Source: Patescibacteria group bacterium (GTDB lineage: Bacteria > Patescibacteriota > Patescibacteriia > JAXHNJ01). Taken from it: a stretch of DNA of 64,000 nt. The notes below the pieces were generated by a model. It was not told the origin of the DNA, made no database searches, and worked only from the letters and a program-made list of their open reading frames with translations. The position numbers were made by a program, and so were the translations under genes. Positions within the stretch are counted from its first letter, which is position 1, and the number at the start of each line of letters is the position of its first letter. Of this stretch, positions 1 through 64,000 are shown piece after piece. Location of the stretch: NCBI GenBank assembly GCA_034520665.1, contig JAXHNJ010000001.1, positions 386,579-450,578 on the forward strand, read 5' to 3'.

Positions 1-30
1 AATTGAATAAGGTAATTTCATGTACAAATA

Positions 31-2607
31 ATGGCAAAAATTAAGAAAAAAAAACTAGAAGATAACATTTCAGTATTTTCGAATACTCTGCCATATTGGG
101 CAAAATATTTAGCAAAAAACATCTCAAATGCCTATATAATCAACGATGATATTTTGGATGCTGCTTATAATTATTTTCTTGAAGATGAAGGTCTTAAAGA
201 AAAAAGTACTAGACCAAATATAGTTGTAGACCCTATAAGTGCCCATGAATCTGGTTATAAAAAGAATCTTGTGTTGAAAAAAATAAAAAATGTTGAAGGA
301 GTAAATATATTAGCAGAGGAACAATTAATTAAGTGCGGACCAAATATAACGATCATATATGGTAAAACAGGTTCTGGTAAAACAGGGTATGGTAGATTAT
401 TAAAAAAAACATTTTTTTCTAGAAGCGAAGAAGATATCATTCCTAATATTAATGTGGTAGGCAAACATAAGAATATTACTGCCAAATTTGCTTTTGAATC
501 AGAAGACGATATATATGAATTGAAATATCCTGATGATGCTGATAAGCCAGAATTTCGTCAATTTGCTGTTTTCGATAATAATAGCGTCAAAATTCATCTC
601 GATGAGAGAAATAAATTTGAATTTAGGCCAAAGAGTCTAGAATTTTTTGGCAAATTGAATGATGCTATCGAAAAGATAAAAACAAAATTGGATTTTGATA
701 TAGTTGAAAAACAACGATCTAAAGACTATCTGGGTTTATTTGATGGTGAATCCGATATTAATAATTTAATAACTAATATTTCAGACAAAACTAAGATTAA
801 AGATTTAGATAAACATTTACCGTTTACAGAAATTGACAAAGAAGCAATAAAAACACTAGAAGAGGAGAAGATTAAGTTACTAACTCTCAAAAAAGTTAAG
901 GAAATAGATGAATTGGACAGAATTAAAGGTCTTATTGCTAATTTAAAGTTATTAATAAACGATGTAAACAAACTCTTGAATGAGTCAAAAATTCTCGAAG
1001 TAAAGGAAGCTATTAAAAACTATGCTAAAAAGCATAACCTTACTAAGAAAGAAGGATTGGATAATTTTAAATCTGACTCAATAAAGAATATTGGTAGTAA
1101 AGAATGGAAAAATTTTATTCAAGCTGCTGATAAGTTTGCTAAAATTCAGTATTCTAAATATCCCAAAGAAGATGATAAGTGTATTCTTTGTCAACAAACT
1201 CTGTCTGAGGAAGCAATAGATTTAATTAATAGGTACAGAATTTTTATCAAGAGTCAAGCTGAAGTAGAAGAACAAGATGCACTTAAGCAAATTGATAAGC
1301 TGAAAGAAATATATAAAGAATTAAATTTAGATTTATTTAATTCAAACGATATTTTAACTATATGGTTATCTGAAAATAAACCAACTATCCTAACCGAATT
1401 GAAAAAAACAATTAATTCTCAAAAAAAATTAGTCAAAAGTATAACTGCCGATTTAAAAACAAAATCTTATTCTGCTAAAAAAGAACTGAAAATAGATGTT
1501 ACAGATTTAGATATAATTGTAACTGAATTAAAAAGTAGGATAAAGAAACTTGAAAATAAAGAACCAAAAAAAGAAATAAAAGAAATAAATAAGAAAATTG
1601 ATTATTTGAAACACAAAGAAAAATTATCACAACACGAACCAAGTATAAAAAAATATATCAATAAACTAAAGTGGGCAAAAGCTGCTGAGAGAAAAAAAAG
1701 TAAATTGTCATCAATAAAATCTAAAAGTACAAAGGAGGAGAAAAGATTATCTGTAATATATTTTAGTGGTGCTTATATCAAATCCTTTAAAAAAGAATGC
1801 AAAAGATTGAGAGGTAATTTTGGGGTTGAAATTAAGTATACCGGTTCATCTGGAACTTCATTTCGTGAATTAAAAATCAAAAAATATTGTCCTTCTGGTA
1901 TTTTAAGTGAAGGAGAACAGAAGGTAATATCATTAGCGGATTTTATTTCAGAGATTAGATTATCCGGTGTAAATAAAGGCATTATTTTTGATGATCCAGT
2001 TACATCTTTAGACGACGAGAGAAAAGAAAATATTGCTAAAAGACTGGCCGCTGAATCTAAAGAAAGACAGGTTATTATTTTTACTCACGATTTAGTTTTT
2101 CTACATGCACTTATTAGTGGTTGTGCTGATGAAGCAGTAAAACGATCATGTCATTGGATTGAGCAATTAGATGGTGAGGCAGGAAAAATTTCAATAGATT
2201 GTTCACCGGCACTAGAAAAAAAATATAAAAAACCCACAAAAGCACAAATTTATTATAAGAAAGCTAAAAATTCCAATCCACAAGATAGAGAAGTTGATAT
2301 AAAAAACGGCTTTACTTCATTGAGAACTTCGTATGAAGCTCTTGTTATTTTTGAACTGTTTGGAGGAGTTGTAGAAAGATTTAGTGATAGAATAAAAATG
2401 GGTAATTTAGAAAAGGTTATATTTAATGTTAAAATAAGAGATAAAATACTTGATAGTTTTGCTAAATGCTGCCGATTTATGGAAGGCCACTTACATAGTG
2501 ATAAATATTCATATAAAAAGCCAACTTTAGAAGATTTGAATAATGAGATAAATAGATTTATTGAAACTAAGAAAGAACTAAAAGATTTAATAAAATCACA
2601 AAAATAA
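31..2607 (+). CDS. ABC/Rad50-type ATPase with long coiled-coil insert and CxxC zinc hook; RloC-like (anticodon-nuclease-like) or SMC-like defence ATPase
   Basis: In-frame TAA at 28-30 makes the N-terminus complete. Walker A is GKTGSGKTG near aa 110. A long K/E-rich coiled-coil region contains CILCQQ, a CxxC hook. ABC signature LSEGEQK, Walker B IIFDDPVTSLDDE and H-loop IIFTHD lie at aa ~630-700. A ~150-aa C-terminal domain carries R-x3-E (LRTSYE) and a later GHLH motif. Confidence 0.55.
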   Translation: MAKIKKKKLEDNISVFSNTLPYWAKYLAKNISNAYIINDDILDAAYNYFLEDEGLKEKSTRPNIVVDPISAHESGYKKNLVLKKIKNVEGVNILAEEQLIKCGPNITIIYGKTGSGKTGYGRLLKKTFFSRSEEDIIPNINVVGKHKNITAKFAFESEDDIYELKYPDDADKPEFRQFAVFDNNSVKIHLDERNKFEFRPKSLEFFGKLNDAIEKIKTKLDFDIVEKQRSKDYLGLFDGESDINNLITNISDKTKIKDLDKHLPFTEIDKEAIKTLEEEKIKLLTLKKVKEIDELDRIKGLIANLKLLINDVNKLLNESKILEVKEAIKNYAKKHNLTKKEGLDNFKSDSIKNIGSKEWKNFIQAADKFAKIQYSKYPKEDDKCILCQQTLSEEAIDLINRYRIFIKSQAEVEEQDALKQIDKLKEIYKELNLDLFNSNDILTIWLSENKPTILTELKKTINSQKKLVKSITADLKTKSYSAKKELKIDVTDLDIIVTELKSRIKKLENKEPKKEIKEINKKIDYLKHKEKLSQHEPSIKKYINKLKWAKAAERKKSKLSSIKSKSTKEEKRLSVIYFSGAYIKSFKKECKRLRGNFGVEIKYTGSSGTSFRELKIKKYCPSGILSEGEQKVISLADFISEIRLSGVNKGIIFDDPVTSLDDERKENIAKRLAAESKERQVIIFTHDLVFLHALISGCADEAVKRSCHWIEQLDGEAGKISIDCSPALEKKYKKPTKAQIYYKKAKNSNPQDREVDIKNGFTSLRTSYEALVIFELFGGVVERFSDRIKMGNLEKVIFNVKIRDKILDSFAKCCRFMEGHLHSDKYSYKKPTLEDLNNEINRFIETKKELKDLIKSQK

Positions 2608-2611
2608 TACA

Positions 2612-3235
2612 ATGGACATATTATTGAGAAAGATAGATAATAAAATAGATAAGTTATGTGTCAGATTTCAAGAGAATAAGGGTTATATCTTGACCGAAAG
2701 CGATTTAAAGTGTGCGATATATTCAGAATTAGTAAAAATTTCTATACTAAACAAATTTACACAAACGGAAGACAGGGACATTTTTTCAAATCCTGTCCAT
2801 ACAGAATTATCCTGGTATGATGAAAACGATAAATTAAATATTATTCCAGATATAACTATATTAGAACCAAAAAACCTAAGTATTTTGCATTATAAGGGAA
2901 GGCCTGGGGTAAAATTGCCAAGTAAACAATGTTCGTTTTGGGGAAATGCAATCGTATTTGAATTAAAGTTCATTCGTAACAAAAAAGGTATTACACCTAA
3001 AACAATTCACGAATTACAAAAGGATTACCTAAAAGTTATTAGACTAATAGAAATATTCAGTCGACATGGAAGTTCTAATGAATTATTTGTATTTCTTATA
3101 GTATTTAACAAAACAAATATCGTATGTAATGAATTCAAAGATTTTATGAAAGATGTTGATAAAAATCGAAGAGTAAGGTTGCTGTACAAAACAGGAAATG
3201 CAAAATTTCCTTCTTTTAACCAGCATCCAAACTAA
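2612..3235 (+). CDS. hypothetical protein with PD-(D/E)xK-like motifs (putative restriction-endonuclease-fold nuclease), in the same operon as the upstream ATPase
   Basis: Starts 5 nt after the ATPase stop. Motifs TELSWYD, IIPDITILE and AIVFELKF are consistent with an E...PD...ExK arrangement. Confidence 0.4.
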   Translation: MDILLRKIDNKIDKLCVRFQENKGYILTESDLKCAIYSELVKISILNKFTQTEDRDIFSNPVHTELSWYDENDKLNIIPDITILEPKNLSILHYKGRPGVKLPSKQCSFWGNAIVFELKFIRNKKGITPKTIHELQKDYLKVIRLIEIFSRHGSSNELFVFLIVFNKTNIVCNEFKDFMKDVDKNRRVRLLYKTGNAKFPSFNQHPN

Positions 3236-3321
3236 TTCGCGTAAATTCTTATAACTATTGTAAAATAAACATTTTAAACTAACAGGTTTTTTGGGCCTAT
3301 TTTTATTTAGATTAGGTATAT

Positions 3322-4287
3322 TTACTTATTCTTCAAAGGATGAAACTTCTTCATTGTTTTCTCGGCGTAGCGGTCAGACGCATGAACATACCTTGTGGTG
3401 GTGTCTAATGACTCATGGCCGAGTAATATTTGTATAGCGGCCGGATTAGCCCCTTGCTCGGCTAAATAAGTAGCAAAGCCATGGCGCAAAGAATGAGCCG
3501 AAGTCGGTACATTAATTTTTAGTCTTTCGCGGTAATGTTTTATTTTATCTTGAAGATAGTTAATAGAAATTCTTTTTTCGTGTTTTGAGGCCCTTTGACC
3601 GCGGTAAGGAATAAAAAGAGCCGGTGAATCATCGGTGCGGATATCTAAGTATTTATTTAAATGATCCTGGGCCCGCGGGGTTAGATAAACAAATCTTTCT
3701 TTTTTGCCTTTACCCATAACAAATATCTTGCCGGTTTTGTCAATTTGATCGCGGTTTAAATTAACCAGTTCCGAGATACGCAGGCCGGTGGAAAACATAA
3801 CCTCCAGCATGGCCCGGTTGCGCCGAGCTACTTTTTTATTTTTTTCAAAATTTGTCGGGGCTTTGATAAGTTTAATAAGGTCTTCCAGCTCAGCTACTCG
3901 GGGATGTTTTTTTTCAGTTTTAGTTAACTTAACCATCTCCGGCGAAATAGGGGAGTGGTATTCATTATCAATAATATATTTTAGATAAGAACGCAAAGAA
4001 GAAAGCATCCGGTTTATTGAGTATGAACCAAGTTTCTTTTGCCCTTGATCATGTTCAGCCGTCTGTCGATCGATTGAAGTGAGGTAGGCTTTATATTGTT
4101 CAATATCTTTTCTTTTCAGATTTTTAAACTTTAAATGATTATCTTTTAAATAATCTTCAAAAACTTTTAAATCTCTCTCGTAATTGTAAATAGTTTTGTC
4201 GGAATAGTTATTTGTCTGCAACATAAGCAGGTAATCATCAAAATACGGCAGAGAAGGGCTGTTTTTGGTTTTATTAGATTTAGTCAT
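3322..4287 (-). CDS. tyrosine recombinase / phage-type integrase (XerC/XerD family)
   Basis: C-terminal catalytic motifs HSLRHGFATYLAEQG and LLGHESLDTTTRYVH are present, with the Tyr nucleophile region and an N-terminal SAM-like domain. Confidence 0.9.
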   Translation of the reverse strand: MTKSNKTKNSPSLPYFDDYLLMLQTNNYSDKTIYNYERDLKVFEDYLKDNHLKFKNLKRKDIEQYKAYLTSIDRQTAEHDQGQKKLGSYSINRMLSSLRSYLKYIIDNEYHSPISPEMVKLTKTEKKHPRVAELEDLIKLIKAPTNFEKNKKVARRNRAMLEVMFSTGLRISELVNLNRDQIDKTGKIFVMGKGKKERFVYLTPRAQDHLNKYLDIRTDDSPALFIPYRGQRASKHEKRISINYLQDKIKHYRERLKINVPTSAHSLRHGFATYLAEQGANPAAIQILLGHESLDTTTRYVHASDRYAEKTMKKFHPLKNK

Positions 4288-4864
4288 ATTTTATTGAGTG
4301 TAAGGGATATTATACCCAGTTATATTATTATTGTAATACAGCCTCTTTTAGCTGTCAAGGGGACTTTTTTATTAATTACACCTATAATAGGTCTATTTAA
4401 TATTTTTATATCAATTCTACTCTTCTGCTCTTAAATAATTTTATTTAATCATTTTATGGCTTTTATAAAAAATTTATGTATTATTATGAATATTATTTAT
4501 AACTCTATCAAATTTTAAAATAATTAGATACTTATATCTATCCGGAGTTATTTTAAGGCCCTTAAATCGCCGCTTATTTATCCGATATTTATACTAATTG
4601 AACCAAACAAGATTTTAATCTCTTTTTAATATACCATTCCCCTCTTGGTTATAAAAAAATTTTAAGTTTAAAGTAATTAACTATTTAAAGAATATAGTGA
4701 CTAACCTATTATTTATTAATATTGATAGTTAGTTTTAGTGTCGCAAAATATATGAGAAATTTTTATAAAACGAATTAAACGTTTAATTATAGTGATAATT
4801 ATTTTTTTAGGCGTTAACAAAAGGTTTATCTCCGCTACGAGTCTCAATTAGTCCTCTAAAATAT

Positions 4865-5671
4865 TTATAATATTTTCTTAATCTCATTTATTTCAGCAGC
4901 GGCTGCCTCTTCACCCCGTTTGATCAGCTTTTTAGTATTTTTCTGAGCAAAGAATTTTTCTAAACCGACTATCCGGTCACCGCCAACTTTCGGCTCAATA
5001 ATAATATCAGCTTGGTCCATAGATAGTTTAGCTAAACTGGAAGCAACAATATTATAGGAGCGCATAGCTAGCTTAATCATAGAAATATTCTTATGAAAAT
5101 TAAGTTTATGGGGAAAATAGCCGTTTTCAATATTAACAGCCAGGATTATATCAGCCCCCATATTTTTAACCTCGTTATCCGGTACTGGATCAACTAAGCC
5201 GCCATCAGCTAAAAGTCTTTTTTGATAATAGATGGGATCAAAAATTAAAGGGGCCGAAAAGCTAGCTCGGATGGCTTTGATTAAATTACCAGCATTTAAA
5301 ATGACCTTCTGACACTTATTTATATCCGTGGTAATCACCGCCAGCGGAATCTTGAGTTCTTTGAAACTATTGACGGTGAGAAAATTATTTATAAATTTTT
5401 CTAATTTTTTACCTTTAATTAAACCGCCTTTTTTGCCAAAATCTAAAATTGATAATCCGGTTTTCCAGTCCGCTTCTAGTATTGTCTTTTCCACTTTTTT
5501 AATATCTAAGCAAGAAGCATAAAAAGCCCCGATTAAAGCACCAATGGAGGAACCAGCTATATAATCGATAGGTATATTATTTTTTTCTAAAACTTTAATA
5601 ACACCAATATGAGCTAGACCGCGAAATCCGCCGGAACCCAAGGCCAAACCAATTTTTTTTCTTTTAATCAT
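4865..5671 (-). CDS. patatin-like phospholipase
   Basis: GxGxxG oxyanion motif GSGGFRGLAHIG, GxSxG serine motif GSSIG, and a downstream DGG catalytic Asp region. Confidence 0.85.
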   Translation of the reverse strand: MIKRKKIGLALGSGGFRGLAHIGVIKVLEKNNIPIDYIAGSSIGALIGAFYASCLDIKKVEKTILEADWKTGLSILDFGKKGGLIKGKKLEKFINNFLTVNSFKELKIPLAVITTDINKCQKVILNAGNLIKAIRASFSAPLIFDPIYYQKRLLADGGLVDPVPDNEVKNMGADIILAVNIENGYFPHKLNFHKNISMIKLAMRSYNIVASSLAKLSMDQADIIIEPKVGGDRIVGLEKFFAQKNTKKLIKRGEEAAAAEINEIKKIL

Positions 5672-5680
5672 AGATTAAAA

Positions 5681-5746
5681 TTACTTATTTTTATTTTCGT
5701 AATTTTGGATAGCTTTTAATAAGGTGTCAGCGTCCAAGTTTGAACA
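5681..5746 (-). pseudogene. diverged duplicate fragment of the iscU 3' end (last ~20 codons)
   Basis: Translation CSNLDADTLLKAIQNYENKNK matches the IscU C-terminus HCSNLAADALKKAIEDYEKKKK. It is about 75% identical at the nucleotide level to 6456-6520. Confidence 0.4.
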
Positions 5747-5821
5747 GAAATATATATTGACTATGAAAATCGCTTTTGATATGATAATATCATCGTTCTT
5801 CATAAAATAAGGAGGAAAAAC

Positions 5822-6283
5822 ATGATCGATATTATTGATTTTCAGCCGAAGTATTTCGAGAATATGGTAACTTGTTACCAATTTGGTTTTCCGGAGGGAC
5901 ATAATCGTTATACTCTCGGTCGTTTAGCGCGATGGCAGAGAGATACAATCATTTTGGCTCGTCATAATAAAACAGTTGTTGGCGTGTTAATCGGTATTAT
6001 CTCGTATCAGGAAGCCTGGTTTACTGCACTGACGGTATTGCCGACTGTACCCTTGTTAGATAAATGTTCTCTTCATCTTGTTAAAGCCATGGCGCTTCGA
6101 TTCATCGAACTAGGCTTTACTGAAGCCTACTTTACTACTGTGCGTCGTAGTGTGCTTCGATTAGCGAAGCGAATCAAAGCTACAAAAATACAAACAGTTC
6201 CTCATTGCTACTATGATGGTAATAAACGACATCTTATCACTGTATCTACAGAAAATCTCCCGTTCATTAATCAGTTACTCTAA
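5822..6283 (+). CDS. hypothetical protein, possibly a degenerate GNAT-like acyltransferase; visibly higher G+C than its surroundings
   Basis: 153-aa ORF; a beta-strand/helix pattern VVGVLIGII...LGFTEAYFTT resembles a GNAT core. The real start may be the internal Met at 5864. Confidence 0.3.
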   Translation: MIDIIDFQPKYFENMVTCYQFGFPEGHNRYTLGRLARWQRDTIILARHNKTVVGVLIGIISYQEAWFTALTVLPTVPLLDKCSLHLVKAMALRFIELGFTEAYFTTVRRSVLRLAKRIKATKIQTVPHCYYDGNKRHLITVSTENLPFINQLL

Positions 6284-6455
6284 ATGTTTAATACAAGCTA
6301 AAGCATACCAAGCTTTAGCTTTTTCTTTAATATCTAAACACACAAAAAATCAAGAATATTTACTGGTATATACTAATATTAGCATTAAAAGAATTGTTTG
6401 AGTTTATGATTTACCTTCTCTTTAAAGTAATGAAATTTTATTATAATTAAATAAT

Positions 6456-6824
6456 TTATTTCTTTTTCTTTTCGTAATCCTCAATCGCTTTTTTCAAGGC
6501 GTCAGCCGCTAGGTTTGAACAATGCATTTTTATTGTTGGCAAGCCACCAAGTTGGTCAGCAATATCTTCGCGGGTAATTTTACTAGCTTGTTCAAGAGTT
6601 TTACCTTTAGCTAATTCAGTAATCATAGAAGAAGTAGCAATCGCGGCCCCGCAGCCAAGAGTTTCAAACTTAATATCTTTAATTTTATTATCTTTAACCT
6701 TAATATAAATTTTCATGATATCCCCGCAGGTGGGATTACCGACCTCTCCGACGCCATCCGGTTTTTTCATTTGACCTAAGTTACGCGGATTTTGAAAATG
6801 GTCAAGAACTTTTTTAGTATACAT
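6456..6824 (-). CDS. iscU: Fe-S cluster assembly scaffold IscU/NifU-like
   Basis: Conserved Cys motifs GNPTCGD, LGCGAAIA and HCSNLAADAL. Confidence 0.9.
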   Translation of the reverse strand: MYTKKVLDHFQNPRNLGQMKKPDGVGEVGNPTCGDIMKIYIKVKDNKIKDIKFETLGCGAAIATSSMITELAKGKTLEQASKITREDIADQLGGLPTIKMHCSNLAADALKKAIEDYEKKKK

Positions 6825-6908
6825 GGATTTGGTTAATTAGTGATTAGTTAATTTTAATTAGGGATTAGTTGGAAAATTTGTCGAGTGTCTAATGTCTGTG
6901 GTCCTTAA

Positions 6909-8186
6909 TTATACTAAATTCTGCCAGAAAAACCAACCAATTAACCATGAGACAGTTACAGCTGATAAAGTAAAAGGTAGTCCGATTTTGAAAAATTGCC
7001 AAAAACTGATATCTTCACCAGCTTTTTTCTTGGCAATACCAACCGAAACAATATTAGCCGACGCTCCTATGGGAGTAATATTACCACCCACTGAAGCTCC
7101 AAGCAAGAGTGAAAAATAAAATAAATAAGGACTAACCCCCAAATGAACCGCTAAACCGGCGGTTACGGGTAGCATTATTAGTATATAGGGAACATTATCA
7201 ATAACAGCGCTGATAATAACTGAAAACCAGAGAATTATAGAGTAGGTTAAAAATACATTGCCAGCGGTTAGGGATTTCATAGTACTAGTTAAGGCCTCAA
7301 TTATACCACCAGACTCCAACGAACCAACTATTATAAAAATACAGAACAAAAATACCGAAGTGTTCCAATCCAATGGTTTCAACAGCCCGGGCAAGGTATG
7401 AATATCCTCTTTTATTAATAACCAGATCAAACCGATTAAAGCGTAAGCTAAAGTAATAATACCGGCTAAATAATGGAATTGTGAGCCATAAATTGAGGCT
7501 AGAGCTAAGGAAATAATTAATAAAATTATTAAAATAGTGGGAGTCCAAGACTTAACATTCACCTTATAAAGTTCCCCCACTCCCCGCGTATGGCGGCGAA
7601 AGATTAGATACAAAACAAATATAGAGATAATGGCCCCGGCCTGAACAGCAAAAAATATCCCGGGAGAACCTTTAAACCAGAAAAAGTCATTAAAAGTCAT
7701 TTTAGAAAAACCGGCCAGAATCATACTCGGTGGATCACCGACTAAAGTGGCTGTTCCTTGCAGATTGGAACAAACCGCAATACCAATTAAAAAGGGGGCT
7801 ACCTTAATTCTTAAGTGTCTGGCTAAAGAAATAGCTAAAGGAGCGATAATTAATACAGTGGCTACATTTTCAACAAAAGCCGAAATAAAACTGGTTAAAG
7901 CACAAATAAGTATAAAGGCCATAGCGGTAGTTTTGGCTTTATTGGCCAGAGTACGGGCTAAAAAAGCGGGTACTCTTGAGTCTATAAATAGATCAGCTAA
8001 AACTAGCATGCCAACAAAGATAGCCATCACATTCCAATTAACAAAACTAAAGGCTTGTCCAGGGCTAATAGTGCCGCTTAATATAAGTAAAGCTGTGGCC
8101 AGGCCAACCACCAGAAGTTTATTTATTTTACCAAAAATAAGAAAAAGATAAGTAAATATAAAAATTGTCAGTATAAAATAGTTCAT
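6909..8186 (-). CDS. ArsB/NhaD-superfamily anion permease (citrate/arsenite-transporter-like), polytopic membrane protein
   Basis: 425 aa with about 12 hydrophobic helices and a two-repeat architecture. Confidence 0.55.
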   Translation of the reverse strand: MNYFILTIFIFTYLFLIFGKINKLLVVGLATALLILSGTISPGQAFSFVNWNVMAIFVGMLVLADLFIDSRVPAFLARTLANKAKTTAMAFILICALTSFISAFVENVATVLIIAPLAISLARHLRIKVAPFLIGIAVCSNLQGTATLVGDPPSMILAGFSKMTFNDFFWFKGSPGIFFAVQAGAIISIFVLYLIFRRHTRGVGELYKVNVKSWTPTILIILLIISLALASIYGSQFHYLAGIITLAYALIGLIWLLIKEDIHTLPGLLKPLDWNTSVFLFCIFIIVGSLESGGIIEALTSTMKSLTAGNVFLTYSIILWFSVIISAVIDNVPYILIMLPVTAGLAVHLGVSPYLFYFSLLLGASVGGNITPIGASANIVSVGIAKKKAGEDISFWQFFKIGLPFTLSAVTVSWLIGWFFWQNLV

Positions 8187-9205
8187 TGGTAATATATTCT
8201 TCTGCCAAATCTAAGATCAATATATTTTAAATTTTCCTCCTGACCTTTTAACTCAGTTTTTAAAACCGTATTAAGTAAATTTATTTGGCTGTTAATATCC
8301 TCGGATACGTCAAAGTAAATAAGATATTCTTTTGTGGTTAGTACATTGATATAGTTGGTCTTTTTTAATTTTTCTTGTTCTAGACAATCTTGACTGTAAA
8401 TTGAATTAGTATTTTTATTTAGATTTAAATTTAGCTTAGAATTATTAGTGTTATTATTAGTCTGGCTATCAGAATTAGTATTGTTATTGGTATTGGTTTC
8501 ATTTTGCGGTATTAGAGGGCAAGTCATAACCGGGGTTTCAAAGCGCTCAATTTCAAGACCAATTGTGTTTAATGACTTTTTAATTTTTTCTAAATGACTG
8601 AGGATATCGTTATTTATAACTTTGTCTCCGGGACTAATATAAAACTCATTAACATCATAAATTAAAGGAAAGGCGGGATTAATTTTTTCTTTTTTGACAT
8701 CCTGGGCTACTACCCCCTCGCGGTTTATATAAAAATAATTATCTTTACGCTGCCAGGTTATTGAGGGAATAATTTCTTTTAAGGTAATTTTAACAGTGCG
8801 AGGAAATTTCTTTTTTAAGGTAAATTGATCCAGGCCAGTTTCTTTTTGAATTTGTTCTTTTAAAAGTCTTTCGGCCTTTTCATCATTAAACATAAAGAAG
8901 TTTTTTTGTGAGAAAACCAAAAAACGGTCCTTAGCCAGCTCTTGTTTTACCATTTGCTCAATAGACCCGGCTTTGGTTTTTTGGGCTCCATGAACCTTAA
9001 TAAATTGGATTTGAAAAACTTCTGAGAAAAATATTAAATAGCCCAAAGCAAAAAAAATAAGAATAAAAAATCCATAATGAACTTTTATTTTTCTTATAAA
9101 AATATCCAAAAAATTTTCTTTGGAAAAAAAAGGATTCTTATATTCTTTTTTTGGTTTATTTAAGGGTTTAACACGACGCCTTTTGCGGAATGGATTTAAG
9201 CGCAT
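8183..9205 (-). CDS. ftsQ: cell division protein FtsQ/DivIB-like (single TM plus POTRA-like domain)
   Basis: Basic N-terminus, one TM helix and a periplasmic domain. It lies immediately downstream of ddl, the classic ddl-ftsQ order, with a 4-nt overlap to the next gene. Confidence 0.6.
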   Translation of the reverse strand: MRLNPFRKRRRVKPLNKPKKEYKNPFFSKENFLDIFIRKIKVHYGFFILIFFALGYLIFFSEVFQIQFIKVHGAQKTKAGSIEQMVKQELAKDRFLVFSQKNFFMFNDEKAERLLKEQIQKETGLDQFTLKKKFPRTVKITLKEIIPSITWQRKDNYFYINREGVVAQDVKKEKINPAFPLIYDVNEFYISPGDKVINNDILSHLEKIKKSLNTIGLEIERFETPVMTCPLIPQNETNTNNNTNSDSQTNNNTNNSKLNLNLNKNTNSIYSQDCLEQEKLKKTNYINVLTTKEYLIYFDVSEDINSQINLLNTVLKTELKGQEENLKYIDLRFGRRIYYQ

Positions 9206-9208
9206 AGC

Positions 9209-10318
9209 TTATTTATACCAGTCATTTTTTGGCTGATAAGATAATTTTAGTTTTTGATCTTTTTTGTGTCTTTTGATGGCCAAAGATATTAATTCTTCGA
9301 TTAATTTTGAATAAGAAATACCTTCGTGCTGCCAAAGTTTAGGATACATAGAAATAGCAGTGAAGCCCGGTATGGTATTTATTTCATTAATATAAACCTC
9401 TTTATCCTTAACCAGAAAATCAGCCCGGGCCATACCATAGCCATTAAGAGAAATAAAAGCTTTTTTAGCCAAAATCTTTAATTCATTAACCACTTTTTTA
9501 GGTATTTCTATACCAGTTAAAGTTTTTGATTGGCCGTCGACATATTTAGCATCATAATCATAAAATTCTCCGGAAGCTATAATTTCTCCGGGATAAGAAA
9601 CTTTGGGGTCTTCGTTGCCTAAAATAGCAGTTTCAATTTCTCGGGCTTTTTCAATACTCTTTTCCACTAATACTTTATGGTCATATTTAAAGGCTTTTTC
9701 GATAGCTTTTTTTAAATTTTCTTTTTGACTTACCTTAGTTATTCCGACCGAAGAACCCATATTAGCTGGTTTTACAAAGCAGGGAAAAGCTATCTCTTTA
9801 AAGGCTTTTTCGAGCCAGTTTTTTTTATTTTTTTGCCAATCAAAATGTCTAAAATAGATAAATTTAGGGGTTTTTAGGCCCTCTTCTCTATAAATTTGTT
9901 TTTGCACTACTTTATCCATGCCTAAGCTTGAGCCTAATACTCCGGAAGCTACATAAGGAATCCCCGATAAATCAAGCAGACCCTGTATTTTACCGTCTTC
10001 ACCAAAAGGTCCGTGTAAAACCGGAAAGAAAAGGTCAATTTTCTGGATTAATTTTCCTGACTGAGCATCAAGCAAACCGCGGTGTTTGAAGTTTGTCGGC
10101 GGCAAAACAATTTGACTCTTCTTTATCTTGCCTTTTTTAAGATCTTCGAAAGGCTGGCCAATAATCCACTGGCCCTGCTTAGTTAAGCCAATGGGTATAG
10201 AGGTAAACTTATTTTTATTTAAAGCCTTAACCACTGACTGGGCTGAAACTAGAGAAACTTCATGCTCTGGCGAAGGTCCACCAAAAAGTATTCCAATTTT
10301 TAATTTTTTTACTGGCAT
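9209..10318 (-). CDS. ddl: D-alanine--D-alanine ligase
   Basis: ATP-grasp fold with LHGPFGEDG and a typical Ddl N-terminus VLFGGPSPEHEVS. Confidence 0.9.
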   Translation of the reverse strand: MPVKKLKIGILFGGPSPEHEVSLVSAQSVVKALNKNKFTSIPIGLTKQGQWIIGQPFEDLKKGKIKKSQIVLPPTNFKHRGLLDAQSGKLIQKIDLFFPVLHGPFGEDGKIQGLLDLSGIPYVASGVLGSSLGMDKVVQKQIYREEGLKTPKFIYFRHFDWQKNKKNWLEKAFKEIAFPCFVKPANMGSSVGITKVSQKENLKKAIEKAFKYDHKVLVEKSIEKAREIETAILGNEDPKVSYPGEIIASGEFYDYDAKYVDGQSKTLTGIEIPKKVVNELKILAKKAFISLNGYGMARADFLVKDKEVYINEINTIPGFTAISMYPKLWQHEGISYSKLIEELISLAIKRHKKDQKLKLSYQPKNDWYK

Positions 10319-11454
10319 ATTATTCTTGGAATTAAGGGATTAATACGAGTGGGAATTTCATAGTTAATGGTGCCAATCTTTTCCGCCATTTCTTCAACGG
10401 TTATTTTTTCACTACCGTCACATCCAATTAAGGTAACCCTCTCCCCTACTCTAATATTTTTTATAGGGGTAATATCAACCATATGCATATTCATACAAAT
10501 CCGGCCTAAAACCGAACAGCGCTGGCCTTTAATGAGAACAAAATTTTTGTTCGAGAGATGTCGATCATAACCGTCCCAATAACCCACTGGTAAAACCGCA
10601 ATTTTCTTTTTTGTTTTAGTTTTATAGGAACAGCCATAGCCAATATTGTGACCGGCGGGCAGTTTTTTGATCTGAATTATTTTGGTGTACCAGGAAAGAA
10701 CTGGTTTTAAAGAGAAATTATTATATTTATCCTTGACTCTTTTTTTAACCGCCTCGGATGGATAAAGTCCATAAAGAGAAAGACCCAGACGAATTAAATT
10801 ATAATGAATTTTACTATGACCGATAGCTGCGGCCGAACAAGCCATATGTTTTAAAGGGATATTAATATTTTCTTTTTTTAATTTTTCTAAAATTTGATTA
10901 AATCTTTTTATTTGTTTATTAGTAAAATTCCAGTTAGCGTTTTCTGAGTCAGCTAAATGGGTAAAAACTCCTTCAATAGACAGATTTTTCATTTTGGAAA
11001 TTTTTTTTACAATATTATAGAAATCTTCGGGCCAAAGACCTAGACGGCCGGTACCAGTTTCTACCTTAAGATGAATTTTAACTTTTTTATTTAATTTTCG
11101 AGCTAGACTGTTTAATTTACGGGCAAATTTTTGGCTATAGACACTAAAGGTAATATCTTTTTTAATACCTAAAGATAAATCTTCATCAACAAAACTTAAG
11201 ACTAATAAACGGCCACTAAACCCAAAATGACGAAGTATTAGGGATTCGGATAGGTTTACCGTACAAAAGCCCCAAATAGGCTCATTTTTAAGCAAATTAG
11301 CACATTCTATCAAGCCATGGCCATAAGCATTAGACTTTAAAACAGGGGCTATTTGACTGTTTTTAGCCTTTATATTATTGTATTGCTTTAAATTGTGTTT
11401 AAGAGCTGATCGGGAAATTTCAACCCAAGTGGGCCAATTTTGGGAATTTGACAT
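10309..11454 (-). CDS. alr: alanine racemase
   Basis: PLP-binding motif VLKSNAYGHG and a C-terminal beta domain. It overlaps ddl by 10 nt. Confidence 0.85.
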   Translation of the reverse strand: MSNSQNWPTWVEISRSALKHNLKQYNNIKAKNSQIAPVLKSNAYGHGLIECANLLKNEPIWGFCTVNLSESLILRHFGFSGRLLVLSFVDEDLSLGIKKDITFSVYSQKFARKLNSLARKLNKKVKIHLKVETGTGRLGLWPEDFYNIVKKISKMKNLSIEGVFTHLADSENANWNFTNKQIKRFNQILEKLKKENINIPLKHMACSAAAIGHSKIHYNLIRLGLSLYGLYPSEAVKKRVKDKYNNFSLKPVLSWYTKIIQIKKLPAGHNIGYGCSYKTKTKKKIAVLPVGYWDGYDRHLSNKNFVLIKGQRCSVLGRICMNMHMVDITPIKNIRVGERVTLIGCDGSEKITVEEMAEKIGTINYEIPTRINPLIPRIICQ

Positions 11455-11459
11455 AAAAG

Positions 11460-12704
11460 TTATTTAATTTCTTTTAATGGGCAGTATTTTTGCAAAACCT
11501 TTGGTACTTTTATTGATCCTGATGAAGTCTGAAAATTTTCAATGATGGCCACTAGTATACGACCCATAGCCAGAGCGGTGCCGTTGATAGTATGCACAAA
11601 TTTGGTTTGATTATTTTGGTCACGATAGCGGATATTAAGACGACGGGCTTGAAAATCAGTACAAGTGGAACAGGAATGAGTTTCCCGGTATTTATTTTGC
11701 CCGGGCATCCAAGTTTCTATATCAAAAGTTCTGGCTGAAGGAAAAACTAAATCGCCAGTACACATTTTAACTAGGCGGTAAGGAATCTTTAAATTATTCA
11801 TAATTTCCTGGGCGCAATCAAAAACAAATATTTGCTCCTGATCGCCTTTTTCTTTTTCAGCCAGTGAAACCATCTCCAGTTTATCAAACTGGTGCAGTCT
11901 TAAAATGCCTTTGGTATCTTTACCATATGAACCAGCTTCTCTTCGGAAAGCCGGCGTAAAGGCGCCGTATCTTTGGGGTAATTCTTTTTTATCTAAAATT
12001 TCATTAGCGTGTAAAGGAATTAAAGACTGTTCAGCCGTGCCGATAAGATAAAGCCCGTCTTTTTTAAAATGGTATTTATCTTTTTCATCCAAACCCTCAA
12101 TATAGCCTAGTCCTTTCATAATCTTATCTTTAATCATTAAAGGCGGCACAATAAGGGAAAACCCCTTTTTAGTGAGAAAATCCAGGCCAAAAGATAATAA
12201 AGCGTACTGCAGCTTAACCAAGTCTCCTTTAAGATAAGTAAAACGTGAACCCGAAACCTTGGCCGCTCTTTCCATATCGATTAAATCAAGTTTTTGGGCC
12301 AGCCTTAAATAGTCTTTAATTTTAAAATCAAATTTTGTTTTCTCTCCCTTGGTTTCTAAAATTTCATTTTCTGTATCATTTCGGCCCACTTTAACATCAC
12401 TGGCCGGTAGGTTTGGTAGAGATAATAACTTCTCTTTAAAATCATTTTTATATTCAAGCAAGCCTTTTTCTAGAGTTTTGATAGTGCCTTTTTTATGGCG
12501 CAAGAGTTTTAAATCTTCTTCAGATAAATTTTTACCTGATTTATTATTCATTTCCGAGCGAAGTTCATCCAGGCGTTGTTTAAACTGTCTAATTTTTTTA
12601 TCTAGCTCAAAAATTTCATCAATTATTCCAGGCTTAACTCCCCTCTTTTCTAAACCATGTTTAACTTCTTTTTTATTATCTCTTATTAATTTAATATCTA
12701 TCAT
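11460..12704 (-). CDS. serS: seryl-tRNA synthetase
   Basis: N-terminal coiled-coil arm and class II motifs (FRREAGS, GTALAMGR). Confidence 0.95.
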   Translation of the reverse strand: MIDIKLIRDNKKEVKHGLEKRGVKPGIIDEIFELDKKIRQFKQRLDELRSEMNNKSGKNLSEEDLKLLRHKKGTIKTLEKGLLEYKNDFKEKLLSLPNLPASDVKVGRNDTENEILETKGEKTKFDFKIKDYLRLAQKLDLIDMERAAKVSGSRFTYLKGDLVKLQYALLSFGLDFLTKKGFSLIVPPLMIKDKIMKGLGYIEGLDEKDKYHFKKDGLYLIGTAEQSLIPLHANEILDKKELPQRYGAFTPAFRREAGSYGKDTKGILRLHQFDKLEMVSLAEKEKGDQEQIFVFDCAQEIMNNLKIPYRLVKMCTGDLVFPSARTFDIETWMPGQNKYRETHSCSTCTDFQARRLNIRYRDQNNQTKFVHTINGTALAMGRILVAIIENFQTSSGSIKVPKVLQKYCPLKEIK

Positions 12705-12710
12705 AATTTT

Positions 12711-13262
12711 TTATAAGCCAATTTTATTAGAGATGTTTTGCATGGATTTGAGACTAATTTTAACAAAATCTTCTAAAGAAAGACCAAGTTCTTGGCAGCT
12801 GGCTATAGCCTGACGATTAGCTCCTTTAGCAAAAGATTTTTCTTTAAATCTTTTTAAAACTGATTTAGTCTTTAAACTCTTTAGCTTTTTATCCGGTAAA
12901 ACTAAAGTGGCCGCTACTATGAGACCAGTTATCGGGTCGGCACAATAAAGAGCTTTATCGATTTTAGTTTTTCGAGGCAGACCATGCACTTCATTATGAG
13001 CTTTGACGGCCTGAACTATATCTTCATCAACTCCTAATTCTTTTAGTATTTGGGCTCCCTTAAGTGAATGCTTCTTTGGATTATCTTTAGTTTCTTCGTA
13101 GTCAATATCATGCAGCAAACCAGCCAAGCTCCATTTTTCCTCGTCTTTATTAAAAGTCTTGGCCAAGGCTTTCATCACTGCTTCCACAGCCAGGCAGTGA
13201 TTAATTAAATTTGGGGTTTTGATTTTTTCTTTGACTAATTTTAAAGCTTGATCTCGGGTCAT
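12711..13262 (-). CDS. HD-domain phosphohydrolase (YqeK-like)
   Basis: H...HD motif (NHCLAV ... LLHDIDYE) in a roughly 183-aa protein. Confidence 0.6.
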   Translation of the reverse strand: MTRDQALKLVKEKIKTPNLINHCLAVEAVMKALAKTFNKDEEKWSLAGLLHDIDYEETKDNPKKHSLKGAQILKELGVDEDIVQAVKAHNEVHGLPRKTKIDKALYCADPITGLIVAATLVLPDKKLKSLKTKSVLKRFKEKSFAKGANRQAIASCQELGLSLEDFVKISLKSMQNISNKIGL

Positions 13263-14734
13263 TTTTTAGGTTTTAATGTGGGAAAAAGTATCACTTCTTT
13301 AATATTGTGTCGGTTTGTCAGCAGAGCTGTTAAACGGTCTATCCCCAGGCCAAAGCCGGCTGTCGGAGGCATACCATAAGTTAAGGCTTCGATAAAACTT
13401 TCATCAATTCTTTGCGCTTCTTGATCACCTTTTTTTCTTAAAGATTCCTGGGCCATGAATCTTTCCTTTTGATCAAGCGGATCGTTTAATTCAGAAAAAG
13501 CATTGGTTAATTCCTGTCCCCCGGCAATTAATTGAAACCTTTCCGTGTAATTCGGTTGAGTGGCCTTTTTCTTACTCAAAGGTGATATTTCCGTTGGGTA
13601 ATCAATAACAAAAGTGGGGTTAATTAGATTAGGACGTATAAGTTTTTTAAACAAATTATCGATGATACTGCCGCGTTGCTCGTTTTTTTCAATTTCTAAG
13701 CCCTTATTTTTAGCTTTTTTAATGAGTTCCTTATCGTTTTTAATTTTATCAAGATCAATAGCCACATATTTTTTCAAGGCTTGGTTAAATGAGATTCTTT
13801 TGAAAGGAGCCTTGAAATCTATAGTTCTATTTTCGTATTTTATTTTCGGGCCGATTTTAAGAGAGTCTAAAATATGGCCGATCATTTGTTCAGTTAACTG
13901 CATTAAATCCTCATAATCAGCGTAAGCCCAGTAAAATTCAACCTGGGTAAACTCAGGATTATGAGAATGATCAATACCTTCATTACGAAAACAACGGGCT
14001 ATTTCATAAACTTTTTCAAAACCGCCGATAATAAGCCGTTTTAAAAATAATTCTGGAGCTATACGAAGATATAAGTCTATATCAAGAGCCTTATGGTGAG
14101 TTTTAAAAGGTTTGGCATTGGCTCCGCCGGGTATTGACTGAAGGACCGGGGTCTCTACTTCTAAAAAACCTCTTCTATCTAAAAATTCGCGTATGGCTCG
14201 TACTATGAGGCTCCGTTTTTCAAAAATAGCTTTTACTTCTGGGTTAGCAATTAGGTCAAGATATCTCTGCCGAAAACGAACTTCGGTGTCCGATAAGCCG
14301 TGCCACTTTTCAGGTAATGGCATTAAAGCTTTGGTTAAAAGTTTATAATCATGGACTAAAACAGTTTCTTCGCCCCTTTTAGTTTTAAAGAGGAGGCCGG
14401 TTATTTGTATAAAATCACCGATATCAAAATTATTTTTAAAAAGATTATACTTTTCCGGTCCCAGTTTATTTTTTTTCAAATAAATTTGTATTGAATCTGA
14501 AGCGTCTTCTAAATCGCAAAAAAGAGAGCCACCATGAAGGCGCAAGCTTTTAAGTCTTCCCAATATAGTCACTTCTTTATTATTTTTGGCCAGTTTCTCA
14601 AATTTAGCCAGGGCTTGTTTAATGGTATGAGTACGTTCAGCTTGAGCTGGAAAAGCATTTATTTTTTTTTCTTTTAATTTCTCTAATTTTTCTAAACGGA
14701 ATCTGTATTGGTCCAGATCTTTTGATTTTTTCAT
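13259..14734 (-). CDS. lysS: lysyl-tRNA synthetase (class II)
   Basis: OB-fold N-domain and class II motifs FLEVETPVL, ARCFRNEG and GFGLGIDRL. Confidence 0.95.
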   Translation of the reverse strand: MKKSKDLDQYRFRLEKLEKLKEKKINAFPAQAERTHTIKQALAKFEKLAKNNKEVTILGRLKSLRLHGGSLFCDLEDASDSIQIYLKKNKLGPEKYNLFKNNFDIGDFIQITGLLFKTKRGEETVLVHDYKLLTKALMPLPEKWHGLSDTEVRFRQRYLDLIANPEVKAIFEKRSLIVRAIREFLDRRGFLEVETPVLQSIPGGANAKPFKTHHKALDIDLYLRIAPELFLKRLIIGGFEKVYEIARCFRNEGIDHSHNPEFTQVEFYWAYADYEDLMQLTEQMIGHILDSLKIGPKIKYENRTIDFKAPFKRISFNQALKKYVAIDLDKIKNDKELIKKAKNKGLEIEKNEQRGSIIDNLFKKLIRPNLINPTFVIDYPTEISPLSKKKATQPNYTERFQLIAGGQELTNAFSELNDPLDQKERFMAQESLRKKGDQEAQRIDESFIEALTYGMPPTAGFGLGIDRLTALLTNRHNIKEVILFPTLKPKK

Positions 14735-14785
14735 AAAATTTATTTAGCTATTGTCTACATTATAACATAATATATGGCGCGAGAG

Positions 14786-14822
14786 CAAATAAAAAACTAG
14801 TCTTTAATAGAAAAACTAGTTA
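14786..14822 (-). terminator. putative intrinsic terminator downstream of greA
   Basis: Hairpin aaaactagt...actagtt, followed by a T-run on the minus strand. Confidence 0.35.
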
Positions 14823-14843
14823 TTTATAAAATCTATTTTAATT

Positions 14844-15311
14844 CTATTCAATAGAAATAATCTGATACTCTTTAACTCCACTGGGAACTTCAATTTTTAT
14901 TGTTTCGCCTTTTTTGCAGCCGAGAAAAGCTTGACCAATAGGAGATTTATGGGAAATTTTACCTTCTTCTAAATTAACTTCATTAGTGCCAACAATAATA
15001 AAGGTTGAAATTTTATCATCATTTTTTACCTTAATGGTCGAGCCAAGGTTGACTCTATCACCTTTATTATTTTTTTTATCAATAATACTGGCATTTTTTA
15101 AAATTTCTTTTAATTCAACAATGCGACCTTCAACAAAAGATTGCTCATTTTTAGCTTCAGCATATTCGGCGTTTTCTGATAAATCTCCCATCTCCTTGGC
15201 TTCTTGAATTCTATTAGCTATCTCTTTTCTTTTAACATTTTTAAGATTATCAAGTTCTTTTTTAAACTTTTTTAAACCCTCTTTAGTAATATAGGTTGGT
15301 TCAGAAGACAT
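14844..15311 (-). CDS. greA: transcription elongation factor GreA
   Basis: 155 aa with an N-terminal coiled coil and a C-terminal FKBP-like domain typical of GreA. Confidence 0.9.
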   Translation of the reverse strand: MSSEPTYITKEGLKKFKKELDNLKNVKRKEIANRIQEAKEMGDLSENAEYAEAKNEQSFVEGRIVELKEILKNASIIDKKNNKGDRVNLGSTIKVKNDDKISTFIIVGTNEVNLEEGKISHKSPIGQAFLGCKKGETIKIEVPSGVKEYQIISIE

Positions 15312-15440
15312 AAAATATTAATTTAATTTCCAAATAAAAAATAGCGCATAAAGGCTTTTTTGGGTATTTGATAGCTGTATTAAATAATTTTAATGATTTT
15401 ATAAATTATGTCAAGTAGATTTTCCACAAAAGGAATAAAA

Positions 15441-17360
15441 CTATTTATCAGCCAAATACTCTTCTAAGCCAGCTTTAGCTACTGGTAAGGCCGCTGCGTG
15501 GCCTTCACCGCCGTTTTCTACCAGGACGGTAATAACAATTTCAGGATTTTCATAGGGAGCAAAGCAGGTAAACCAAGCGTGAGTCGGTTTATTCTGAGCA
15601 TATTGGGCCGTACCGGTTTTACCGCCAACAGAAAAAGGTAAACTTGAAAGAGCCCGGGCTGAGCCGGATAAAACAGCTTCTCTCATCCCCTCTCTTACAG
15701 TGTTTAAGTGTTTTTTTTCTATAAAATCAGTTTTTAATATATCAGGCTCTATATCATCAAGCGTATTATTGTTTACATCTGTTATTTTTTTGACTAAGTG
15801 GGGTTTGTATATTGTCCCTTGATTAGCAATAGTCGCAGTAAAACTAGCTACCTGCAAAGGAGTAACTAAAATATCACCCTGACCAATAGCTAAGTGATAA
15901 GTATCTCCAATATACCAATTCTCACCTTTGGTTTCCTTTTTCCACTGACGAGAAGGTAAAAACCCATTTTTTTCGCTAGGATAATCTATACCGAGCCGAG
16001 TACCAAGGTTGAACATTTTTAGATATTTATTAATTAATTCTAAGCCCAGACCCTTTATATCATTATAACCGCCGCCGTAAATATAGAAATAAGAATTTAC
16101 TGATTGAGCAATAGCTTTAACCACATTAGTTATACCGTGACCACCGCTTTTCCAGTCAGGGTAAAACCAGCGGCTAATTTTAATACCGCCGGTACTGTTA
16201 ATTGTGTCATACCGGCTAGCTATCCCCTCTTCTAAAATGGCTGAGGCAATAGCCGGCTTTATAGTTGAGCCTGGAGGATATTCTCCAGAAACAGCTCTAG
16301 TGATAAAAGGTTTATCCGGATTATTAATTAAATCCTGGTATGTTTTTTCGTCTATGCCTTTATAAAATAAATTATTATCAAAACTTGGACTGGATAAAAA
16401 GGCTAATATCTCTCCATTTTGAGGGTTCATAGCCACTACAGCTCCACCCGTAGCCTCATGATTTTTTATTTCTGATTCTAATTTTTTGTAGAGAGTCTCT
16501 TGAAGACTGCTATTTATTGAAAGAACTAGATTGTTACCGGGCACAGCTTCTTTGGTGGCAATAATATTTTTTATCCTATTAAAATTATCTCTTTCTACTT
16601 GACGAATACCATCTTTACCTTTTAACTGATTTTCATATTCTTTTTCTAAACCCATTTTTCCTATATAATCAATAATTCGGTAATCATCATTGTCTTCAAG
16701 TTCTTTTTTTGTAATCTTACCCATATAGCCTAATAAATGGGAAAAGGCCGGTCCTTTTTGATAATCTCTTACAGCTTGTGTTTCTAGCTTTACGGAGGGG
16801 TTTTCTTCTAGTAATATTTTTAATTTTAAAGCTTTATTATAATCTATATATTCTTTAATAATAACCGGCTGACTGCTCAAGGGATCAGCTTGTTTGAATA
16901 ATTCTAATATTTTTTCTGATTTAATATCAATGATTTCCGATAATTTATGGGCCATTTCTTCCTGTTTAGAATAATCATTCGTTAAATCTGCTGGGGTAAA
17001 ATATAGAGTAAAGTTTGGGGAATTTTTAACTAAGATATTGTTCTGACTATCATAAATAATTCCTCTGGGAGAACTTAAAATTTCATTTTTTATACGATTG
17101 TTTTCCGCTCGGTCGCGATATTCTTGACCCTGTATAACCTGAAGATTTAAGAGTTGAAAAAAAACGACTATAAAAAGCCCAAACACTAAGGCATAAAATA
17201 TTTTTAATTTCTTATGGGGAATATTTTTTAATGAGGATTGATTTGATTGATGATTTAAAATATCAGCTTCTACTAGATTAGCCTTATAGGCGCGGTTAAT
17301 AGCACTATCTTTAATAAGAGGAGATTTAAATATATCTTTATGTTTATTATTTTTTGGCAT
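15441..17360 (-). CDS. mrdA: penicillin-binding protein 2 (elongasome transpeptidase)
   Basis: N-terminal TM helix; STIKP (SxxK), SVN (SxN) and KTGTA (KTG) motifs. Confidence 0.85.
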   Translation of the reverse strand: MPKNNKHKDIFKSPLIKDSAINRAYKANLVEADILNHQSNQSSLKNIPHKKLKIFYALVFGLFIVVFFQLLNLQVIQGQEYRDRAENNRIKNEILSSPRGIIYDSQNNILVKNSPNFTLYFTPADLTNDYSKQEEMAHKLSEIIDIKSEKILELFKQADPLSSQPVIIKEYIDYNKALKLKILLEENPSVKLETQAVRDYQKGPAFSHLLGYMGKITKKELEDNDDYRIIDYIGKMGLEKEYENQLKGKDGIRQVERDNFNRIKNIIATKEAVPGNNLVLSINSSLQETLYKKLESEIKNHEATGGAVVAMNPQNGEILAFLSSPSFDNNLFYKGIDEKTYQDLINNPDKPFITRAVSGEYPPGSTIKPAIASAILEEGIASRYDTINSTGGIKISRWFYPDWKSGGHGITNVVKAIAQSVNSYFYIYGGGYNDIKGLGLELINKYLKMFNLGTRLGIDYPSEKNGFLPSRQWKKETKGENWYIGDTYHLAIGQGDILVTPLQVASFTATIANQGTIYKPHLVKKITDVNNNTLDDIEPDILKTDFIEKKHLNTVREGMREAVLSGSARALSSLPFSVGGKTGTAQYAQNKPTHAWFTCFAPYENPEIVITVLVENGGEGHAAALPVAKAGLEEYLADK

Positions 17361-17883
17361 CTTTGAATATAAAATTAGCTTTAAGTCTTTGAGTTAAAAA
17401 GTTAATAATCATATAAATAAGTACAACAATCAAACTATTAGAAACTCCCTGAATTAATATAAAAATTAAATAATTTTTAGAAACATTTAAACTGTAAGAA
17501 CTAAAGCCAAAATATTGCACAAATAGAGAAGAAAAAGCCAATAAAGTGTAAAATATCAAACTTGAAAAGAATGTTAATACTAAAAAAGTGTAAAGAGTTT
17601 TATTGGTAATAAATTTTTGAAACAAATAATAGGTAATAATAATAGTTAAAATGTAGGTAAAGATATAAGTGCCAAAATTCAAAAACGAATATAAATCTAT
17701 AAAAAAACCAACTACTAAACACCAAATAAGACTTTGTTTAAGGTCCTGAGTTATCATTATTATAATAATGATAATTAAGAGCGGATTAATAAATTTTAAA
17801 GTGGGAGGCAAAAAATTAATAAAATTTAGTTGAAACAAGACGGCTAAAAAAATTAAAATAGCGTTGGTAATATATTTATTCAT
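17347..17883 (-). CDS. mreD: rod shape-determining protein MreD-like (polytopic membrane protein)
   Basis: 178-aa hydrophobic protein positioned between mreC and mrdA. Confidence 0.5.
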   Translation of the reverse strand: MNKYITNAILIFLAVLFQLNFINFLPPTLKFINPLLIIIIIIMITQDLKQSLIWCLVVGFFIDLYSFLNFGTYIFTYILTIIITYYLFQKFITNKTLYTFLVLTFFSSLIFYTLLAFSSLFVQYFGFSSYSLNVSKNYLIFILIQGVSNSLIVVLIYMIINFLTQRLKANFIFKDAKK

Positions 17884-17885
17884 TT

Positions 17886-18692
17886 TTAATATTTTGTTAA
17901 AACAGAAACAATCTGGACGTGATCATAGTTAATCGGCGACTCAATAAAAGCCAACTGAAAAAAATCACCTGATTGTTTTTTGATACTTTTTATTTCACCA
18001 ATAAGTAAACCTTTAGGAATAGAGTTCTCCAAGCCGCTGGTAACTACTGACTGACCAACATTAATTTGATCTTGTTTTGGTATTAAATCCATTTTTAAGG
18101 TTAGCCCAAATTCACCAGTAATTAAGCCTTCACTTAACTCTTCATTTTGAATCTGAGCGGCTGTTTTACTTCTAACGTCGTTAAGTAGCATGACTTGAGC
18201 ACTATTTTTTTCTACTTGAGCTATTTTACCGATAAGTATAGCCTTCTCAGTCACTACCGGCATATTTTTTTTGATACCACTATTTGTTCCGCGATTGATT
18301 ACCATGGTTTTAAAAGTTGGGTCAACACCCCGGCTAATGACGCGAGAAAAAACGTAGGAATAGTTTTTCTTTTGTAATTCTTCTACCTGTGAGCTGATAA
18401 TTTTATTTTCTTCAAAAAGAGTTTTAAGATAATTATTTTCAATGGTTAGCTTATTTATTTCTTTCTTTAAATCTTTGTTTTCTTTTTGGAGCTTTTCTAT
18501 ACTAACAAAATTATTAAAAAAGTTTTTTATTGAAGTAGTAAAAGAAATACCGGCTTTTTGAACCGGATTTAAAAGCCAAATAGTGGCGTTTTCTACCGGT
18601 TTTAAAACTCCCACGCCATGCAACAAAACTAAGAGTATTACTACAACTCCAATTATAAAAAATATATTTTTATATTTTATTGGTATGGGCAT
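17886..18692 (-). CDS. mreC: rod shape-determining protein MreC
   Basis: N-terminal TM helix, a coiled coil and C-terminal beta domains. The gene sits next to mreB. Confidence 0.75.
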   Translation of the reverse strand: MPIPIKYKNIFFIIGVVVILLVLLHGVGVLKPVENATIWLLNPVQKAGISFTTSIKNFFNNFVSIEKLQKENKDLKKEINKLTIENNYLKTLFEENKIISSQVEELQKKNYSYVFSRVISRGVDPTFKTMVINRGTNSGIKKNMPVVTEKAILIGKIAQVEKNSAQVMLLNDVRSKTAAQIQNEELSEGLITGEFGLTLKMDLIPKQDQINVGQSVVTSGLENSIPKGLLIGEIKSIKKQSGDFFQLAFIESPINYDHVQIVSVLTKY

Positions 18693-18697
18693 AAATT

Positions 18698-19747
18698 TTA
18701 CATATCAATTTCAGAAGGAGTAATCAGAACTTCTTTTAAATTTTCAAAATCTTCTAATATAAGTCCGGTGCCTCGCACGACACAGGTTAAGGGATCATCA
18801 GTTACATTGACAGGAATTTTAGTCTCCATATTTATAACTTTAGAAAGATTATTCAGTAAAGCGCCACCACCAGTTAAAACAATACCTCGGGTATAAATAT
18901 CAGAAACCAGTTCCGGTGGTGTGCTTTCAATAGTATTTTTAATATTTTCAACAATTGTTTTAAGAGACCGATTTAAAGCGTTTTTTACCTGAGAAGAAGT
19001 AATAGTTACTTCTTTAGGTAAACCGCTTATTAAGTCACGTCCGCGGATTTTCATTGCCTTATTTTCATTATCTTCAACCATAGCCGAGCCGATCTTTTTT
19101 TTACATTCTTCAGCAGTTTTTTCTCCAATTAAGAGATTAAATTCCTCACGAGTGTATTGGATAATATTGCGATCAAATTCGTTACCAGCTACTTTAAGAG
19201 ATTTTGAAGCCACGACGCCACCTAATGAGATGACCGCTATTTCTGTAGTGCCACCGCCGATATCAACTACAATATTACCTGAAGCATCTTGAATAGGCAG
19301 TCTGGCGCCAATAGCCGCAACCATTGGCTCTTCAATTAAAAATACTTCACTGGCTCCAGCGTGTAGAGTGGCGTCTTCTACCGCTTTTTTTTCCACTTCT
19401 GTTATGCCCAAGGGAATAGCAATTACTATACGCGGACGAGGTAAAAAACCAAATCTTTCTTGATGAACTTTTTCTATAAAATACTTGAGCATTTTTTCGG
19501 TCACTTCAAAATCAGAAATAACTCCGGAAACCAGAGGTTTCATAGCGGTAATATGAGAGGGGGTTTTGCCGACCATTTTCTTGGCTTCATCACCAATAGC
19601 TAAGATTTGTTCTGTTTTAGTATTAACGGCCACTACTGAAGGTTCATTAATAACAATACCTTTATCGCGAATATAAACTAAGGTATTAGCTGTTCCTAAA
19701 TCTATCCCCATATCCTTGGAAAATCTTTTAAATATTTTTTTAAACAT
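18698..19747 (-). CDS. mreB: rod shape-determining protein MreB (actin-like ATPase)
   Basis: GIDLGTANTLVY phosphate-1 motif and DIGGGTTE phosphate-2 motif. Confidence 0.9.
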   Translation of the reverse strand: MFKKIFKRFSKDMGIDLGTANTLVYIRDKGIVINEPSVVAVNTKTEQILAIGDEAKKMVGKTPSHITAMKPLVSGVISDFEVTEKMLKYFIEKVHQERFGFLPRPRIVIAIPLGITEVEKKAVEDATLHAGASEVFLIEEPMVAAIGARLPIQDASGNIVVDIGGGTTEIAVISLGGVVASKSLKVAGNEFDRNIIQYTREEFNLLIGEKTAEECKKKIGSAMVEDNENKAMKIRGRDLISGLPKEVTITSSQVKNALNRSLKTIVENIKNTIESTPPELVSDIYTRGIVLTGGGALLNNLSKVINMETKIPVNVTDDPLTCVVRGTGLILEDFENLKEVLITPSEIDM

Positions 19748-19748
19748 T

Positions 19749-20963
19749 TTAAATTTGTTTAATAAAGTTTTTCAGAGAAAAAAGGTTGGCTTTTTTCTCT
19801 TTTCTTTTTTTTATCTCAATTTTTTGGCCATTTTTATCACTAATCACGGCTCGAGTACTTATTCCCATAAGATCAGCGTCTTTAAGTTTATAAGAAGAGG
19901 ATACATCACGGTCATCATAAAGTACGTCAATATTATTTTTCAGTAATTTTTCATATATTTTATCAGCATATTCTGAGGTTTTGGACAAATTAAGGAGATG
20001 AACTTTATAAGGAGTGACACTGCTTGGCCAAATAATACCATACTGGTCATGACAAGCTTCAACTATTGAGGCCATTAAACGACCAATACCAATACCATAG
20101 CAGCCCATATAAACATATTTTTCACGTCCTTCTTTATTGGTAAAAGTAGCTCCCATTTTTTTACTGTAAGTATGGTTAAGCTTAAAAATATGGGCGGCTT
20201 CAATACCTCTAGCCTCCTTCATTTTACCTTGGCAATGGCGGCAAGTTTTTTTGGTAGAAGCTTCTTTATTGATGGCTTGATTGCAGTCTTGACAAATTAA
20301 TATTTTATCTTCACCAGAATCAGCTAAAACCATAAATTCATGGCAAAAATCACCACCGATAGAGCCTGATTGAGCTTCAACTACTTCGGCCTTTAATTTC
20401 AGTCTTTTAAATATATTTTTATAAGCTTGCAGAACTTTCTTATAATAATTATCTAAATCTTCTTTTGTAGCATGAAAACTATAAAGATCTTTCATGATAA
20501 ATTCTTTGACTCTTAATAACCCCCCAGTTACGCGTATTTCATTTCTAAACTTATTTTGTATTTGATAGAGAGCAAAAGGCAGCTGTTTATAAGAATTTAA
20601 GTATTTTTTAACTAAGTCAGTGATTACTTCTTCGTGAGTTGAACCCAGAGCAAATTCTTTCTTATGGATATCTTTTAATTTAAATAAAGGGGGTTCCATT
20701 TTATTCCAGCGACCTGAGTCAAGCCAAATACGCTTTGGTTGTAAAGTAGGGAGAAAAAGTTCTTGACCACCGATTTTATTCATTTCATGACGAATTATAT
20801 TCTCAATTTTACGAAAGACTTTCAGACCCAAAGGTAAAATAGTCCAGATACCGGCTGAAAGTTGATCTATATAAGAACCTCGAGTTAAATACTGTTGGCT
20901 GATGGTTTCAGCATCTTTTGAAGCTTGTTTTGATGTTTGGCAAAATAGCTGACTTTGTTTCAT
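19749..20963 (-). CDS. proS: prolyl-tRNA synthetase (short form with Cys-rich zinc motif)
   Basis: Class II core with CxxC...CxxC (ICQDCNQ...CRHCQG); no editing insertion. Confidence 0.8.
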   Translation of the reverse strand: MKQSQLFCQTSKQASKDAETISQQYLTRGSYIDQLSAGIWTILPLGLKVFRKIENIIRHEMNKIGGQELFLPTLQPKRIWLDSGRWNKMEPPLFKLKDIHKKEFALGSTHEEVITDLVKKYLNSYKQLPFALYQIQNKFRNEIRVTGGLLRVKEFIMKDLYSFHATKEDLDNYYKKVLQAYKNIFKRLKLKAEVVEAQSGSIGGDFCHEFMVLADSGEDKILICQDCNQAINKEASTKKTCRHCQGKMKEARGIEAAHIFKLNHTYSKKMGATFTNKEGREKYVYMGCYGIGIGRLMASIVEACHDQYGIIWPSSVTPYKVHLLNLSKTSEYADKIYEKLLKNNIDVLYDDRDVSSSYKLKDADLMGISTRAVISDKNGQKIEIKKRKEKKANLFSLKNFIKQI

Positions 20964-20970
20964 AAACTAA

Positions 20971-22083
20971 TTAAAATATATTTTTAAAAAAATCAGAAAT
21001 TGAAGAAGCAATATTAAATTTTATAATATCACGAAAGGTTATAACAAAAAACAATAAAATTATCAGATAAAACCCTACTGTGTGTACTATATTTTCCACT
21101 CTTTCATTAACTCTCGAGCCTTTTATCTTTTCAATCAGTAAAAATAATAAATGACCACCATCTAAAGCCGGCAAAGGTAGAAAATTAATTAAAGCCAGAG
21201 TTAAAGAAAGCATACCGATAAATTCCAAAAGATAAACAAAACCCATTTTAGCCATTTGGCCGGTGATGACGGCGATACCAACCGGGCCAGCCACATCAGC
21301 CGAAATTTGATGGGAAATTAAAGCATTTTTAATTAAATTATAAAAACCTAAAATTATCTGCCAGAGCATAATAAAGGTTGCCTTTAAACCATTCCACACC
21401 GCTAAATGTAAAGGAAAGGAGACTATACCGGTATTTACCAGACTGACTCCCATTTTTGCTTGATCGCTTTCATCTAGTTTTTCTGGTTTAATATTAAGAT
21501 TTATTATCTCCCCTCCTCTTTTTACCGAAATATTAAGTGTCTCTCCTTCTTTATCAGTGTAATAATTTTTTAAATTATTTATATCTTTATAACCCTGGTC
21601 ATCAATAGAGATAATGATATCTCCAGTTTTTAAGCCTGCTTTTTCAGCCGGGGTATTCTCAACAACTTCATAAACTTGAATTTTTTCATCGCTTATTTTA
21701 GCCCCCGGAACATTATCACCAATAGCCGAAGGCAAACCCAACGTAAAGCCGAAACTAAAAACAACAATAGCTAAAATAACATTCATTAAAACGCCGGCTG
21801 ACATAATCAGGGCTCTCTGCCACACTTTTTTAGTGTTAAAACTGTCTTCGCTTTGCACAGAGCGGTCCCCCTGACCCTTAAGACGAACAAAGCCGCCTAA
21901 GGGGATCCAATTTAAGGAGTATTCTCGATCATTTTTTTTAAAAGCAAACATACGTGGAGGAAAACCAAGGCCAATCTCCTCTACTTTTACACCGGTTTTT
22001 TTAGCGGCTAAAAAGTGTCCAAATTCATGGACGATAATAACAATACTTAATACTAATACAAAACTAATAATAGTTAATAACAT
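20971..22083 (-). CDS. rseP: RIP metalloprotease RseP (site-2 protease, M50)
   Basis: HEFGHFLAAK zinc motif, PDZ region and LDGG motif. Confidence 0.85.
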   Translation of the reverse strand: MLLTIISFVLVLSIVIIVHEFGHFLAAKKTGVKVEEIGLGFPPRMFAFKKNDREYSLNWIPLGGFVRLKGQGDRSVQSEDSFNTKKVWQRALIMSAGVLMNVILAIVVFSFGFTLGLPSAIGDNVPGAKISDEKIQVYEVVENTPAEKAGLKTGDIIISIDDQGYKDINNLKNYYTDKEGETLNISVKRGGEIINLNIKPEKLDESDQAKMGVSLVNTGIVSFPLHLAVWNGLKATFIMLWQIILGFYNLIKNALISHQISADVAGPVGIAVITGQMAKMGFVYLLEFIGMLSLTLALINFLPLPALDGGHLLFLLIEKIKGSRVNERVENIVHTVGFYLIILLFFVITFRDIIKFNIASSISDFFKNIF

Positions 22084-22632
22084 TTATATAGTCATTACCT
22101 CCTTTTCTTTATTATCAGCTAAGTCTTTTATTTTATGGTTAAATTCATCAAGCACTTTTTGCACTTCTTCTTCTTGACGATAATAATCATCCTCTGAAAT
22201 ATTACCTTCGTCTTTATCTTTTTTAATCTCTTTCATATACTCTTCACGAGCATTTCTAAGGCTTTGTTTCACTTCTTCAGATTTTTTTGAAATCGTTTTA
22301 GTTATTTCTTTTCTTCTTTCTTCAGTCATCGGCGGAATATTTAAACGTATTTGATTACCTTCCACCACTGGATTAAGACTAAGATCAGAGTTTTGGATAG
22401 CTTTTTCTATTTCTTTAATAACATTTTTGTCCCAGGGTTCTATAATAATCATTTTTGAATCAGGGGCGTTAACTGAAGCTAACTGCAGTAAAGGGGTAGG
22501 TGTGCCGTAATAATCCACTTTTATGGACTCAACAATTGCTGGTTTGGCTCGTCCGGTTCTAAGACCTTTTAATTCTTTTTTAAAATAATCAATAGATTGT
22601 TCAAATTTCTTTTTTAGATCTTTTTTTAACAT
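22084..22632 (-). CDS. frr: ribosome recycling factor
   Basis: 182 aa with typical Frr length and motifs (NAPDSKMIIIEPWD). Confidence 0.95.
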   Translation of the reverse strand: MLKKDLKKKFEQSIDYFKKELKGLRTGRAKPAIVESIKVDYYGTPTPLLQLASVNAPDSKMIIIEPWDKNVIKEIEKAIQNSDLSLNPVVEGNQIRLNIPPMTEERRKEITKTISKKSEEVKQSLRNAREEYMKEIKKDKDEGNISEDDYYRQEEEVQKVLDEFNHKIKDLADNKEKEVMTI

Positions 22633-22638
22633 AATTAT

Positions 22639-23676
22639 TTATTTATTTTTATAAACACTTATTAATATAGGATTAGTATCTTTCTCGCGAGGTATTATTT
22701 CAATATCAGAAATACTGCCGGAAGTGGGTAATATTTTAGTTTCCCATTCTTCACCTGAATTAATAGATTTATGAAACTTATTACTTCTAATGATATATAT
22801 AATCTCTGGATTTTCAGGATCTAGGGCTACCTGGTTTATACTAGTGCCAAAATTAACTAATGTTTTCACCGGTTTAAATGATTCTCCGCGATTTTCAGTT
22901 TTTAAGATACCGTAATTAGTAGATATATAGAATTCACTGGTATCCAGCATATTAAAGCTAATTGATTTTATGGATGAAGCCCCTTTATAATCTTTAAGTG
23001 CTACCCTTAAACCATGCCAAGTTAAACCCTTATCATAACTTATATAGAGATTATTTTTTGTCTTAATATAAATTATTCTAGAGTCATAAGGATCAAAAAA
23101 CATTTCAGAAATATATGTATTTAAATTATTTAATATTTGCCAGGTGTTACCATAATCATCACTTTTAATAATAGCGCCTGTATTAGTAGCCGCATAGATA
23201 CGTTTGGAATCATAGTAATCAGTAGCTACATCTGTAATAGTTCGACCCGGTTCAGCTTCGATGTATTTTACATCCCAATTTTTGCCAGCATTTACTGATT
23301 TATAAATTCTTCCTTTAGAAGCAGTATAAATTATATCTTTATTTTCACCATCAAAAGCCACATCAACATAGGTACCACTTTTCAAACCTGTTTCCTGCCA
23401 AATATCGCCTAAATTATCTGATTTATAAATACCACGACCAGCTGTACATATATAAAGCATTTCTTTATCCGGTGAAGGAATAATTTTGTTAACACTAATA
23501 TCACTGATTTTTAGTTCTTTTTTCTTTATTCGCCCAGCATAAACCTTTTGCTGCCATTTTTTACCAAAATCGTCACTACGATAAATTCCTAGATCATTGC
23601 TGGTAGAGCCGCCAATTTTTATTGAACAACCGGCTATAAAAAATAGTATTAGTATTATGGGAATTAATCTTTTCAT
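22639..23676 (-). CDS. BNR/Asp-box repeat beta-propeller lipoprotein (Ycf48-like)
   Basis: Lipobox IAGCS and at least 7 S-x-D-x-G-x-T-W-like repeats (SDDFGKKWQ, SDNLGDIWQ, SVNAGKNWD, SDDYGNTWQ ...). Confidence 0.6.
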   Translation of the reverse strand: MKRLIPIILILFFIAGCSIKIGGSTSNDLGIYRSDDFGKKWQQKVYAGRIKKKELKISDISVNKIIPSPDKEMLYICTAGRGIYKSDNLGDIWQETGLKSGTYVDVAFDGENKDIIYTASKGRIYKSVNAGKNWDVKYIEAEPGRTITDVATDYYDSKRIYAATNTGAIIKSDDYGNTWQILNNLNTYISEMFFDPYDSRIIYIKTKNNLYISYDKGLTWHGLRVALKDYKGASSIKSISFNMLDTSEFYISTNYGILKTENRGESFKPVKTLVNFGTSINQVALDPENPEIIYIIRSNKFHKSINSGEEWETKILPTSGSISDIEIIPREKDTNPILISVYKNK

Positions 23677-23680
23677 AAAA

Positions 23681-24694
23681 TTATATTTTAAGTATGAAAT
23701 TTTCTAAAACAATCTTAGGGTTCAAATTGCGATCTATGAGCATTTTTGTCACTATAAGATGATCAATTAATTTTTTAAAATAAAGATCCTTTTTACCTTT
23801 GATTATCTTTTTATAGATATTTTTTTTAAAAACGAAAGTAATTTTGTTTTCTTGATCTGATTGATAAAGTAACAAATCACGCAGAACCGTTAACCAAATA
23901 TTAATTAATGAGTGATAGTTAATAAAGGAGTTTTTCGATGGGGTAAGATTGCCGTAAAGTGAGGAAATTTCTTTAAAACGATCCGCTAAACTAAACGAAA
24001 ATAAATTTAAAAATCTATTAATAGTTTCTTGGTATGATTCAAAATATTCATTATCTCTGGCCATTTTTCTGGCCTGTGAAATCCGACCCTGAACAATCTG
24101 GCTTATAGACGAAGCTTTTTGATTATTTATCAGTTGACTTTTTTTAAGATAATCAAAAATTAAGGAGTGACTAATAAAATTAAACCTTATTGTCTGACAA
24201 CGAGAAGTAATAGTTTCTGGTAAACGATTTTTGTTGGAAGCTATTAAAATAATAATGGTTTTATCTGAGGGCTCTTCTAAGGTTTTTAAAAAACTGTTAC
24301 TGGCTGACTCACTCATCAATTCAGCCTGATCAATAAGAGCAAATTTATAGGGCCAATTAAGAGGCTTTAGGCTGAGATGATCTATAAGAGCCCTAATTTG
24401 TTCGATACTTATATTTTTTTTATCAGATTTCTTTTTTATTTCTAAAAAATCAGCACTTGTTTTTCTTCTAAAGATTTGGCAAGATTGACACTTTAAACAG
24501 GGGGCTGAGTTTTTCTTTTTTTGACAAATTATACGCCTTAAAAAGTTAACAGCTGCCTCTTTTTTACCAACCCCTTCAGGCCCCAGAAAAAGATAAGCAT
24601 GCGATAACTTTTTCTTTTCTATTGATTTATTAAAATAATCAAATACTTTTTTGTGACCCGAATATAAGGCTTCCTGAAAGATTTTTTCTACCAT
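23681..24694 (-). CDS. holB: DNA polymerase III delta-prime subunit
   Basis: AAA+ clamp-loader fold with GPEGVGK and a CxxC zinc module. Confidence 0.7.
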   Translation of the reverse strand: MVEKIFQEALYSGHKKVFDYFNKSIEKKKLSHAYLFLGPEGVGKKEAAVNFLRRIICQKKKNSAPCLKCQSCQIFRRKTSADFLEIKKKSDKKNISIEQIRALIDHLSLKPLNWPYKFALIDQAELMSESASNSFLKTLEEPSDKTIIILIASNKNRLPETITSRCQTIRFNFISHSLIFDYLKKSQLINNQKASSISQIVQGRISQARKMARDNEYFESYQETINRFLNLFSFSLADRFKEISSLYGNLTPSKNSFINYHSLINIWLTVLRDLLLYQSDQENKITFVFKKNIYKKIIKGKKDLYFKKLIDHLIVTKMLIDRNLNPKIVLENFILKI

Positions 24695-24741
24695 AAATTA
24701 TATTATATATAAAAATATAGTACCATTTATAGCCTCTTTCG

Positions 24742-25935
24742 TCAATAATTTTTAATAAGTTCTAATGTTTGTCTGGCACATTTTTGCCAAGAAAATTTTT
24801 CTATCCGGCTAAAACCTTTCTTAATAAGATTTTGTCTGTTTTTATTATTTTTAATAATTTTGATAATTTCCTTAGCTATTTGTTTATAATTATCCGGATC
24901 TAAAATAAGGCCGCCTGATCCGACAATTTCAGGCATAGAAGCTCTGTCTGAAACTATAACTGGACAACCGCAAGACATGGCTTCCAAAGGCGGTAAGCCA
25001 AAACCCTCATAATATGAGATAAAAACTAAGGCTAGAGCTGTATTATATAATAATGGCAAATCTTTATCACTAACCCAGCCCGGTCTAATAACCTCTCTTT
25101 GAATATTAGAAGTATTTAAAAATTGTTCAGCCTTTTTCCAGCCATAGCCTGGCTTACCGACTAAAAGTAGTTTTAAGGGTTTTTTATATTTTTTTTTGAT
25201 AAGACTGAATGTTTTAAGAAGCCCCAGTATATTTTTCTTTTTCTCTAAACGGCCGACATAAATTAAAAAGGGCTCTTTTATATTATATTTATCAAGAATT
25301 TTCTTTTTTAATTTATTATTTTTAGTCGGGTGATATTGATCCTGATCATACCCTTCATAGATAATATTAACTTTACTCCTATTAATATTATAATATTTTT
25401 TTATTTCATGAGCCGTAAATTTTGAAGGAGTTATAATAGAATAGGCCTTTTTAACGGCTAGCTTCATACTGAAACGATGATAATCAAGTTCGTTATTAGA
25501 GTAACGTCCTAAACTGAATATTTTTATAATTAAATATAATATTTTAGAAAATAAGTTTTTGCCACCAATTAATTTTTTAGCGTAAAATTCGGGAAAGACT
25601 TCAAAACCAACATCGTGGCAAGTGGTAATTATTTTTGTTCGAGAAAATAAAGGAATAGTATGAGCCGGCACAAAAAGTACATCCGGAGGATTTATTATCA
25701 TTTCCCAGGATAAACGAATTAAGTTCCATAAAAATCCAAAAGGCCACTTAAGCACCTTATTTTCAAAATTATTGCCAAGATTATTAATATTTTCCTGCCA
25801 GGGTTTTTTAGTGTATAGTCTATACTTATTTTTTTGGTCAAGTTTTGAAAATTGCTGGATTAAATTATACGAGTACCATTCAGTACCCGTCTTTTCTTTT
25901 TTATTGGCTCTGGAAGCATCAATACCGATAATCAT
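24742..25935 (-). CDS. glycosyltransferase family 4 (GT-B)
   Basis: EGFGLPPLEAM...GCPVI E-x7-E motif. Confidence 0.8.
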   Translation of the reverse strand: MIIGIDASRANKKEKTGTEWYSYNLIQQFSKLDQKNKYRLYTKKPWQENINNLGNNFENKVLKWPFGFLWNLIRLSWEMIINPPDVLFVPAHTIPLFSRTKIITTCHDVGFEVFPEFYAKKLIGGKNLFSKILYLIIKIFSLGRYSNNELDYHRFSMKLAVKKAYSIITPSKFTAHEIKKYYNINRSKVNIIYEGYDQDQYHPTKNNKLKKKILDKYNIKEPFLIYVGRLEKKKNILGLLKTFSLIKKKYKKPLKLLLVGKPGYGWKKAEQFLNTSNIQREVIRPGWVSDKDLPLLYNTALALVFISYYEGFGLPPLEAMSCGCPVIVSDRASMPEIVGSGGLILDPDNYKQIAKEIIKIIKNNKNRQNLIKKGFSRIEKFSWQKCARQTLELIKNY

Positions 25936-25937
25936 AG

Positions 25938-26945
25938 TTATTTGGCGGATAATATACTTCTCTTATAAGACTCGAGATTATCTAAAGCAATACCGGTTCC
26001 TTTGGCTACGCATAAAAGAGAATCATCTGCTACATAAGCATTAACACCAGTGGCTTGAGTTATTAAACGATCAATATTTCTTAAAAGTGAAGAACCGCCT
26101 GATAAGACCATGCCCTTATCTATAACATCTGCTGAAAGCTCAGGTGGAGTGTTTTGTAAAACTATTTTAATAGCCTGAATGATTGAAGAAAGTTCATCTT
26201 GAATAGCTTCGATTACATCATCTGAGATTATGGAAATAGTTTTTGGCAAACCAGAAATCATGTCACGCCCTCTAATATCCATACTTAATTTATCTTCTAA
26301 AGGTAAGGCGGAGCCTATTTTAATCTTTATTTCTTCAGCTGTTCTTTCGCCTATGGCTAAACTATATTTTTTTCTAACATATTCTATAATAGCAGTATCA
26401 ATTTTAGTGCCGCCTACTCTGACTGAGTTATTGAAAACAATGCCACCTAAAGAAATAACCGCAATTTCAGAAGTACCACCACCAATATCAACTATCATAT
26501 GCCCGGAAGCTGAACCAATAGGAATATTAGCGCCAATAGCCGCGGCCACCGGCTCTTTAATGATATAGGCTGCTTTAGCCCCAGCGGCCATAGTAGCGTC
26601 TATAACCGCTCTTCTTTCAGTTGAAGTGATACCAGCTGGCACGGCTATCATAACCTCTGGACGGAAAAGTCTCACTCCGCTTAGAGCTTTATTAATAAAA
26701 TAGCGAATCATAGCTTCTGTTGTCCGATAATCAGCGATTACGCCCTCCCTTAACGGTGTTTGAGCTACAATAGTATCAGGAGTTCTCCCGATCATATCTT
26801 TAGCTTCTAAGCCAACAGCTAATACCTTTTTATCAACCAAAGAAATAGCTACCACTGAAGGCTCATTAATAACAATTCCCCGTCCTGGCATATAAACTAA
26901 GGTGTAAGTAGTGCCTAAATCAATACCAATTCTTTTGAAAAACAT
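25938..26945 (-). CDS. second MreB-family actin-like protein (paralogue) embedded in the glycan cluster
   Basis: GIDLGTTYTLVY and DIGGGTSE motifs. The start shares ATGA with the stop of the upstream gene. Confidence 0.85.
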   Translation of the reverse strand: MFFKRIGIDLGTTYTLVYMPGRGIVINEPSVVAISLVDKKVLAVGLEAKDMIGRTPDTIVAQTPLREGVIADYRTTEAMIRYFINKALSGVRLFRPEVMIAVPAGITSTERRAVIDATMAAGAKAAYIIKEPVAAAIGANIPIGSASGHMIVDIGGGTSEIAVISLGGIVFNNSVRVGGTKIDTAIIEYVRKKYSLAIGERTAEEIKIKIGSALPLEDKLSMDIRGRDMISGLPKTISIISDDVIEAIQDELSSIIQAIKIVLQNTPPELSADVIDKGMVLSGGSSLLRNIDRLITQATGVNAYVADDSLLCVAKGTGIALDNLESYKRSILSAK

Positions 26946-28870
26946 TATTTTAAACTAATATTAATTATATAGTCTTTGTTAAGTGGGTTTGAAAAAGTTA
27001 TCTTATTATTACTCTCTTTTTCCAAATTGTCAATCCTGGAAAAGGCTTTTATATTTTTATGAAATTCTAAATTTAGGTCAGTTTTATAGTTAGCAGCCCC
27101 CGGTTGTTTCTGTATAACAAGCTGATAATTACCATCATTAATCATATTGCGAATTTTTTTTGGCAGTTTATATTTAAAAGTAATTGTTTTTTCTTCTCCT
27201 GGTTCAATAGAAATAAAGGATCCAAAATAGGTTTTTCCCAAATCATTAACAACATTTTTTTCTTCATTAGTACCGATAATATCAATTAACTGACTGCCTT
27301 GAGGAACATAAAGCCGAAAATATGTGCGATAGCGGGTAGTCTTCCAAGTAAAATCAGCTTCATTTTTATAATTTACTTTTAAATTAGCCGCATAATAATC
27401 GCCTTTATCAGTTAGATTATATTCAAAGTTACGGGTGACATAAGGGTCAGTTTTTAAACTGGCTAAATTTGTATCTATAAACATAATATAATCCCCTGGA
27501 TTTTGTATAACCTGTCCGCCCCAGTTATTTTGTTTGAGTAAATTTTCTGCTTGCTCATTTTTAAAGTAAAGAAGAAAATGTTTTTCTTGCAATTCTTTAT
27601 CAATAATCTGAAATAAGTCGTCCCATTTTGCCTGCGGCAGACTGTATAAATTTTCTATTAGCACTTTTGATAAATCGCCAATTATTTCTTTTCTTTGACT
27701 TTCATCTATATCTTTTTGCAAAAAACCTTTTTCTACCTGGTATTGCAGGGTATCGGTAAAGTTTTCCCTGGTAAATTTAACCCCGTGAACTGTAATTGAC
27801 CCGGTTAATTCAATTAAAGATTCAATTAAGTCAGGAGTGATAGCTATAACCCCATCAAAGTTTTTTTCACTCCCTCCTTCTTGTTCATAAAACCAAAGAG
27901 CTTTTTCAGCCGAGGTAGGAAAATCTGGAGACCAATTTGAATCACGTAAAAACCACTGTGAAGTTTTATTATATTTAGTCAGAGGCTCAGGCGGATCAAT
28001 ATTTAAATTCTCCGCTTTCTCATCGAGATTATAAACATTATTAGTTTTAAATTCTAATATATCAGCGTCTTTGAGTACTAAAGTCCCATAAGTACCAATA
28101 AAACCACCGGTCGGCCTTAATTCAGTATTATTTTGGAGAAGAAAAAGAAATTTTTTACTGTTGGGAAAACCGGCTAAATCCGGAATTATTTTAGCTAAGA
28201 CTGAAAGCTGACTTATGGCTTGCTCAGCTTTGGGTAAATAATCTTTAAGTAAAACAACTGTTTCATTTACTGGTCCAATAAGACCGGTTTGGGAGATGTT
28301 TTTAATACTATTATTGGATTTTTTTATGATCTCATTAGCCTGGGTGAAAGTATCCTCAGAATCATTTAACTTGGCTAATATTACTCTTTTTTCCTGAACC
28401 GTTATGTCAGCAAAACTAATATCATGGTTTTCTTTTAAAGGAGATATTATATCTACGGCTAAACTAACAAGGTTACCGGTGGAATGGGAAATATCTACAC
28501 CAACTTTTAAAATTTTATCAATGGCCTGATATTGCTGACTGATTATGGGCATAAATTTGAGTAAAGGCATCTTTTCTAGTTCAACTCTAGCGTTATTAAA
28601 ATTTCTGTTACTTTGATAAATTAATTCTTCGGCTTGGCTATAATCCTGGAGGGCAATTAATTCTTGGGCTTTAAATAAATTCTCTTTGGCTTTTAAAGAT
28701 TGCTGGTAAACTTTTTTCCCTTTCGGATAATAAAAAATAGTTAAAATTACAAAGAGTAAAAATATTGTAACTAAAACAACTAAAGCCCATTTTATACTTC
28801 TTTTCTTAGATTTATTTTTTTTCTTTAAACCAAAAGATTGAATTAAATTCATTTTGCCTTTATTTTTCAT
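26945..28870 (-). CDS. membrane-anchored extracytoplasmic protein (DUF4012-like), function unknown
   Basis: Basic N-terminus with one TM helix and a ~600-aa soluble domain. It is translationally coupled to the MreB paralogue and a GT2 gene. Confidence 0.45.
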   Translation of the reverse strand: MKNKGKMNLIQSFGLKKKNKSKKRSIKWALVVLVTIFLLFVILTIFYYPKGKKVYQQSLKAKENLFKAQELIALQDYSQAEELIYQSNRNFNNARVELEKMPLLKFMPIISQQYQAIDKILKVGVDISHSTGNLVSLAVDIISPLKENHDISFADITVQEKRVILAKLNDSEDTFTQANEIIKKSNNSIKNISQTGLIGPVNETVVLLKDYLPKAEQAISQLSVLAKIIPDLAGFPNSKKFLFLLQNNTELRPTGGFIGTYGTLVLKDADILEFKTNNVYNLDEKAENLNIDPPEPLTKYNKTSQWFLRDSNWSPDFPTSAEKALWFYEQEGGSEKNFDGVIAITPDLIESLIELTGSITVHGVKFTRENFTDTLQYQVEKGFLQKDIDESQRKEIIGDLSKVLIENLYSLPQAKWDDLFQIIDKELQEKHFLLYFKNEQAENLLKQNNWGGQVIQNPGDYIMFIDTNLASLKTDPYVTRNFEYNLTDKGDYYAANLKVNYKNEADFTWKTTRYRTYFRLYVPQGSQLIDIIGTNEEKNVVNDLGKTYFGSFISIEPGEEKTITFKYKLPKKIRNMINDGNYQLVIQKQPGAANYKTDLNLEFHKNIKAFSRIDNLEKESNNKITFSNPLNKDYIINISLK

Positions 28871-29711
28871 TTGTTTTTTTTCGGGTAATTATTTTTTCTT
28901 TATTAATTTTCTTGGCTCCCCAGTATTTAGCAAAATATTTTAAAGCACTAGCAATATGAATACGAGTAGCTTGACTAAAAATTCCCCTTAGTCCGGGATT
29001 TTCAGCACTTAACCTCTGATGATAGTGAACTATTTCTATATTATTTAAATAACAAACAAGAAAACCAGCTTGCCAAAATTGGCGACACCAATCAACATCT
29101 TCAAAATAAAGTTCAAATCTTTCGTCCATTAAACCCACTTTTTCAATAGAAGAGCTTCGAACGAGCATACAAGCGCCTAAAACCCAATCAACAGCATTAA
29201 CTTCTTTAAAATTATAGTCAAGCATAAGATAATCTCGAAGCTTCTTTTTAACTGACGGAAGTTTGCCTAGTGGCGTACGGCGGTAGATGGGGGTCATAAA
29301 TCGTGGAAAGCGATAGCAGGAAATCTGTCTGGTACCGTCCGGATTAATTAATTTGGGGGCCACTACCCCAACATTAGGGTTATTGTCCATAAATTTTAAT
29401 AATTTTTCAATCACTCCTTCAAAAATAGCAATATCAGGGTTTAAGATCATAATATATTGACCCCTAGCTTCTTTAATACCAAGATTATTACCAGCAGCAC
29501 AACCGTTATTTTGAGGGCTTTCAATACATTTTATATTAGGAAAATTTTCACGCATCATTTTAACACTGTCATCATTGGAATGATTGTCAACGGCTATAAT
29601 TTCATAATTTACGGGTAAATTTAAGAGTTGTATACCTTTTATACATTGTTTGAGTAAACCCTTGGTTTTGTAGTTTAAAATTATTACTGATAATATTATT
29701 TCTTGAGCCAT
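28860..29711 (-). CDS. glycosyltransferase family 2
   Basis: GT-A fold with an ILNYKT...DN..NDDS DxD-type motif. Confidence 0.8.
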   Translation of the reverse strand: MAQEIILSVIILNYKTKGLLKQCIKGIQLLNLPVNYEIIAVDNHSNDDSVKMMRENFPNIKCIESPQNNGCAAGNNLGIKEARGQYIMILNPDIAIFEGVIEKLLKFMDNNPNVGVVAPKLINPDGTRQISCYRFPRFMTPIYRRTPLGKLPSVKKKLRDYLMLDYNFKEVNAVDWVLGACMLVRSSSIEKVGLMDERFELYFEDVDWCRQFWQAGFLVCYLNNIEIVHYHQRLSAENPGLRGIFSQATRIHIASALKYFAKYWGAKKINKEKIITRKKTNEK

Positions 29712-30721
29712 TCTCTTATTGATTTTATATTTTTAGGTTTTAAAACTTGTTCTCTTTTTTTTAGCATTTTGTTAAAATATTTAAAGAATTGGAAATAAGC
29801 TTTTATATTTTTTATTTCAAAAAATAGTATATAGAAAAATCTTTTTAGTTCGCGAGGTACTATGTAGTAAAAATCTTTAAAAAAATTAGAAACATATTCG
29901 TTTTTTAAGTACATTAAAAGGTGGTTGCGAGTGGAATAATAATTTATTACTTTTGATTTAGCCTGCCTGGATTTTCTAACTGCTTTAAAGCTTTGATCTT
30001 TAGGAGCTTTGGCTTGACGATGATGGTAAGCCAGAGCGGTCGGTAAATAGTAAGACTTTTTATTCTTAATATTCATACGCCAAGCTAAATCAATATCTTC
30101 TTTATAAACAAAGAAATCTTCATCAAAATATTCTTGTCCAATTTTTATTTTGTTCAAAGTAGATCGATTGATAAATAACAAACCTCCACAAACACCAAAG
30201 ACAGGTCCAGGCTTATTGAAAACATCATGATCTTTTTTATTTTCGTGACGGTTATAAAAGTTACGATTACGTTTAACAGCTAGACCTGTATTATCAATAA
30301 TATCAGTAAAAATTATTTCGTTCAAATCATTGCCCTTAAAATGAAATTTTTTTATTTTTCCCGTAATGGCTTGATATTCTGGTTTCTTTTGTACAAAATT
30401 GATCATTTTTTCTAAATAATCTTCTTTTAAAATAATATCCGGGTTCATTATTAAAAGCCACTCTCCCCCAGTTATCTTAAGGCCCTGATTATGGGCTTTG
30501 GCATAGCCTAAATTTTTTTTGTTTTTTAAAATTTTTACTTCTGGGTAATTTTTTTCAATAAATTCTAGAGTACCGTCTTTAGAGCCATTATCAATCACTA
30601 AAACCGAAAAATCTCTGAAGGTTTGTTTAAAAATTGAAGCTAGACAATTTTCAATATATATTAGAGAGTTCCAAGTAACTATATTAATATTTACCTTTTT
30701 TGTCTGCATATGATTGGCCAA
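29696..30721 (-). CDS. glycosyltransferase family 2
   Basis: NIVTWNS...IDNGSKDGT motif typical of GT2. Confidence 0.8.
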   Translation of the reverse strand: MANHMQTKKVNINIVTWNSLIYIENCLASIFKQTFRDFSVLVIDNGSKDGTLEFIEKNYPEVKILKNKKNLGYAKAHNQGLKITGGEWLLIMNPDIILKEDYLEKMINFVQKKPEYQAITGKIKKFHFKGNDLNEIIFTDIIDNTGLAVKRNRNFYNRHENKKDHDVFNKPGPVFGVCGGLLFINRSTLNKIKIGQEYFDEDFFVYKEDIDLAWRMNIKNKKSYYLPTALAYHHRQAKAPKDQSFKAVRKSRQAKSKVINYYSTRNHLLMYLKNEYVSNFFKDFYYIVPRELKRFFYILFFEIKNIKAYFQFFKYFNKMLKKREQVLKPKNIKSIREWLKK

Positions 30722-32288
30722 GATAATAATAAAAAACTGAAGCTATAATTAAGATGTATCCAATTCCCAAAGGATGATTAAGATAAGGAGTAGTGAGATG
30801 AATAACTAAAAGGGAAATTAAACCCGCTAAAAGTGATTTAATTAAAATGTAATCATTATTCTTAAGGTATTTTAAGGTATAATGTCCGGTTTTATAGATA
30901 AAAGATATAAAATAAAGATAGGCTAAAAAACCCAGCAATCCAATTTTCACTATAATATCTAAATAAGCCCATTCATAGAGATAAACGCTGATATATTCAG
31001 TTAATTCAGTACCCGGAATCAAAGATTTAAAGGTTATTAAAGTGCCAAAGCCTGAGCCAAAAAAAGGATTTTCTTTTATTTTTTGCCAAAGAGGGTTTAG
31101 CATATTAATTCTATTCGAGGCCGCAAGCTCGGTATTTGGTTTTAATAAACTAGCAAAACGATTGCAAACAACTTGAAAAGTTTTTGGACTGACAGAATTT
31201 AGAATTAATCCTGATAATAAGATCATTAGAATAATGACTAAAATAATAGTAGCTATTTTTTTCTTTGATAAGCTAAAAAGCAAATAAACAAAAGCAATAG
31301 ATAAGCCTAACCAAAAACTGCGCGAGAATGAAATTAAAATAATTAATAATAAGAAAATTCCTAAGATATATTCCGGTAAAAGATTTTTGAATTTCTTTTG
31401 GCTAAAAAAAATAGATCCCACTATAATAAGAAAATAGATAATCAAATAAAAATGACTGGTGCTGAAAATTCTAAAAAAACGCCCCCCTAAATAAGAAACT
31501 TCGGCTAGCCCCAAATCTTTAAGCCAACGGTAAACAAGTGGTTTGTCTTCATTTAATTCTTCTGAAGTTAAATTAAGTTTTTCACGGGCTAGTTTTGTAG
31601 CCTGAGCTAAACGAGCATTTTCTGGTTGATTAGCTAGATTTTCCATTTCTTCTAATTGTTTACTTTCAATTTTAGTAGCCTCAATTAAGTTATTGTTGTA
31701 ATGAAAAATACTAAAATCAGCTAAAATAAAAAGAGTAAACAAGGAAAGAGCGATAACAGAAATTCCCAGTATTTTTAATAATTTTTTGATATTTTCTTTT
31801 TGGCTTAAGACCGAGAAAAAAGGAAAAATTAAAGCTAAATAAAAATAAGCATTAATATCATAAAAAACCAAAGAGGGGTTATTATTTTTTAAACCAATTA
31901 AAAAACCCATCCCGATAAATATTATCAACAATAAATAAGGAAACCATAAATTTGACTGTAAAAACTTGATTTCTTTTTTTCTAATTAGGTAGATTAAATA
32001 AGCGGCTATTAAAACAATAAAGATTAATAGCCGTAGTGAGACAACATAATCAAAAATTGGAAAAGAAAAAAGATAACCTTTGGACCCGATAAACAATTCA
32101 AAAAGAGCTAAAAAAACGCCGTACTTCAATTTTTTAAAACTTAAAAAAACAGTCAAAATTAATATTGACCAAAAAACAGTGTAATTTATCCAAGGGTAGA
32201 TAAAACCAATAAATGATAAGAGAAAAATCAACAACAAAAAGAAAACGTACAGATAGGTTTTTTTGTTTTTTAAAAAAATAAGCTCCAT
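30684..32288 (-). CDS. polytopic membrane protein, O-antigen ligase/Wzy-like polymerase
   Basis: 534 aa with at least 10 TM helices and a large periplasmic loop. It is flanked by glycosyltransferase genes. Confidence 0.45.
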   Translation of the reverse strand: MELIFLKNKKTYLYVFFLLLIFLLSFIGFIYPWINYTVFWSILILTVFLSFKKLKYGVFLALFELFIGSKGYLFSFPIFDYVVSLRLLIFIVLIAAYLIYLIRKKEIKFLQSNLWFPYLLLIIFIGMGFLIGLKNNNPSLVFYDINAYFYLALIFPFFSVLSQKENIKKLLKILGISVIALSLFTLFILADFSIFHYNNNLIEATKIESKQLEEMENLANQPENARLAQATKLAREKLNLTSEELNEDKPLVYRWLKDLGLAEVSYLGGRFFRIFSTSHFYLIIYFLIIVGSIFFSQKKFKNLLPEYILGIFLLLIILISFSRSFWLGLSIAFVYLLFSLSKKKIATIILVIILMILLSGLILNSVSPKTFQVVCNRFASLLKPNTELAASNRINMLNPLWQKIKENPFFGSGFGTLITFKSLIPGTELTEYISVYLYEWAYLDIIVKIGLLGFLAYLYFISFIYKTGHYTLKYLKNNDYILIKSLLAGLISLLVIHLTTPYLNHPLGIGYILIIASVFYYYLGQSYADKKGKY

Positions 32289-32331
32289 ATTTTGAGCTTA
32301 AATAATAACACATTTTAGGTCGTGGCGCAAC

Positions 32332-33204
32332 CTAATTTTTTCTTTGAAATACGGCAAAAAAAGGGGTTAATAAGGCTAAAAATAGACTTAAAGGTGTAAG
32401 TAAAGCCAACCAATAATAGGAAAAGGAGGAGTGATATTTTTTAAAATAATAAAGAAGGCTGCGGTTAAAATTTATTTGTGAGCGAATTGATTTAACTTTT
32501 TTAAAACTCTCTCCCCCATGGTGTATAATTTTAACCAAAGGGTAAAAATCAACTTTTAATCCTACTTCTTTAACGCGGCGACAAAAATCGACCTCTTCAA
32601 AAAGAATATAAAAATTTTCATCAAAGCCACCGACTTTCTCAAGAACAGAGCGCCTAATTAAAAAATAGGCTCCCATAACCTGATCAACTTCTTTACTTTC
32701 TTTATAATCAAAATCTTGCATCAGATATTTTCTTAAAGATCTAAGTTTAGGGAAAATATGATGGATTTTTAAAAGTATTAAAGTTTGCGACAGAGTGGTG
32801 GGAAAACGCCGACAAGAAGGCTGTAAACTCAAATCTGAGTTTAATATTTTAGGTCCCATTACACCGGTAAAGTGATTTTTTTTCATATAAGTAAGGCTTT
32901 TTTTCAGAGTATCTGGTAAAAGAACAGTATCTGGATTAAGCAGCAAAAGGTATTTTCCTTTTGATTGAGCCAGGCCTTGGTTAACGGCTGTGGCAAAGCC
33001 AAAATTTTTTTTATTACTTATTAGCTTAACTTGAGGAAATTTCTTTTTTATTAAAGATAGGGTATTATCTTTTGAATTATTATCAATAACAATAATTTCA
33101 AATTCTATGTTCTCGGAATTTTTATAAATTGAGTTTAAACAAATATTTAAATGTTTAGAGACATTCCAAGATACAATAATAATTGATAATTCTAGTCGGG
33201 GCAT
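32332..33204 (-). CDS. glycosyltransferase family 2
   Basis: LSIIIVSWN...IDNNSKDNT GT2 motif. Confidence 0.8.
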   Translation of the reverse strand: MPRLELSIIIVSWNVSKHLNICLNSIYKNSENIEFEIIVIDNNSKDNTLSLIKKKFPQVKLISNKKNFGFATAVNQGLAQSKGKYLLLLNPDTVLLPDTLKKSLTYMKKNHFTGVMGPKILNSDLSLQPSCRRFPTTLSQTLILLKIHHIFPKLRSLRKYLMQDFDYKESKEVDQVMGAYFLIRRSVLEKVGGFDENFYILFEEVDFCRRVKEVGLKVDFYPLVKIIHHGGESFKKVKSIRSQINFNRSLLYYFKKYHSSFSYYWLALLTPLSLFLALLTPFFAVFQRKN

Positions 33205-33206
33205 AA

Positions 33207-35027
33207 TTAATTTAATTTATGTTTCTTGGTAACCATTTTTTGGTATTTTTCTTTATTAATAGTTTTTGAAATCCCTTGTTTTCTCATCGGTCCTTTAAAT
33301 AAAATTTTATTTAGGGCCAAGCCTTTTTTTCCTTCTTTAATCATAGTAAGCCATAAGTCCCAATCCTGAAAACGAGCCAGTTTTTCATCAAAACCGGGAA
33401 AATCCTTTTTTTTCATCAAAGACATAGTGGAAATGTAATTATACTTTTTTAATCTATTTTTAGAAAATTTTAAAGGGTGGAATTTTTTTGAACCAAAAAT
33501 AAATCCGCTATAACAAAAAGAAACAAAGGGATTTAACTCAAGCACTTTAAACATCTCTAAAAGACAATTTGGTTTTAAGATTATATCAGAGTCACAGAAA
33601 AATAAATATTTACCTCTGGCTTTACTAGCTCCAAGATTACGAACAGCGGCCGCTTGATCCGGTAATTCACCTTTATGCTTTCTTTTTAAGACTAATAGAT
33701 TTTTATATTGTCTTAAAACTTGATTTAGTTTTTTATCCGGTCCGTCATTAATGACTATAATTTCGTAGTTTTTTAAACTTTGTAATTGAATGGAGTTTAA
33801 ACAAGAGTCTATAAAATCTGAAGCACCAAAAGCAGGAATAATAACACTGATCAAAGGCTTTTCATATTTTTTTGAAAGTTCATTATTATTTTTTAAAATA
33901 AATTTAACTTTTTTAATCTGAGTCTGCCAGTTAAAAGTCTTTTTTACCCAGTTAAAGCCCTTTTCACCTAATAATTTTGAGTATTCATAATTATTTAATA
34001 GTTTAATTACGGCCTGTGATATTTCATTAACACTTTTTGAATTAACAGCTAGACCGGTTTGTCTGTCTATTATTGTTTCTTTAGTGCCGCCGGCTAGGCC
34101 CAATATTACTGGAATTCTTTGGGATTGGGCCTCTAAATAGGCTAAACCAAAACTCTCTAAGTCTTTTTTTTCTTTTTCTTCACGAGTCGGCATAATAAAC
34201 AAATCAGCAGCCTGGTAAAAAGGTATTTTCTTTAATAAATTATCTTTAACAGCTCCGGTAAAAATTACCTTATTTTTCAAACCTAATTTTTCGGTTAAGT
34301 TTTGCAAATATTCTTTGTCCGGGCCATCTCCTACAATAAGGTAAATGAGATTAGGTATTTTTTTTAGTATTTTTGGCAGAGAGCGAATAACCATATCCTG
34401 TCCTTTTCTTTTAACTAGACGCCCTAAGGTAAGCAGTACTTTTTTATTATTTAAATTATATTTTTTTTTGATAAAATTAGAACTGGTTTTAACCTTAAAA
34501 ATATTCTGATTTAAAGAAGGATAAACTACTATAATTTTTGAGGGAAAAACACCTAGCTCGATAATTTTTTGTTTCATAAATTCTGTGTTGGCAATAACCC
34601 ACTGGGCGTTTTTTAGGTTCTTGGTCATGATTTTTTTCTGTAACCAATTTTTTTGAGGAATCAAAGTATCCACTCCGTGAGTATAAACTAAATAAGGTAT
34701 CTTAAATAATTTTTTAAAAACAAGACCAACTGTAACTAAATTAAAATAATGGCCAAATTGTAGATATTGGATTTTTTCTTGTTTAATAATTTTTTTTATC
34801 CGCCAAAAAAGAGGCAGCCAGGAGGGTTTAAAAAACCGCCAGGGATAAAAATTAAGGCGGATAATTTTCCTTTTGTATTTTTTATCAAAATCTCCCCTTG
34901 GCAAATCATCATCAGTTAATATAGATATTTTATCTTCAGGCAGTTGATAGCATAAATTTTTGAAATAATTTTCAATACCGCCAATTTTGGGAGGAAAGAA
35001 ATTAGTAATTAATAATGATTTTTTCAT
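33207..35027 (-). CDS. bifunctional glycosyltransferase (N-terminal GT4/GT-B fused to C-terminal GT2/GT-A)
   Basis: N-terminal half carries ESFGLAYLEAQ (E-x7-E). C-terminal half carries ISVIIPAFG...INDGPD (GT2). Confidence 0.75.
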   Translation of the reverse strand: MKKSLLITNFFPPKIGGIENYFKNLCYQLPEDKISILTDDDLPRGDFDKKYKRKIIRLNFYPWRFFKPSWLPLFWRIKKIIKQEKIQYLQFGHYFNLVTVGLVFKKLFKIPYLVYTHGVDTLIPQKNWLQKKIMTKNLKNAQWVIANTEFMKQKIIELGVFPSKIIVVYPSLNQNIFKVKTSSNFIKKKYNLNNKKVLLTLGRLVKRKGQDMVIRSLPKILKKIPNLIYLIVGDGPDKEYLQNLTEKLGLKNKVIFTGAVKDNLLKKIPFYQAADLFIMPTREEKEKKDLESFGLAYLEAQSQRIPVILGLAGGTKETIIDRQTGLAVNSKSVNEISQAVIKLLNNYEYSKLLGEKGFNWVKKTFNWQTQIKKVKFILKNNNELSKKYEKPLISVIIPAFGASDFIDSCLNSIQLQSLKNYEIIVINDGPDKKLNQVLRQYKNLLVLKRKHKGELPDQAAAVRNLGASKARGKYLFFCDSDIILKPNCLLEMFKVLELNPFVSFCYSGFIFGSKKFHPLKFSKNRLKKYNYISTMSLMKKKDFPGFDEKLARFQDWDLWLTMIKEGKKGLALNKILFKGPMRKQGISKTINKEKYQKMVTKKHKLN

Positions 35028-35030
35028 TTT

Positions 35031-36584
35031 TTACCGTCTAATTATAGATTTAATTACATATCGTAATTCTGAATACTTTATAATTTTTAATAAAAGTATT
35101 AGCGCTATGTATATTAGCACCCCGATGGGTATCAGTAAAATAAAATTAACAGCCGGTTTAAGCCAATAAATACTTAAAGCCATACCGAGCGAGGCGGTAA
35201 GGCTGCGAAAAAACCAGGAGACTATTTTTGCTTTATTGTATTTAATTATTTTTTGAGTCTGATAATAAGCCACTACAAAGAGAAAAACAGCTGAAGAAAG
35301 AGCGGCTATAGAAGCTCCGATGTGATTAAAGCGCGGTATTAAAATTAAATTAATTATGACATTAAAAGCGACTGTTAGGCCTATGTTTAGAGTATTTTTT
35401 TTCTGACGATTGGTAGCGTTTAAGACCGAACTTAAAATAAAATTAATAAAGATAAAAACTAAACCTAAAATTGAAATTCGAAAAGCTGGAATAGAGCGAG
35501 TATAATCACTGGTAAAAAGAACTGTAATTTTATCGGCTAAAACAAAAGCTCCTAAGGATATAGGTAAACTGATAATCATTAAATAACGAAAAGCATTTTC
35601 TACGGTTCTAGCTAAAATTTCTTGAGAAGAAATATAAAGTCTGGAAAGAGCTGGATAAATACTATTATTAAAAGCTAAGGGTATAAACTGAATAGCATAT
35701 GTTAGTTTATAGGCTACCGAGTACCAGCCGACATACTCTTCCCCACCCTGACCTTTTTTTAAAAAAGAGAGTAAGAGTATATCGATATAAGCATAGATTT
35801 TAGTAAAAATACCGGCCAGGAAAAAGGGCATAGCCATTTTAAAAAGTTTTCTTAAAAGAGAAAAATTAAGATAAAACCGAGGCTTTATATCAGTATGTTT
35901 TACTAATTTTATTAAGGCATACAAAAAATTACCGATAGCTCCGATAAGAATAGCTATACCGAGGACAATCGGCTGCTTAAAAATTTGCAGCATAACAATA
36001 CCTGAGCTAACCACCAAGAGCTGATATATTAAAGTGCCGATTGATTCATATTTTAAATTATGAAAGCCCCGGAAAACACCAAATATACTCAAACTAAAAG
36101 ATTCAAAAAGCATAACAAAGCCGGCAAAATAAACCAGAGACTTAGTAGTTTCTGGATAAGATAAAGTATTGATAGTAATATAGATAAGTAAAATAGCCGT
36201 AAAAGCAAAAAATACTTTCACCGTAAAAATAGCTGAAAAATACTTATGAGCCTTATTTTTAAAACGGGAGATTTCACGAATTAAAACCGGATTTAAACCT
36301 AAATCAACTAAAATACCAAAAACTGTAGTAAAGGAAACCGCAAAAACAAATTGGCCGGTACCAATATAGCCAATATAACGGGCATAATAAATAAAGTAAC
36401 CAAATGAGATTACTTTTTGTAGGGTGTAGGCAATGGTTAAAAATAAAGTATTACGAGAAACCTTATTTTCTCTGATTTGTTTAGACAATTTTCTTTTTTT
36501 ATATGTTTTATCTTTTTCTCCACTGCGGAGCCCGGCGAGCCCGTTTGAGACCGTATTTTTTTCTTTCTTTGACTCTTGGATCAC
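35031..36584 (-). CDS. polysaccharide flippase, Wzx/MOP superfamily
   Basis: About 14 TM helices. The 5' end overlaps the rpsI 3' end by ~77 nt, so the true start is probably a non-ATG codon further in, for example TTG at 36488. Confidence 0.65.
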   Translation of the reverse strand: MIQESKKEKNTVSNGLAGLRSGEKDKTYKKRKLSKQIRENKVSRNTLFLTIAYTLQKVISFGYFIYYARYIGYIGTGQFVFAVSFTTVFGILVDLGLNPVLIREISRFKNKAHKYFSAIFTVKVFFAFTAILLIYITINTLSYPETTKSLVYFAGFVMLFESFSLSIFGVFRGFHNLKYESIGTLIYQLLVVSSGIVMLQIFKQPIVLGIAILIGAIGNFLYALIKLVKHTDIKPRFYLNFSLLRKLFKMAMPFFLAGIFTKIYAYIDILLLSFLKKGQGGEEYVGWYSVAYKLTYAIQFIPLAFNNSIYPALSRLYISSQEILARTVENAFRYLMIISLPISLGAFVLADKITVLFTSDYTRSIPAFRISILGLVFIFINFILSSVLNATNRQKKNTLNIGLTVAFNVIINLILIPRFNHIGASIAALSSAVFLFVVAYYQTQKIIKYNKAKIVSWFFRSLTASLGMALSIYWLKPAVNFILLIPIGVLIYIALILLLKIIKYSELRYVIKSIIRR

Positions 36585-36972
36585 GTTTTAATAAACCTTC
36601 CGGTTTTAAGAGTTTGCGATTTTTTGGCTCTAAAGTTACTAAGATTCTGGACATGCCCAAAGAAATAGCTTCAACCTGTCCCCTCTTACCACCACCTTTA
36701 ACTTTAATTGTAAACTTACCAAATTTTTTTAAATTTCCGGTTACTTTTAATGGCTTTTCAATTATATTTTTGAACTCTAAGTTTACAAAATGCTCTTTAT
36801 AATCTTTTTGGTTAATAATAATCTCATTTTTACCCTTTTTGTAATATCTTACACGAGCCACCGCCGATTTACGCCGGCCAACGGCAAATATATAAGTTCT
36901 TTTTTTGGAACCTTTTTTACTTCTAGATTTTTTATTGGAAGATTTCTGAGTTTTTTTTGCTTTTTTTACCAT
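36508..36972 (-). CDS. rpsI: 30S ribosomal protein S9 with K-rich N-terminal extension
   Basis: Core YIFAVGRRKSAVARV and C-terminus RRAPQWRKR. Confidence 0.9.
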   Translation of the reverse strand: MVKKAKKTQKSSNKKSRSKKGSKKRTYIFAVGRRKSAVARVRYYKKGKNEIIINQKDYKEHFVNLEFKNIIEKPLKVTGNLKKFGKFTIKVKGGGKRGQVEAISLGMSRILVTLEPKNRKLLKPEGLLKRDPRVKERKKYGLKRARRAPQWRKR

Positions 36973-36975
36973 AAT

Positions 36976-37323
36976 TTAGTTGGAAATTTTTAATCGTTTT
37001 AGCCTATGTTTTAACAATCTATTATGAGGTAACATGCCTTTAACGGCCATCTTTAACACAGAAGATGGATCTTTTTTCATTAACACAGATAGTTTCTTTT
37101 GCTTAACACCACCTTGATAACCACTATATTTATAAAATACTTTATTTTTGCTTTTAAGACCGGTTAATTTTATTTTAGAGGCATTTTTTACTTCCAGAAT
37201 TAAATTTCCCGGCTTATGGGGCTGGTAATTTGGTTGATCCTTACCCATTAATCTAATAGCAACTTGACTGGCCAAGCGACCAAGGGGTTTATTATTAGCA
37301 TCAATAATTTCTTTATTTTTCAT
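36976..37323 (-). CDS. rplM: 50S ribosomal protein L13
   Basis: Immediately upstream of rpsI in the conserved rplM-rpsI order, with a basic composition. Confidence 0.8.
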   Translation of the reverse strand: MKNKEIIDANNKPLGRLASQVAIRLMGKDQPNYQPHKPGNLILEVKNASKIKLTGLKSKNKVFYKYSGYQGGVKQKKLSVLMKKDPSSVLKMAVKGMLPHNRLLKHRLKRLKISN

Positions 37324-37328
37324 ATTAT

Positions 37329-37676
37329 TTAAACAAATTCAATTAAAGCCATTAGAGCATTATCGCCGGAACGTCGGCCTATTTTTACCACTCTGGTGTA
37401 ACCTCCGTCCCGCTTTTTATATTTAGGAGCAATATTTTTGAATAAAATATTAGCTGTTTTTTTATTAAGATATTTTTGAAGATAACGCAGAGAAGAAGGC
37501 TGGCCTGAACGACTTTTAGTAATCAGCTTCTCTATATAGGCTCTAAGGACTTTAGCTTTAGTATGAGTAGTTTTAATACGGCGGTGAATAATTAATTCAC
37601 AGGCTAAATTACGGATTAAAGCTCGTCGTCCAGAAGCGTTACGATCAAGTATTTTCTTTTTTTTACGATGTCTCAT
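37329..37676 (-). CDS. rplQ: 50S ribosomal protein L17
   Basis: MRHRKKKK...LITHRRIKTT-type N-terminus, positioned downstream of rpoA. Confidence 0.9.
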   Translation of the reverse strand: MRHRKKKKILDRNASGRRALIRNLACELIIHRRIKTTHTKAKVLRAYIEKLITKSRSGQPSSLRYLQKYLNKKTANILFKNIAPKYKKRDGGYTRVVKIGRRSGDNALMALIEFV

Positions 37677-37693
37677 TATAGTATTTTACGAAG

Positions 37694-38503
37694 TTATTTT
37701 TTTTCCGGGGTAGTTATCGACTTTTCTTTAGTTATTTTCTTTTTCTCTTCTTCTTTTGGCTGGTTTTTCTGGTCTTTTTCATTCTCTACTTTTTTGGTTT
37801 TATCCTTTTTTTCTGTTGATTGTAAACCTTTAACAAAGTTAAAATGCTTAACCAAAAGTTCGGCGGCCTGCTTAAGGGCTTGCTCACCGGTTAAAGTCCC
37901 GTCTGTTTTAATATCTAAAATAAGCCGGTCAAAGTTAGTGATCTCGCCCACACGGACATTTTCTACGTGAAAATTAACATTTTTAATCGGGGTATAAATG
38001 GCATCAATTCTAATATTGCCAATCTGAACCTCTTCTTCTTCTCTTGATTCTACCGGTTTATAGCCGCGACCGCGTTCAACTGTTAACTCCATCTCGAGCT
38101 CGGCTTCTTTATCGGTTAAATTAGCAATAACTTGATTCTTATTAGATATTTCAATATCAGCCGTCGCTTTAATATCACCGGCTTTTACTTTTTTCTCGCC
38201 TTTTTCTTTTAAGATGAGTTTAACTGGTTCCGGGCTGGAATATTTAAAGTTAATCTGTTTTAAATTAAGAATAATTGAAATGACGTCTTCTTTTACATTT
38301 TTGATAGTAGAAAATTCATGCTCAACACCTTTAATTTTAACGGCGGTAACAGCCGCTCCAGATAAGGAAGATAATAAGACCCTTCTCAAAGCATTTCCAA
38401 TTGTGTTGCCATAACCCGGATAAAGCGGCTCAATAATAAATTGCTTTGAATCATCTTTAGCTTTTTTAATTTCAATTTTTGTTGGCAGAGGAAAATTTTC
38501 CAT
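37694..38503 (-). CDS. rpoA: DNA-directed RNA polymerase alpha subunit, N-terminal domain only, with a K/E-rich tail replacing the alpha-CTD
   Basis: The alpha-NTD motifs EPLYPGYGNTIGNALRRVLLSSL are present. The sequence ends in the low-complexity EKKDKTKKVENEKDQK... tail with no helix-hairpin-helix CTD. Confidence 0.85.
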   Translation of the reverse strand: MENFPLPTKIEIKKAKDDSKQFIIEPLYPGYGNTIGNALRRVLLSSLSGAAVTAVKIKGVEHEFSTIKNVKEDVISIILNLKQINFKYSSPEPVKLILKEKGEKKVKAGDIKATADIEISNKNQVIANLTDKEAELEMELTVERGRGYKPVESREEEEVQIGNIRIDAIYTPIKNVNFHVENVRVGEITNFDRLILDIKTDGTLTGEQALKQAAELLVKHFNFVKGLQSTEKKDKTKKVENEKDQKNQPKEEEKKKITKEKSITTPEKK

Positions 38504-38530
38504 ATTTTTTATAGTTAAGAATAAAATATT

Positions 38531-39154
38531 TTATTTAGCGTAAAACTCGACTAATAATTGGGTTTGTATACCTAATTCCAAATCTTTTTCTTGGGGCTGA
38601 TTTATCACTTTACCTTTAAGCTCTTTTTTATCCAAATCAAGCCAAGAAGGAACTTGGTGTTTTTCTATTTTCTTCTTAAGGTTTTTAAAGAAATCACTTT
38701 CAAGGGATTTCTTTCGGATTTGAATAGCCTCTTTTGGACTAACTTGATAGGAGGGAAAACTAACTTTTTTTCCATTAATTTGTATATGGCCGTGGGTGAT
38801 TATCTGTCTGGCTTGTATTCTTGAAGCGGCCAGACCAAGTTTATAAATAACGTTGTCCAAACGGCTTTCCAATTGTTGTAAAAATAGCTGACCGGTATTG
38901 CCTTTCTTATTCATGGCTTTTTTCATATAGTTTCTTAACTGAGTTTCAGTCAAAGCATACATATAGCGCACTTTTTGTTTTTCCCGCAAATGAATACCAT
39001 AACTAGAAAGTCTCCTTCTACGTTTCTGACCGTGCGACCCCGGTGGATAATTTCTTTTGACCATAGCGCATTTTGGCGTTTGACAACGCTCACCCTTTAA
39101 AAAGAGTTTTTCACCCGAGCGTCGACATAATTTACATTTAGCAGCTATCTTCAT
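38531..39154 (-). CDS. rpsD: 30S ribosomal protein S4 (zinc-finger form)
   Basis: CKLCRRSGEKLFLKGERCQTPKC zinc ribbon and an S4 RNA-binding domain. Confidence 0.95.
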   Translation of the reverse strand: MKIAAKCKLCRRSGEKLFLKGERCQTPKCAMVKRNYPPGSHGQKRRRRLSSYGIHLREKQKVRYMYALTETQLRNYMKKAMNKKGNTGQLFLQQLESRLDNVIYKLGLAASRIQARQIITHGHIQINGKKVSFPSYQVSPKEAIQIRKKSLESDFFKNLKKKIEKHQVPSWLDLDKKELKGKVINQPQEKDLELGIQTQLLVEFYAK

Positions 39155-39156
39155 AG

Positions 39157-39561
39157 TTAAACTCTCCTTACCTTTTTAGGACGCGGCCCGTTATGGGGTA
39201 TGGGCGTGCGGTCTTTAATACTAGTTATATTCAAACCATTATTATATAAAGCGCGAACGGCTGCTTCCCGGCCGCTGCCAACACCTTTGATAAAAACATC
39301 AACAGTTTTAAGTTTATAACTCTTGGCTTTCTCGACAGCGTCACGGACAATTACACCAGCTGCGTAGGGAGTAGCTTTTTTAGGACCTTTAAAACCCATT
39401 CGACCGGCTGAAGATGAAGTAATTACATCACCCTTAGTATCCGTTAAAGTAACAATGGTATTATTATAAGTTGAAAAAATATAAGCATAACCTTTTTCGA
39501 CTATTCTTTTTCTTTTTGATATAGATTTTTTCTGTTTTTTGATATTCTTTTTTTTAGGCAT
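39157..39561 (-). CDS. rpsK: 30S ribosomal protein S11
   Basis: Conserved GVIVRDAVEKAK... core of S11. Confidence 0.95.
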   Translation of the reverse strand: MPKKKNIKKQKKSISKRKRIVEKGYAYIFSTYNNTIVTLTDTKGDVITSSSAGRMGFKGPKKATPYAAGVIVRDAVEKAKSYKLKTVDVFIKGVGSGREAAVRALYNNGLNITSIKDRTPIPHNGPRPKKVRRV

Positions 39562-39576
39562 AAATTAAGTAATAAA

Positions 39577-39969
39577 TTAAGTTTTTTCTACAGCCGGCTT
39601 TTTGCCGGAACCCATAGTTCTTCTGACATTACCGCGTACTGTTCGGGAATTAGTTTTTGTTCTTTGGCCTCGGGCTGGCAGATTTTTGGAATGCCGACTG
39701 CCGCGATAACTACCGACTTCTTTAAGTCTTTTTATATTCATAGCTTGACTTCTTCTCAGCTCACCTTCTACCTGATATTTATCTTCAATCAATTTCCGCA
39801 GTGAATTAGCTTCTTTGTCTGTTAATTGATCTGTTCTTTTGTCGGGGTCAATTTTAGTAGACTTTAAAATTTCATTGGCTAATGAACGGCCAATACCGTA
39901 GATATAGGTTAAAGCAATTTCTATTCTTTTATTCTTTGGTAGGGTTACCCCTGATATTCTTATAGCCAT
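39577..39969 (-). CDS. rpsM: 30S ribosomal protein S13
   Basis: [12 protein letters not shown]-terminus and a basic C-terminal tail. Confidence 0.95.
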
Positions 39970-39981
39970 ATATATAAAAAA

Positions 39982-40095
39982 TTATCCCTGTCTTTGTTTA
40001 TGTTTAGGGTTTTTACAAACCACCCGTACTCTTTTTTTTCGGCGGATTATTTTACAGTCTTTACAAATTTTTTTTACTGAAGAACGAACTTTCAT
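39982..40095 (-). CDS. rpmJ: 50S ribosomal protein L36 (37 aa; below the ORF-track cutoff)
   Basis: Reverse-complement translation [37 protein letters not shown] with the CxxC...C...H zinc ribbon. It sits between infA and rpsM as expected. Confidence 0.85.
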
Positions 40096-40100
40096 AATAT

Positions 40101-40361
40101 TTATAATCTATAAGTAATACGACCTTTAGTTAAATCATAGGGTGACATTTCCAGCTGAACTGTGTCTCCGGGCAGTAATTTAATGCGATGCATACGCATT
40201 TTACCCGAAAGATGAGCCAATATTTCAGGTCCACTTTCAAGTTTTACCTTGAAGGTAGCAGAAGGTAAAAGCTCAGTAACCTCACCTTTAGTTTCTATAA
40301 AACCCTTTTTATTAGTCTTAATTTCGCTTTTTTTTGCTTTATTTTCTTCTTGTTTAGACAT
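40101..40361 (-). CDS. infA: translation initiation factor IF-1 with K-rich N-terminal extension
   Basis: S1-like OB core [19 protein letters not shown]...RITYR. Confidence 0.9.
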
Positions 40362-40514
40362 ATTTAATAAAAATTGTGCCCTTAATAACTTAAAAATGGC
40401 ACAAAAGTAATTTATCTTATTTTAGAAAGCCATTCCTAAGTCGTGAGGTTCAAAAATAGTTTACCAAATACTACTCATACCTGTCAAGTCTTGACCTTAG
40501 TTATTAGTTAATTT

Positions 40515-41357
40515 ATGCTAAATATTATGATTAATGGTAAAAAAATAATAATGTCAGACGATTATGGCTTTTGTTTTGGAGTTAAACGAGCTATAAGGGA
40601 GTTAAAAAAAACAAAAGGCCAAGCCTATACTCTAGGCCCAGTTATACACAATCCTCAAGTTGTCGATTACTTTAAGAAAAAGGGCATCAGACCTATTGAC
40701 AGACTTTCTAAAAAAATAAAACCAGGCAAACTTTTTATAAGAGCTCATGGAGTATCAGATCAAAAAAAAGAACAAGCAAAAAAAATGGGGTTTGAGATAT
40801 TTGATCTAACCTGTCCTTTTGTAAAAAAGGCTCAAATATTAGCTAAAAAACTAGAAAAACAAGGCTATCAAGTGGTTATTTTAGGCTTAAAAAACCACCC
40901 GGAAACTAAGGCTATAGCTGAAAATTTAAAAAATCCCATTATTTTACAAAATCATAAATGCTCATCCTTAAACAAAAATAAAATTGGTGTCATCTGCCAA
41001 ACAACTTCTAATATAAAAAATACTAAAAAAATATTAAATAAAATAAAAAAAACCGCTCAAGAGGTAAAAATTTATAATACAATCTGCCAAGCAACAAAAA
41101 AAAGGCAAAAAGCAGCCCATAAAATGGCCAGGCAATCAGATATAGTTATAGTTATCGGGGGTCGTTATTCCTCAAACACAAAGAAACTAAAACAGGTTTG
41201 CCAGGAGTATGGGCCCACCTACCATATTGAAACAGAAAAAGAATTAAAGAAAAAATGGTTTAAAAATAAAAAAACCATCGGTATTACCGCTGGGGCCTCT
41301 ACGCCGGACTGGATAATTAATAAAGTAGTTAAAAAGATAAAAGAAATTAATTCCTAA
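40515..41357 (+). CDS. ispH: 4-hydroxy-3-methylbut-2-enyl diphosphate reductase (IspH/LytB)
   Basis: GFCFGVKRAI first Cys motif and three-repeat IspH architecture. The real start is probably the later Met at ~40551 (MSDDYGFCFGV). A TTGACC ... TATGCT promoter-like pair lies at ~40489-40517. Confidence 0.8.
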   Translation: MLNIMINGKKIIMSDDYGFCFGVKRAIRELKKTKGQAYTLGPVIHNPQVVDYFKKKGIRPIDRLSKKIKPGKLFIRAHGVSDQKKEQAKKMGFEIFDLTCPFVKKAQILAKKLEKQGYQVVILGLKNHPETKAIAENLKNPIILQNHKCSSLNKNKIGVICQTTSNIKNTKKILNKIKKTAQEVKIYNTICQATKKRQKAAHKMARQSDIVIVIGGRYSSNTKKLKQVCQEYGPTYHIETEKELKKKWFKNKKTIGITAGASTPDWIINKVVKKIKEINS

Positions 41358-41365
41358 AAAAAGGA

Positions 41366-43159
41366 TTACTCCAAGACAGCTTTTATTCTCCTTACGCCTT
41401 TGGAGGATGATTTTTCGGATTTTATTTTAAAATGGCCTATCTCTGAGGTTTTCTTGACATGCGGACCAGCACAAATTTCCTTGGAAAAATCACCTACTTT
41501 ATAAACCTTTACTAGATCAGGATATTTTTCTTTGAAAAACGATAAAGCATCAGATTTAACCGCTTTTTCATAAGGCATTTCTTCGCAGGTTACTTTTAAA
41601 TCTTTTTCTATAATTTCATTTACCTTATCTTCCACTTCTTTTTTTTCTTGTTCAGTCATTTTTTGGGAATGCGAAAAATCAAATCTCAGTCTCTCCGGTT
41701 TTAAGTCTGAGCCCATCTGCTTAACATGGTCACCTAAGACTTCTCTTAAGGCCTGATGTAGTAAATGAGTAGCTGTATGCTGTTTAGTCACTTTTTCACC
41801 CAAGTCCCCCACGCCACCAAATTTTTTTTCGGCCCCAGCTCGGGATATTTTTTTGTGGGCCTCAACCATTTTTCCAAATTCTTTCTCATTAAATTGATAA
41901 CCCTTTTTCCTGATTAAGTTTGGGCTTAGACCATAAGTAGAATAAAGCTGAAAGGCTTCTTGAGCCGTTATTTTACGAGATGAGGGCTTTTTCTTTTCCG
42001 AAGATTTTTTTTTGTTTTTACCCATCTTTTTAAATACTTTTTCCACTTCTGTTTTTAAGATTTTATCATAAGTTTTGGTTTCATCACGTAAAAGAGTTAA
42101 AATATTCTCCTTTTTTTCCTTAAGACGAGGATAGTAAGGATTATATATCTCTATAACTTTTTCAACTAAGATTTCTAGAGAAAAATTAGTGCCTTCAAAC
42201 TGATCAATTAACCGCCTGAAAATACGGCGCAGAATATATCCTTCTTCTTTGTTCGAAAACTGAACGCCGTCAGCTATTAGAAAAACACAGGCCTTAATAT
42301 GATCAGCAATTATTCTTAAACTCTTGACTTTCTCAATTTCACTTTGTAACTTTTCAATTTGAGGATCTTTTTTAGCTTCTTCTATTATAGGTCTAAAAAG
42401 ATCAGTTTGAAAAACTGATGATTTTTTTTGCATTATCATAAGCAAACGTTCTAAACCCATACCCGTATCAATATTCTTAGTCGGTAAATCTTTAAACTTA
42501 CCTTGAGCGTCTTTGAGGTATTGAGTAAATACTAAATTCCATATTTCAACAAATCGTCCGCATTCACAATTGGGCTGACAATCTTTGCCTCTTGAGCAAG
42601 ATTGCCCGGTCAAATCGTAATGAATTTCTGAGCTTGGCCCACAAGGTCCGGTTTTACCCGGCGGCCCCCACCAGTTTTCTTTTCGACCAAATTCACTTAT
42701 TTTATCTTGATTAAGATAATTTTGCCATATTTTTATAGCTTCAAAATCTTTAACCACTTCATCATCACCTTTAAACACCGTGGCGTAGAGTCTTTTTTTA
42801 TTTAATTTCAGTTCTTTAACCAGAAATTCAAAAGCGTATTTTATAGCTTCTTCTTTGAAATATCCACCAATGGAAAAATTACCCATCATTTCAAAAAAAG
42901 TGAGGTGACTGGCATCTCCAACTGAATCAATATCAGAGGTACGAAAACATTTTTGGATACTGGTTAAATTTCTGTTTTTAAAATCTTTTTTAACTGACAA
43001 TTCTCCTAAATAATAGGGTTTAAATGGCTGCATACCAGCCGTAGTTAAGAGCACTGAGGAATCATTAGCTGGAATAAGTGAAGAACTGGCCATATGAGTA
43101 TGCTTTAATTTATTACCAAAATAATTTATAAACTTTTCGCGTATTTTTTTTGATTTCAT
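41366..43159 (-). CDS. alaS: alanyl-tRNA synthetase, short form lacking the C-terminal C-Ala domain
   Basis: Class II AlaS N-terminus (FINYFGNK...HTH...SSLIP) and editing-domain HxxxH (HTATHLLHQAL) with a CxxxH motif near the end. Only 597 aa. Confidence 0.85.
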   Translation of the reverse strand: MKSKKIREKFINYFGNKLKHTHMASSSLIPANDSSVLLTTAGMQPFKPYYLGELSVKKDFKNRNLTSIQKCFRTSDIDSVGDASHLTFFEMMGNFSIGGYFKEEAIKYAFEFLVKELKLNKKRLYATVFKGDDEVVKDFEAIKIWQNYLNQDKISEFGRKENWWGPPGKTGPCGPSSEIHYDLTGQSCSRGKDCQPNCECGRFVEIWNLVFTQYLKDAQGKFKDLPTKNIDTGMGLERLLMIMQKKSSVFQTDLFRPIIEEAKKDPQIEKLQSEIEKVKSLRIIADHIKACVFLIADGVQFSNKEEGYILRRIFRRLIDQFEGTNFSLEILVEKVIEIYNPYYPRLKEKKENILTLLRDETKTYDKILKTEVEKVFKKMGKNKKKSSEKKKPSSRKITAQEAFQLYSTYGLSPNLIRKKGYQFNEKEFGKMVEAHKKISRAGAEKKFGGVGDLGEKVTKQHTATHLLHQALREVLGDHVKQMGSDLKPERLRFDFSHSQKMTEQEKKEVEDKVNEIIEKDLKVTCEEMPYEKAVKSDALSFFKEKYPDLVKVYKVGDFSKEICAGPHVKKTSEIGHFKIKSEKSSSKGVRRIKAVLE

Positions 43160-43567
43160 TATTTGTTATTTTAACTATAAATAAAAAAATTTTCAAGGGT
43201 TAGGAAATAATTTAAATTAGCTTTAATAAGACTAGATATTACTAATTAGAATTAAGCAATACAAATACTATTTTCTAATAAACTATTATATGGTATAATA
43301 AATTTACTAAAATATATATTAATTCAGCCAGTTTTTTATAGATAGAATTTTATAAAACAGCAAAGATAGTGAAATTTAATAAGATTTTGAGTAAAATACT
43401 ACATACTCAACATTTATTGATAGTATAATTATAATCAGTGGTTTTTATATGGCTCAAAGCAAAAAAGATTACATGGTTAATTTCTTATTTTTACCAGTAG
43501 CAGTATTTTTATGTTGAATATTTTAAATCAAAATAATTAGTAAATTTAAAATATTAAAAATAAAATT

Positions 43568-45082
43568 ATGAATAAAAATAATTCGCGATTATTAAAATTA
43601 TTTTTTCTTGTTACTTTGTGTTTATTAATCACTTTATTTAATTTTCAGGAAGCTAAAGCTTTTGTTTTTGGCAGTTATCAAAACATTAGAAAATTTAATA
43701 ATCTTATTGACACTCCTGCTTCTTACAATAGCGGCCGTTTGCTCTTTGAAGATTCAGATTCAGTGACTGACAGCGCTAATTTATTTTGGGATAATTCTAA
43801 TCAATATTTAAGTGTGGGGGGAGCTAGCGCGAGTAATACATTAGACATACATGGCGGTATTGATTCTGATACTTTAAATACTGGCCAGGGTGATTATGAG
43901 CTTTATGCTATGAATCAAGATGTAGAAACTACTGATAATGTAACTTTTAATGACTTAACTATTTCATCTCCTTTAAATATTTATGCCTTATCGCATAATA
44001 GTTTTACTGGATTACCTGGATTACAGGGTGGCACGACTAACGAATATTATCATCTAACTAGTGCTGAATATAGTGGTTATAATAATACTAATTGGGATAA
44101 CGCTTATGACCATTCCCAAGATAACACACAAGCTCATTCAGATTATTTATTAAACACAGGAGACACAGCAACCGGAGATTATACTTTTGATACAAACACT
44201 TTTCACATTGACGCAACAAATAATAAAGTGGGAGTGGGCACAACCAGCCCAGCAGCAAGTTTACACGTAGTTAAAAGTGGGGGAACAGCAACAGATTCTA
44301 TTATTACAGTTGAGTCTACAAGTTCTTTAATTAACCCTCAAATTCGGTTTATTAATGATGAAGATGTTACAGCTCAATTTATTATGTCTCGTTCACCTTC
44401 TTCTACAGCCGGACAATTTATGATTCGTCAGCAAAGTAGTTCAGATGATATTGTTTTTGAAGTTGGCTCAAACTTAGAAGTTGCAAGATTTACAAATAAT
44501 ATGGTAGGTATAGGAACAAGCAGTCCAAGTTATGTTTTAGATGTTAAAGGTCGGAAAAGTATTGGCTCAGCTACTATTACTGGCTCTGGTTTAGATGATA
44601 TGAGCACAAGTGGAACGTTCACTGGCTCAGCAACTACTAATTATCGTGTGCAAATAGATGGTCTGGGCGACCCATTTTTGAAAACTCCAGATACTTTCAA
44701 ATGGTCAGATGATGGTGGCTCAACTTGGGATGCAACAACAGTAGATATTACTGGCTCAACTCAATCATTAAATAATGGAGTAAGAATAACTTTTGGAGCA
44801 ACCACTGGTCATGATTTAGGAGATTACTGGGATTTTACTGCAACTGTTATAGACCCTTTTTCAGTCCAAAGTGCAAGTGGGACAAATTTGTTTCATGTAG
44901 GGAATGATGGAGCAGTAACAAGAAGAGAACTATCGGCAGACCCTTCAGACCCAGATGAAGGAAGCCATGTTATTTGGCAAAGTGATGGAACTGGAACAGG
45001 AGATGATGGAGATATTATGATGAAAATAACTGCCGGTGGAACAACAAAAACTACTACACTAGTAGATTTTAGTGCAATATAA
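43568..45082 (+). CDS. secreted protein with three copies of a tail-fibre-like (V/I)G(V/I)GT(T/S)SP...L(H/D)V motif
   Basis: Signal peptide LLITLFNFQEAKA. The three motif copies are SVGGASASNTLDIHG, KVGVGTTSPAASLHVV and MVGIGTSSPSYVLDVKG. Composition is T/S/D/G-rich and G+C is higher than in neighbouring genes. Confidence 0.6.
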   Translation: MNKNNSRLLKLFFLVTLCLLITLFNFQEAKAFVFGSYQNIRKFNNLIDTPASYNSGRLLFEDSDSVTDSANLFWDNSNQYLSVGGASASNTLDIHGGIDSDTLNTGQGDYELYAMNQDVETTDNVTFNDLTISSPLNIYALSHNSFTGLPGLQGGTTNEYYHLTSAEYSGYNNTNWDNAYDHSQDNTQAHSDYLLNTGDTATGDYTFDTNTFHIDATNNKVGVGTTSPAASLHVVKSGGTATDSIITVESTSSLINPQIRFINDEDVTAQFIMSRSPSSTAGQFMIRQQSSSDDIVFEVGSNLEVARFTNNMVGIGTSSPSYVLDVKGRKSIGSATITGSGLDDMSTSGTFTGSATTNYRVQIDGLGDPFLKTPDTFKWSDDGGSTWDATTVDITGSTQSLNNGVRITFGATTGHDLGDYWDFTATVIDPFSVQSASGTNLFHVGNDGAVTRRELSADPSDPDEGSHVIWQSDGTGTGDDGDIMMKITAGGTTKTTTLVDFSAI

Positions 45083-45247
45083 AATGAAAACCCATTGGAG
45101 AACCGACTAAATACTCAAATCTAATAAGAATAGATGTTAATGCTCCAGCAGTCAGCAGCCGGAGCTGCCACCGGTGAATTATGGGCTGATAGCGATGATG
45201 CTTATACGGTTAAATTAGGCCAATAATTATTAAATAATACTTCTAAA

Positions 45248-48200
45248 ATGATAAAAAAAGTCAAAACAAAGTTTATATTATTCTTAGTCTTTTCCATATT
45301 TTTTTATTTATTAAAAATCCCTTCTATTTCTGCTATTCCTTCGGCTTACCAGAGATGTGAAACAAATAGCAGCTGCACTATTGGCGAATATGTTTTTGAA
45401 GATGATGGTCACACACCGATTATTACTGATAATTTCTGCCAAATTACCATTACCAACCCGAGTGACGGGGTTGAGGTCAATGCGGCTAATATGAGTGATA
45501 AAGATGATGGTTGGTATTATTATTCTGTTTCCGGCCTTACAGCAAAGGGTTTATACAGGGCTTTAATCTGTTGTGATGTGAGTGGTACTGATGAGCAATG
45601 TATCGACAAATCCTTCATAGTTGGAACTTCGCTTGATAACCTAAGAAAAGGTACTTTTGATTTTAATGGCCAGGCTGATTCTGGTACTACCACCACTCTA
45701 GTTGACGCTGAATTAATCCAGCCTGATGACTTTTGGAATGATTACAGTCTTATTATGATCTCAGGCAGCAATATTGGTCAAGAAAAAACTGTTTCTGATT
45801 TTGTTTCCAGCACTGACACCATAACTGTTTCTTCAGCTTTTTCTAATGCTGTTAGTGCTGGCGACGAATATATTTTAAAACACGAAACCAGTTTAATAAA
45901 AAACATTTGGACCTGGACTTCTGATACAGCTTCATTTTTTGCTAGTGCGGCTGGTGAAATATGGAGTTATACTGGGGCTTCCTTAGATACGACCGGCAAT
46001 GCTATAGCTAAGGTTTGGTCCTATGCTACCAGAACATTAACTGGCAATGACAACTTTAATGACCCCACTTCAGCTCAAATAGCCAGTGATGTCTGGTCTG
46101 AAGCCAGCCGAACTTTGACCGATTACAGTAATGATTTAAGTGCTAGTGATGTCTGGTCTTACGCCACACGCCAATTAACTTCCCGGTATACTAATGAAAA
46201 CACGCCAGTGGATCTAGCTCAAGTAGCTAATGTTTCTTTTTTAGCTACTTCGGCTGAACTTTCCACTACTGAAACTAATTTAACTAGTGAAATTGACGCT
46301 AATGAAACATTAATTAATAATCTTAATGATATTAGTGCTTCAGACGTTTGGTCTTACGCTAATCGCACCATTACTGACCCGGATAATATTTGGGAATACG
46401 CCTTAACACAAATCGGAGATACTGGCTCAATTGGAGAATTACTAAAAGATAATATTAACGCTACTATTTCTTCTCGGTCCTCGCATAGTGCTTCTGATGT
46501 CTGGAGCGTGGCCACCAGAACATTAACTGGCAATGACAACTTTAATGACCCCACTTCAGCTCAAATAGCCAGTGATGTCTGGTCTGAAGCCAGCCGAACT
46601 TTGACTGATTATGGTAATGATATTACTGCTTTAGATGTTTGGAATGTTTTAAGCTCTACTCTAACTACTACTGATAGTATTGGTGAACAATTAAGTGATA
46701 ATATAGATACTACTATTTCTAGCCGGGCCAGCCAAACCTCTCTAGATTCTGCCCAAACAGATATTACTTATATCCGCTCAGAAATTGACTCTGTCTATAC
46801 AGACACCCAACATATTAGCACTACTGTAGATAATATACTTTCCAATTGGTCCTCTTATACAGCTTCAGATATTATTGATGATTTAGATGGTATTAAAAAT
46901 TTAATTGGTGCTTCTACAGATTCCTCCGCTACAGAAACAATATTCGGTCGGGCCAAATACATTCAGGAAAAATGGGGCAACCAGACTGCTGAAAATATTT
47001 ACAACACATCTAATTCGACTCTAACTACTATAAATAGTGTACAAACTGAACTGGGTTATAATGGACTCTCCTCAACAGCTAAATCCGACCTTCAAAACAT
47101 TAAAACTTATACTGATAATTTAGAAACTTACCTTGGTTCACCTTCAGATAATTCTTCAACTGATTCCTTGTTCGGCAAAGTAGCCGCTGTAAAAACTAAG
47201 CTAGATCAACTTGACACTTTAGAAAGTAAGCTCAATACAGTAGAGACAGTGGTTGATGCCTTAAGCAGCTCTAGTTCAACAATTAGCGGCGAAATAAGTA
47301 TAGATGAAACTGACCCCATTTATACTTTGCTTAATAATATCAGCCGTGATATTCAAGTTATTGCCGGTGATCAAGGATATAATTTAGATAATCTTTATAA
47401 TATATCCCAGGAAAATTCGACCGATCTGACCTATCTTAGTAATAAAACAGCTGATTTAAAAACAGTTATTGATATTAATAAAAATCTAATAACTAAAATT
47501 ATAAATGAACCAGTTATTAAAACCTGGTATACTGAAGGATCAATTATTCTGAATATTCTAGTTATTAATCCGCCGGATACTGAAAGAACAGTTACTATTA
47601 AAGAATACTTACCTGAAGAAATTAGGGAAGAACATATCATAGAATTACCCAAAGAGTTAGAGCTTAATTATGACGCTGATCTGGATAAATATTATGTAAC
47701 AGCTGAAGTTAGATTGAAAGCCAACGAAAGAATAATCTTTAAAGTTAAAGCTGAAGATATTTATAAAATTTCTGATGATAAAGTTAATAATTTAAGAAAT
47801 CAGGCTAAAAGCCTGATGGAACCCCTTAAAAATACTAATTATTTTGCCCAGGCTTCACTTTTAAAATCAGAGATTGACGTTAATCTTGATACTGTTGTCA
47901 GAAATCAAGAAAAAAAACTTAGCAATGTCTTAAGAAAAATTTCACTGTTTAGGGAATGTCAAAAAAATCTTCAAAAAGTTGAGTTAAATTTAGAATCTCT
48001 AAAAACGCTTAATTCCGAAGTGAGCAGTCAACAGGGTATTTTAGGCAATTTACTCGGTGTTTCAACAACTATGACCTGGGCTATTATTATAATGCTGGTT
48101 GTCGGCATAGCTGTTCTTATGATTTTGCTTTATGTTTTACTGGCAAAACAACGGGCTATGGAACATCATATATCCGGTGGGGAAAAATTAAAAGCACCGC

Positions 48201-48379
48201 CTCTAGTTGATGTGAGAAAACACGCTACTCGCATTAAAGGTGGTCTTATTACTTATTTTTTGCCTCCTTTTGGTAAACCAGTGGTTGAATTGGGCCGGTT
48301 AATTAGTCTAATTAAAATTCTGCTAACAGTAGGTTTCTTGATAATTTTATTATTTTTAGTAATATATTTTTATTTCTAA
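45248..48379 (+). CDS. large (1043 aa) surface protein: signal peptide, S/T/D/N-rich repetitive ectodomain, two C-terminal TM helices
   Basis: Signal peptide FSIFFYLLKIPSISA. About 8 copies of an SDVWSYAxRTLT-type motif. C-terminal hydrophobic helices AIIIMLVVGIAVLMILLYVLLA and ILLTVGFLIILLFLVIYFYF. Confidence 0.6.
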   Translation: MIKKVKTKFILFLVFSIFFYLLKIPSISAIPSAYQRCETNSSCTIGEYVFEDDGHTPIITDNFCQITITNPSDGVEVNAANMSDKDDGWYYYSVSGLTAKGLYRALICCDVSGTDEQCIDKSFIVGTSLDNLRKGTFDFNGQADSGTTTTLVDAELIQPDDFWNDYSLIMISGSNIGQEKTVSDFVSSTDTITVSSAFSNAVSAGDEYILKHETSLIKNIWTWTSDTASFFASAAGEIWSYTGASLDTTGNAIAKVWSYATRTLTGNDNFNDPTSAQIASDVWSEASRTLTDYSNDLSASDVWSYATRQLTSRYTNENTPVDLAQVANVSFLATSAELSTTETNLTSEIDANETLINNLNDISASDVWSYANRTITDPDNIWEYALTQIGDTGSIGELLKDNINATISSRSSHSASDVWSVATRTLTGNDNFNDPTSAQIASDVWSEASRTLTDYGNDITALDVWNVLSSTLTTTDSIGEQLSDNIDTTISSRASQTSLDSAQTDITYIRSEIDSVYTDTQHISTTVDNILSNWSSYTASDIIDDLDGIKNLIGASTDSSATETIFGRAKYIQEKWGNQTAENIYNTSNSTLTTINSVQTELGYNGLSSTAKSDLQNIKTYTDNLETYLGSPSDNSSTDSLFGKVAAVKTKLDQLDTLESKLNTVETVVDALSSSSSTISGEISIDETDPIYTLLNNISRDIQVIAGDQGYNLDNLYNISQENSTDLTYLSNKTADLKTVIDINKNLITKIINEPVIKTWYTEGSIILNILVINPPDTERTVTIKEYLPEEIREEHIIELPKELELNYDADLDKYYVTAEVRLKANERIIFKVKAEDIYKISDDKVNNLRNQAKSLMEPLKNTNYFAQASLLKSEIDVNLDTVVRNQEKKLSNVLRKISLFRECQKNLQKVELNLESLKTLNSEVSSQQGILGNLLGVSTTMTWAIIIMLVVGIAVLMILLYVLLAKQRAMEHHISGGEKLKAPPLVDVRKHATRIKGGLITYFLPPFGKPVVELGRLISLIKILLTVGFLIILLFLVIYFYF
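46028..46125. repeat. 98-nt direct repeat, copy 1 (1 mismatch versus copy 2), inside the 1043-aa surface-protein gene
   Basis: accagaacattaactggcaatgacaactttaatgaccccacttcagctcaaatagccagtgatgtctggtctgaagccagccgaactttgac is identical at 46028-46119 and 46514-46605. Confidence 0.85.
46514..46611. repeat. 98-nt direct repeat, copy 2
   Basis: Partner of 46028-46125; it encodes the second TRTLTGNDNFNDPTSAQIASDVWSEASRTLTDY block. Confidence 0.85.
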
Positions 48380-48519
48380 ATTATTATAATTATGCCGATA
48401 GAATCAAATTCGTATTCGGATAATATTAAAATATTTTTCATAATTATTAGTTCTTTTTTTTTACCTCTGGCAAGCAACCAAAAGCATTAAATGCTTATCT
48501 AAGGCTTATCCGCTTAAGT

Positions 48520-48552
48520 AAAGACTATCTTTTAGTCTCCGCTATTTTTTTA
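48520..48552 (+). terminator. putative bidirectional intrinsic terminator between the surface-protein gene and mnmA
   Basis: Hairpin agactatcttttagtct followed by ttttttt on the plus strand. An upstream aagcattaaatgctt hairpin is also present. Confidence 0.4.
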
Positions 48553-49570
48553 TTATACCACCGCCGATTAGAAAATTATTCTTATAAATAGCCACTGATT
48601 GCCCCGGAGTTAAAGCCCTTTGACTTTTTTTGAACTGAATAATGTATTTCCCTTTATTTTTTTTAAAATTGGCTAGACTACCCCGATGACGGTAACGCGG
48701 TTTAGCAACTACACTAGTTGGTAGGTTTATTTTTTTTATAATATTAACTAATTTCAAATTAACTCTTTTTTGTAAAAGATCCGATTTATCTCTGGTTACA
48801 AATATAATATTTTTCTTAACATTCTTATCAACTACATACCAGGGACCGCCGGATAGTCCCAGTCCAGTCCTCTGTCCCAAGGTGTAAAGAAAAACCCCCT
48901 GATGATCACCTAAAAATTCTCTACTACCTTTCTCCAAAATTTTTCCTTTTTTAGTTTTAATTTTATTTTTTAAAAATTCATTTAAAAAGCCCGGCACAAA
49001 ACATATTTCTTGAGATGATTTATAATCTTTTGAAATAAACTTTTGTTTTTTCGCTATTTTTGAAACCCTTTTCGATTTAACCTTACCTAAAGGGAAAAGA
49101 CAGTTTTTTATAAACTGGGGTTTTAAACGCCATAAAAAATATGATTGATCTTTTTCTTTATCGTGGGCCTTTTTTAGGTAGAATTTATTTTTAATTTTTG
49201 CTCTTTGTACGTAATGACCCGTAGCAATAAAGTCAGCTTTCATTTCTTTAGCTTTTCTATAAAATAAGCCAAATTTAATCAAGTGGTTACAAACAATACA
49301 GGGATTAGGCGTTAATCCCAGTTTATACTGCTTAACAAAATCCTGAATTACTCTTTTTTTGAACTCTTTTTTAAAATCCCAGACCATAAAAGGAATCTGT
49401 AATTTTTTGGCTGTTTTTTTAGCTCTAACTAATTTAATTTTTTCTTGTCCTTTAAAAAGTTTAAAAAATACCGCCGTTACTTCATAACCAGATTTTCTTA
49501 ATAAATACCCGGCCACGGCTGAGTCACGGCCGCCGGAAAGAGCAAGAAAAACTTTTTTTCTTTTTTTCAT
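48542..49570 (-). CDS. mnmA: tRNA-specific 2-thiouridylase MnmA
   Basis: PP-loop ALSGGRDSAV, conserved Cys residues and a C-terminal beta-barrel region. Confidence 0.9.
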   Translation of the reverse strand: MKKRKKVFLALSGGRDSAVAGYLLRKSGYEVTAVFFKLFKGQEKIKLVRAKKTAKKLQIPFMVWDFKKEFKKRVIQDFVKQYKLGLTPNPCIVCNHLIKFGLFYRKAKEMKADFIATGHYVQRAKIKNKFYLKKAHDKEKDQSYFLWRLKPQFIKNCLFPLGKVKSKRVSKIAKKQKFISKDYKSSQEICFVPGFLNEFLKNKIKTKKGKILEKGSREFLGDHQGVFLYTLGQRTGLGLSGGPWYVVDKNVKKNIIFVTRDKSDLLQKRVNLKLVNIIKKINLPTSVVAKPRYRHRGSLANFKKNKGKYIIQFKKSQRALTPGQSVAIYKNNFLIGGGIIKK

Positions 49571-49642
49571 AAATCAATTATAACCTGATAAAATTAAAAA
49601 GACAAAAAAAGAGGGAAACTGCCTTGGCAGTTTCCCAAAAGA

Positions 49643-50050
49643 TTACACAGCTAAAAGAAGATGAGCGTGAAATTTTTCAGCCGGAGTCTTTCTAGGCGCC
49701 TCAAAAAAATAATTTCCTTCACGGCGCAAAATTCCATAAAGTACTCTACCACCAGCCAATTGACAGCGGAAAAACGGCTTATTCTTAAACTCTCTTTTAA
49801 GCAAGGAATAATTTAAGAGATTCGTGTTCATAGATTCCTGGCCAGGCAAACACAATACCATAACAGCCGCGACTTTATCCCCATCTTTGGTCAGGGCCCC
49901 TTCTAATTGATCTGCTTGCGCGCAGAAATAAACTGAATGTCCTTGATCCTCTATTTTATCTATCACCTCCTTTTTAAACATCTCGTTCATTTGCTTTTCT
50001 TCCTTATTTTTCCCCGCCATAGTAATGACAATAATGGCCTTTTTTGTCAT
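49643..50050 (-). CDS. hypothetical protein
   Basis: 135-aa ORF in coding-like context with no recognisable motif. Confidence 0.4.
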   Translation of the reverse strand: MTKKAIIVITMAGKNKEEKQMNEMFKKEVIDKIEDQGHSVYFCAQADQLEGALTKDGDKVAAVMVLCLPGQESMNTNLLNYSLLKREFKNKPFFRCQLAGGRVLYGILRREGNYFFEAPRKTPAEKFHAHLLLAV

Positions 50051-50237
50051 TCACATCACCTCTTTTTCTGCTAGTCTTAAAATTAAAAAGAACTGGTATA
50101 AACATAAAGATAAGACATTCAGATATTTTGTCAAAGGGGCTTTTTCCACAACCAATTTTTAACTAATATTAGTTAATAAAAAATAATTTCTTTTTGATTA
50201 TTTCTTTTTTGGTTAAATATAAATAAAGCAATAGAAC

Positions 50238-50271
50238 AAAAAGAAAAAGGGCTTCTCAAAAAGAGAAGCCC
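50238..50271 (-). terminator. intrinsic terminator (9-bp perfect stem GGGCTTCTC/GAGAAGCCC, AAAAA loop, T-run on the minus strand)
   Basis: gggcttctcaaaaagagaagccc, directly downstream of the small ORF 50278-50448; on the minus strand it is followed by ctttttctttttg. Confidence 0.6.
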
Positions 50272-50277
50272 ATTGAA

Positions 50278-50448
50278 TTACTTCGGAAGTAATGAAGTAA
50301 GATTTAACACACCATAGAGAAAAGCACCGAGTCCGGCAAACAATATCAAAGCATCCATGAACATAAAGTTCATTTTCTTTGAAGCGGGCATTAAGACAAA
50401 TAAAACGAGAAATGCGCCGAGACCAGTAGCTAGAAAATAATTAAGCAT
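50278..50448 (-). CDS. small (56 aa) hydrophobic protein with internally duplicated motif (TGLGAFLVLFVLM / AGLGAFLYGVLNL); absent from the ORF track
   Basis: Reverse-complement translation MLNYFLATGLGAFLVLFVLMPASKKMNFMFMDALILFAGLGAFLYGVLNLTSLLPK. A strong terminator follows immediately. Confidence 0.35.
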   Translation of the reverse strand: MLNYFLATGLGAFLVLFVLMPASKKMNFMFMDALILFAGLGAFLYGVLNLTSLLPK

Positions 50449-50678
50449 GGCCTTGTTTCCTTATATTAATGATTAGGCCATTTTGAGGTGTGTTTAAAGG
50501 TGCAAATAATTATTAAAGGTACCAAGCATTTAAATATACAGACTTGATTTTATAATGTCAAATTTTTACTTTATTAATTTAACAAAAAAACACTAAAAAA
50601 AATAATTTTAATTAAAAATAAATATGCTAAAAAACTGCCTGTATTTTTTATTCACAGGCTTTTGACTAGTTCGAGTAT

Positions 50679-51596
50679 TTATTTTTGGCTAGTTTTGTAA
50701 AACATTATATATTCATTATCAGACAAAGAGATAACCGAAGGATCAGCGGTTAAAGAATAAAGTGAAGACTGAAAAGATTTATTCAGTTTATTAAATGAGA
50801 AACCATCCGGAGAAGTAGCTATTTGGATTCCACCGGTATAAAGGTAAAAAGTATCACCATCTTTAATAACTTCTGGTATAGCCTGGCCCTGATAAACTTG
50901 TGAGTAAAAGTTAAAGTCTAAACCATTATTTGAAGTAGCCAAAATAACAGCCTCGCCTTGAGCGTCTCCACAATACATATAAAAAGAATTACCAACTTTG
51001 ATTACAGAAGGATCAAAAACACCTTCATACTCAAACCTGACTCCTTCTTCCTGTGTAAAATTAATCCCATCATCAGAAATGGCTGAATATATTTTATTTT
51101 TGTAACCAGTACCAATGGCTTCTGGGCCTCTGGCCGAGAACATGTCCAGATAATAAAGTCTGATGCGTCCGTCATCTAAAACCACAGGCGAAGGGTCTAC
51201 TGGTACCTTATTGCCCAATCCAGTGTAATTAACAGTTTGCCTAGCTGTCCAGTTTTGACCTTCATCTTGAGAGATTAAAACACCGGTTTGTTCAGGCAGG
51301 CCGTCTTGAGCAACATCAACAAAATATAAATATATCTTATCCTCTTTATAAATAGCGTCTGGCACCGAAGCGTGCTCGACCAGAATTTCTCCCTGGTCCT
51401 GCCAGTCGATTAGATTAGAGCTGGTAGCCAAGGAAATTTTATCATGATAAGGACCTTTATCCATTTGAGACCAGTTATATTGACTAGTGGTTTTAGTCTC
51501 ACTTATTTTAGGTCCGGAATTTACATTAGATTGAGAATTTGTGCATCCAGCTAAAGAAATTATAAGGATGACTAGAGGTAGAATAATTTTTTTCAT
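50679..51596 (-). CDS. lipoprotein with beta-propeller fold, glycoside-hydrolase (GH43/GH32-superfamily)-like
   Basis: Lipobox LAGCT and repeated DGxxhYLYh blade-like segments. Confidence 0.4.
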   Translation of the reverse strand: MKKIILPLVILIISLAGCTNSQSNVNSGPKISETKTTSQYNWSQMDKGPYHDKISLATSSNLIDWQDQGEILVEHASVPDAIYKEDKIYLYFVDVAQDGLPEQTGVLISQDEGQNWTARQTVNYTGLGNKVPVDPSPVVLDDGRIRLYYLDMFSARGPEAIGTGYKNKIYSAISDDGINFTQEEGVRFEYEGVFDPSVIKVGNSFYMYCGDAQGEAVILATSNNGLDFNFYSQVYQGQAIPEVIKDGDTFYLYTGGIQIATSPDGFSFNKLNKSFQSSLYSLTADPSVISLSDNEYIMFYKTSQK

Positions 51597-51611
51597 TATT
51601 TTTATTTAATA

Positions 51612-51917
51612 CTAATATTCAATAATATTACTCTCATCCGGCACTGGTTCATCAACCGGCACCACTTCATCAATTACTCTATTATCCTGCCAACCCTGAA
51701 CTTGACCCTGGTTAGTATTTTCATTTATATCAGTAATAGTCTCAAGCCTGTCTTCGGCTTCTTCAGCCACATCCTTGGCTTTATTAATCAGATCAGAGTT
51801 ATTAGCCTCGTTAATCACCTTCCCGCCCTCTTCTTTAACTTTTTCGGCCCTTTGGGAACAAGCCGATAAGGTAAAAACTAAACCTAGAATAAATAAAAAT
51901 GTGATTATTTTTTTCAT
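51612..51917 (-). CDS. small acidic lipoprotein
   Basis: Lipobox LSACS and a D/E-rich 101-aa sequence. Confidence 0.5.
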   Translation of the reverse strand: MKKIITFLFILGLVFTLSACSQRAEKVKEEGGKVINEANNSDLINKAKDVAEEAEDRLETITDINENTNQGQVQGWQDNRVIDEVVPVDEPVPDESNIIEY

Positions 51918-51978
51918 AAATTTTTAAAATATTATATCTCTCTTAATTATAAACTATAAGGAGATAAAAGCAAAAATA

Positions 51979-52392
51979 TTAAAAATGCTTATTATAGTAA
52001 TTTATAAATTGACTGGGCTTTAAAATTCTAGTTTTATCAAATTCTTTGAATTTTAAAAGATGATGATCACTAGAAACCACAAAATCGGCTTGGGTAGCTT
52101 TAGCCAGTCCCAAAAAAATATTATCTGAAGGATCCTCTTTTATAAGATTAATTCTTGGCGTTCTAATAATTTTATTTTTATTATTATAAATTTTATCAAT
52201 AGATTTATAAAAGCTTTGACGGGCGTGAATATTCCTTAAAATTATATTTAGCTCATTTCTCATCTTGTTATTCCAAAAAGTTTTAATTTTTTCTTTTGAA
52301 GCTAATTTTAAAACGCGGGCTGAATTTGACTGCTTTTTAAAATAAGCCGAGATAATAATATTGGTGTCTAAAATAACTTTTAATTGTTCCAT
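51979..52392 (-). CDS. PIN-domain protein (VapC-like nuclease fold), no cognate antitoxin gene visible
   Basis: ILDTNIIISA N-terminal Asp motif, EDPSDN, and SSDHH acidic residues. Confidence 0.6.
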   Translation of the reverse strand: MEQLKVILDTNIIISAYFKKQSNSARVLKLASKEKIKTFWNNKMRNELNIILRNIHARQSFYKSIDKIYNNKNKIIRTPRINLIKEDPSDNIFLGLAKATQADFVVSSDHHLLKFKEFDKTRILKPSQFINYYNKHF

Positions 52393-52397
52393 AAATA

Positions 52398-53210
52398 TTA
52401 GGGTTTTTTATTTTGCAAAAATTTAATAACTGAGCCGGTAGACTTATAACCCGAAGGCGGATACCACTGAGCTTCTTTAATTAAAGGATGATCTTTATGT
52501 TTTGAGTAAATATATTCTTCGGCCTTTTCCCAGCGCTTAATTTCTTCTTTTACATTTGTAAAATCCAGAGTTTGTTCATAGTCAACCAAGGCTCTATTTA
52601 AATAGATAAAACCATCCGGGTATTTTTTAGAAATTCTTAAAGTGTATTCAAAATCCTCCCAAAAGGTTAGTTTTTCCTCCCAATCCCCTACTTTCTTAAT
52701 AATTTCTTTTTTATGAATAAAAGTATTGGTGTCTATGATAATTTTTCGCTGCCAAAGACGTTTTAAATCAAAATATTTTTTATGATTAAAAAACTCATCA
52801 CGCACCATTTTAACCTCTTTATCTTTTTCTTTGAGTTTAAGACGGTAATTTTTCTTACAAAAAAACAAAACTTTATCTGGATATTTATTGACTGCTTTTT
52901 TCATAGATTCTAAAAAATCCTGATGCCAGCGGTTATCTGAATCAATATAAGCAATATATTGGCCTCTGGCTTTTTTCAGGCCCTGGTTACGCGCAGCCGG
53001 AGCGCCTTGATTTTTCTTTAATTTAATATATTTTATCCGAGGATCAGAAAAAGTTTTGACTAGTTTTTCTGTTTGGTCTTTTGAGCTGTCATCAATAATA
53101 ATCAATTCAAAAAAAGGATAGGTTTGCCTCAACACCGAAAGAACCGCTCGCCAGAGAATATAACAGCGGTTATAGGTCGGTAAAATTACAGAAAATAAAG
53201 GTTTATACAT
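52398..53210 (-). CDS. glycosyltransferase family 2
   Basis: FSVILPTYNR...IIIDDSSKD GT2 motif. Confidence 0.8.
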   Translation of the reverse strand: MYKPLFSVILPTYNRCYILWRAVLSVLRQTYPFFELIIIDDSSKDQTEKLVKTFSDPRIKYIKLKKNQGAPAARNQGLKKARGQYIAYIDSDNRWHQDFLESMKKAVNKYPDKVLFFCKKNYRLKLKEKDKEVKMVRDEFFNHKKYFDLKRLWQRKIIIDTNTFIHKKEIIKKVGDWEEKLTFWEDFEYTLRISKKYPDGFIYLNRALVDYEQTLDFTNVKEEIKRWEKAEEYIYSKHKDHPLIKEAQWYPPSGYKSTGSVIKFLQNKKP

Positions 53211-53215
53211 AAAGA

Positions 53216-53833
53216 CTAATCAGTAAAAGTCATTTTTTTATAAATAGCCCGAGTCACTTCAACATCAGCCTGGCAGTATTTATAAATTTCTTTGAGCTTG
53301 CCTTTTTTATAAAAATCATAGACCTTAGAGCCATCCAGATCGCCGGATTTTGAAGAGGGTAAATCCAGTATTTTAGCCAGCATATCCAGACTAATGGAAG
53401 AAGACATATTCCATTTTTCCCATTCGCGCATAGTGTCATAAATAGGGTTGTTACGATAACGAGCGAAATTAAGCCATTGAGAGGGTCTGACCCGGTTTAT
53501 AATTGACCTTTTATAAATAAATTGTAAATCAAAATCCATAACATTATGGCCAATAAATTGCTGCACTCCTCTTGATAATTGCCAAAATTTGGTAAGAATT
53601 TCTTTTTCTGGACCGGTTAAAACAGCTGGTTTTTCCATATTCGGCTCTTTAAGATAACCGATGCATAAAATACGGCCGTACGAGCCGTTAAGGGCGGTTT
53701 TACGATAAACATCCTCTTTTTTATAAGGTTTTTTCTTTTTAAGTTCATGCTTAGCCTGGATATCTTTTTCTAGGGTAGGCCAAAGTTTGGGATCAGCCGG
53801 TATAGTTTCAATGTCAAGAAATAGTTTGCTCAT
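53216..53833 (-). CDS. DEDDy-type 3'-5' exonuclease (DnaQ/PolB-exonuclease-like)
   Basis: Exo I FLDIETIP (DxE), Exo II GHNVMDFDLQF, Exo III YCQADVEVT (Y-x3-D). Confidence 0.6.
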   Translation of the reverse strand: MSKLFLDIETIPADPKLWPTLEKDIQAKHELKKKKPYKKEDVYRKTALNGSYGRILCIGYLKEPNMEKPAVLTGPEKEILTKFWQLSRGVQQFIGHNVMDFDLQFIYKRSIINRVRPSQWLNFARYRNNPIYDTMREWEKWNMSSSISLDMLAKILDLPSSKSGDLDGSKVYDFYKKGKLKEIYKYCQADVEVTRAIYKKMTFTD

Positions 53834-53909
53834 AAAATTTAAGGTTAATTTTTCTTTATTATAACATAATTAAATTTAAAAAAATAATTTTTTTTGGCTA
53901 AAAGGACGA

Positions 53910-55169
53910 GTGTGCTATAATAATAGTATGAATTCTATACAAGATTATTTTCGTTTTTGTAATAAAAAAACCAAGTCAGAAATTTTAAAATTGGCTGATC
54001 AGCTAGAGGATGAACATATTGTCATGATTAACTCCACTCCTTCTGGCGGTGGAGTGGCGGAAATTCTAAACAGCCTGGTTTTATTGTTAAACGATTTGGG
54101 ACTGGATGTTGGCTGGCGTATTTTAAAAGGTTCGGATGATTTTTTTCAGGTGACTAAAGAATTTCATAACGGACTCCAGGGAGAAAAAGTATCTATAAAC
54201 CGAAGAAAAAAAGGGCTTTATGAAAATACCAATTGTATTAACGCCCGTTCCACTCATATTGAAAGACATGATCTGGTAGTGGTTCATGATCCCCAGCCTC
54301 TGGCCTTGATCGAATATTATAAAAAAAGAATCCCCTGGATTTTACGGTTGCATATTGATTTATCCAATCCAGATCAAAAAGTGCTTGAATACCTTAAATC
54401 TTATATTGAGCAGTACGACTCAGTTATAATTTCTCACAAAAAATATAAATTAAAAAACCTGGCTGTCCAGCAGCTAATTATGCCGCCCTCAATCGATCCG
54501 CTCAATATGAAAAACCGTCCTATGAGTAACGATTCCATGATCGGAATATTAAAAAAGCATGGAATTACCTTACACAAACCAATTATTGCCCAGATTTCAA
54601 GGTTTGATAAGTGGAAAGATCCGATTGGCGTGATTAAGGTCTTTGAAAAAATACAAAAAGAATATGACTGCCAGCTAGTACTTTTAGGCAATCTTTCTAT
54701 TGACGATCCAGAAGCGCCTGAGATACTAAGAAAAGTACGGCAAAGAGCCCGAAATAATAAAGATATAACTATACTTTTAAATGTGGAAGATAATGACCGC
54801 ATGGTCAACGCTTTGCAGTCAGTTTCAGAAGTAGTTTTACAAAAGTCATTGAAAGAAGGTTTTGCTTTAACAGTCTCCGAAGCTATGTGGAAAGGTACCC
54901 CAGTGGTTGGTAGCCGAGTCGGCGGCATACCCCTGCAAATAAAAGACGGCCAAACAGGCTTTTTAGTTAATAATATTTCTCAAGCTAGCCAGGCCTGTTT
55001 AAAAATTATAACCAATAAAAAAAGACGTAACCGTATGGGCCGAGCCGCTAAAAAAAGAGTTAGAAATAATTTTCTTATTACCCGCCATATTCTTGATTAC
55101 TTAAGGCTTTTTGATTTTTATCTTAATCAAAATCACCAGTATAATATTGGCCAGAAATACCCTTATTAA
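53910..55169 (+). CDS. glycosyltransferase family 4 (GT-B; trehalose-synthase/TreT-like architecture)
   Basis: EGFALTVSEAMWKGTPVV E-x7-E motif and an N-terminal GT-B domain. Confidence 0.7.
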   Translation: MCYNNSMNSIQDYFRFCNKKTKSEILKLADQLEDEHIVMINSTPSGGGVAEILNSLVLLLNDLGLDVGWRILKGSDDFFQVTKEFHNGLQGEKVSINRRKKGLYENTNCINARSTHIERHDLVVVHDPQPLALIEYYKKRIPWILRLHIDLSNPDQKVLEYLKSYIEQYDSVIISHKKYKLKNLAVQQLIMPPSIDPLNMKNRPMSNDSMIGILKKHGITLHKPIIAQISRFDKWKDPIGVIKVFEKIQKEYDCQLVLLGNLSIDDPEAPEILRKVRQRARNNKDITILLNVEDNDRMVNALQSVSEVVLQKSLKEGFALTVSEAMWKGTPVVGSRVGGIPLQIKDGQTGFLVNNISQASQACLKIITNKKRRNRMGRAAKKRVRNNFLITRHILDYLRLFDFYLNQNHQYNIGQKYPY

Positions 55170-55226
55170 TATAAACTAAAAAAACCGCTTTAAATTATTT
55201 AAGGCGGTTTTTTAATATATTACAAC

Positions 55227-55532
55227 TTACTCTTTTTCTGATTTTATTTTTTTGATTATTTTCTTAATATTTCCAATAAATTTATCAGTCATTGATTGGC
55301 GACCAGACGAGCTCATATACTGGGTAATTCTCTTAAAAGTGCTTTGTTCGTATTCAATAAGACCAGCCGCTTTTTTTATATATTGGGCTTTGTCAAAATA
55401 AAACTTGGCAATTTTTTTCGAAGGTTTAGTTAATAAATTTTCCCCTTTAAATTCTTTTTCCTCCTTTTTTTTGTCTTCCTTACCCCTCGGTGATTGGCTT
55501 TTTTTTGTCTTCTTTTTCTTTTGTTTCATAAA
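55227..55532 (-). CDS. hypothetical K-rich protein (likely starting at the internal Met overlapping the mscS stop)
   Basis: The ORF track gives 55227-55610. The Met at 55532 gives a 4-nt ATGA overlap with mscS. Confidence 0.3.
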   Translation of the reverse strand, partial: FMKQKKKKTKKSQSPRGKEDKKKEEKEFKGENLLTKPSKKIAKFYFDKAQYIKKAAGLIEYEQSTFKRITQYMSSSGRQSMTDKFIGNIKKIIKKIKSEKE

Positions 55533-55533
55533 T

Positions 55534-56580
55534 TTAATTTTTGGTAAATATTGTTTGCGTGGGATAAGCAAAGGAAATTCCTTCGTTTTCAAAAACTTCC
55601 TTGATAGCAAAATGAATTTTTTGGTTTAAGTCCATATAATCATTATAGTCTTGTGACTCAACATAATAAACCGCTTCAATCCCCAAACTAGAATCATTAA
55701 AACTTTTAAAATGAGCCCGGTCATAACGCACCCGGTCGGTTTTGTCTATAATTTCTTTAATCAAATGAGGTATTTTTTTCAGCTTCTCAAAGGGGGTTTG
55801 GTAAGTGACCCCGAGATTTAAAACAATTCTTCTCTCTTTCATTCTTTTAAAATTCTGAATACGAGTGGAAGTTAACTCTTGGTTAGAAATAACTATTTCT
55901 TCGCCCTGCAGGGCTCGAATACGAGAGGTTTTAATACCGATCTTCTCGACTACACCCATATGCTTGCCAACCACAATAAAGTCACCAATGACAAAGGGCT
56001 TGTCAAAACGAATAGCAAAAGAAGAGAAAAGATCTGAAAGAATATTCTGTAAAGCCAAACCAATAGCTAAACCACCAATACCCAAACCAGCAACTAAAGA
56101 GGTTATATTAACTCCTAAGTTTGATAAAACTAATAACAAGCCAAAACTCCAAACAATTATCTTGGCTATCACACTAACCGTATTAACCGCTTGTTTTTTG
56201 CCGGGATCTTCTTCCTGGCCATATTTTCTTTTAGCTATGTAGTTAATTAATATCTGAATAGCTACCGCGACCTGGTAAACTAAAATAGCAATTAAAAGGG
56301 CGTTTAAAATATTCTGAAAAATACCGCTTTTATTTAAATAAAGAGCGGCTAAATAAAGACTAAAATAAAGATAAAAAGGCGGTTTGATATGTTCAATAAT
56401 CTCAATCAGCATATCATCAATATCAGTTTTTGACTTCTGAGCCAGTTTTTTCAGACGGTGAAGCAATAGAGCCTGAAATATCTTAAAAAAGACTAATAAA
56501 ACAAAAAAGAGGCCGATAAAAATCAGGTAATTTTGGATAGTATTGCCCCAATACTCAGTCGATAAAAAAGATGTGTCCAT
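55534..56580 (-). CDS. mscS: small-conductance mechanosensitive channel (MscS family)
   Basis: Three TM helices plus the beta domain FVIGDFIVVGKHMGVVEKIGIKTSRIRALQGEEIVISN. Confidence 0.85.
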   Translation of the reverse strand: MDTSFLSTEYWGNTIQNYLIFIGLFFVLLVFFKIFQALLLHRLKKLAQKSKTDIDDMLIEIIEHIKPPFYLYFSLYLAALYLNKSGIFQNILNALLIAILVYQVAVAIQILINYIAKRKYGQEEDPGKKQAVNTVSVIAKIIVWSFGLLLVLSNLGVNITSLVAGLGIGGLAIGLALQNILSDLFSSFAIRFDKPFVIGDFIVVGKHMGVVEKIGIKTSRIRALQGEEIVISNQELTSTRIQNFKRMKERRIVLNLGVTYQTPFEKLKKIPHLIKEIIDKTDRVRYDRAHFKSFNDSSLGIEAVYYVESQDYNDYMDLNQKIHFAIKEVFENEGISFAYPTQTIFTKN

Positions 56581-56730
56581 AAGTTTTTATTTAGTTAATA
56601 TTGAGTATAGCTTAAATTGGCCAAAAAATCAAATAGTTTATGGTTTTAGGGGTGTAGCGGTTAGTTTGGTTGTAGTTTTGGGTTTTTGGTGTATTTTAGC
56701 ATTTATGGTAATGACAAAGATTAAAATCCC

Positions 56731-56806
56731 ATATTTTATAAGCGTCTATCGGTGTACGGTTACCGAAGCCCGTATGGTTATACGGTATCGGTTTAGGTCG
56801 GATTTT
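56731..56806. repeat. 76-nt direct repeat copy A with conserved internal hairpin (candidate sRNA or regulatory element)
   Basis: atattttataagcgtctatcggtgtacggttaccgaagcccgtatggttatacggtatcggtttaggtcggatttt differs at 4 of 76 positions from copy B. Hairpin ccgtat-ggtt-atacgg. Confidence 0.6.
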
Positions 56807-56902
56807 ATCTATTTTTAAACTTTGTCCAAGCCGAAAATAAATTGTATAATTGACGAGCGATTTTGTTATAAATATTCAAATAAATTCCAAAAATCAAAGC
56901 AA

Positions 56903-56978
56903 ATATTTTATAAGCGTCTATCGGTATACGGTTACCGAAGCCCGTATCGTAATACGGTATCGGTTTACGTCGGATTTT
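56903..56978. repeat. 76-nt direct repeat copy B
   Basis: Same unit 172 nt downstream. The hairpin loop changes (ggtt to cgta) while both stem arms are preserved. A TTGTCC-N17-TATAAT promoter-like pair lies at ~56826-56854 on the plus strand. Confidence 0.6.
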
Positions 56979-57092
56979 TCCAAAACCAAAAAACTATAAC
57001 TTTACTCCTGCCCGGCTTTAGCAAAAGCGGCTATAACTAAATCCGATAGCAAAAAACAAATAAATAAGGATTACCAATTTAAATTAAAAAAT

Positions 57093-57638
57093 TTATGGCT
57101 TCTTTTTAGCTGTTTTTTTGGATTTCTTTTTAGTCAGTTTCTTGGTTTTTTTCTTTGGGGCTGGCTTTTTTGTCTTAACTTTCTTGGCTTGAGATTTTTT
57201 CTTGACCACTGGCTGTTCCAAGATACTGATAACCTTATCCAATTTGTAGCCTAAGGATTTTAATTGCTCAGCTAGCTGCTTATTGCCGGCTCCATCGCGG
57301 TTTCTCCGGTCACTTCGGCCACGCCAGCTTTTATTGCCTCGCCGATCGCCTGACCGGCCTTCTTTGGCAAAACAGTCATTACAGTAGATTGGTTTGCCAC
57401 TGGTCGGCCGAAAAGGCACTTGGCATTCCTGGCCGCATTGATCACAAACCGCTGAGAACATCGGCCGATCGCCTTTTCTAAAATCACGCCTTTTTGATCG
57501 GTTTGGTTGGTTTTCTTTTTGCTTCTCAAAGCAATGGCTGCATAAAACCGGCTTGCCACTGGTCGGCCGAAAAGGGACCTGGCAGGCCTGGCCACACTGA
57601 CTGCAGGTGGCTGGGAACATTTCTTTTTTAGAGTACAT
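57093..57638 (-). CDS. tandem zinc-ribbon protein (two CxxCGxxCxVPFRPTSGKPxxCxxCF modules) with lysine-rich C-terminal tail; likely nucleic-acid binding
   Basis: CSQCGQACQVPFRPTSGKPVLCSHCFEK and CDQCGQECQVPFRPTSGKPIYCNDCFAK modules, then the KKKSQAKKVKTKKPAPKKKTKK tail. The gene is visibly GC-rich and duplicated at the nucleotide level. Confidence 0.6.
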   Translation of the reverse strand: MYSKKEMFPATCSQCGQACQVPFRPTSGKPVLCSHCFEKQKENQPNRSKRRDFRKGDRPMFSAVCDQCGQECQVPFRPTSGKPIYCNDCFAKEGRSGDRRGNKSWRGRSDRRNRDGAGNKQLAEQLKSLGYKLDKVISILEQPVVKKKSQAKKVKTKKPAPKKKTKKLTKKKSKKTAKKKP

Positions 57639-57667
57639 ATAATTTTTTAGTTTAGTTTTAAGAATAT

Positions 57668-57859
57668 TTATAATATTTCTTTGACCCGGCCAACTTCTCC
57701 TGACTGGAGCCGAACCTTAATACCGTGCGGATGATAGGGCGAATTAGTTAAAATATCCTGAACCACCCCTGGGGTCAGCTTTCCGCTTAATTGATCTTTT
57801 TTCTTGACCATAGCCACGCGCTGGCCTACTCTGATATCCTCTCTATTATGGCTGTTCAT
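57668..57859 (-). CDS. small conserved protein, YwbE/DUF2196-like
   Basis: 63 aa with a VKKKDQLSGKLTPGVVQDILTNSPYHPHGIKVRLQSGEVGRVKEIL pattern. Confidence 0.45.
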   Translation of the reverse strand: MNSHNREDIRVGQRVAMVKKKDQLSGKLTPGVVQDILTNSPYHPHGIKVRLQSGEVGRVKEIL

Positions 57860-57928
57860 AGGCTTATTATACTCCTTTTTTGAAAATAAAAAAACCCTTT
57901 CCTAATTCCACTTTTTTAGTCAAATCAA

Positions 57929-57951
57929 AAAACCCTTAAAAAAAGGGTTTC
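57929..57951 (-). terminator. intrinsic terminator hairpin (aaccctt-aaaaa-aagggtt) with T-run on the minus strand
   Basis: Hairpin stem 57931-57937 pairing with 57943-57949. It lies ~370 nt downstream of the DEAD-box helicase stop; on the minus strand it is followed by ttttgatttg. Confidence 0.45.
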
Positions 57952-58316
57952 AATTTACTTCTTTTTATAGAGTCGGAACGAATCTATCCTTTTGGGCCGC
58001 TCAATGATTTGGGCCAGATAAACCTGACGTTTAACTCTTATTTTTAAGAAAAACTGATACTGTTTTGGTTTTTTATTTCCGCTGATCTTCGCGACGACAT
58101 TTTATAAACATGCTCGTCTGTATGACTTTTTTGAAGGGCGAATAAAACCAACAAATACTTGATTAAGTATCTTAGCAAACTTTATCAGTCTTGTCAAGAG
58201 AGATGAGTTTAGGGCTTAAAAAATGGTATTTTGTCTCATGTTTCTTCAATATAACTGATAACTACCGATAGAAGCTTTTTAATAAAAAAATAAAATCTAA
58301 AATAAGTTTTTCAATA

Positions 58317-59588
58317 TTACCTTGACTTTCGAAAATTCCTTTTCTGTCTTTGACGGCCTTGATTGACTCTTCTTTTGCTATAGCGACGGCCAAACTTCTT
58401 CCGTGAACGTGAATAATTATAAGATTTTTTTTTCTTAGAATATCCTTTTTTTGGCAAATTCTTGGCCGAGATTGAACTTTTTTTACTAACCACAAGCTGT
58501 TTTTTTATCAATCGTTCGATATCTCGGACATCACGCCCTTGATCAGAGGTAGCGAAAGAAATAGCTTTTCCTTTTTTTCCGGCCCGAGCGGTCCGCCCAA
58601 TCCGATGGACATAGTCATCAGGAGTGCTCGGTAAATCATAATTTATAACCACTTCAATATTTTTTACATCAATCCCGCGAGCCGCGATATCCGTGGCCAC
58701 TAAAATTCTATATCTACCCGTCTTAAAGCCTTCAATGGCTGTTTGGCGCTGAGCCAGGCTGCGGTTAGAGTGAATTTCGTGGGCTGAAAAACCCATGGCT
58801 CGAATAATCTTGGCTAGTTTTTTGGTGCCCCATTTGGTTCGACAAAAAACCAAAACCGAACCGGAGAATTGGTTAAGAATATTTTTTAAGAATGATATTT
58901 TTTCATTGCCTTTTAGAAAAATAACTTCCTGATCGACCTCTTTAACCGTGGTTCCCGACTGTGATATTTCTACCCTTAAAGGCAGGTGCATATGCCGGCT
59001 GGCCAGGGACACAATAGAAGAAGGCATAGTAGCCGAAAAAAGCAGAGTCTGTCTTTTTTTAGAAATTTGCTTAATAATCTTTTCAATTTGAGGGGCAAAG
59101 CCCATATCAAGCATGCGGTCAGCTTCATCAAGCGTTAAAATTCCCACCTGATTTAGAATTGATTTATCACGGGAAAGAAGATCAATCAGCCGGCCGGGGG
59201 TGGCCATTATAACATGCGGTTTATTTTTCAAGGCCTTTTTTTGCATTTTGGCAGAAGCACCCCCAATAACCACGGCTGTTTTAATATTTAAAGATTTTCC
59301 AAATTGTAAAAATACTTGGTTTACTTGAGCAGCCAGTTCCCTGGTCGGAACCAAAACCAGTCCCCGTTTTTTTAGGCGGGCTATATTCTGTATCATCGGT
59401 ATAACAAAGGCCAAGGTTTTACCGGTGCCAGTTTGAGCAATACCCATAAGATCCTGGCCTTGTATAGCTAAAGGAATGGTTTTGCTTTGAATCGGGGTCG
59501 GTTTCTTAAAATTATTTCGATCAAGTATCTGCCGTAATTTTGGCGCTATACTCAGACCTTCAAAATTTGTCTCTGATTGGTTGGTCAT
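58317..59588 (-). CDS. DEAD-box ATP-dependent RNA helicase with basic C-terminal tail
   Basis: Q-motif region, AQTGTGKT (motif I), DEAD, SAT and HRIGRTARAG (motif VI). Confidence 0.9.
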   Translation of the reverse strand: MTNQSETNFEGLSIAPKLRQILDRNNFKKPTPIQSKTIPLAIQGQDLMGIAQTGTGKTLAFVIPMIQNIARLKKRGLVLVPTRELAAQVNQVFLQFGKSLNIKTAVVIGGASAKMQKKALKNKPHVIMATPGRLIDLLSRDKSILNQVGILTLDEADRMLDMGFAPQIEKIIKQISKKRQTLLFSATMPSSIVSLASRHMHLPLRVEISQSGTTVKEVDQEVIFLKGNEKISFLKNILNQFSGSVLVFCRTKWGTKKLAKIIRAMGFSAHEIHSNRSLAQRQTAIEGFKTGRYRILVATDIAARGIDVKNIEVVINYDLPSTPDDYVHRIGRTARAGKKGKAISFATSDQGRDVRDIERLIKKQLVVSKKSSISAKNLPKKGYSKKKKSYNYSRSRKKFGRRYSKRRVNQGRQRQKRNFRKSR

Positions 59589-59666
59589 ATTTTTTATATT
59601 AGTGTTAGTTATACTTATAAATAAAAATTATTTTCTGGCAGCAAATAAAGCGATAGTCATAAATAT

Positions 59667-61442
59667 TTATTTACGACTTTTATGGCGATCCGTTTCTTTC
59701 AAAAATTTCTTGCGCAGACGGATAGACCGCGGGGTAATTTCAAGATACTCATCACTATCCATAAACTCAAGACCACGCTCAATAGTTAAATCAATCGGGG
59801 CTATAAGATTAATGGCCTCATCACTGCCTGAGGCCCGCATATTAGTCAGTTTCTTGCCTTTAGTCGGATTGACCGTCATTTCATCGCCTTTGGCTGTATT
59901 ACCAATAACCATCCCCTCATAGACGACTGTATTGGGTTTAATATAGAGCTGCCCTCTATTCTGTAAATTAAATAAGGCGTAGCCTAAGGCCTTACCTGAA
60001 GTCATCGAAACCATGGAGCCGACGGACCGTGATTTGATTTCTCCAACATACTCTTGAAAGCCCAAATTTTCCGAAGAAATAGTCCCCTCCCCTCTGGTGT
60101 CCATAATAAATTCCCCCCGATAGCCAAGCAGGCCGCGAGACGGTATTTCAAAAGTCAGACGGGTCATCTCTTGGGTGCATAAATTTGTCATCACTCCTTT
60201 ACGGCTCTGGAGTTTTTCAATCACGGCACCGGACATTTCATTAGGCACATCAATAGTCACTAATTCAAAAGGTTCCAGGCGCTTATTATTTTTTTCTTTA
60301 TATATTACATGGGGCTGAGAAACCTGCATCTCATAACCCTCTCTTCTCATCTGTTCAAATAAAATAACCAGGTGCATTTCTCCCCGGCCAAATATTTTGT
60401 AGTATTCTTTATTATCAAAATCAATCTTCAAACCGACATTAACCTCCAGTTCTTTTTTTAAGCGTGCTTTTAGCTGACTATTAGTCACCTTTTTTCCCTC
60501 TTGCCCGGCCAAGGGTGAATTATTAACCATCAGGTGAACCGAAATGGTCGGCTCATCAACATGAATAGCACTAAGATTTTTCTGGCTTTTACTGTGGCAA
60601 ATTGTTTCGCCAATATCAATATCACCAATGCCAGAGACCATAGCAATATCCCCGGCTTCAGCTTTATCTACCTCTTGGCGGTCAAAGCCCTGGAAAGTAA
60701 AAATCTTGGTAATATTGGAACTTCGAAATTCACCATTCGGCTTCTTGATAATCACCTTTTCTCCTTTTTTTATAACCCCTTCATATACTCGCCCAATACC
60801 CATGCGTCCCAGAAAGTCATCATAAGCCAGATTAAAGGGTTGGAAACGTAAAAGTCGACTGGTTTGGTGAGAAGCCACTGGCACTTTTTCTAAAATCATA
60901 GCCAAAAGAGGGGTTAAGTCTTTTGATTGATCGGCTAGATTTTTCCGGGCTATTCCCTGAGAACCAATGGTGTAAATAACCGGAAAATCCAGCTGTTTAT
61001 TATTGGCCCCTAAATTCATAAATAATTCCAATATCATCTCCTCCACTGCTTCGATTCGGGCGGCCGGTTTATCAATTTTATTAATAACCACAATCGGCCT
61101 AAGACCCAGCTCAAGGGATTTTTTTAAGACATAGCGAGTTTGCGGCATCGGGCCTTCCTGGGCGTCGACTACCAGTAAGACCGAATCAATTGAACGCAAA
61201 ACACGCTCTACCTCTGATCCAAAATCAGCGTGGCCCGGGGTGTCAACAATATTAATTTTGGTACCCTGATAGAACAAGGCCGTGTTCTTGGCGTAGATGG
61301 TTATGCCGCGCTCTTTTTCCAGCACGTCTGAATCCATTGATAGAGTTTCATCAGATAGACCGGTTTGCCGAAGCAAAGCATCGGTCAGGGTAGTTTTGCC
61401 ATGATCCACATGGGCGATAATAGCGATATTTCTAATTTCCAT
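59667..61442 (-). CDS. typA: translational GTPase TypA/BipA
   Basis: [14 protein letters not shown]1 motif, [13 protein letters not shown], and EF-G-like domains III-V. Confidence 0.95.
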
Positions 61443-61664
61443 AATTATTTTAAAACCGGCTACTTTTTGAGAGCCGGAATTTTCCTTCTCTTTGTTAAGT
61501 TGTTTAGTATTATAGCAGAAAATCAGTTACTGTCAAGTTTATGGTTATTTAAACCTTTTTTTTACCCTCCTTACCTAAAGTCCGTATGAAAATAATATTT
61601 TCTTTTTTCCTAACCACTTCAGATGCTTACTCATGAAATAGAAAATAAGGTCGATCATTAAAGA

Positions 61665-61692
61665 GTAGATGTCAGTCGCGACTGACATCTAC
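61665..61692. promoter_or_regulatory. 28-nt perfect palindrome GTAGATGTCAGTCG|CGACTGACATCTAC in the typA / NUDIX divergent intergenic region
   Basis: Exact inverted symmetry was verified base by base. A GC-rich stretch at 61740-61835 lies between it and the NUDIX gene. Confidence 0.5.
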
Positions 61693-61923
61693 GGGTGGTC
61701 AACAACATAGAGAAATTTTTCTAAATCAGATATAAGGATCTCTCCACCTAGCCTGCCCCAATCCGCGCCTGCGGTGAGCGGAGTCACGCTGAGCCTGACG
61801 AAGTCGAACCGTCGAGGGGGTCGAGATGGATATAATATTTTCCAAACCCAAAAAACCACAACTTTACCAGCCGCCATAACTAAAACCTAAATAAAAACCA
61901 GCCAAGTATGCTATACTGGACCT

Positions 61924-62352
61924 ATGAAAAAGTTCAAGGTTAATCAGCCGGAAAAGAATAAAAAATATCAATCCCGAGCCGGGGCTTACGCTTTAATTAT
62001 TAAAGATAATTTACTGGCCGTGGTTAAAACAGAGACCGGTTATTTTTTACCGGGGGGCGGTCTAGAAAAAGGTGAATCCAAAAAAGATTGCTTAATTAGA
62101 GAATGCCGGGAAGAAATTGGCCTGGAAATTAATATTATTAAAAAACTCAGCCAAGGTCTTTATTACTTTTTTTCAACTACTAAAAATATTGATATGGCCA
62201 GTCTTGGTCATTTTTACCAAGTAGAAATTAAAAAAGTTTTAAATATCCCGACCGAAAAAAATCACCAATTAATCTGGCTAAAACCCTCAAAAGCCATAGA
62301 ATTATTATTTTTAGAGAATCAAAAAGAAGCGGTCAGGCTTTTTGTTAAATAA
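61924..62352 (+). CDS. NUDIX hydrolase
   Basis: Nudix box GGGLEKGESKKDCLIRECREEIGLEI (GX5EX7REUXEEXGU). Confidence 0.85.
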   Translation: MKKFKVNQPEKNKKYQSRAGAYALIIKDNLLAVVKTETGYFLPGGGLEKGESKKDCLIRECREEIGLEINIIKKLSQGLYYFFSTTKNIDMASLGHFYQVEIKKVLNIPTEKNHQLIWLKPSKAIELLFLENQKEAVRLFVK

Positions 62353-62405
62353 AAAAAACCAACTTCGGATGGAAGCTGTTTTATTATATTATTTTTGTCA
62401 TTTTA

Positions 62406-62786
62406 TTAATTTTTACTTTTACCAATCTTCTCTAATTCAATTATCTCACTAATTTCTTTTATTTGCTTTTCAATAATTTCTATAATGTTTTTTAAATTTT
62501 TAGTTTGATCATCTGTAAGAGGGTCAATACCCCCATTAGTAAGACCTTCAAGCTCTACTTTAACTTTAAATAAATCAGAGCGCTGTAAGGGTAGCAACTG
62601 ATTTATTATAAACCTTAAATCCTTATCATCAACAGTCTTTTTCTTTTTTAATCTGCTAGTAACCAGAATTTTGTGTCTTTCCCAGGGAGGCGGAATTTTA
62701 TAGCCAGTTTGTTTCATATTTTTTCTTCCCCTGCCCGCCGAAGTTTTAGCGGAGGCGGGCTCTGATGAGGGGTTAGTAGCCGACAT
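62406..62786 (-). CDS. hypothetical protein (may start at the internal Met near 62717)
   Basis: It lies downstream of and overlaps the HNH gene. The C-terminal half is predicted helical, and the N-terminal 23 codons are GC-rich. Confidence 0.35.
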   Translation of the reverse strand: MSATNPSSEPASAKTSAGRGRKNMKQTGYKIPPPWERHKILVTSRLKKKKTVDDKDLRFIINQLLPLQRSDLFKVKVELEGLTNGGIDPLTDDQTKNLKNIIEIIEKQIKEISEIIELEKIGKSKN

Positions 62787-63285
62787 CCTTACTATTTAAA
62801 TTATCAATAAATTCACTTCCCTTATCTGTTATCTGCAAATAATCTGGATTAGATTTCATACCGCCGATTTTCACTCCAGCTGGAGTTTGTATCCATTTAA
62901 TAAAACCTGCTTCGATTATTCTTTTCACTAATAAAATTAAGTATGAAGGAAATTGCATTGCTTGACCAGGCGGAATTCTATTTAACTCAAATAAAACATC
63001 AATTTCAAAAGCGCTGAACCTATCATATAAATATATGAGATTGCTTTTGTACATTCTCAAACTTTTTCTATCTATTTTTCCTTGTTCAGCTAATCTGTGA
63101 CAATTTGGACAAAGCGCGATCAAATTACTGTATTCATGTTTTTTAACCTTACTCCATGGAACAATATGATGTATATCAACCACAATATTTCTGCATGTCG
63201 GAATTGCACATCTATGTCCTGCTTCAACTAAAACTTTTCTTTTTAGATTGGCGGGAATTTTAGTACGATTTTCTTCTTTGGCCAT
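62773..63285 (-). CDS. HNH endonuclease-domain protein with uncharacterised C-terminal domain
   Basis: CAIPTCRN...DIHHIVPWS...NLIALCPNCHRL HNH / zinc-finger motifs. Confidence 0.75.
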   Translation of the reverse strand: MAKEENRTKIPANLKRKVLVEAGHRCAIPTCRNIVVDIHHIVPWSKVKKHEYSNLIALCPNCHRLAEQGKIDRKSLRMYKSNLIYLYDRFSAFEIDVLFELNRIPPGQAMQFPSYLILLVKRIIEAGFIKWIQTPAGVKIGGMKSNPDYLQITDKGSEFIDNLNSKDVGY

Positions 63286-63358
63286 ATTATAATTTGATTA
63301 TAATTAAAAAGCGCTTCAATTTTAGCTCTAAAAGAGGTGGAAGTCAAGGGAAGAATAT

Positions 63359-63925
63359 TTAATATTTTTTTTGAATATTATTAATTTCTTTTGCGTTTTT
63401 TAAGAATATCTTTAGCCACTCCTCCTTGCTTTTTTCTATAATAAATTTATCTTTCTCTATTCTATTTTTACATTCATTTAATATATTTTTGGCCTTCTTT
63501 TTGAATCTTTTATCATTTGGAGCAACAAATTTATTTTTATTATAATTTACATAAAAAGCTTCTTGTTTATTAACATCCATTATAATTGCTTTTTGTTTCC
63601 TTGAAAGAAATGTTCTAGTAATGTAGTTAATAGTAACTTTCTTTTTGGAATTTGCCAGAATACTTCTTGAAATTTTATTTATATGACTTTTATATTTTTT
63701 AATAAAAATTTTCTGGCTATTAGGACGTTCATTTATTATATTGATAATCTCACTCCCAACCATTATTAATTTACCTAATTCCTCAAAACTAATAACACCA
63801 AGCACATATGCTCTTGAATATCTTTTATTATTAAATAATATCTTTGCTTCTTCATATAAATTAACAGCATTTTTATATACTAAAAACATGCCATCAATAG
63901 TTTTTTTAATATTTTTTTTATTCAT
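63359..63925 (-). CDS. hypothetical protein, possibly HEPN/AbiV-like abortive-infection family
   Basis: 188 aa. An N-terminal helix pair with a SFEELGK motif resembles the AbiV-type conserved EExGK; this is a weak, memory-based assignment. Confidence 0.3.
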   Translation of the reverse strand: MNKKNIKKTIDGMFLVYKNAVNLYEEAKILFNNKRYSRAYVLGVISFEELGKLIMVGSEIINIINERPNSQKIFIKKYKSHINKISRSILANSKKKVTINYITRTFLSRKQKAIIMDVNKQEAFYVNYNKNKFVAPNDKRFKKKAKNILNECKNRIEKDKFIIEKSKEEWLKIFLKNAKEINNIQKKY

Positions 63926-64000
63926 AAAAAATTAATAATATTCTAAAATGGAGCTATTATTAAGTATAGTAATTAAGAATTGTCTATTTTTTCCTATTAT

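Follow-up and report, generated by a model that had tools for sequence, protein, structure and literature searches.

RloC is a wobble-nucleotide-excising anticodon nuclease (Davidov & Kaufmann 2008, PMC2610378) that responds to Zn and DNA, and the family is defined by a C-proximal Arg-X3-Glu-X36-52-His motif, the ACNase triad (PMC2610378). RloC proteins measure 658–897 aa. A coiled coil that carries a CxxC zinc hook at its centre interrupts their ABC head, behind which comes a C-terminal domain of ~150 aa with R-x3-E and a distal His at the X36-52 spacing. They form single-gene systems often located near restriction-modification (R-M) and mobility genes. PrrC, which serves abortive defence, likewise joins an ABC-type NTPase to a C-terminal R...E...H RNase domain, but it is ~400 aa long, has neither coiled coil nor zinc hook, and is invariably found within a type I R-M (hsd) locus, by which it is silenced. 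Long coiled-coil ABC ATPases encoded beside a nuclease gene are also known from Rad50-Mre11/SbcCD and Lamassu, and Rad50/SbcC have a zinc hook as well. In the literature found, PDC-S06, which is expected to be a single-gene system, appears as a predicted computational candidate only.

Here we analyzed a 64-kb window (the whole stretch of Patescibacteria DNA under study, 64,000 nt), in which a gene for a long ABC ATPase is directly followed by that of a small nuclease and a convergent recombinase gene (Table 1). The ORFs of 858 aa and 207 aa and their motifs, which a preliminary description had read from the sequence, were confirmed by translation and are conserved in homologues.

Table 1. Features of the locus, in window coordinates (aa numbering of the respective protein)
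Feature	Position	Strand	Evidence
858-aa RloC-family ABC ATPase (PADLOC PDC-S06, ~860-aa subfamily)	31..2607	+	ORF, PDC-S06 model, profile comparison
Extra N-terminal segment (~95 aa) ahead of the ATPase head	31..315	+	Walker A position; P21, Y22 and W23 conserved in the homologue alignment
Walker A / P-loop IIYGKTGSGKTG, aa 108-119	352..387	+	G111, G114, K117 invariant in 40 homologues
CxxC zinc hook EDDKCILCQQT, apex of the coiled-coil insert	1168..1200	+	C384 and C387 in 40/40 homologues
C-terminal ABC half-head (signature, Walker B/D-loop, H-loop)	1897..2094	+	Invariant residues, RloC alignment
C-terminal helical domain, ~160 aa, candidate HEPN-type RNase (anticodon-nuclease-like)	2116..2604	+	
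TSLRTSYEA, R765-x3-E769	2314..2340	+	Both residues in 40/40 homologues
GVVERFSDRI, R783 and D786, other possible counterpart of the RloC Arg/Glu	2365..2394	+	Conservation, intermediates
CCRFMEGHLHSDKY, E818/G819/H820/H822/D824, candidate catalytic His motif	2467..2508	+	Conservation, RloC alignment
207-aa stand-alone PD-(D/E)xK nuclease, unnamed family	2612..3235	+	ORF, motif, fold
Nuclease active-site motifs IIPDITILEP (D80) and VFELKF (E117, K119)	2840..2974	+	Invariant in 37 homologues
321-aa tyrosine recombinase, XerC/XerD-like and convergent, listed as context	3322..4287	-	Pfam, NCBIfam

Conservation of the ATPase was scored on 40 homologues with 37–53% identity. Its Walker A motif lies at aa 111–118, compared to about aa 30 in the RloC of ANA-3, and the extra N-terminal domain of ~95 aa, which canonical RloC of ~740 aa does not have, gave no match in Pfam. 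The zinc hook is placed midway in a K/E-rich coiled-coil insert of ~370 aa (40% charged residues, 20% Lys; arms of 184 and 183 aa), and its CILC aligned with the CPFCQQ hook of canonical RloC. Downstream of the insert, the signature LSEGEQK (aa 625–631), the Walker B/D-loop IIFDDPVTSLDDE (aa 651–663, including FDDPVTSLD) and the H-loop IIFTHD (aa 682–687) aligned with LSEGE, DDPISSLD and LTHN of canonical RloC, respectively, and S626, G628, E629, D654, D655 and H686 were invariant across the homologues. Since the motif residues are invariant or nearly so in the 40 homologues, the motifs are not due to chance, and the earlier reading, in which a coiled-coil zinc hook interrupts the ABC head, stands for each of its elements (Walker A, hook, signature, Walker B and H-loop).

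Sequence comparison places the large gene in the RloC family, a group of phage-defence ATPases described before. The PDC-S06 model PDLC04891 matched the window ATPase over its full length (E=3.3e-129, residues 11–851 on profile positions 5–854 of 858), and a full-length profile comparison with canonical RloC-type proteins gave a probability of 98.9% (E=2.2e-17) covering the hook and the ATPase. In BLASTP, the protein matched ANA-3 RloC (E=1e-5) collinearly from the hook into the C-terminal domain. This plasmid-encoded orthologue, listed in Table S1 of PMC2610378, itself matches PDC-S06 (E=3e-266) as well as AAA_13 over 1–713/713; PDC-S06 thus contains a published RloC orthologue, so that its name overlaps RloC. 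The end-to-end AAA_13 match of ANA-3 RloC was not shared by the window protein, which had no match to Pfam AAA_13 at E<=1, and its homologues scored 49–63 bits at profile positions ~18–600 of 713 only. The homology to the published orthologue over hook and ATPase, together with the split ABC head, the zinc hook and the R-x3-E...H pattern, upholds the label RloC-like given in the preliminary description, and 858 aa falls within the RloC size range. When segments of G. kaustophilus RloC (OCR from the paper's supplement, concatenated) were used as bait, no canonical RloC was retrieved, and searches of the PDB with both proteins and both profiles yielded only generic ABC matches (AriA, E=0.006) or none.

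An exhaustive profile search showed the same architecture in all of the best 150 matches listed. The ~860-aa subfamily comprises 1,026 representative clusters at 50% identity, and no experimentally studied member of it was found in the literature. Members of the ATPase family occur on 195 plasmids, including Staphylococcus and Yersinia plasmids, and their neighbourhoods are enriched in R-M and mobility genes, as is often the case for RloC. No neighbour family was present in more than 6 of 87 ATPase loci; as expected of PDC-S06, the ATPase stands alone in these loci with no obligatory partner, and it shows no sequence-level difference from PDC-S06. An identity with PrrC was rejected, given the length of 858 aa with a ~370-aa coiled coil, the absence of hsd genes nearby and the absence of a PADLOC PrrC match. 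DARNA (PD-T7-3), a tRNA-cleaving HEPN protein, was also considered and has an unrelated architecture.

Regarding the C-terminal domain, the R-x3-E and later His pointed out previously were borne out, in that R765, E769, H820 and H822 are conserved and their spacing fits RloC: R765-X3-E769 is followed by X50 to H820, or X52 to H822, both inside the published X36-52. In the C-terminal profile comparison, TSLRTSYEA aligned with MR-x-I-x-E of canonical RloC. On the other hand, mapping via Yersinia-type intermediates assigned R783/D786 to the RloC Arg/Glu (R783 in 40/40 homologues; E or D at 786 in 34/40, E in most), so that the Arg/Glu equivalents differ between analyses; RFSD is common to the window protein and ANA-3 RloC. 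In the His motif, E818 is conserved in 40/40, H820 in 39/40, H822 in 33/40 and D824 in 39/40 homologues. R815-x4-H820 is present in the window protein, and EGHLHSD carries both H820 and H822, of which H822 aligned with the histidine of canonical RloC S-H-S in three analyses. The residue preceding the His is Gly (H820) or Leu (H822), not the frequent Ser; the motif reads E-G-H-x-H-S-D, whereas canonical RloC has IN-x-x-S-H. The window protein also lacks the HY-x-x-MM block seen in canonical C-termini.

The C-terminal profile compared with canonical RloC C-termini scored 25.4 (E=0.002), ~8 SD above shuffled controls (11.6+-1.7; reversed control, 13.8), a resemblance that is suggestive of kinship to the RloC/PrrC nuclease domain. 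The similarity is weak (E=0.002 to 0.023 across comparisons), and a comparison of the profile with a single RloC sequence by hhalign (E=0.25) was without power. The domain is strongly diverged and is therefore covered neither by AAA_13 nor by the canonical RloC C-terminal HMM, which had no significant match to the ~860-aa subfamily; its fold matches to HEPN were not significant either, with generic and designed helical bundles scoring equally. These results, as well as the conservation of the canonical HEPN arginine R815 in only 29/40 homologues and the matches that ATPase relatives give, in their ATPase portion, to models of LmuB and mad3, are what would be expected if the protein were not an RNase but an SMC/Rad50/LmuB-type DNA sensor, whose C-terminal bundle is non-catalytic and has a regulatory or partner-binding role. 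Such a sensor would have its effector elsewhere, or none at all. We consider this rather unlikely: nine polar residues of the domain are near-invariant (H708, R765, Y768, E769, R783, E818, H820 and D824, with H822 in 33/40), a pattern that points to a catalytic site, the R-x3-E...H pattern and spacing match the published ACNase triad, the similarity score exceeds that of shuffled profiles as given above, and the histidine equivalence is common to three analyses.

The 207-aa protein is a PD-(D/E)xK nuclease, in line with its first assignment as PD-(D/E)xK-like, which both motif and fold bear out. Across 37 homologues, E65, P79-D80 and E117-x-K119 show full or almost full conservation, and E29, D31, H63, K105 and D138 are also invariant, as is E65. 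The protein has a restriction-endonuclease fold with restriction enzymes and defence nucleases as the closest structural matches, but its identity to BamHI/BglII/OkrAI/BstEII-type enzymes, NucC, Can2 and Shedu is only 7–18%. The family is not represented by a model in Pfam, NCBIfam or PADLOC, and no sensor domain (such as CARF or a cyclic-nucleotide pocket) was identified in the protein. Unlike restriction enzymes, the gene is an orphan in variable contexts: there is no DNA methyltransferase next to the window nuclease, only one N6_Mtase was seen among the 112 ORFs that neighbour the gene at 30 loci, and the protein thus falls outside type II restriction-modification, which calls for an adjacent cognate methyltransferase.

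Neighbours of the small gene are heterogeneous, and some of them are housekeeping genes (aconitase, SelA, NIF3, CsgG). Along with the absence of the family from plasmids and phage/viral contigs, this would suit a housekeeping nuclease of DNA repair or recombination with no role in defence or as a toxin. That role is nevertheless very doubtful, as the family is patchy (34 loci among 185,579 species genomes, in at least ten phyla), has no conserved synteny, resembles restriction and defence enzymes most closely in structure, and occurs in several conflict-type contexts, namely with SIR2, PIN, NTase in conflict systems and ABC ATPases, and with a reverse transcriptase accompanied by an MmeI-type methylase.

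The two genes had been described as a two-gene module, with the small gene 5 nt downstream of the ATPase. The small gene does lie directly downstream on the same strand, with a spacer of 4 nt rather than 5 (TAA-taca-ATG), and no Shine-Dalgarno sequence is evident. This spacing suggests co-transcription of the two genes here; it is the arrangement expected of a genuine operon, and counts against independence of the genes. A lack of co-conservation of the pair had been named in the preliminary description as speaking against the module, and it was indeed observed: the ATPase was found near the small-protein gene in 0/34 loci and the small-protein gene near the ATPase in 0/87 loci, the closest relatives of each gene are likewise unpaired, and neither gene has a recurrent partner. 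Since the pair is co-located in the window genome only, the genes are neighbours and not a conserved two-gene system, and the proposal of a new two-gene system fails. The most probable explanation is that two independent accessory genes, an RloC-family ATPase and a free-standing nuclease, happen to lie side by side in this Patescibacteria genome.

A real, lineage-specific two-component system, in which an RloC-like DNA sensor and a PD-(D/E)xK DNase partner are co-translated from one transcript, would agree with the shared strand and the 4-nt spacer. The PD-(D/E)xK protein would then be the counterpart of Mre11/SbcD or a Lamassu-type effector. In a Sulfurimonas locus (L009), a small nuclease of the same family is encoded 10 nt after a 1,191-aa SbcC/LmuB-like ATPase; at many loci only 4–25 nt separate the small gene from a co-directional gene ahead of it, a position that would suit a plug-in effector; and an SbcD-type nuclease is the immediate neighbour in three ATPase-family loci, so that ATPase-nuclease pairing has some precedent in the ATPase family. 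We judge such a system unlikely in view of the co-occurrence counts and the unpaired closest relatives. In addition, the small gene was found with a large P-loop ATPase only in L009 and, divergently oriented, in one other locus (L013), no ABC-head match was obtained at small-gene loci apart from L009, and the genes found upstream of the small gene bear no relation to one another (e.g. NIF3, CsgG and reverse transcriptase). Moreover, every full-length member of the ATPase family among the matches listed keeps its own putative effector domain.

The Lamassu alternative raised in the preliminary description was not supported, as no LmuA or LmuB match was obtained for the window proteins (PADLOC). 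The window neighbour is a PD-(D/E)xK protein and not an Mre11/SbcD phosphoesterase or LmuA-type effector, and the ATPase carries a C-terminal effector-like domain of its own, in contrast to SbcCD and Lamassu; both readings were rejected on the model matches and the absence of a conserved partner.

The tyrosine integrase reported 90 nt downstream was found to be a tyrosine recombinase 86 nt downstream of the 207-aa gene, on the opposite strand, which is XerC/XerD-like and not a typical phage integrase (Pfam Phage_integrase and SAM-like N domain; NCBIfam XerC 203 bits and XerD 192 bits, full length, below the cut-offs). The genes beyond it are housekeeping genes, and the upstream side read extended 2.4 kb 5' of the ATPase. 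No tRNA gene was found within the 64-kb window, and neither flanking att-like direct repeats, of which none was credible, nor terminators around the locus rose above chance. The mobile defence island suggested in the preliminary description thus has neither a tRNA nor an att-like repeat to delimit it.

With the two genes taken as probably independent, gene 1 would be a single-gene RloC-family protein composed of a Rad50-like ABC head and a ~370-aa antiparallel coiled coil with a zinc hook at its tip. If the protein works as characterised RloC does, DNA ends, damage or a phage cue would be sensed through its head and hook. The C-terminal HEPN-type RNase, set free by the binding and hydrolysis of ATP, would then cut tRNA anticodon loops, leading to a translation stop and abortive infection; R765/E769 (or R783/D786) and H820/H822 are the candidate catalytic residues. 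Gene 2 would be a free-standing DNase of restriction-endonuclease fold with the active site D80/E117/K119, most likely acting alone as a solitary restriction-like or toxin nuclease, since it stands elsewhere alone in many unrelated neighbourhoods and its place here would be a local juxtaposition.

A more speculative and distinctly improbable proposal is that the ~200-aa PD-(D/E)xK family represents a new sort of plug-in effector with DNase activity, or a solitary defence gene of restriction-like type, and that it was recruited in this Patescibacteria lineage as the second, DNA-directed arm of an RloC-type sensor. The family is typically the last gene, 4–25 nt behind very different upstream genes, two of which encode long Rad50-like ABC ATPases, the RloC-type one of the window and the SbcC/LmuB-like one of L009.

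The tie of PDC-S06 to a published RloC orthologue links a candidate label with a biochemically studied defence protein, and PDC-S06 matches thereby gain a testable mechanism. Within this family, the ~860-aa subfamily is large, occurs on plasmids among other places and has an additional domain at its N-terminus; R765, E769, R783, H820 and H822 in its strongly diverged C-terminal domain are ready targets for mutagenesis. The small PD-(D/E)xK family, with neither a model nor a fixed partner, makes a clear-cut candidate for a nuclease that acts alone.

Every ATPase motif listed in the preliminary description was found on translation (see the table), and all motif residues were invariant or near-invariant in an alignment of 40 homologues (37–53% identity). 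The insert is rich in Lys and Glu and carries the hook at its midpoint, between arms of 184 and 183 residues. A 4-nt spacer (TAA-taca-ATG) separates the ATPase gene from the small gene of this Patescibacteria metagenome-assembled genome, and inspection of the start region revealed no clear ribosome-binding site upstream of the small gene.

Open reading frames at the start of the window and sequence motifs of the ATPase
Feature	Position	Strand or source
ATPase ORF, 858 aa	31..2607	+
Small-protein ORF, 207 aa	2612..3235	+
Recombinase ORF, 321 aa, convergent to the ATPase and small-protein ORFs	3322..4287	-
ATPase Walker A, GKTGSGKTG	aa 111-119	translation
ATPase zinc hook, CILC	C384, C387	translation
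ATPase signature, LSEGEQK		translation
ATPase Walker B/D-loop, FDDPVTSLDDE		translation
ATPase H-loop, IIFTHD		translation
ATPase C-terminal LRTSYE	R765, E769	translation
ATPase C-terminal EGHLHSD	H820, H822	translation

RloC has been defined by ABC ATPase motifs, a coiled-coil insert bearing a CxxC zinc hook, a C-proximal Arg-X3-Glu-X36-52-His triad and a length of 658–897 aa (PMC2610378). For the window ATPase, Pfam returned a sub-threshold SMC_N match and nothing else, and PADLOC assigned it over its full length to the candidate family PDC-S06 (PDLC04891, E = 3.3e-129). The RloC orthologue published from Shewanella sp. ANA-3 plasmid 1 (746 aa, adjoining IS200/IS605 transposases; PMC2610378, Table S1) was placed at 11256–13496 of the retrieved locus L134 as WP_011711575 (plasmid NC_008573.1), and PADLOC classed it as PDC-S06 as well (PDLC04890, E = 2.9e-266), with no separate RloC model among its matches. 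Since a published RloC orthologue is so classed, PDC-S06 takes in the RloC family; judged by its profile match, the window ATPase is a member of a sister sub-model within PDC-S06. BLASTP aligned it with ANA-3 RloC (E = 1e-5) collinearly from the hook (CILCQQ/CPFCQQ) into the C-terminal domain, spanning LSEGE, DDP(V/I)(T/S)SLD and (F/L)TH(D/N), and the window-family profile matched a canonical profile of nine plasmid RloC-type proteins over residues ~350–695 (profile-match probability 98.9%, E = 2.2e-17). Compared to canonical RloC, however, the window subfamily has an N-terminal extension of ~95 aa, which matched no known family, and its C-terminal domain has diverged: Pfam AAA_13 covers ANA-3 RloC end to end (1–713/713, 595 bits), whereas it covers the window-ATPase homologues at profile positions ~18–600 of 713 only.

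Evidence was weaker for the RNase activity proposed in the preliminary description, which rests on this C-terminal domain. An HMM of canonical RloC C-termini gave no significant match to the window subfamily, and profile-profile comparison of the domain alone with canonical RloC gave E = 0.023. A broader C-terminal profile of 106 sequences matched canonical RloC at E = 0.002 over 84 collinear columns, with a score of 25.4 against 11.6 ± 1.7 (maximum 15.2) for 30 column-shuffled controls and 13.8 for a reversed alignment; this alignment placed LRTSYE opposite the canonical MR-x-I-x-E and H822 (HSD) opposite the S-H-S histidine. Yersinia-type intermediates, which the window-family profile matched at about 1e-24 to 1e-33 and the canonical RloC C-terminal HMM matched weakly, again equated H822 with the RloC histidine, but by this route the Arg/Glu pair was R783/D786. 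The domain was modelled as an up-down helical bundle (pLDDT 83), for which Foldseek ranked HEPN domains first, third and eighth, all matches having E > 0.2. R815, the canonical HEPN arginine, occurs in the window protein yet is shared by just 29 of the 40 homologues. Nine polar residues are invariant or near-invariant, which argues for a catalytic site in the domain. The domain is probably related to the nuclease domain of RloC, from which it has diverged. An exhaustive profile search found its family in 1,026 representative clusters (E ≤ 1e-3); in the best 150 of these it always lies at residues ~700–860 of ~860-aa proteins, and the shorter matches among them look like gene fragments.

The RloC-like ATPase and the PD-(D/E)xK protein proposed at the outset both stood, but their union in a two-gene module did not. 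When a single genome per species was scanned, 34 loci of small-protein relatives were found over many phyla, and none had an ATPase relative within 8 kb. Conversely, none of the 87 ATPase loci (80 metagenomic, 7 from viral collections; in about half, the available sequence extends 2 kb or more past the ATPase) had a small-protein relative. When all neighbouring ORFs were clustered, no family recurred beside the small gene, whose neighbours were a mixture of housekeeping and a few conflict-system genes, and none occurred in more than 6 of the 87 ATPase loci. The closest relatives were also unpaired: a 51%-identical ATPase adjoins AbiEi/AbiEii and then a convergent clpX, and small-protein relatives of 47–52% identity stand within a phage-like block, downstream of csgG, or behind a reverse transcriptase that is accompanied by an MmeI-type methylase. 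The two genes are juxtaposed locally and are not a system.

The small protein is confirmed as a PD-(D/E)xK nuclease, and its structural matches at lower Z included CdiA-CT, NucC, Can2 and Shedu nucleases. Neither the plasmids nor the viral contigs of the collections searched encoded it. Most likely it would act on its own; no methyltransferase adjoins it, which would be consistent with a solitary nuclease that depends on DNA modification or is regulated in some other way. At L009 (Sulfurimonas sp. CS5, NZ_CP180409.1, 2034–10883), a homologue follows a 1,191-aa SbcC/LmuB-like ABC ATPase after 10 nt and is itself followed, 7 nt further on, by another ABC ATPase (770 aa, Ppl/GajA-like matches); two ~390-aa ORFs come before all of these genes. 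This locus, the only one of the small-gene loci with the nuclease directly after an SbcC/LmuB-like ATPase, has the appearance of a defence-type operon of several genes, as yet undescribed. Separately, the gene of the relative P0124 (47% identical) stands between a reverse transcriptase (RVT_1, 528 aa), which comes first, and two uncharacterised ORFs (269 and 251 aa) on two independent contigs (L123:4088–8344, L124:94–4350). This four-gene block may represent a DRT-like island; on L123 its neighbours are a serine recombinase and a methylase of MmeI/Eco57I type.

Restriction-modification genes (six type I S subunits, seven methylases, three GmrSD, two Mrr) and mobility genes (three integrases, two relaxases) were enriched immediately beside the ATPase family; the family was found on 195 plasmid records and in no cultured phage genome. 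PDC-S06 ATPases of ~850–880 aa directly adjoin a ~200-aa serine 'recombinase family protein' on a Staphylococcus epidermidis plasmid (L130:3142–6505), and the corresponding genes overlap by 4 nt on a Yersinia ruckeri plasmid (L131:3348–6616). Several RloC genes adjoin resolvases (PMC2610378, Table S1), and the ATPase may be mobilised as a resolvase-associated cassette. Among retrieved loci L035–L121, SbcD-type phosphoesterases adjoin ATPase homologues in three, and RtcR, regulator of the RtcAB RNA-repair operon, does so in two; the proximity to RtcR would fit a tRNA-damaging enzyme.

In the source genome, the ATPase is preceded (L122:368–2249) by a 413-aa Pif1/RecD-like helicase with weak PADLOC PDC-S68 and RecD-like matches and a 168-aa ORF with faint PD-T4-6 matches only. 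The recombinase aligned full length to XerC/XerD models with scores below the cut-offs, ARAGORN detected neither a tRNA nor a tmRNA gene in the 64-kb window, and no att-like repeat was found around the locus; the locus is therefore at most a candidate mobile island. G+C content is 27% in the first 2 kb (ATPase gene) versus about 29–42% elsewhere in the window. Between the recombinase and the housekeeping genes that come next lies a gene for a 268-aa patatin-like phospholipase (4865–5671, minus strand), which matched PADLOC phospholipase 'Effector' models weakly (E about 1e-6) and could be either a stray effector of a defence system or a housekeeping enzyme.

By analogy, the most likely mechanism of the ATPase is that of RloC (PMC2610378, PMC3458546, PMC3710099): a phage cue, DNA damage or DNA ends would be sensed by its Rad50-like head and its zinc hook, and ATP turnover would gate the candidate C-terminal RNase, which would cut tRNA anticodon loops and thereby shut down translation. 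The protein joins an already known kind, the RloC family, and the names RloC and PDC-S06 seem, from these matches, to cover one family, an overlap that matters for the annotation of defence systems.

Follow-up and report, generated by a model that had tools for sequence, protein, structure and literature searches.

Does the tyrosine recombinase gene that lies near iscU in this Patescibacteria genome mark an integrase-bearing island, or has the 3' end of iscU been duplicated by something smaller? The window analyzed here, a stretch of 64,000 nucleotides (nt), was read in a preliminary description as carrying one or two tandem or nested islands at the end of iscU, with a patatin-like phospholipase, an integrase and an ATPase module as cargo and a far boundary beyond the left edge of the window. 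The evidence leads to a more modest answer. No integrase-bearing island arrived here; the genome simply gained one small gene, as commonly happens, and the explanation that fits best, which we hold with moderate confidence, is the insertion of one gene together with in-situ duplication of the iscU tail, the recombinase being the chromosome's own Xer. Feature coordinates are given in Table 1.

Table 1. Features at the iscU–patatin–xer locus, in window coordinates.
Feature	Position	Strand	Basis
858-aa ATPase (31-2607) and 207-aa partner	31..3235	+	PADLOC candidate PDC-S06
Xer-type tyrosine recombinase (xer)	3322..4287	-	PF00589 E 3e-33, PF02899 E 2e-11
AT-rich intergenic region upstream of xer, 577 nt, 23% GC	4288..4864	.	
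Conserved 25-nt motif upstream of xer	4298-4322	-	kept in 8 loci
Promoter TTGACA-17-TACAAT upstream of xer	4358-4330	-	promoter scan
Patatin-like phospholipase (RssA-like)	4865..5671	-	PF01734 E 3e-32
Tail B, relic of the last 21 codons and stop of iscU	5681..5746	-	50/66 nt identical to tail A
ORF153 expression signals: TTGACT-17-TATGAT with TG (5757-5785), then AAGGAGG Shine-Dalgarno	5757..5821	+	promoter scan
ORF153, divergent protein with a putative GNAT fold (Naa10/Ard1/RimI-like), 153 aa	5822..6283	+	family profile
Spacer between ORF153 stop and iscU stop, 21% GC	6284..6455	.	GC content, terminator scan
Tail A, last 22 codons of iscU	6456-6521	-	family-consensus sequence HCSNLAADALKKAIEDY
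iscU (IscU/NifU-type Fe-S scaffold), intact, 122 aa	6456..6824	-	PF01592 E 9e-51, TIGR03419

What is the evidence that the iscU terminus is duplicated? The gene itself is intact, as first described: its product passes the TIGR03419 equivalog model (204.3 bits, cut-off 187.9) and has a complete C-terminal helix with Cys106 and the motif HCSNLAADAL. The proposed diverged copy of its C-terminus, tail B, aligns with tail A without a gap, in the same frame and with the stops aligned. The two are identical at 50 of 66 nt (75.8%; 5681-5746 against 6456-6521) and at 14 of 21 amino acids (CSNLDADTLLKAIQNYENKNK in tail B and CSNLAADALKKAIEDYEKKKK in tail A, each followed by a stop). This pair, with a spacing of 775 nt, is the top direct repeat of the region, and tail B is also recovered by tblastn. 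The shuffled controls called for in the preliminary description confirm that the similarity is real: the iscU tail scores 52 in local alignment against the rest of the window, with a runner-up of 29, and 60 shuffles give 26.6 +/- 2.5 with a maximum of 37. AT-rich DNA does yield many weak repeats, which is the main point in favor of chance similarity or an assembly artifact. Either is hardly credible, given the margin over the shuffle maximum, the in-frame match with its aligned stops, and the presence of the same arrangement on two independently assembled Logan contigs as well as on the NCBI MAG contig. Searches for exact copies of the proteins recovered contigs of the source organism only. 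The homology runs from a Cys codon to the stop codon only, and the flanks on both sides show no significant similarity (p = 0.15 to 0.75). Two candidate extensions past the 66 nt, a relic of the patatin 5' end after tail A and a relic of the iscU body before tail B, were rejected as not significant. Tail A agrees with the termini found in the nearest relatives of the iscU body and thus looks native. Substitutions in tail B fall where the family hardly varies (A>D, A>T, D>N). As IscU this copy is non-functional; it now lies directly upstream of the patatin gene, with 9 nt between its stop and the ATG of that gene.

The repeats bracket only 709 nt (5747-6455) with a single meaningful open reading frame, ORF153. 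Its promoter matches at 10 of 12 positions, and a terminator-like hairpin at 6295-6321 on the plus strand is followed by TTTCTTTAAT. There is no integrase, tRNA or Rfam element within the insert; RNA scans detected no gene for tRNA or tmRNA, and none of the Rfam families was hit in 1-9000. ORF153 is a rare, horizontally distributed gene: a single homologue at 58% identity was found among 5.8 billion proteins, and 15 representative clusters were matched among 1.84 billion. That close homologue sits in an unrelated locus (L003-L005) that has no iscU-like flank. The -35 box, -10 box, Shine-Dalgarno sequence and ATG of ORF153 align ungapped with its upstream region, so the promoter came in together with the gene. 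ORF153 is thus a foreign, self-contained unit with its own promoter, Shine-Dalgarno sequence and terminator. Neither the sequence that follows the homologue in L003 nor the 5' end of patatin shows homology to the spacer at 6284-6455, and a scan of viral contigs with the single protein found no relative. The inserted gene had been called visibly GC-richer. It is slightly richer than iscU (GC 0.396 against 0.374; GC3 0.338 against 0.325), but the difference is marginal and the wording overstated. GC content was rejected as a sign of recent transfer, with ORF153 lying inside both host ranges (0.275-0.426 for GC, 0.18-0.42 for GC3).

The GNAT-like character of ORF153 is borne out at the level of the family profile only. 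Alone, the protein falls under the Pfam gathering score (13.2 bits against 20.7, E 0.11). PF00583 is matched by 8 of 14 family members (best 1.4e-11), and the family profile (alignment A2) matches Naa10, archaeal Ard1 and YpeA structures at 1e-9 to 1e-6, the best being PDB Naa10 (1.3e-9, residues 1-148). Like the Naa10/Ard1/RimI-type N-terminal acetyltransferases, then, the family aligns over ~148 residues; unlike them, ORF153 is below the Pfam threshold and lacks the acetyl-CoA loop. By inspection of A2, the Q/R-x-x-G-x-G/A loop reads RRQGYG in P0011, RRKGYA in P0012 and PLLDKCSL in ORF153. This rare subfamily appears, from the alignment, to have lost the canonical acetyl-CoA pyrophosphate-binding loop. 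An AF2 model of ORF153, made from 2 sequences, is of low confidence (mean pLDDT 50.6).

Do relatives preserve the locus as it was before the insertion? An empty-site comparison had been suggested, and it identified iscU followed directly by the patatin gene in two relatives, with 6 nt from the iscU stop to the patatin ATG in L167 and 7 nt in L173. Hence the claim of an insertion at the iscU 3' end, with a duplicated terminus left behind, stands. In L171 and L172 the same junction is occupied by a different gene (ORF376/377), and ORF153 is absent from all four. Patatin is next to iscU in 4/4, directly in L167 and L173 and after ORF376/377 in L171 and L172, and the recombinase lies further downstream in the three relatives whose contigs extend that far (L167, L172 and L173). 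Because the same order is found beside iscU in relatives that lack the insert, both genes are ancestral neighbors of iscU; judged by this synteny, patatin is the ancestral downstream neighbor of iscU and not island cargo. No duplicated tail was found at 77 other iscU loci or at L167, L171 and L172, and neither ORF153 nor a donor-like iscU-ORF153 arrangement was found at the other iscU loci examined. A metagenome scan with IscU returned 80 loci (64-81% identity); they have no neighbors in common, most carry iscS upstream, and a duplicated tail is seen in none. A patatin scan of GTDB genomes returned 80 loci that are uninformative on synteny because all are at 53% identity or less and none has iscU or xer nearby. 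No same-genus or same-species relative was found, and the insertion event is therefore undatable.

These comparisons bear directly on the island reading, in which ORF153, patatin, the integrase and the ATPase module would have arrived in one or two tandem or nested integrations. A tyrosine recombinase and a defense-candidate ATPase do lie within 6 kb. Nevertheless, the reading is very improbable. First, patatin and the recombinase keep their order beside iscU where no insert is present, so neither is cargo. Second, neither 1-5680 nor the adjoining 2.3 kb to the left (L166:1-2329) holds a third tail copy, so tandem or nested integration has no support over that reach. Third, the recombinase is ~70% identical across the phylum and syntenic with ddl/ftsQ. 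Fourth, the ATPase is on the other strand, past a switch in GC skew. What survives of the proposed island is an insertion with a duplicated terminus; it is not integrase-bearing, and the repeats enclose ORF153 only. The ATPase matches the PDC-S06 model PDLC04891 over its full length (E 3.3e-129, residues 11-851 of 858), PDC-S06 itself being only a candidate defense family. The module lies beyond xer, on the opposite strand and across the probable terminus, with no tail copy nearby. It is not linked to the iscU repeat.

If the recombinase did not come with the insert, what is it? The phospholipase and the Xer-type recombinase had both been correctly identified, and the spacer between them is as extremely AT-rich as described. 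The best models for the recombinase are XerC (TIGR02224, E 9e-60) and XerD (TIGR02225, E 1e-57). It misses the NCBIfam equivalog cut-offs for both (202.6 bits against 335 for XerC, 192.2 against 330 for XerD), and for this reason is labeled Xer-type rather than XerC or XerD. It has more than 4600 homologues, of which the best 120, from across Patescibacteria, are all 67-77% identical; over more than 100 Patescibacteria the range is 67-78%. It lies near alr/ddl/ftsQ in L168, L170, L172, L175 and the window. The cumulative GC-skew maximum is at ~4306, and gene orientation converges there, making this the probable replication terminus. On the strength of homologue conservation, ddl/ftsQ synteny and position at the skew maximum, the gene behaves as the chromosomal Xer, a vertically kept core gene outside the repeat-bounded insert. 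The motif upstream of xer occurs once in the 64 kb, even with up to 3 mismatches allowed. It overlaps a -10-like TATAAT and may be a simple promoter or leader. Since its dyad is only partial (TAA[CT]GGG...CCCTTA, by eye) and L168 and L170 carry variants without covariation, no claim is made that it is a dif site. A literature search found nothing specific on Xer/dif in Patescibacteria. In streptococci and lactococci, dif lies immediately upstream of xerS (PMC1914069). The locus described here resembles the XerS/difSL arrangement in having a recombinase at a terminus-like skew switch and a short conserved imperfect-dyad motif just upstream. It differs in that the recombinase is nearer to the XerC, XerD and XerA models than to XerS, and in that the motif overlaps the -10-like sequence and is only putatively Xer-associated.

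How did the two tails arise? Among 12 positions with the same residue in both tails, 8 also have the same codon, against a maximum of 6 (tail B) or 7 (tail A) with 83 other iscU genes. The best nucleotide match of tail B within the iscU family is tail A (38/51, z = 2.8), and tail B lacks the signature states of the syntenic relatives. The repeats therefore look like sister copies from one genome rather than one copy from a host and one from an element, and codon sharing beyond that with any other iscU favors in-situ duplication of the native tail. Common codon bias or gene conversion could partly account for the sharing. The tails differ by 16 substitutions and no indel, with the frame open and the stop aligned. 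In simulations this pattern has P = 0.07 if tail A is constrained and tail B neutral, and P = 0.012-0.017 under pure neutral decay. Decay of tail B is thus no more than a marginal fit, which leaves room for two alleles that had diverged before the event.

Two other explanations exploit that room. In the first, the insert would be the remnant of a small site-specific integrative element whose attP carried a mimic of the iscU 3' end and recombined at the core TGTTCAAAC, a 9-nt identical block at the inner repeat edge; tail A would then come from the element and the displaced tail B would be native, while the integrase of the element would have been lost later or have acted in trans. The repeats do span a gene 3' end, the identical block falls exactly at the homology boundary, tail B has kept its frame and stop with synonymous differences in excess of neutral decay, and the cargo is rare and horizontally distributed. 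This explanation is unlikely all the same. An identical block is to be expected in any case, as it encodes an invariant Cys-Ser-Asn; the repeats enclose no recombinase; the lack of duplicated tails and of ORF153 at the other iscU loci examined, and of an iscU-like flank beside the homologous unit in L003-L005, all argue against a dedicated element. Tail A is also congruent with the iscU body, and the synonymous codons common to both tails exceed those of any other pair.

In the second, a fragment from a related donor (iscU or its 3' part, then ORF153) would have recombined within iscU, the other end joining illegitimately at the recipient's Cys codon and leaving the native tail B behind. Such an import, which we judge distinctly improbable, would account for two diverged in-frame tails without long decay. 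Residues that mark IscU in the syntenic relatives are missing from the window protein, whose closest match is on an unrelated contig (L086, 80%), and identities across the region in L167 are mosaic, indicating that recombination between lineages does occur at this locus. However, the divergence of the window IscU from that of L171 and L172 (75%) is proportionate to what citMHS and xer show, and xenologous replacement of iscU was dropped on these grounds. In addition, tail B lacks the relatives' signature states, the tails share codon choices, and the donor-like arrangement that an import presupposes was not found.

Under in-situ duplication, the preferred explanation, the starting point would be the tightly packed ancestral iscU–patatin pair. 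A foreign unit of ~709 nt (5747-6455), comprising promoter, Shine-Dalgarno sequence, ORF153 and terminator, would have split it at a break that fell 66 nt ahead of the iscU stop, at the codon for Cys106, and illegitimate or repair-mediated insertion would have duplicated the last 22 codons. iscU would have kept a complete terminus, now tail A, while tail B would have stayed joined to patatin, drifted, and survived, we infer, as the patatin upstream leader. The neighboring Xer did not bring the insert; the region is a terminus-proximal zone of variable gene content. A counterpoint is the length of the target duplication, since 66 nt is long for an illegitimate event.

How does the locus compare with known insertions? 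Islands at the 3' ends of tRNA, tmRNA and protein-coding genes are likewise bounded, at attL and attR, by imperfect direct repeats over the terminus, leave the gene intact, and carry cargo absent from the site in relatives. Here, in contrast, the repeats enclose one gene and ~0.7 kb with no integrase, there is no recurrence among the other iscU loci examined (77 plus the syntenic relatives), and the repeats resemble sister copies of one genome rather than host and element. The pdif modules of Acinetobacter are reported to be single-gene modules bounded by Xer sites (PMC12907356, PMC11705084). The unit here is similar in being a small, self-contained, one-gene unit near a Xer recombinase, and different from pdif modules and IMEX in being flanked by iscU tails rather than Xer-site-like sequences. 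A far-fetched extension would make the iscU|patatin junction, ~1.4 kb from the Xer gene at the terminus, a recurrent docking point. Small single-gene modules with promoters of their own, ORF153 in this genome and ORF376/377 in L171 and L172, would be inserted there by the host Xer, working in trans at a degenerate site within the iscU tail. Were this so, the locus would represent a Xer-exploiting mini-cassette system in Patescibacteria.

What are the implications of this small insertion? Current understanding of mobile elements is unchanged by it. Two side products are a motif that divergent Patescibacteria have kept and that may be associated with Xer, and a rare GNAT subfamily that has apparently lost its canonical acetyl-CoA loop. 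The locus also provides a case, with an empty-site comparison, of a single foreign promoter-bearing gene fixed in a 6-9-nt operon junction with both neighbors preserved; both would have survived the insertion because the gene end was duplicated. Finally, in the ultra-small genomes of Patescibacteria, a tyrosine recombinase beside genes of variable content is not necessarily the sign of a mobile island.

There is a second, decayed copy of the iscU terminus in this region. The last 22 codons of intact iscU (tail A) and the decayed copy (tail B) are identical at 50 of 66 nt in an ungapped alignment that runs from the Cys106 codon to the stop; they share a frame, their stop codons align, and 14 of 21 residues agree. 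This bears out the preliminary description, which had placed a diverged copy of the terminus about 700 bp past the stop. The iscU tail scores 52 against tail B and 29 against the next-best site in the window, and the real score exceeds the shuffled-query maximum of 37 (26.6 ± 2.5). Homology starts exactly at Cys106 and ends at the stop or 3 nt beyond it, with no significant similarity in the flanks of either copy. The pair is the longest direct repeat of the region (spacing 775 nt), tail B is also recovered by tblastn, and the order tail A, insert, tail B is present in two independent Logan assemblies. Tail B lies in frame within a 73-aa ORF that is antisense to the start of ORF153, the 153-aa gene between the tails; this ORF matches no family and is unlikely to be a gene. 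Tail B also holds a weak promoter-like site upstream of the patatin ATG (CTGACA-17-CAAAAT, 9/12), which would give a reason for the relic's persistence.

Coordinates of features in the window and in comparison contigs (L-numbers)
Feature	Position	Strand	Remark
858-aa ATPase and 207-aa ORF	31-3235	+	left end
Tyrosine recombinase (xer)	4287-3322	-
TAACTGNGTATAATANCNCTTACAC motif, 25 nt	4298-4322	-	upstream of xer, xer strand
TAACTGNGTATAATANCNCTTACAC motif elsewhere	L167:6967-6991; L168:6839-6863; L169:2044-2068; L170:6795-6819; L173:1400-1424; L174:836-860; L175:4260-4284		L175 with 4 mismatches
Spacer, 577 nt			between patatin and tyrosine recombinase genes
Patatin-like phospholipase	5671-4865	-
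Tail B	5681-5746
73-aa ORF	5681-5902	-
Promoter-like site in tail B	5702-5730	-
Segment between tails	5747-6455
ORF153 promoter	5757-5785
ORF153	5822-6283	+	NCBI U5L76_02005, on 455,760-nt contig of Patescibacteria MAG
ORF153 terminator	6295-6321
Tail A	6456-6521
iscU	6824-6456	-
serS, alr, ddl, FtsQ-like gene, CitMHS/ArsB-type transporter, iscU	downward from ~12.7 kb	-	gene order
PIF1/RecD-like helicase and 168-aa ORF	L166:368-2249		just beyond the window's left edge
ORF376/377	L171:6871-8001; L172:6867-8000		iscU/patatin junction
Second tyrosine recombinase and 175-aa ORF	L172:11312-12818		directly upstream of xer

What lies between the tails? The segment comprises a single gene unit: a strong sigma-70-like promoter (TTGACT-17-TATGAT with TG), an AAGGAGG Shine-Dalgarno sequence, ORF153, and a terminator (hairpin and T-run). 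The recombinase, patatin and ATPase genes are all external to the repeats. A third tail copy is absent from the rest of the window and from the 2.3 kb further left on L166, a Logan contig, which goes against the earlier suggestion of tandem or nested integrations with a left boundary outside the window. The duplicated terminus itself is real; an integrase-bearing or tandem island is very improbable.

ORF153 has one homologue (58% identical) among 5.8 billion proteins, and its family has 15 representative clusters among 1.84 billion. A profile built from 14 family members matches the Naa10, Ard1, SSO0209 and YpeA structures (1e-9 to 1e-6), and 8 of the 14 match PF00583; ORF153 on its own reaches E 0.11, and its AF2 model is poor. 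The earlier reading of a GNAT-like ORF holds at the level of the family profile; as for the ORF being GC-richer, its GC and GC3 exceed those of its neighbors by a narrow margin. By inspection of alignment A2, the canonical R-x-x-G-x-G/A loop is replaced in ORF153 and kept in the distant members P0011 and P0012; ORF153 may be non-catalytic or bind its cofactor in another way. The nearest relatives likewise lack the GNAT Q/R-x-x-G-x-G/A acetyl-CoA loop. The 58% homologue is on unrelated JGI contigs, beside DUF134, VTT, SpoU, NUDIX and FeoAB genes and with no iscU nearby. Its upstream region still aligns in register with the -35, -10, Shine-Dalgarno and ATG of ORF153, so the unit was transferred together with its promoter.

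Relatives found via recombinase and patatin homologues, with subsequent contig look-ups, are the informative ones; a patatin-seeded scan of GTDB genomes and an IscU-seeded scan of metagenomes returned only distant loci whose neighbors are not shared. L167 carries CitMHS, iscU, patatin 6 nt on, eight small ORFs and xer; L173 carries the iscU tail, patatin 7 nt on, a 100-aa ORF and xer. These are empty sites, and the iscU-patatin adjacency is therefore ancestral. Patatin, previously taken as island cargo, is thus beside iscU in relatives without ORF153. In the window, tail B is 9 nt from patatin, the same place that the native iscU terminus occupies relative to patatin. The ORF153 unit was very probably inserted into this ancestral junction.

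The syntenic region is variable in other respects. L171 and L172 share the order serS, alr, ddl, ftsQ, CitMHS, iscU, ORF376/377, patatin, and the L172 contig continues to an xer downstream of patatin. ORF376/377 (376/377 aa) appears lipoprotein-like, with a WEVMNEPD GH5-like motif read by inspection. Past the iscU stop, L172 has ACATCATGAATAAATT, whose resemblance to the L173 junction plus patatin start may point to a short duplication in L172 as well. Set against L171, L172 and L173, L167 is mosaic: its xer and iscU share 93-94% identity with those of L172 and L173, and its CitMHS and patatin reach just 62-71%; this suggests inter-lineage recombination here. In most long related loci inspected (L087, L101, L108, L111, L116 and others), iscU is preceded by a 388-401-aa cysteine desulfurase gene. 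No homologue of it is detectable across the 64-kb window, where iscU is flanked by the CitMHS/ArsB-type transporter and patatin genes.

The recombinase had been read as an island integrase. It lies outside the repeats, and is conserved and syntenic in relatives. It matches the XerC, XerD and XerA models best (E 1e-60 to 1e-51, under equivalog cut-offs). There are more than 4600 homologues; in the best 120, from Kerfeldbacteria, Buchananbacteria and others, identity is a uniform 67-77% and length is 309-351 aa (310-330 in most). In contrast, the best patatin matches outside the four syntenic relatives and the genome itself are 53-56% identical. In L168 (Kerfeldbacteria), L170, L172 and L175 the gene keeps its place close to alr/ddl/ftsQ. 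We conclude with considerable confidence that it is the chromosomal Xer and not cargo of an island. The 64 kb contain no other tyrosine recombinase; L172 encodes a second, distant one (324 aa, with 32% identity to that of the window). It is scarcely credible that the junction is a docking point for one-gene modules inserted by the host Xer in trans, in which case the TGTTCAAAC region would be the site of recombinase action.

How did the two tails arise? Tail A has the family consensus, with 16 residues identical to the tails of the nearest relatives of the IscU body; tail B has substitutions at nearly invariant positions. In a comparison with tail A and 83 other iscU tails, the best match of tail B over 51 nt is tail A (38; the others reach 36 at most and average 29.3; z = 2.8). 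The tails use the same codon at 8 of the 12 positions where they encode the same residue, versus at most 6 (tail B) or 7 (tail A) with any other iscU gene; AAC, GAC and TAC, all ending in C, are among the codons in common, and the genome's GC3 is about 0.3. This codon sharing, together with the nucleotide match, points to sister copies of one lineage, as would result from in-situ duplication. There is also evidence in the other direction. There are 16 substitutions but only 7 amino-acid changes, the frame is open, the stop is kept and indels are absent; pure neutral decay to this state has P = 0.012-0.017, and a constrained tail A with a neutral tail B is marginal (P = 0.068). Hence, the two alleles may have diverged beforehand, the source being an element-borne mimic or a fragment of donor DNA. 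A site-specific element that has since decayed is unlikely, and homology-facilitated import quite unlikely; the divergence of the window IscU is not anomalous once scaled against citMHS and xer. The mechanism we favor, at about an even chance, is that the ORF153 unit would have entered the iscU-patatin junction by illegitimate insertion, with the iscU terminus duplicated in situ during that event.

The setting is also informative. Cumulative G-C climbs from the left end, peaks at ~4306 in the spacer upstream of xer, and drops over the remaining 60 kb; genes converge at ~3280. Therefore, 3280-4500 is probably the chromosome's replication terminus, skew and gene strand not being independent lines. 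The TAACTGNGTATAATANCNCTTACAC motif is conserved upstream of xer, on the xer strand, in the divergent Patescibacteria contigs listed in the table. It is unique in the window with as many as 3 mismatches allowed (0 expected), overlaps a -10 box, and is absent upstream of xer in L172. Streptococci have dif right before their one xerS gene (PMC1914069); by analogy with this XerS/difSL adjacency, the motif is a candidate dif-like or (auto)regulatory site. Across the terminus from xer, the ATPase/helicase stretch looks like a defence-type variable region; the ATPase gives a full-length match to PADLOC candidate PDC-S06 (E 3e-129), while no family is matched by its 207-aa partner. The finding is a real, ordinary small gene gain within a terminus-proximal variable zone.

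Follow-up and report, generated by a model that had tools for sequence, protein, structure and literature searches.

A secreted, phage tail-fibre-like protein and a membrane-anchored stalk protein as a candidate surface attachment device of a Patescibacteria cell

How ultrasmall Patescibacteria find and hold their hosts is poorly understood. In the literature examined, the host-attachment factor with experimental support is the type IV pilus, adhesins beyond Saccharibacteria are guesses from generic domains, and we found nothing specific on tail-fibre-like adhesins of Patescibacteria or on the stalk family described here. A pair of neighbouring genes within the stretch of DNA that we analysed (64,000 nucleotides, the window) raises the question of whether such a cell may have put phage-type receptor-binding modules to use on its own surface. 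An earlier note had placed here two plus-strand open reading frames of 504 and 1043 aa, and both are present as described:

43568–45082, plus strand: P1, secreted tail-fibre-like protein, 504 aa (NCBI tag U5L76_02200, ‘hypothetical protein’ of a Patescibacteria MAG)
45083–45247, plus strand: spacer between P1 and P2, about 165 bp, with a weak hairpin (45142–45165) and a 30-codon open reading frame (45134–45226)
45248–48379, plus strand: P2, membrane-anchored stalk protein, 1043 aa (NCBI tag U5L76_02205)

P1 lies between alaS and mnmA, and its neighbours are housekeeping genes (S13, S4, RpoA, IspH, AlaRS and MnmA). The pair does break a minus-strand array, as had been described, but ispH (40515–41357) likewise lies on the plus strand. 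Terminator-like hairpins had been thought to flank the two genes; a scan of positions 43000–48700 returned none in the spacers, with counts at the level of shuffled sequence, and spacer hairpins such as that at 45142–45165 are no more stable than shuffled sequence (fold z-scores about 0, −0.01 for the spacer between P1 and P2), so that we have dropped this claim. Both proteins are indeed rich in S, T, D, N and G (0.50 for P1 and 0.41 for P2, against 0.27 ± 0.05 for 57 open reading frames of the window). The higher G+C content ascribed to their genes did not hold up, as their 0.358 and 0.354 compare with a mean of 0.335 ± 0.045 over the window, and GC3 (0.19 and 0.26) is typical or low within the window; the slight excess stems from amino-acid composition and not from foreign origin. 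A horizontal-transfer island is ruled out by the native GC3, by the lack of tRNA genes in the 64-kb window (ARAGORN) and by the lack of informative flanking repeats around the pair. Neither gene has a paralogue inside the window, and the 30-codon spacer frame has no homologue among the compared loci and proteins.

Export of P1 is predicted from its N-terminus:

43568–43660, plus strand: P1 signal peptide, residues 1–31, predicted cleavage AKA↓FVFGS (hydropathy)

The signal peptide proposed earlier is upheld by a hydrophobic stretch at residues 5–29 (core at 11–27, AlphaFold helix at 5–24), a basic n-region and small residues at the predicted site AKA↓F. The orthologue P0053 keeps the predicted junction as AEA↓FVFGS and is the only protein to share the true N-terminus of P1 in an exhaustive phmmer search. 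Signal-like N-termini occur in 17 of 112 P1 homologues, which places P1 in a secreted minority among them.

Behind the signal, P1 is built from four modules:

43691–43897, plus strand: fibre repeat unit, residues ~42–110, pattern L.DTP.sY ... lsVGg....LdihG
44186–44569, plus strand: beta-helix, residues 207–334, with capping loops VGVGTTSPAASLHV at 221 and VGIGTSSPSYVLDV at 313
44555–44857, plus strand: Asp-box (WSDDGGSTW) beta-sandwich domain, residues 330–430, pLDDT 92–98
44909–45082, plus strand: C-terminal module, residues 448–504 (57 aa), ELSADPSDPDEGSHVIWQSDGTGTGDDGDIMMKITAGGTTKTTTLVDFSAI, delimited by homologue comparison

The likeness to tail fibres, first suspected from repeated motifs, is now carried by matches to the Bd3182 MAT fibre of Bdellovibrio, to a Pelagibacter phage tail fibre and to two PHROGs, and by homologues that bear phage domains. 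Residues 207–334 match PDB 8OJN (Bd3182 632–782) with an E-value of 2.9e-5 over chain residues 11–144 of 152, both capping loops included, and residues 197–328 are 38.6% identical (E 1e-6) to the annotated tail fiber of Pelagibacter phage HTVC168P. The PHROGs matches are confined to two families of unknown function, phrog_5906 (E 3.5e-10) and phrog_1417, at residues 201–283. Three copies of the pattern x-(V/I)G(V/I)GT(T/S)SP had been counted, of which two are exact (residues 221 and 313), a number reached in 0 of 20,000 shuffles, and the third is not; degenerate copies lie at ~80–97 (LSVGGASASNTLDIHGG) and ~441–452. Judged by these matches, P1 is a real relative of phage tail fibres. Its region 42–120 is a widespread fibre repeat: a phmmer search of 1.84 billion representatives gave 383 matches, many of them over multiple stretches and all at residues ~42–120, with up to 32 copies of the unit in giant proteins, and a word-index search with residues 1–120 gave one match. 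The AlphaFold monomer model is confident at residues 330–430 only, with pLDDT < 50 in the fibre regions and low confidence in the N-terminal region, and we therefore take the fibrous fold from homology. Against the PDB, Foldseek gave nothing at E < 1e-3 for this model, the best local likenesses being to FlgK and sheath decoration domains. Neither P1 nor P2 has a significant Pfam or NCBIfam match.

The distal half of P1 further ties it to phage particles and invites the question of whether the gene is simply a phage gene. Its Asp-box domain occurs in ~96 of 119 homologues, some of them fusions to Baseplate_J or sheath domains; its best BFVD match has an E-value of 2.6e-5, and all BFVD matches of P1 are uncharacterised phage proteins. 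The 57-aa module is found at 69–95% identity in 17 proteins over residues 448–504, and six more homologues terminate in it within longer alignments of lower identity; among these 23 proteins, P0025 sits on a phage-like contig. Both the domain and the module are found again in baseplate, sheath and fibre proteins of phages. Over P1 residues 221–464 the homologue P0009 is collinear; it then ends in an S74 chaperone where P1 has the 57-aa module, and P1 itself shows neither an SDxxxK motif nor a Pfam S74 match. Homologues carry Peptidase_S74, Baseplate_J or sheath domains, and some homologues sit on phage contigs; of these contigs, L008 shows a weak P22-portal Pfam match and an array of structural-type genes, and L009 is a second example. 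That most homologues are without signals, that many lie on phage contigs or in baseplate and sheath fusions, and that a protein encoded on a phage-like contig shares the C-terminal 57 aa at 95% identity could mean that P1 is a phage tail-fibre gene left behind or lately captured, as in a cryptic prophage remnant, or a receptor-binding decoy, its signal incidental and its function not adhesive. We consider this improbable. A Pfam scan of the neighbours and the ten larger open reading frames found no integrase or other phage gene, the window has no tRNA gene, the neighbours are housekeeping genes, GC3 is native, and the P1 frame is intact, so that by these measures P1 is not part of a phage structural module or prophage. 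A canonical predicted signal and cleavage site are moreover kept in the cellular homologues P0053, L004 and L006, all in non-phage contexts. From the Sec-type signal peptide, the native codon composition and the position between alaS and mnmA, we read P1 as a domesticated cellular gene and not as a prophage remnant.

The Asp-box raises a different possibility, namely that P1 is a secreted tailspike-like enzyme that degrades glycans (a depolymerase) for feeding on polysaccharide of the host or the environment, with P2 either unrelated or its anchor. The motif is typical of sialidases and other glycosidases, capping-loop beta-helix fibres are known from endosialidase-type tailspikes (PMC10769870), and a GH43/BNR-like lipoprotein gene lies 2.3 kb away. 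Against this, no catalytic domain or glycosidase family was detected in P1, its beta-helix segment is short (~130 aa), and a profile of residues 330–430 found nothing significant in PDB and Pfam, BNR matches being weak; the sialidase matches (E >= 0.25) are confined to the Asp-box hairpin. An enzymatic role has, in our estimate, only a small chance of being right.

P2 is a protein of another kind. It had been grouped with P1 as fibre-like, and in this respect the earlier description fails, as P2 is predicted to be a stalk, largely helical and bearing Ig-like domains, and belongs to a Patescibacteria-specific family:

45350–45880, plus strand: distal head of P2, a Cys-containing Ig-like beta-sandwich (residues 35–126) and a small beta-barrel (139–211), pLDDT ~90–96
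45884–46687, plus strand: W-repeat array, residues ~213–480, eight DVWSYATRTLT-type units (motif count)
46679–48028, plus strand: helical stalk (478–750 and 843–927) with embedded beta-sandwich (756–835), pLDDT 82–97
48062–48376, plus strand: membrane anchor, TM1 (939–974), basic cytoplasmic loop and TM2 (1012–1043), from hydropathy and AlphaFold

The signal peptide attributed to P2 is well founded, with hydrophobic residues 4–31, a basic n-region and small residues at the predicted site ISA↓I, and so are its two C-terminal TM helices, seen in Kyte-Doolittle hydropathy at 931–971 and 1012–1043 and as AlphaFold helices at 939–974 and 1015–1042. The predicted secretion signals of both proteins, together with this membrane topology, are consistent with surface display, and their close homologues are not cytoplasmic enzymes. 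The loop between the TM helices is rich in K and R, which fits a predicted outside-in-outside topology. About eight W-repeats had been noted, and there are eight copies of the (V/I)W(S/N/E)xxxx(R/S)xLT type (residues 257, 283, 303, 368, 382, 419, 445 and 465), with none in 10,000 shuffles; a 149-nt direct repeat of 87% identity (46008–46156 and 46494–46642) underlies two of them. The array is predicted to be helical with low confidence (mean pLDDT of the whole P2 model, 73), and its copy number among relatives ranges from 0 to 33.

Searches recovered 222 relatives of P2, and those with names are Patescibacteria. The family layout runs from a signal peptide through an Ig-like head, a small beta-barrel and a variable W-repeat array to a long helical stalk, a second beta-sandwich and two C-terminal TM helices. 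P2 is collinear over its full length with eight relatives at 42–56% identity (alignment A3) and shares with them the signal peptide, the A↓IPAxxQRCE Ig-like head, the barrel, the W-repeats, the helical stalk with its beta-sandwich, the GVSTTMTWAI TM helix, the basic loop and the second TM helix; all eight also have, between segments of the stalk, two Ig-like domains (YRAKL...STGVYEY and ...GYEYQYEWCVV...), and P2 alone is without them. The stalk with its beta-sandwich is the most conserved part in the subfamily, with many invariant columns, and over residues 689–1041 P2 is 57–59% identical to P0122, P0123 and P0125. TM1 carries an invariant GVSxTMxWAI...VG...LM..L motif. The distal head is likewise conserved in the subfamily; L013 and L018 carry another head instead. 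Pfam gave only a sub-threshold DUF7310 match to P2 and no dockerin (PF00404), MG2 (PF01835) or SH3 match, such domains occurring in distant relatives only; a sequence search of the PDB gave nothing, and Foldseek with the model found only generic Ig, FN3 and MG sandwiches (E >= 1.5e-3).

On whether P1 and P2 belong together, other genomes lend new support to the idea of a single apparatus. At six of the nine distinct P2-type loci with upstream sequence, a count drawn from loci collected through P2 relatives and with no independent xxFGS background rate for Patescibacteria, the P2-type gene is preceded, in the same orientation, by the gene of a secreted protein with the predicted junction A↓(F/L/M)(V/I/A)FGS. 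The A↓(F/L/M)xFGS junction of P1 recurs in L004, L006, L010, L002 and L011, and the gap to the P2-type gene is shortest in our window (~165 bp) and in L004 (345 bp), and widens to 1.9 kb (L010), 2.5 kb (L006), 4.3 kb (L002) and 4.5 kb (L011). A six-frame scan found the xxFGS motif nowhere else in 338 kb. This recurrent linkage of an xxFGS protein with a P2-type gene is new in this analysis. In four of the six positive loci the upstream protein is fibre-like; in the other two it is small, not fibre-like and has TatA/C nearby, so that xxFGS possibly marks a wider secreted class and not a P2-docking peptide. In L013 and L018 stalk and head form a fusion, and that head is homologous to the product of a separate gene upstream in L002 (E 1e-17), from which it follows that stalk and upstream-encoded proteins can be one polypeptide.

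Set against a joint device is the possibility that P1 and P2 are independent neighbours, P2 being a structural envelope protein (an S-layer-like stalk or spacer, or one regulated by envelope stress) and P1 a secreted fibre or lectin that acts separately, so placed without functional significance. The company of P2-type genes is indeed varied: TatA/TatC, an ECF sigma factor with a putative anti-sigma factor and a PrsW-like membrane protein recur beside them and are missing at the P1/P2 locus. The linkage is missing in three of the nine loci, which lack the fibre gene, the ~165-bp spacer has room for a promoter of its own, and the dockerin, MG2 and SH3 domains of distant P2 relatives typify general surface proteins. 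Chance proximity accords less well with an upstream, same-strand xxFGS gene in six of nine loci from different lineages and its absence from the other ~330 kb, and the L013/L018 fusion indicates that a physical union of the stalk with an upstream partner can occur. We regard independence as possible, though somewhat unlikely. Comparable pairs of genes in related genomes point to P1 and P2 forming one surface attachment device but do not prove it.

We accordingly favour, at roughly even chances, a reading in which P1 and P2 are parts of a cell-surface display device of Patescibacteria (CPR), a stalk-plus-fibre adhesin analogous to the MAT fibres of Bdellovibrio. A Sec-type signal peptide would direct the export of P2, and its two C-terminal helices would fix it in the cytoplasmic membrane, from which it would project outward as a long, mostly helical stalk with an internal beta-sandwich, beyond which a W-repeat spacer of variable length would carry the distal head of Ig-like domain and small beta-barrel. 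P1 would be a secreted, presumably trimeric fibre of phage tail-fibre modules, ordered as N-terminal fibre repeat, two-loop-capped beta-helix, Asp-box beta-sandwich and conserved 57-aa C-terminal module. Its mature N-terminus (FVFGS...) may keep it at the surface, most likely attached to P2 or to a layer that depends on P2, and its distal modules could attach to a surface or, through a glycan or protein, to another cell (the host), as those of phage and Bdellovibrio MAT fibres do. What the analysis shows is the homologies, the order of the domains, the signals and TM segments, the chromosomal setting among housekeeping genes and the recurrent linkage; the P1 trimer, its contact with P2, its retention at the surface and its ligand are inferences. 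The pair may likewise serve in adhesion and host attachment, and a role as phage receptor or decoy is conceivable. A bolder extension, which we hold to be rather unlikely, is that Patescibacteria possess a hitherto undescribed modular display system in which P2-family stalks dock interchangeable secreted ligands through the A↓xxFGS terminus, several of them sharing phage-fibre modules. As several ligands would then be built from modules exchanged with phages, an episymbiont would recognise its host with phage-type receptor-binding hardware, and the 57-aa module, with its 95% identity to a phage-like contig, would mark continuing exchange with phages of a shared habitat or host.

If the favoured stalk-plus-fibre reading is true, a secreted protein derived from phage fibres and tied genetically to a lineage-specific stalk would be a concrete and testable candidate for host recognition, and, in parallel with the use of MAT fibres on prey by Bdellovibrio, a second cell-dependent bacterium would be seen to reuse phage receptor-binding modules. 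If the linkage is due to chance, P1 and P2 are merely an ordinary pair of uncharacterised surface proteins. The xxFGS mature N-terminus and the P2 family, whose conserved stalk and anchor are covered by no Pfam model, offer handles for genome-wide surveys, pull-down experiments and structural work.

Among known surface systems, the SlaB protein of Sulfolobales is a membrane-anchored stalk that carries the outer surface component SlaA. As a working analogy only, the two share with P2 and P1 a long, C-terminally TM-anchored helical stalk with beta-sandwiches and a separately encoded outward partner; SlaB belongs to another domain of life, and P2 differs in its two TM helices and its repeat array. 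Closer in lineage are the dockerin/MG2/SH3/FN3-type envelope proteins proposed as epibiont adhesins, among them SEML1_0315, an essential dockerin protein of Southlakia epibionticum (Wang et al., Cell 2023, PMC10633639). Distant P2 relatives among the Patescibacteria dockerin/MG2/SH3 surface proteins have the W-repeats and the Ig-like head at the N-terminus in common with P2 and finish with MG2 plus dockerin or with SH3 domains; the P2 subfamily instead ends in the helical stalk and two TM helices. For P1, S74 tail fibres and tailspikes such as the L-shaped fibre pb1 of T5 (4UW8) and the K1F endosialidase (3GW6) offer the same capping-loop beta-helix module, from which P1 is set apart by its secretion signal, its housekeeping neighbours, its lack of S74 and its conserved 57-aa end module.

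The nearest parallel to P1 is provided by the mosaic adhesive trimer (MAT) fibres of Bdellovibrio bacteriovorus, such as Bd3182 (8OJN/8ONB/8ONC; Caulton et al., Nat Microbiol 2024, PMC10769870). In contrast to these, whose constructs reach residues 843–1151 (PMC10769870), P1 is far shorter at 504 aa, has no S74 chaperone, is encoded in a Patescibacterium genome and is linked to a membrane-stalk gene, a linkage unreported for MATs. Criteria of the MAT family also include a conserved ~130-aa beta-rich domain right after the signal peptide and homotrimers with an adhesive C-terminal tip. P1 and the MAT fibres agree in being encoded by the cell and not by a phage, in carrying a signal peptide ahead of phage-tail-fibre-like sequence, in the mosaic character of their distal modules and in coming from an organism that needs to recognise other cells, which for the Patescibacteria MAG is presumed. 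MAT capping loops, which edge beta-helix or beta-prism segments, follow the consensus VG(G/N)-small-x-x-P-x-x-x-L (PMC10769870), and P1 fits it exactly in two loops, those at 221 and 313. The whole beta-helix of Bd3182 aligns with P1 207–334, with near-identical capping loops in the two proteins, KVGVGTTSPAASLHV in P1 and RVGVGTTAPTSALHV in Bd3182.

Comparison of contigs that carry relatives of P2 points to the recurrence of the P1–P2 linkage in other genomes as our main new result. The two open reading frames lie exactly where the earlier note had placed them and encode proteins identical to NCBI records U5L76_02200 (P1) and U5L76_02205 (P2), both annotated as “hypothetical protein” of a Patescibacteria group bacterium MAG and both carried on one 455,760-bp contig. 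On other contigs with a P2-type gene, a secreted protein encoded upstream on the same strand has a mature N-terminus matching that of P1.

Secreted proteins upstream of P2-type genes (signal end/mature start; distance to the P2-type gene)
Window: P1, 504 aa, 43568-45082 (+); AKA/FVFGS; 166 bp to P2 (1043 aa, 45248-48379, +)
Contig L004 (= L005, L016, L021): 403 aa; VQA/FVFGS; 345 bp
Contigs L010/L012: P0053, a P1 homologue, 459 aa; AEA/FVFGS; 1.9 kb
Contig L006: 619 aa; VQA/LVFGS; 2.5 kb
Contig L002: small protein, 1-552; AQA/LIFGS; 4.3 kb
Contig L011: small protein, 4729-5430; AQA/MAFGS; 4.5 kb

The first four proteins all contain capping-loop motifs and differ in their distal parts, while the small proteins of L002 and L011, 46% identical to each other, have Tat-like signals (KKRYFLK and RKRFFLK) with TatA/TatC genes nearby. 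A six-frame scan of 338 kb found the junction motif at no other site, and xxFGS may represent a wider sorting or docking tag. An xxFGS upstream protein is found in six of nine distinct loci with usable upstream sequence, a fraction that has no independent background rate because the loci were gathered through P2 relatives; the other three loci lack the motif. In L013 (1068-6239) and L018 (198-5951) the stalk carries a fused N-terminal head of ~600 aa, whose homologue in L002 is a gene of its own (865-2628) upstream of the stalk gene (E 1e-17 and 4e-9). This join is a Rosetta-stone-type fusion, so upstream partners and stalk can form one polypeptide. Weighing both, we consider it rather unlikely that P1 and P2 are independent neighbours without a functional link.

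Other genes also recur with P2-type genes: an ECF sigma factor with a small downstream gene (L002-L005, L014), TatA/TatC (L002, L011, L020), and a PrsW-protease-like membrane protein of 140-150 aa, directly 3' in five other loci. None of the three is present in the window, beside P2 or elsewhere, which is a caveat to the linkage.

PrsW-like genes
L001, 4059-4511
L011, 13399-13857
L012, 6313-6765
L017, 1776-2201
L020, 4784-5239
L004, 3732-4151 (upstream position)

P1 is secreted, as had been proposed, to judge from a basic N-terminus followed by a hydrophobic stretch (residues 5-29) ending AKA/FVFGS. Of three motif copies claimed for it, two are exact instances of [VI]G[VI]GT[TS]SP (residues 221 and 313; 0 in 20,000 shuffles), and two degenerate copies lie near residues 80-97 and 441-452, so the count of three is roughly right. 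Its likeness to tail fibres held up, P1 being a mosaic of modules common to phage tail proteins.

Modules of P1
Residues ~42-110: fibre-repeat unit, one copy (exhaustive phmmer search)
Residues 207-334: beta-helix segment (alignment to PDB 8OJN)
Residues 330-430: beta-sandwich with a single Asp-box (WSDDGGSTW), a confident AlphaFold fold (pLDDT 92-98)
Residues 448-504: C-terminal module, conserved across homologues

The same phmmer search found up to 32 copies of the fibre-repeat unit in giant proteins. The beta-helix segment aligns with Bdellovibrio Bd3182 (8OJN; E 2.9e-5) over the entire crystal construct, with both loops near-identical; its region also matches phrog_5906 (E 3.5e-10) and is 38.6% identical to a Pelagibacter phage HTVC168P protein annotated as tail fibre. 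The Asp-box domain, without a significant relative in PDB or Pfam, is common to ~96 of 119 listed homologues, some of which also carry Baseplate_J, sheath or S74 domains. A role for P1 as a secreted depolymerase looks improbable. The C-terminal module recurs at 69-95% identity over the stretch in 17 proteins, and six more homologues end in it; one of these 23, P0025, is located on a phage-like contig. In the homologue P0009, collinear over P1 residues 221-464, a Peptidase_S74 chaperone comes next; from this we infer that residues 448-504 may serve P1 for trimerisation or as its tip at the C-terminus. Pfam detected no S74 domain in P1, nor does P1 contain an SDxxxK motif.

Homologues of P1 occur in both phage and cellular settings: P0006 sits in an array of phage structural-type genes, one of which gives a weak Pfam match to the P22 portal, and P0003 and P0053 have cellular contexts. 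Signal-like N-termini are present in just 17 of 112 homologues, which places P1 in a secreted, cell-encoded minority. Around P1 and P2 lie housekeeping core genes.

Neighbours of P1 and P2
37.7-40.0 kb: ribosomal proteins S13 and S4, RpoA
40515-41357 (+): IspH/LytB
41366-43159 (-): AlaRS, 597 aa
48542-49570 (-): MnmA

A Pfam scan of these neighbours and the ten larger ORFs found no integrase or phage genes, and ARAGORN found no tRNA genes in the window. The pair is indeed rich in S/T/D/N/G (50% for P1 and 41% for P2 vs 27 +/- 5% for ORFs of the window), but two other supposed marks of distinctness fell away: the G+C excess is at most 0.5 SD of window genes, with native GC3 (0.19 and 0.26), and no terminator was called in the spacers, where hairpins fold no better than shuffles. 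With phage-borne homologues on one side and this setting on the other, a phage remnant or decoy seems a poor prospect for P1.

Several features of the AT-rich window (GC 0.33) deserve record. The AlaRS comprises catalytic core and tRNA_SAD without the long C-terminal extension, for which simple genome reduction may be the cause. Between the divergently transcribed alaS and P1 lie 408 very AT-rich bp (43160-43567); several sigma-70-like hexamer pairs occur there, roughly as many as shuffled sequence gives. The P1–P2 spacer holds a 30-codon ORF (45134-45226, +; MLMLQQSAAGAATGELWADSDDAYTVKLGQ, then stop) in a local GC-rich stretch that also forms a hairpin (45142-45165); it has no homologue among the loci and proteins compared, and may be what is left of an earlier fibre C-terminus, or may have arisen by chance. 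A long minus-strand envelope cluster (~17000-36600), ending ~7 kb upstream of P1, encodes a PBP2-type transpeptidase, a DUF4012 protein, a Wzy-like O-antigen ligase, a fused GT4/GT2 glycosyltransferase and a MurJ/Wzx-like polysaccharide flippase, which suggests surface polysaccharide. At 2.3 kb from P2, a 305-aa protein (50679-51596, -) begins like a lipoprotein (…LAGC), gives weak GH43/BNR-like matches and is likely another secreted glycan-active protein. GC rises to 0.41-0.47 (GC3 up to 0.49) at 57000-62000, spanning a 181-aa ORF, a DEAD-box helicase and BipA/TypA.

For P2, the proposed signal peptide (basic, then hydrophobic, residues 4-31, ending ISA/IPS) and two C-terminal TM helices (hydrophobic 931-971 and 1012-1043; AlphaFold helices 939-974 and 1015-1042, separated by a K/R-rich loop) are borne out, as are about eight W-repeats: eight were found (0 in 10,000 shuffles), part of the array resting on a 149-nt duplication. 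The layout comes from an AlphaFold model of mean pLDDT 73.

Predicted layout of P2
Residues 35-126: Ig-like sandwich, Cys-containing
Residues 139-211: small beta-barrel
Residues 213-480: W-repeat region, low model confidence
Residues 478-750: long helices
Residues 756-835: beta-sandwich
Residues 843-927: helices
Residues 939-1042: two TM helices and the basic loop between

Foldseek matched this model to nothing beyond generic folds of the Ig, FN3 and MG kinds. Among 222 relatives, all those named are Patescibacteria (Paceibacterota, Doudnabacteria, Nomurabacteria, Minisyncoccia, Moraniibacteriota, Nealsonbacteria). P2 aligns collinearly with its eight closest full-length relatives (42-56% identity), and stalk and anchor are best conserved (57-59% over residues 689-1041). 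All eight have two Ig-like domains (YRAKL...STGVYEYTY and ...NEG..GYEYQYEWCVV...CGG.DD; columns ~1000-1200 of their alignment with P2) that P2 alone lacks; P2 has an expanded W-repeat array instead. Relatives carry anywhere from 0 to 33 W-repeats, as expected of a length-variable spacer. In more distant relatives the C-terminal TM stalk is replaced by MG2 plus dockerin domains or by SH3 domains. From domain layout, family and relatives' ends, P2 is thus not the tail-fibre-like protein once suggested; sequence and model alike indicate a lineage-specific, membrane-anchored stalk.

We posit that P2 would be exported and anchored through its C-terminal helices with the stalk projecting outward, and that P1, once exported, would trimerise and be held at the surface by its conserved N-terminus, possibly on P2, leaving the Asp-box domain and C-terminal module to bind a ligand on another cell, conceivably a host. 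We give this combined surface-adhesin model an even chance.

For host attachment in Patescibacteria, the literature has proposed type IV pili and adhesin domains of a generic kind, and we found no paper on tail-fibre-like secreted proteins in this group or on the P2 family. The closest parallels to P1 are S74-type phage fibres and the mosaic adhesive trimer (MAT) fibres, a family with signal peptides on the surface of the predator Bdellovibrio (PMC10769870). In Bd3182 the solved module is a trimeric beta-helix with capping loops at its edges, a feature also of the T5 L-shaped fibre and the K1F endosialidase stalk (PMC10769870). P1 shares this module and, by analogy, may work alike; it has the signal peptide and capping loops of MAT fibres and, lacking S74, resembles their non-S74 subgroup. 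We therefore rate P1 a putative domesticated phage-fibre adhesin, new in apparently being tied to a lineage-specific membrane stalk.
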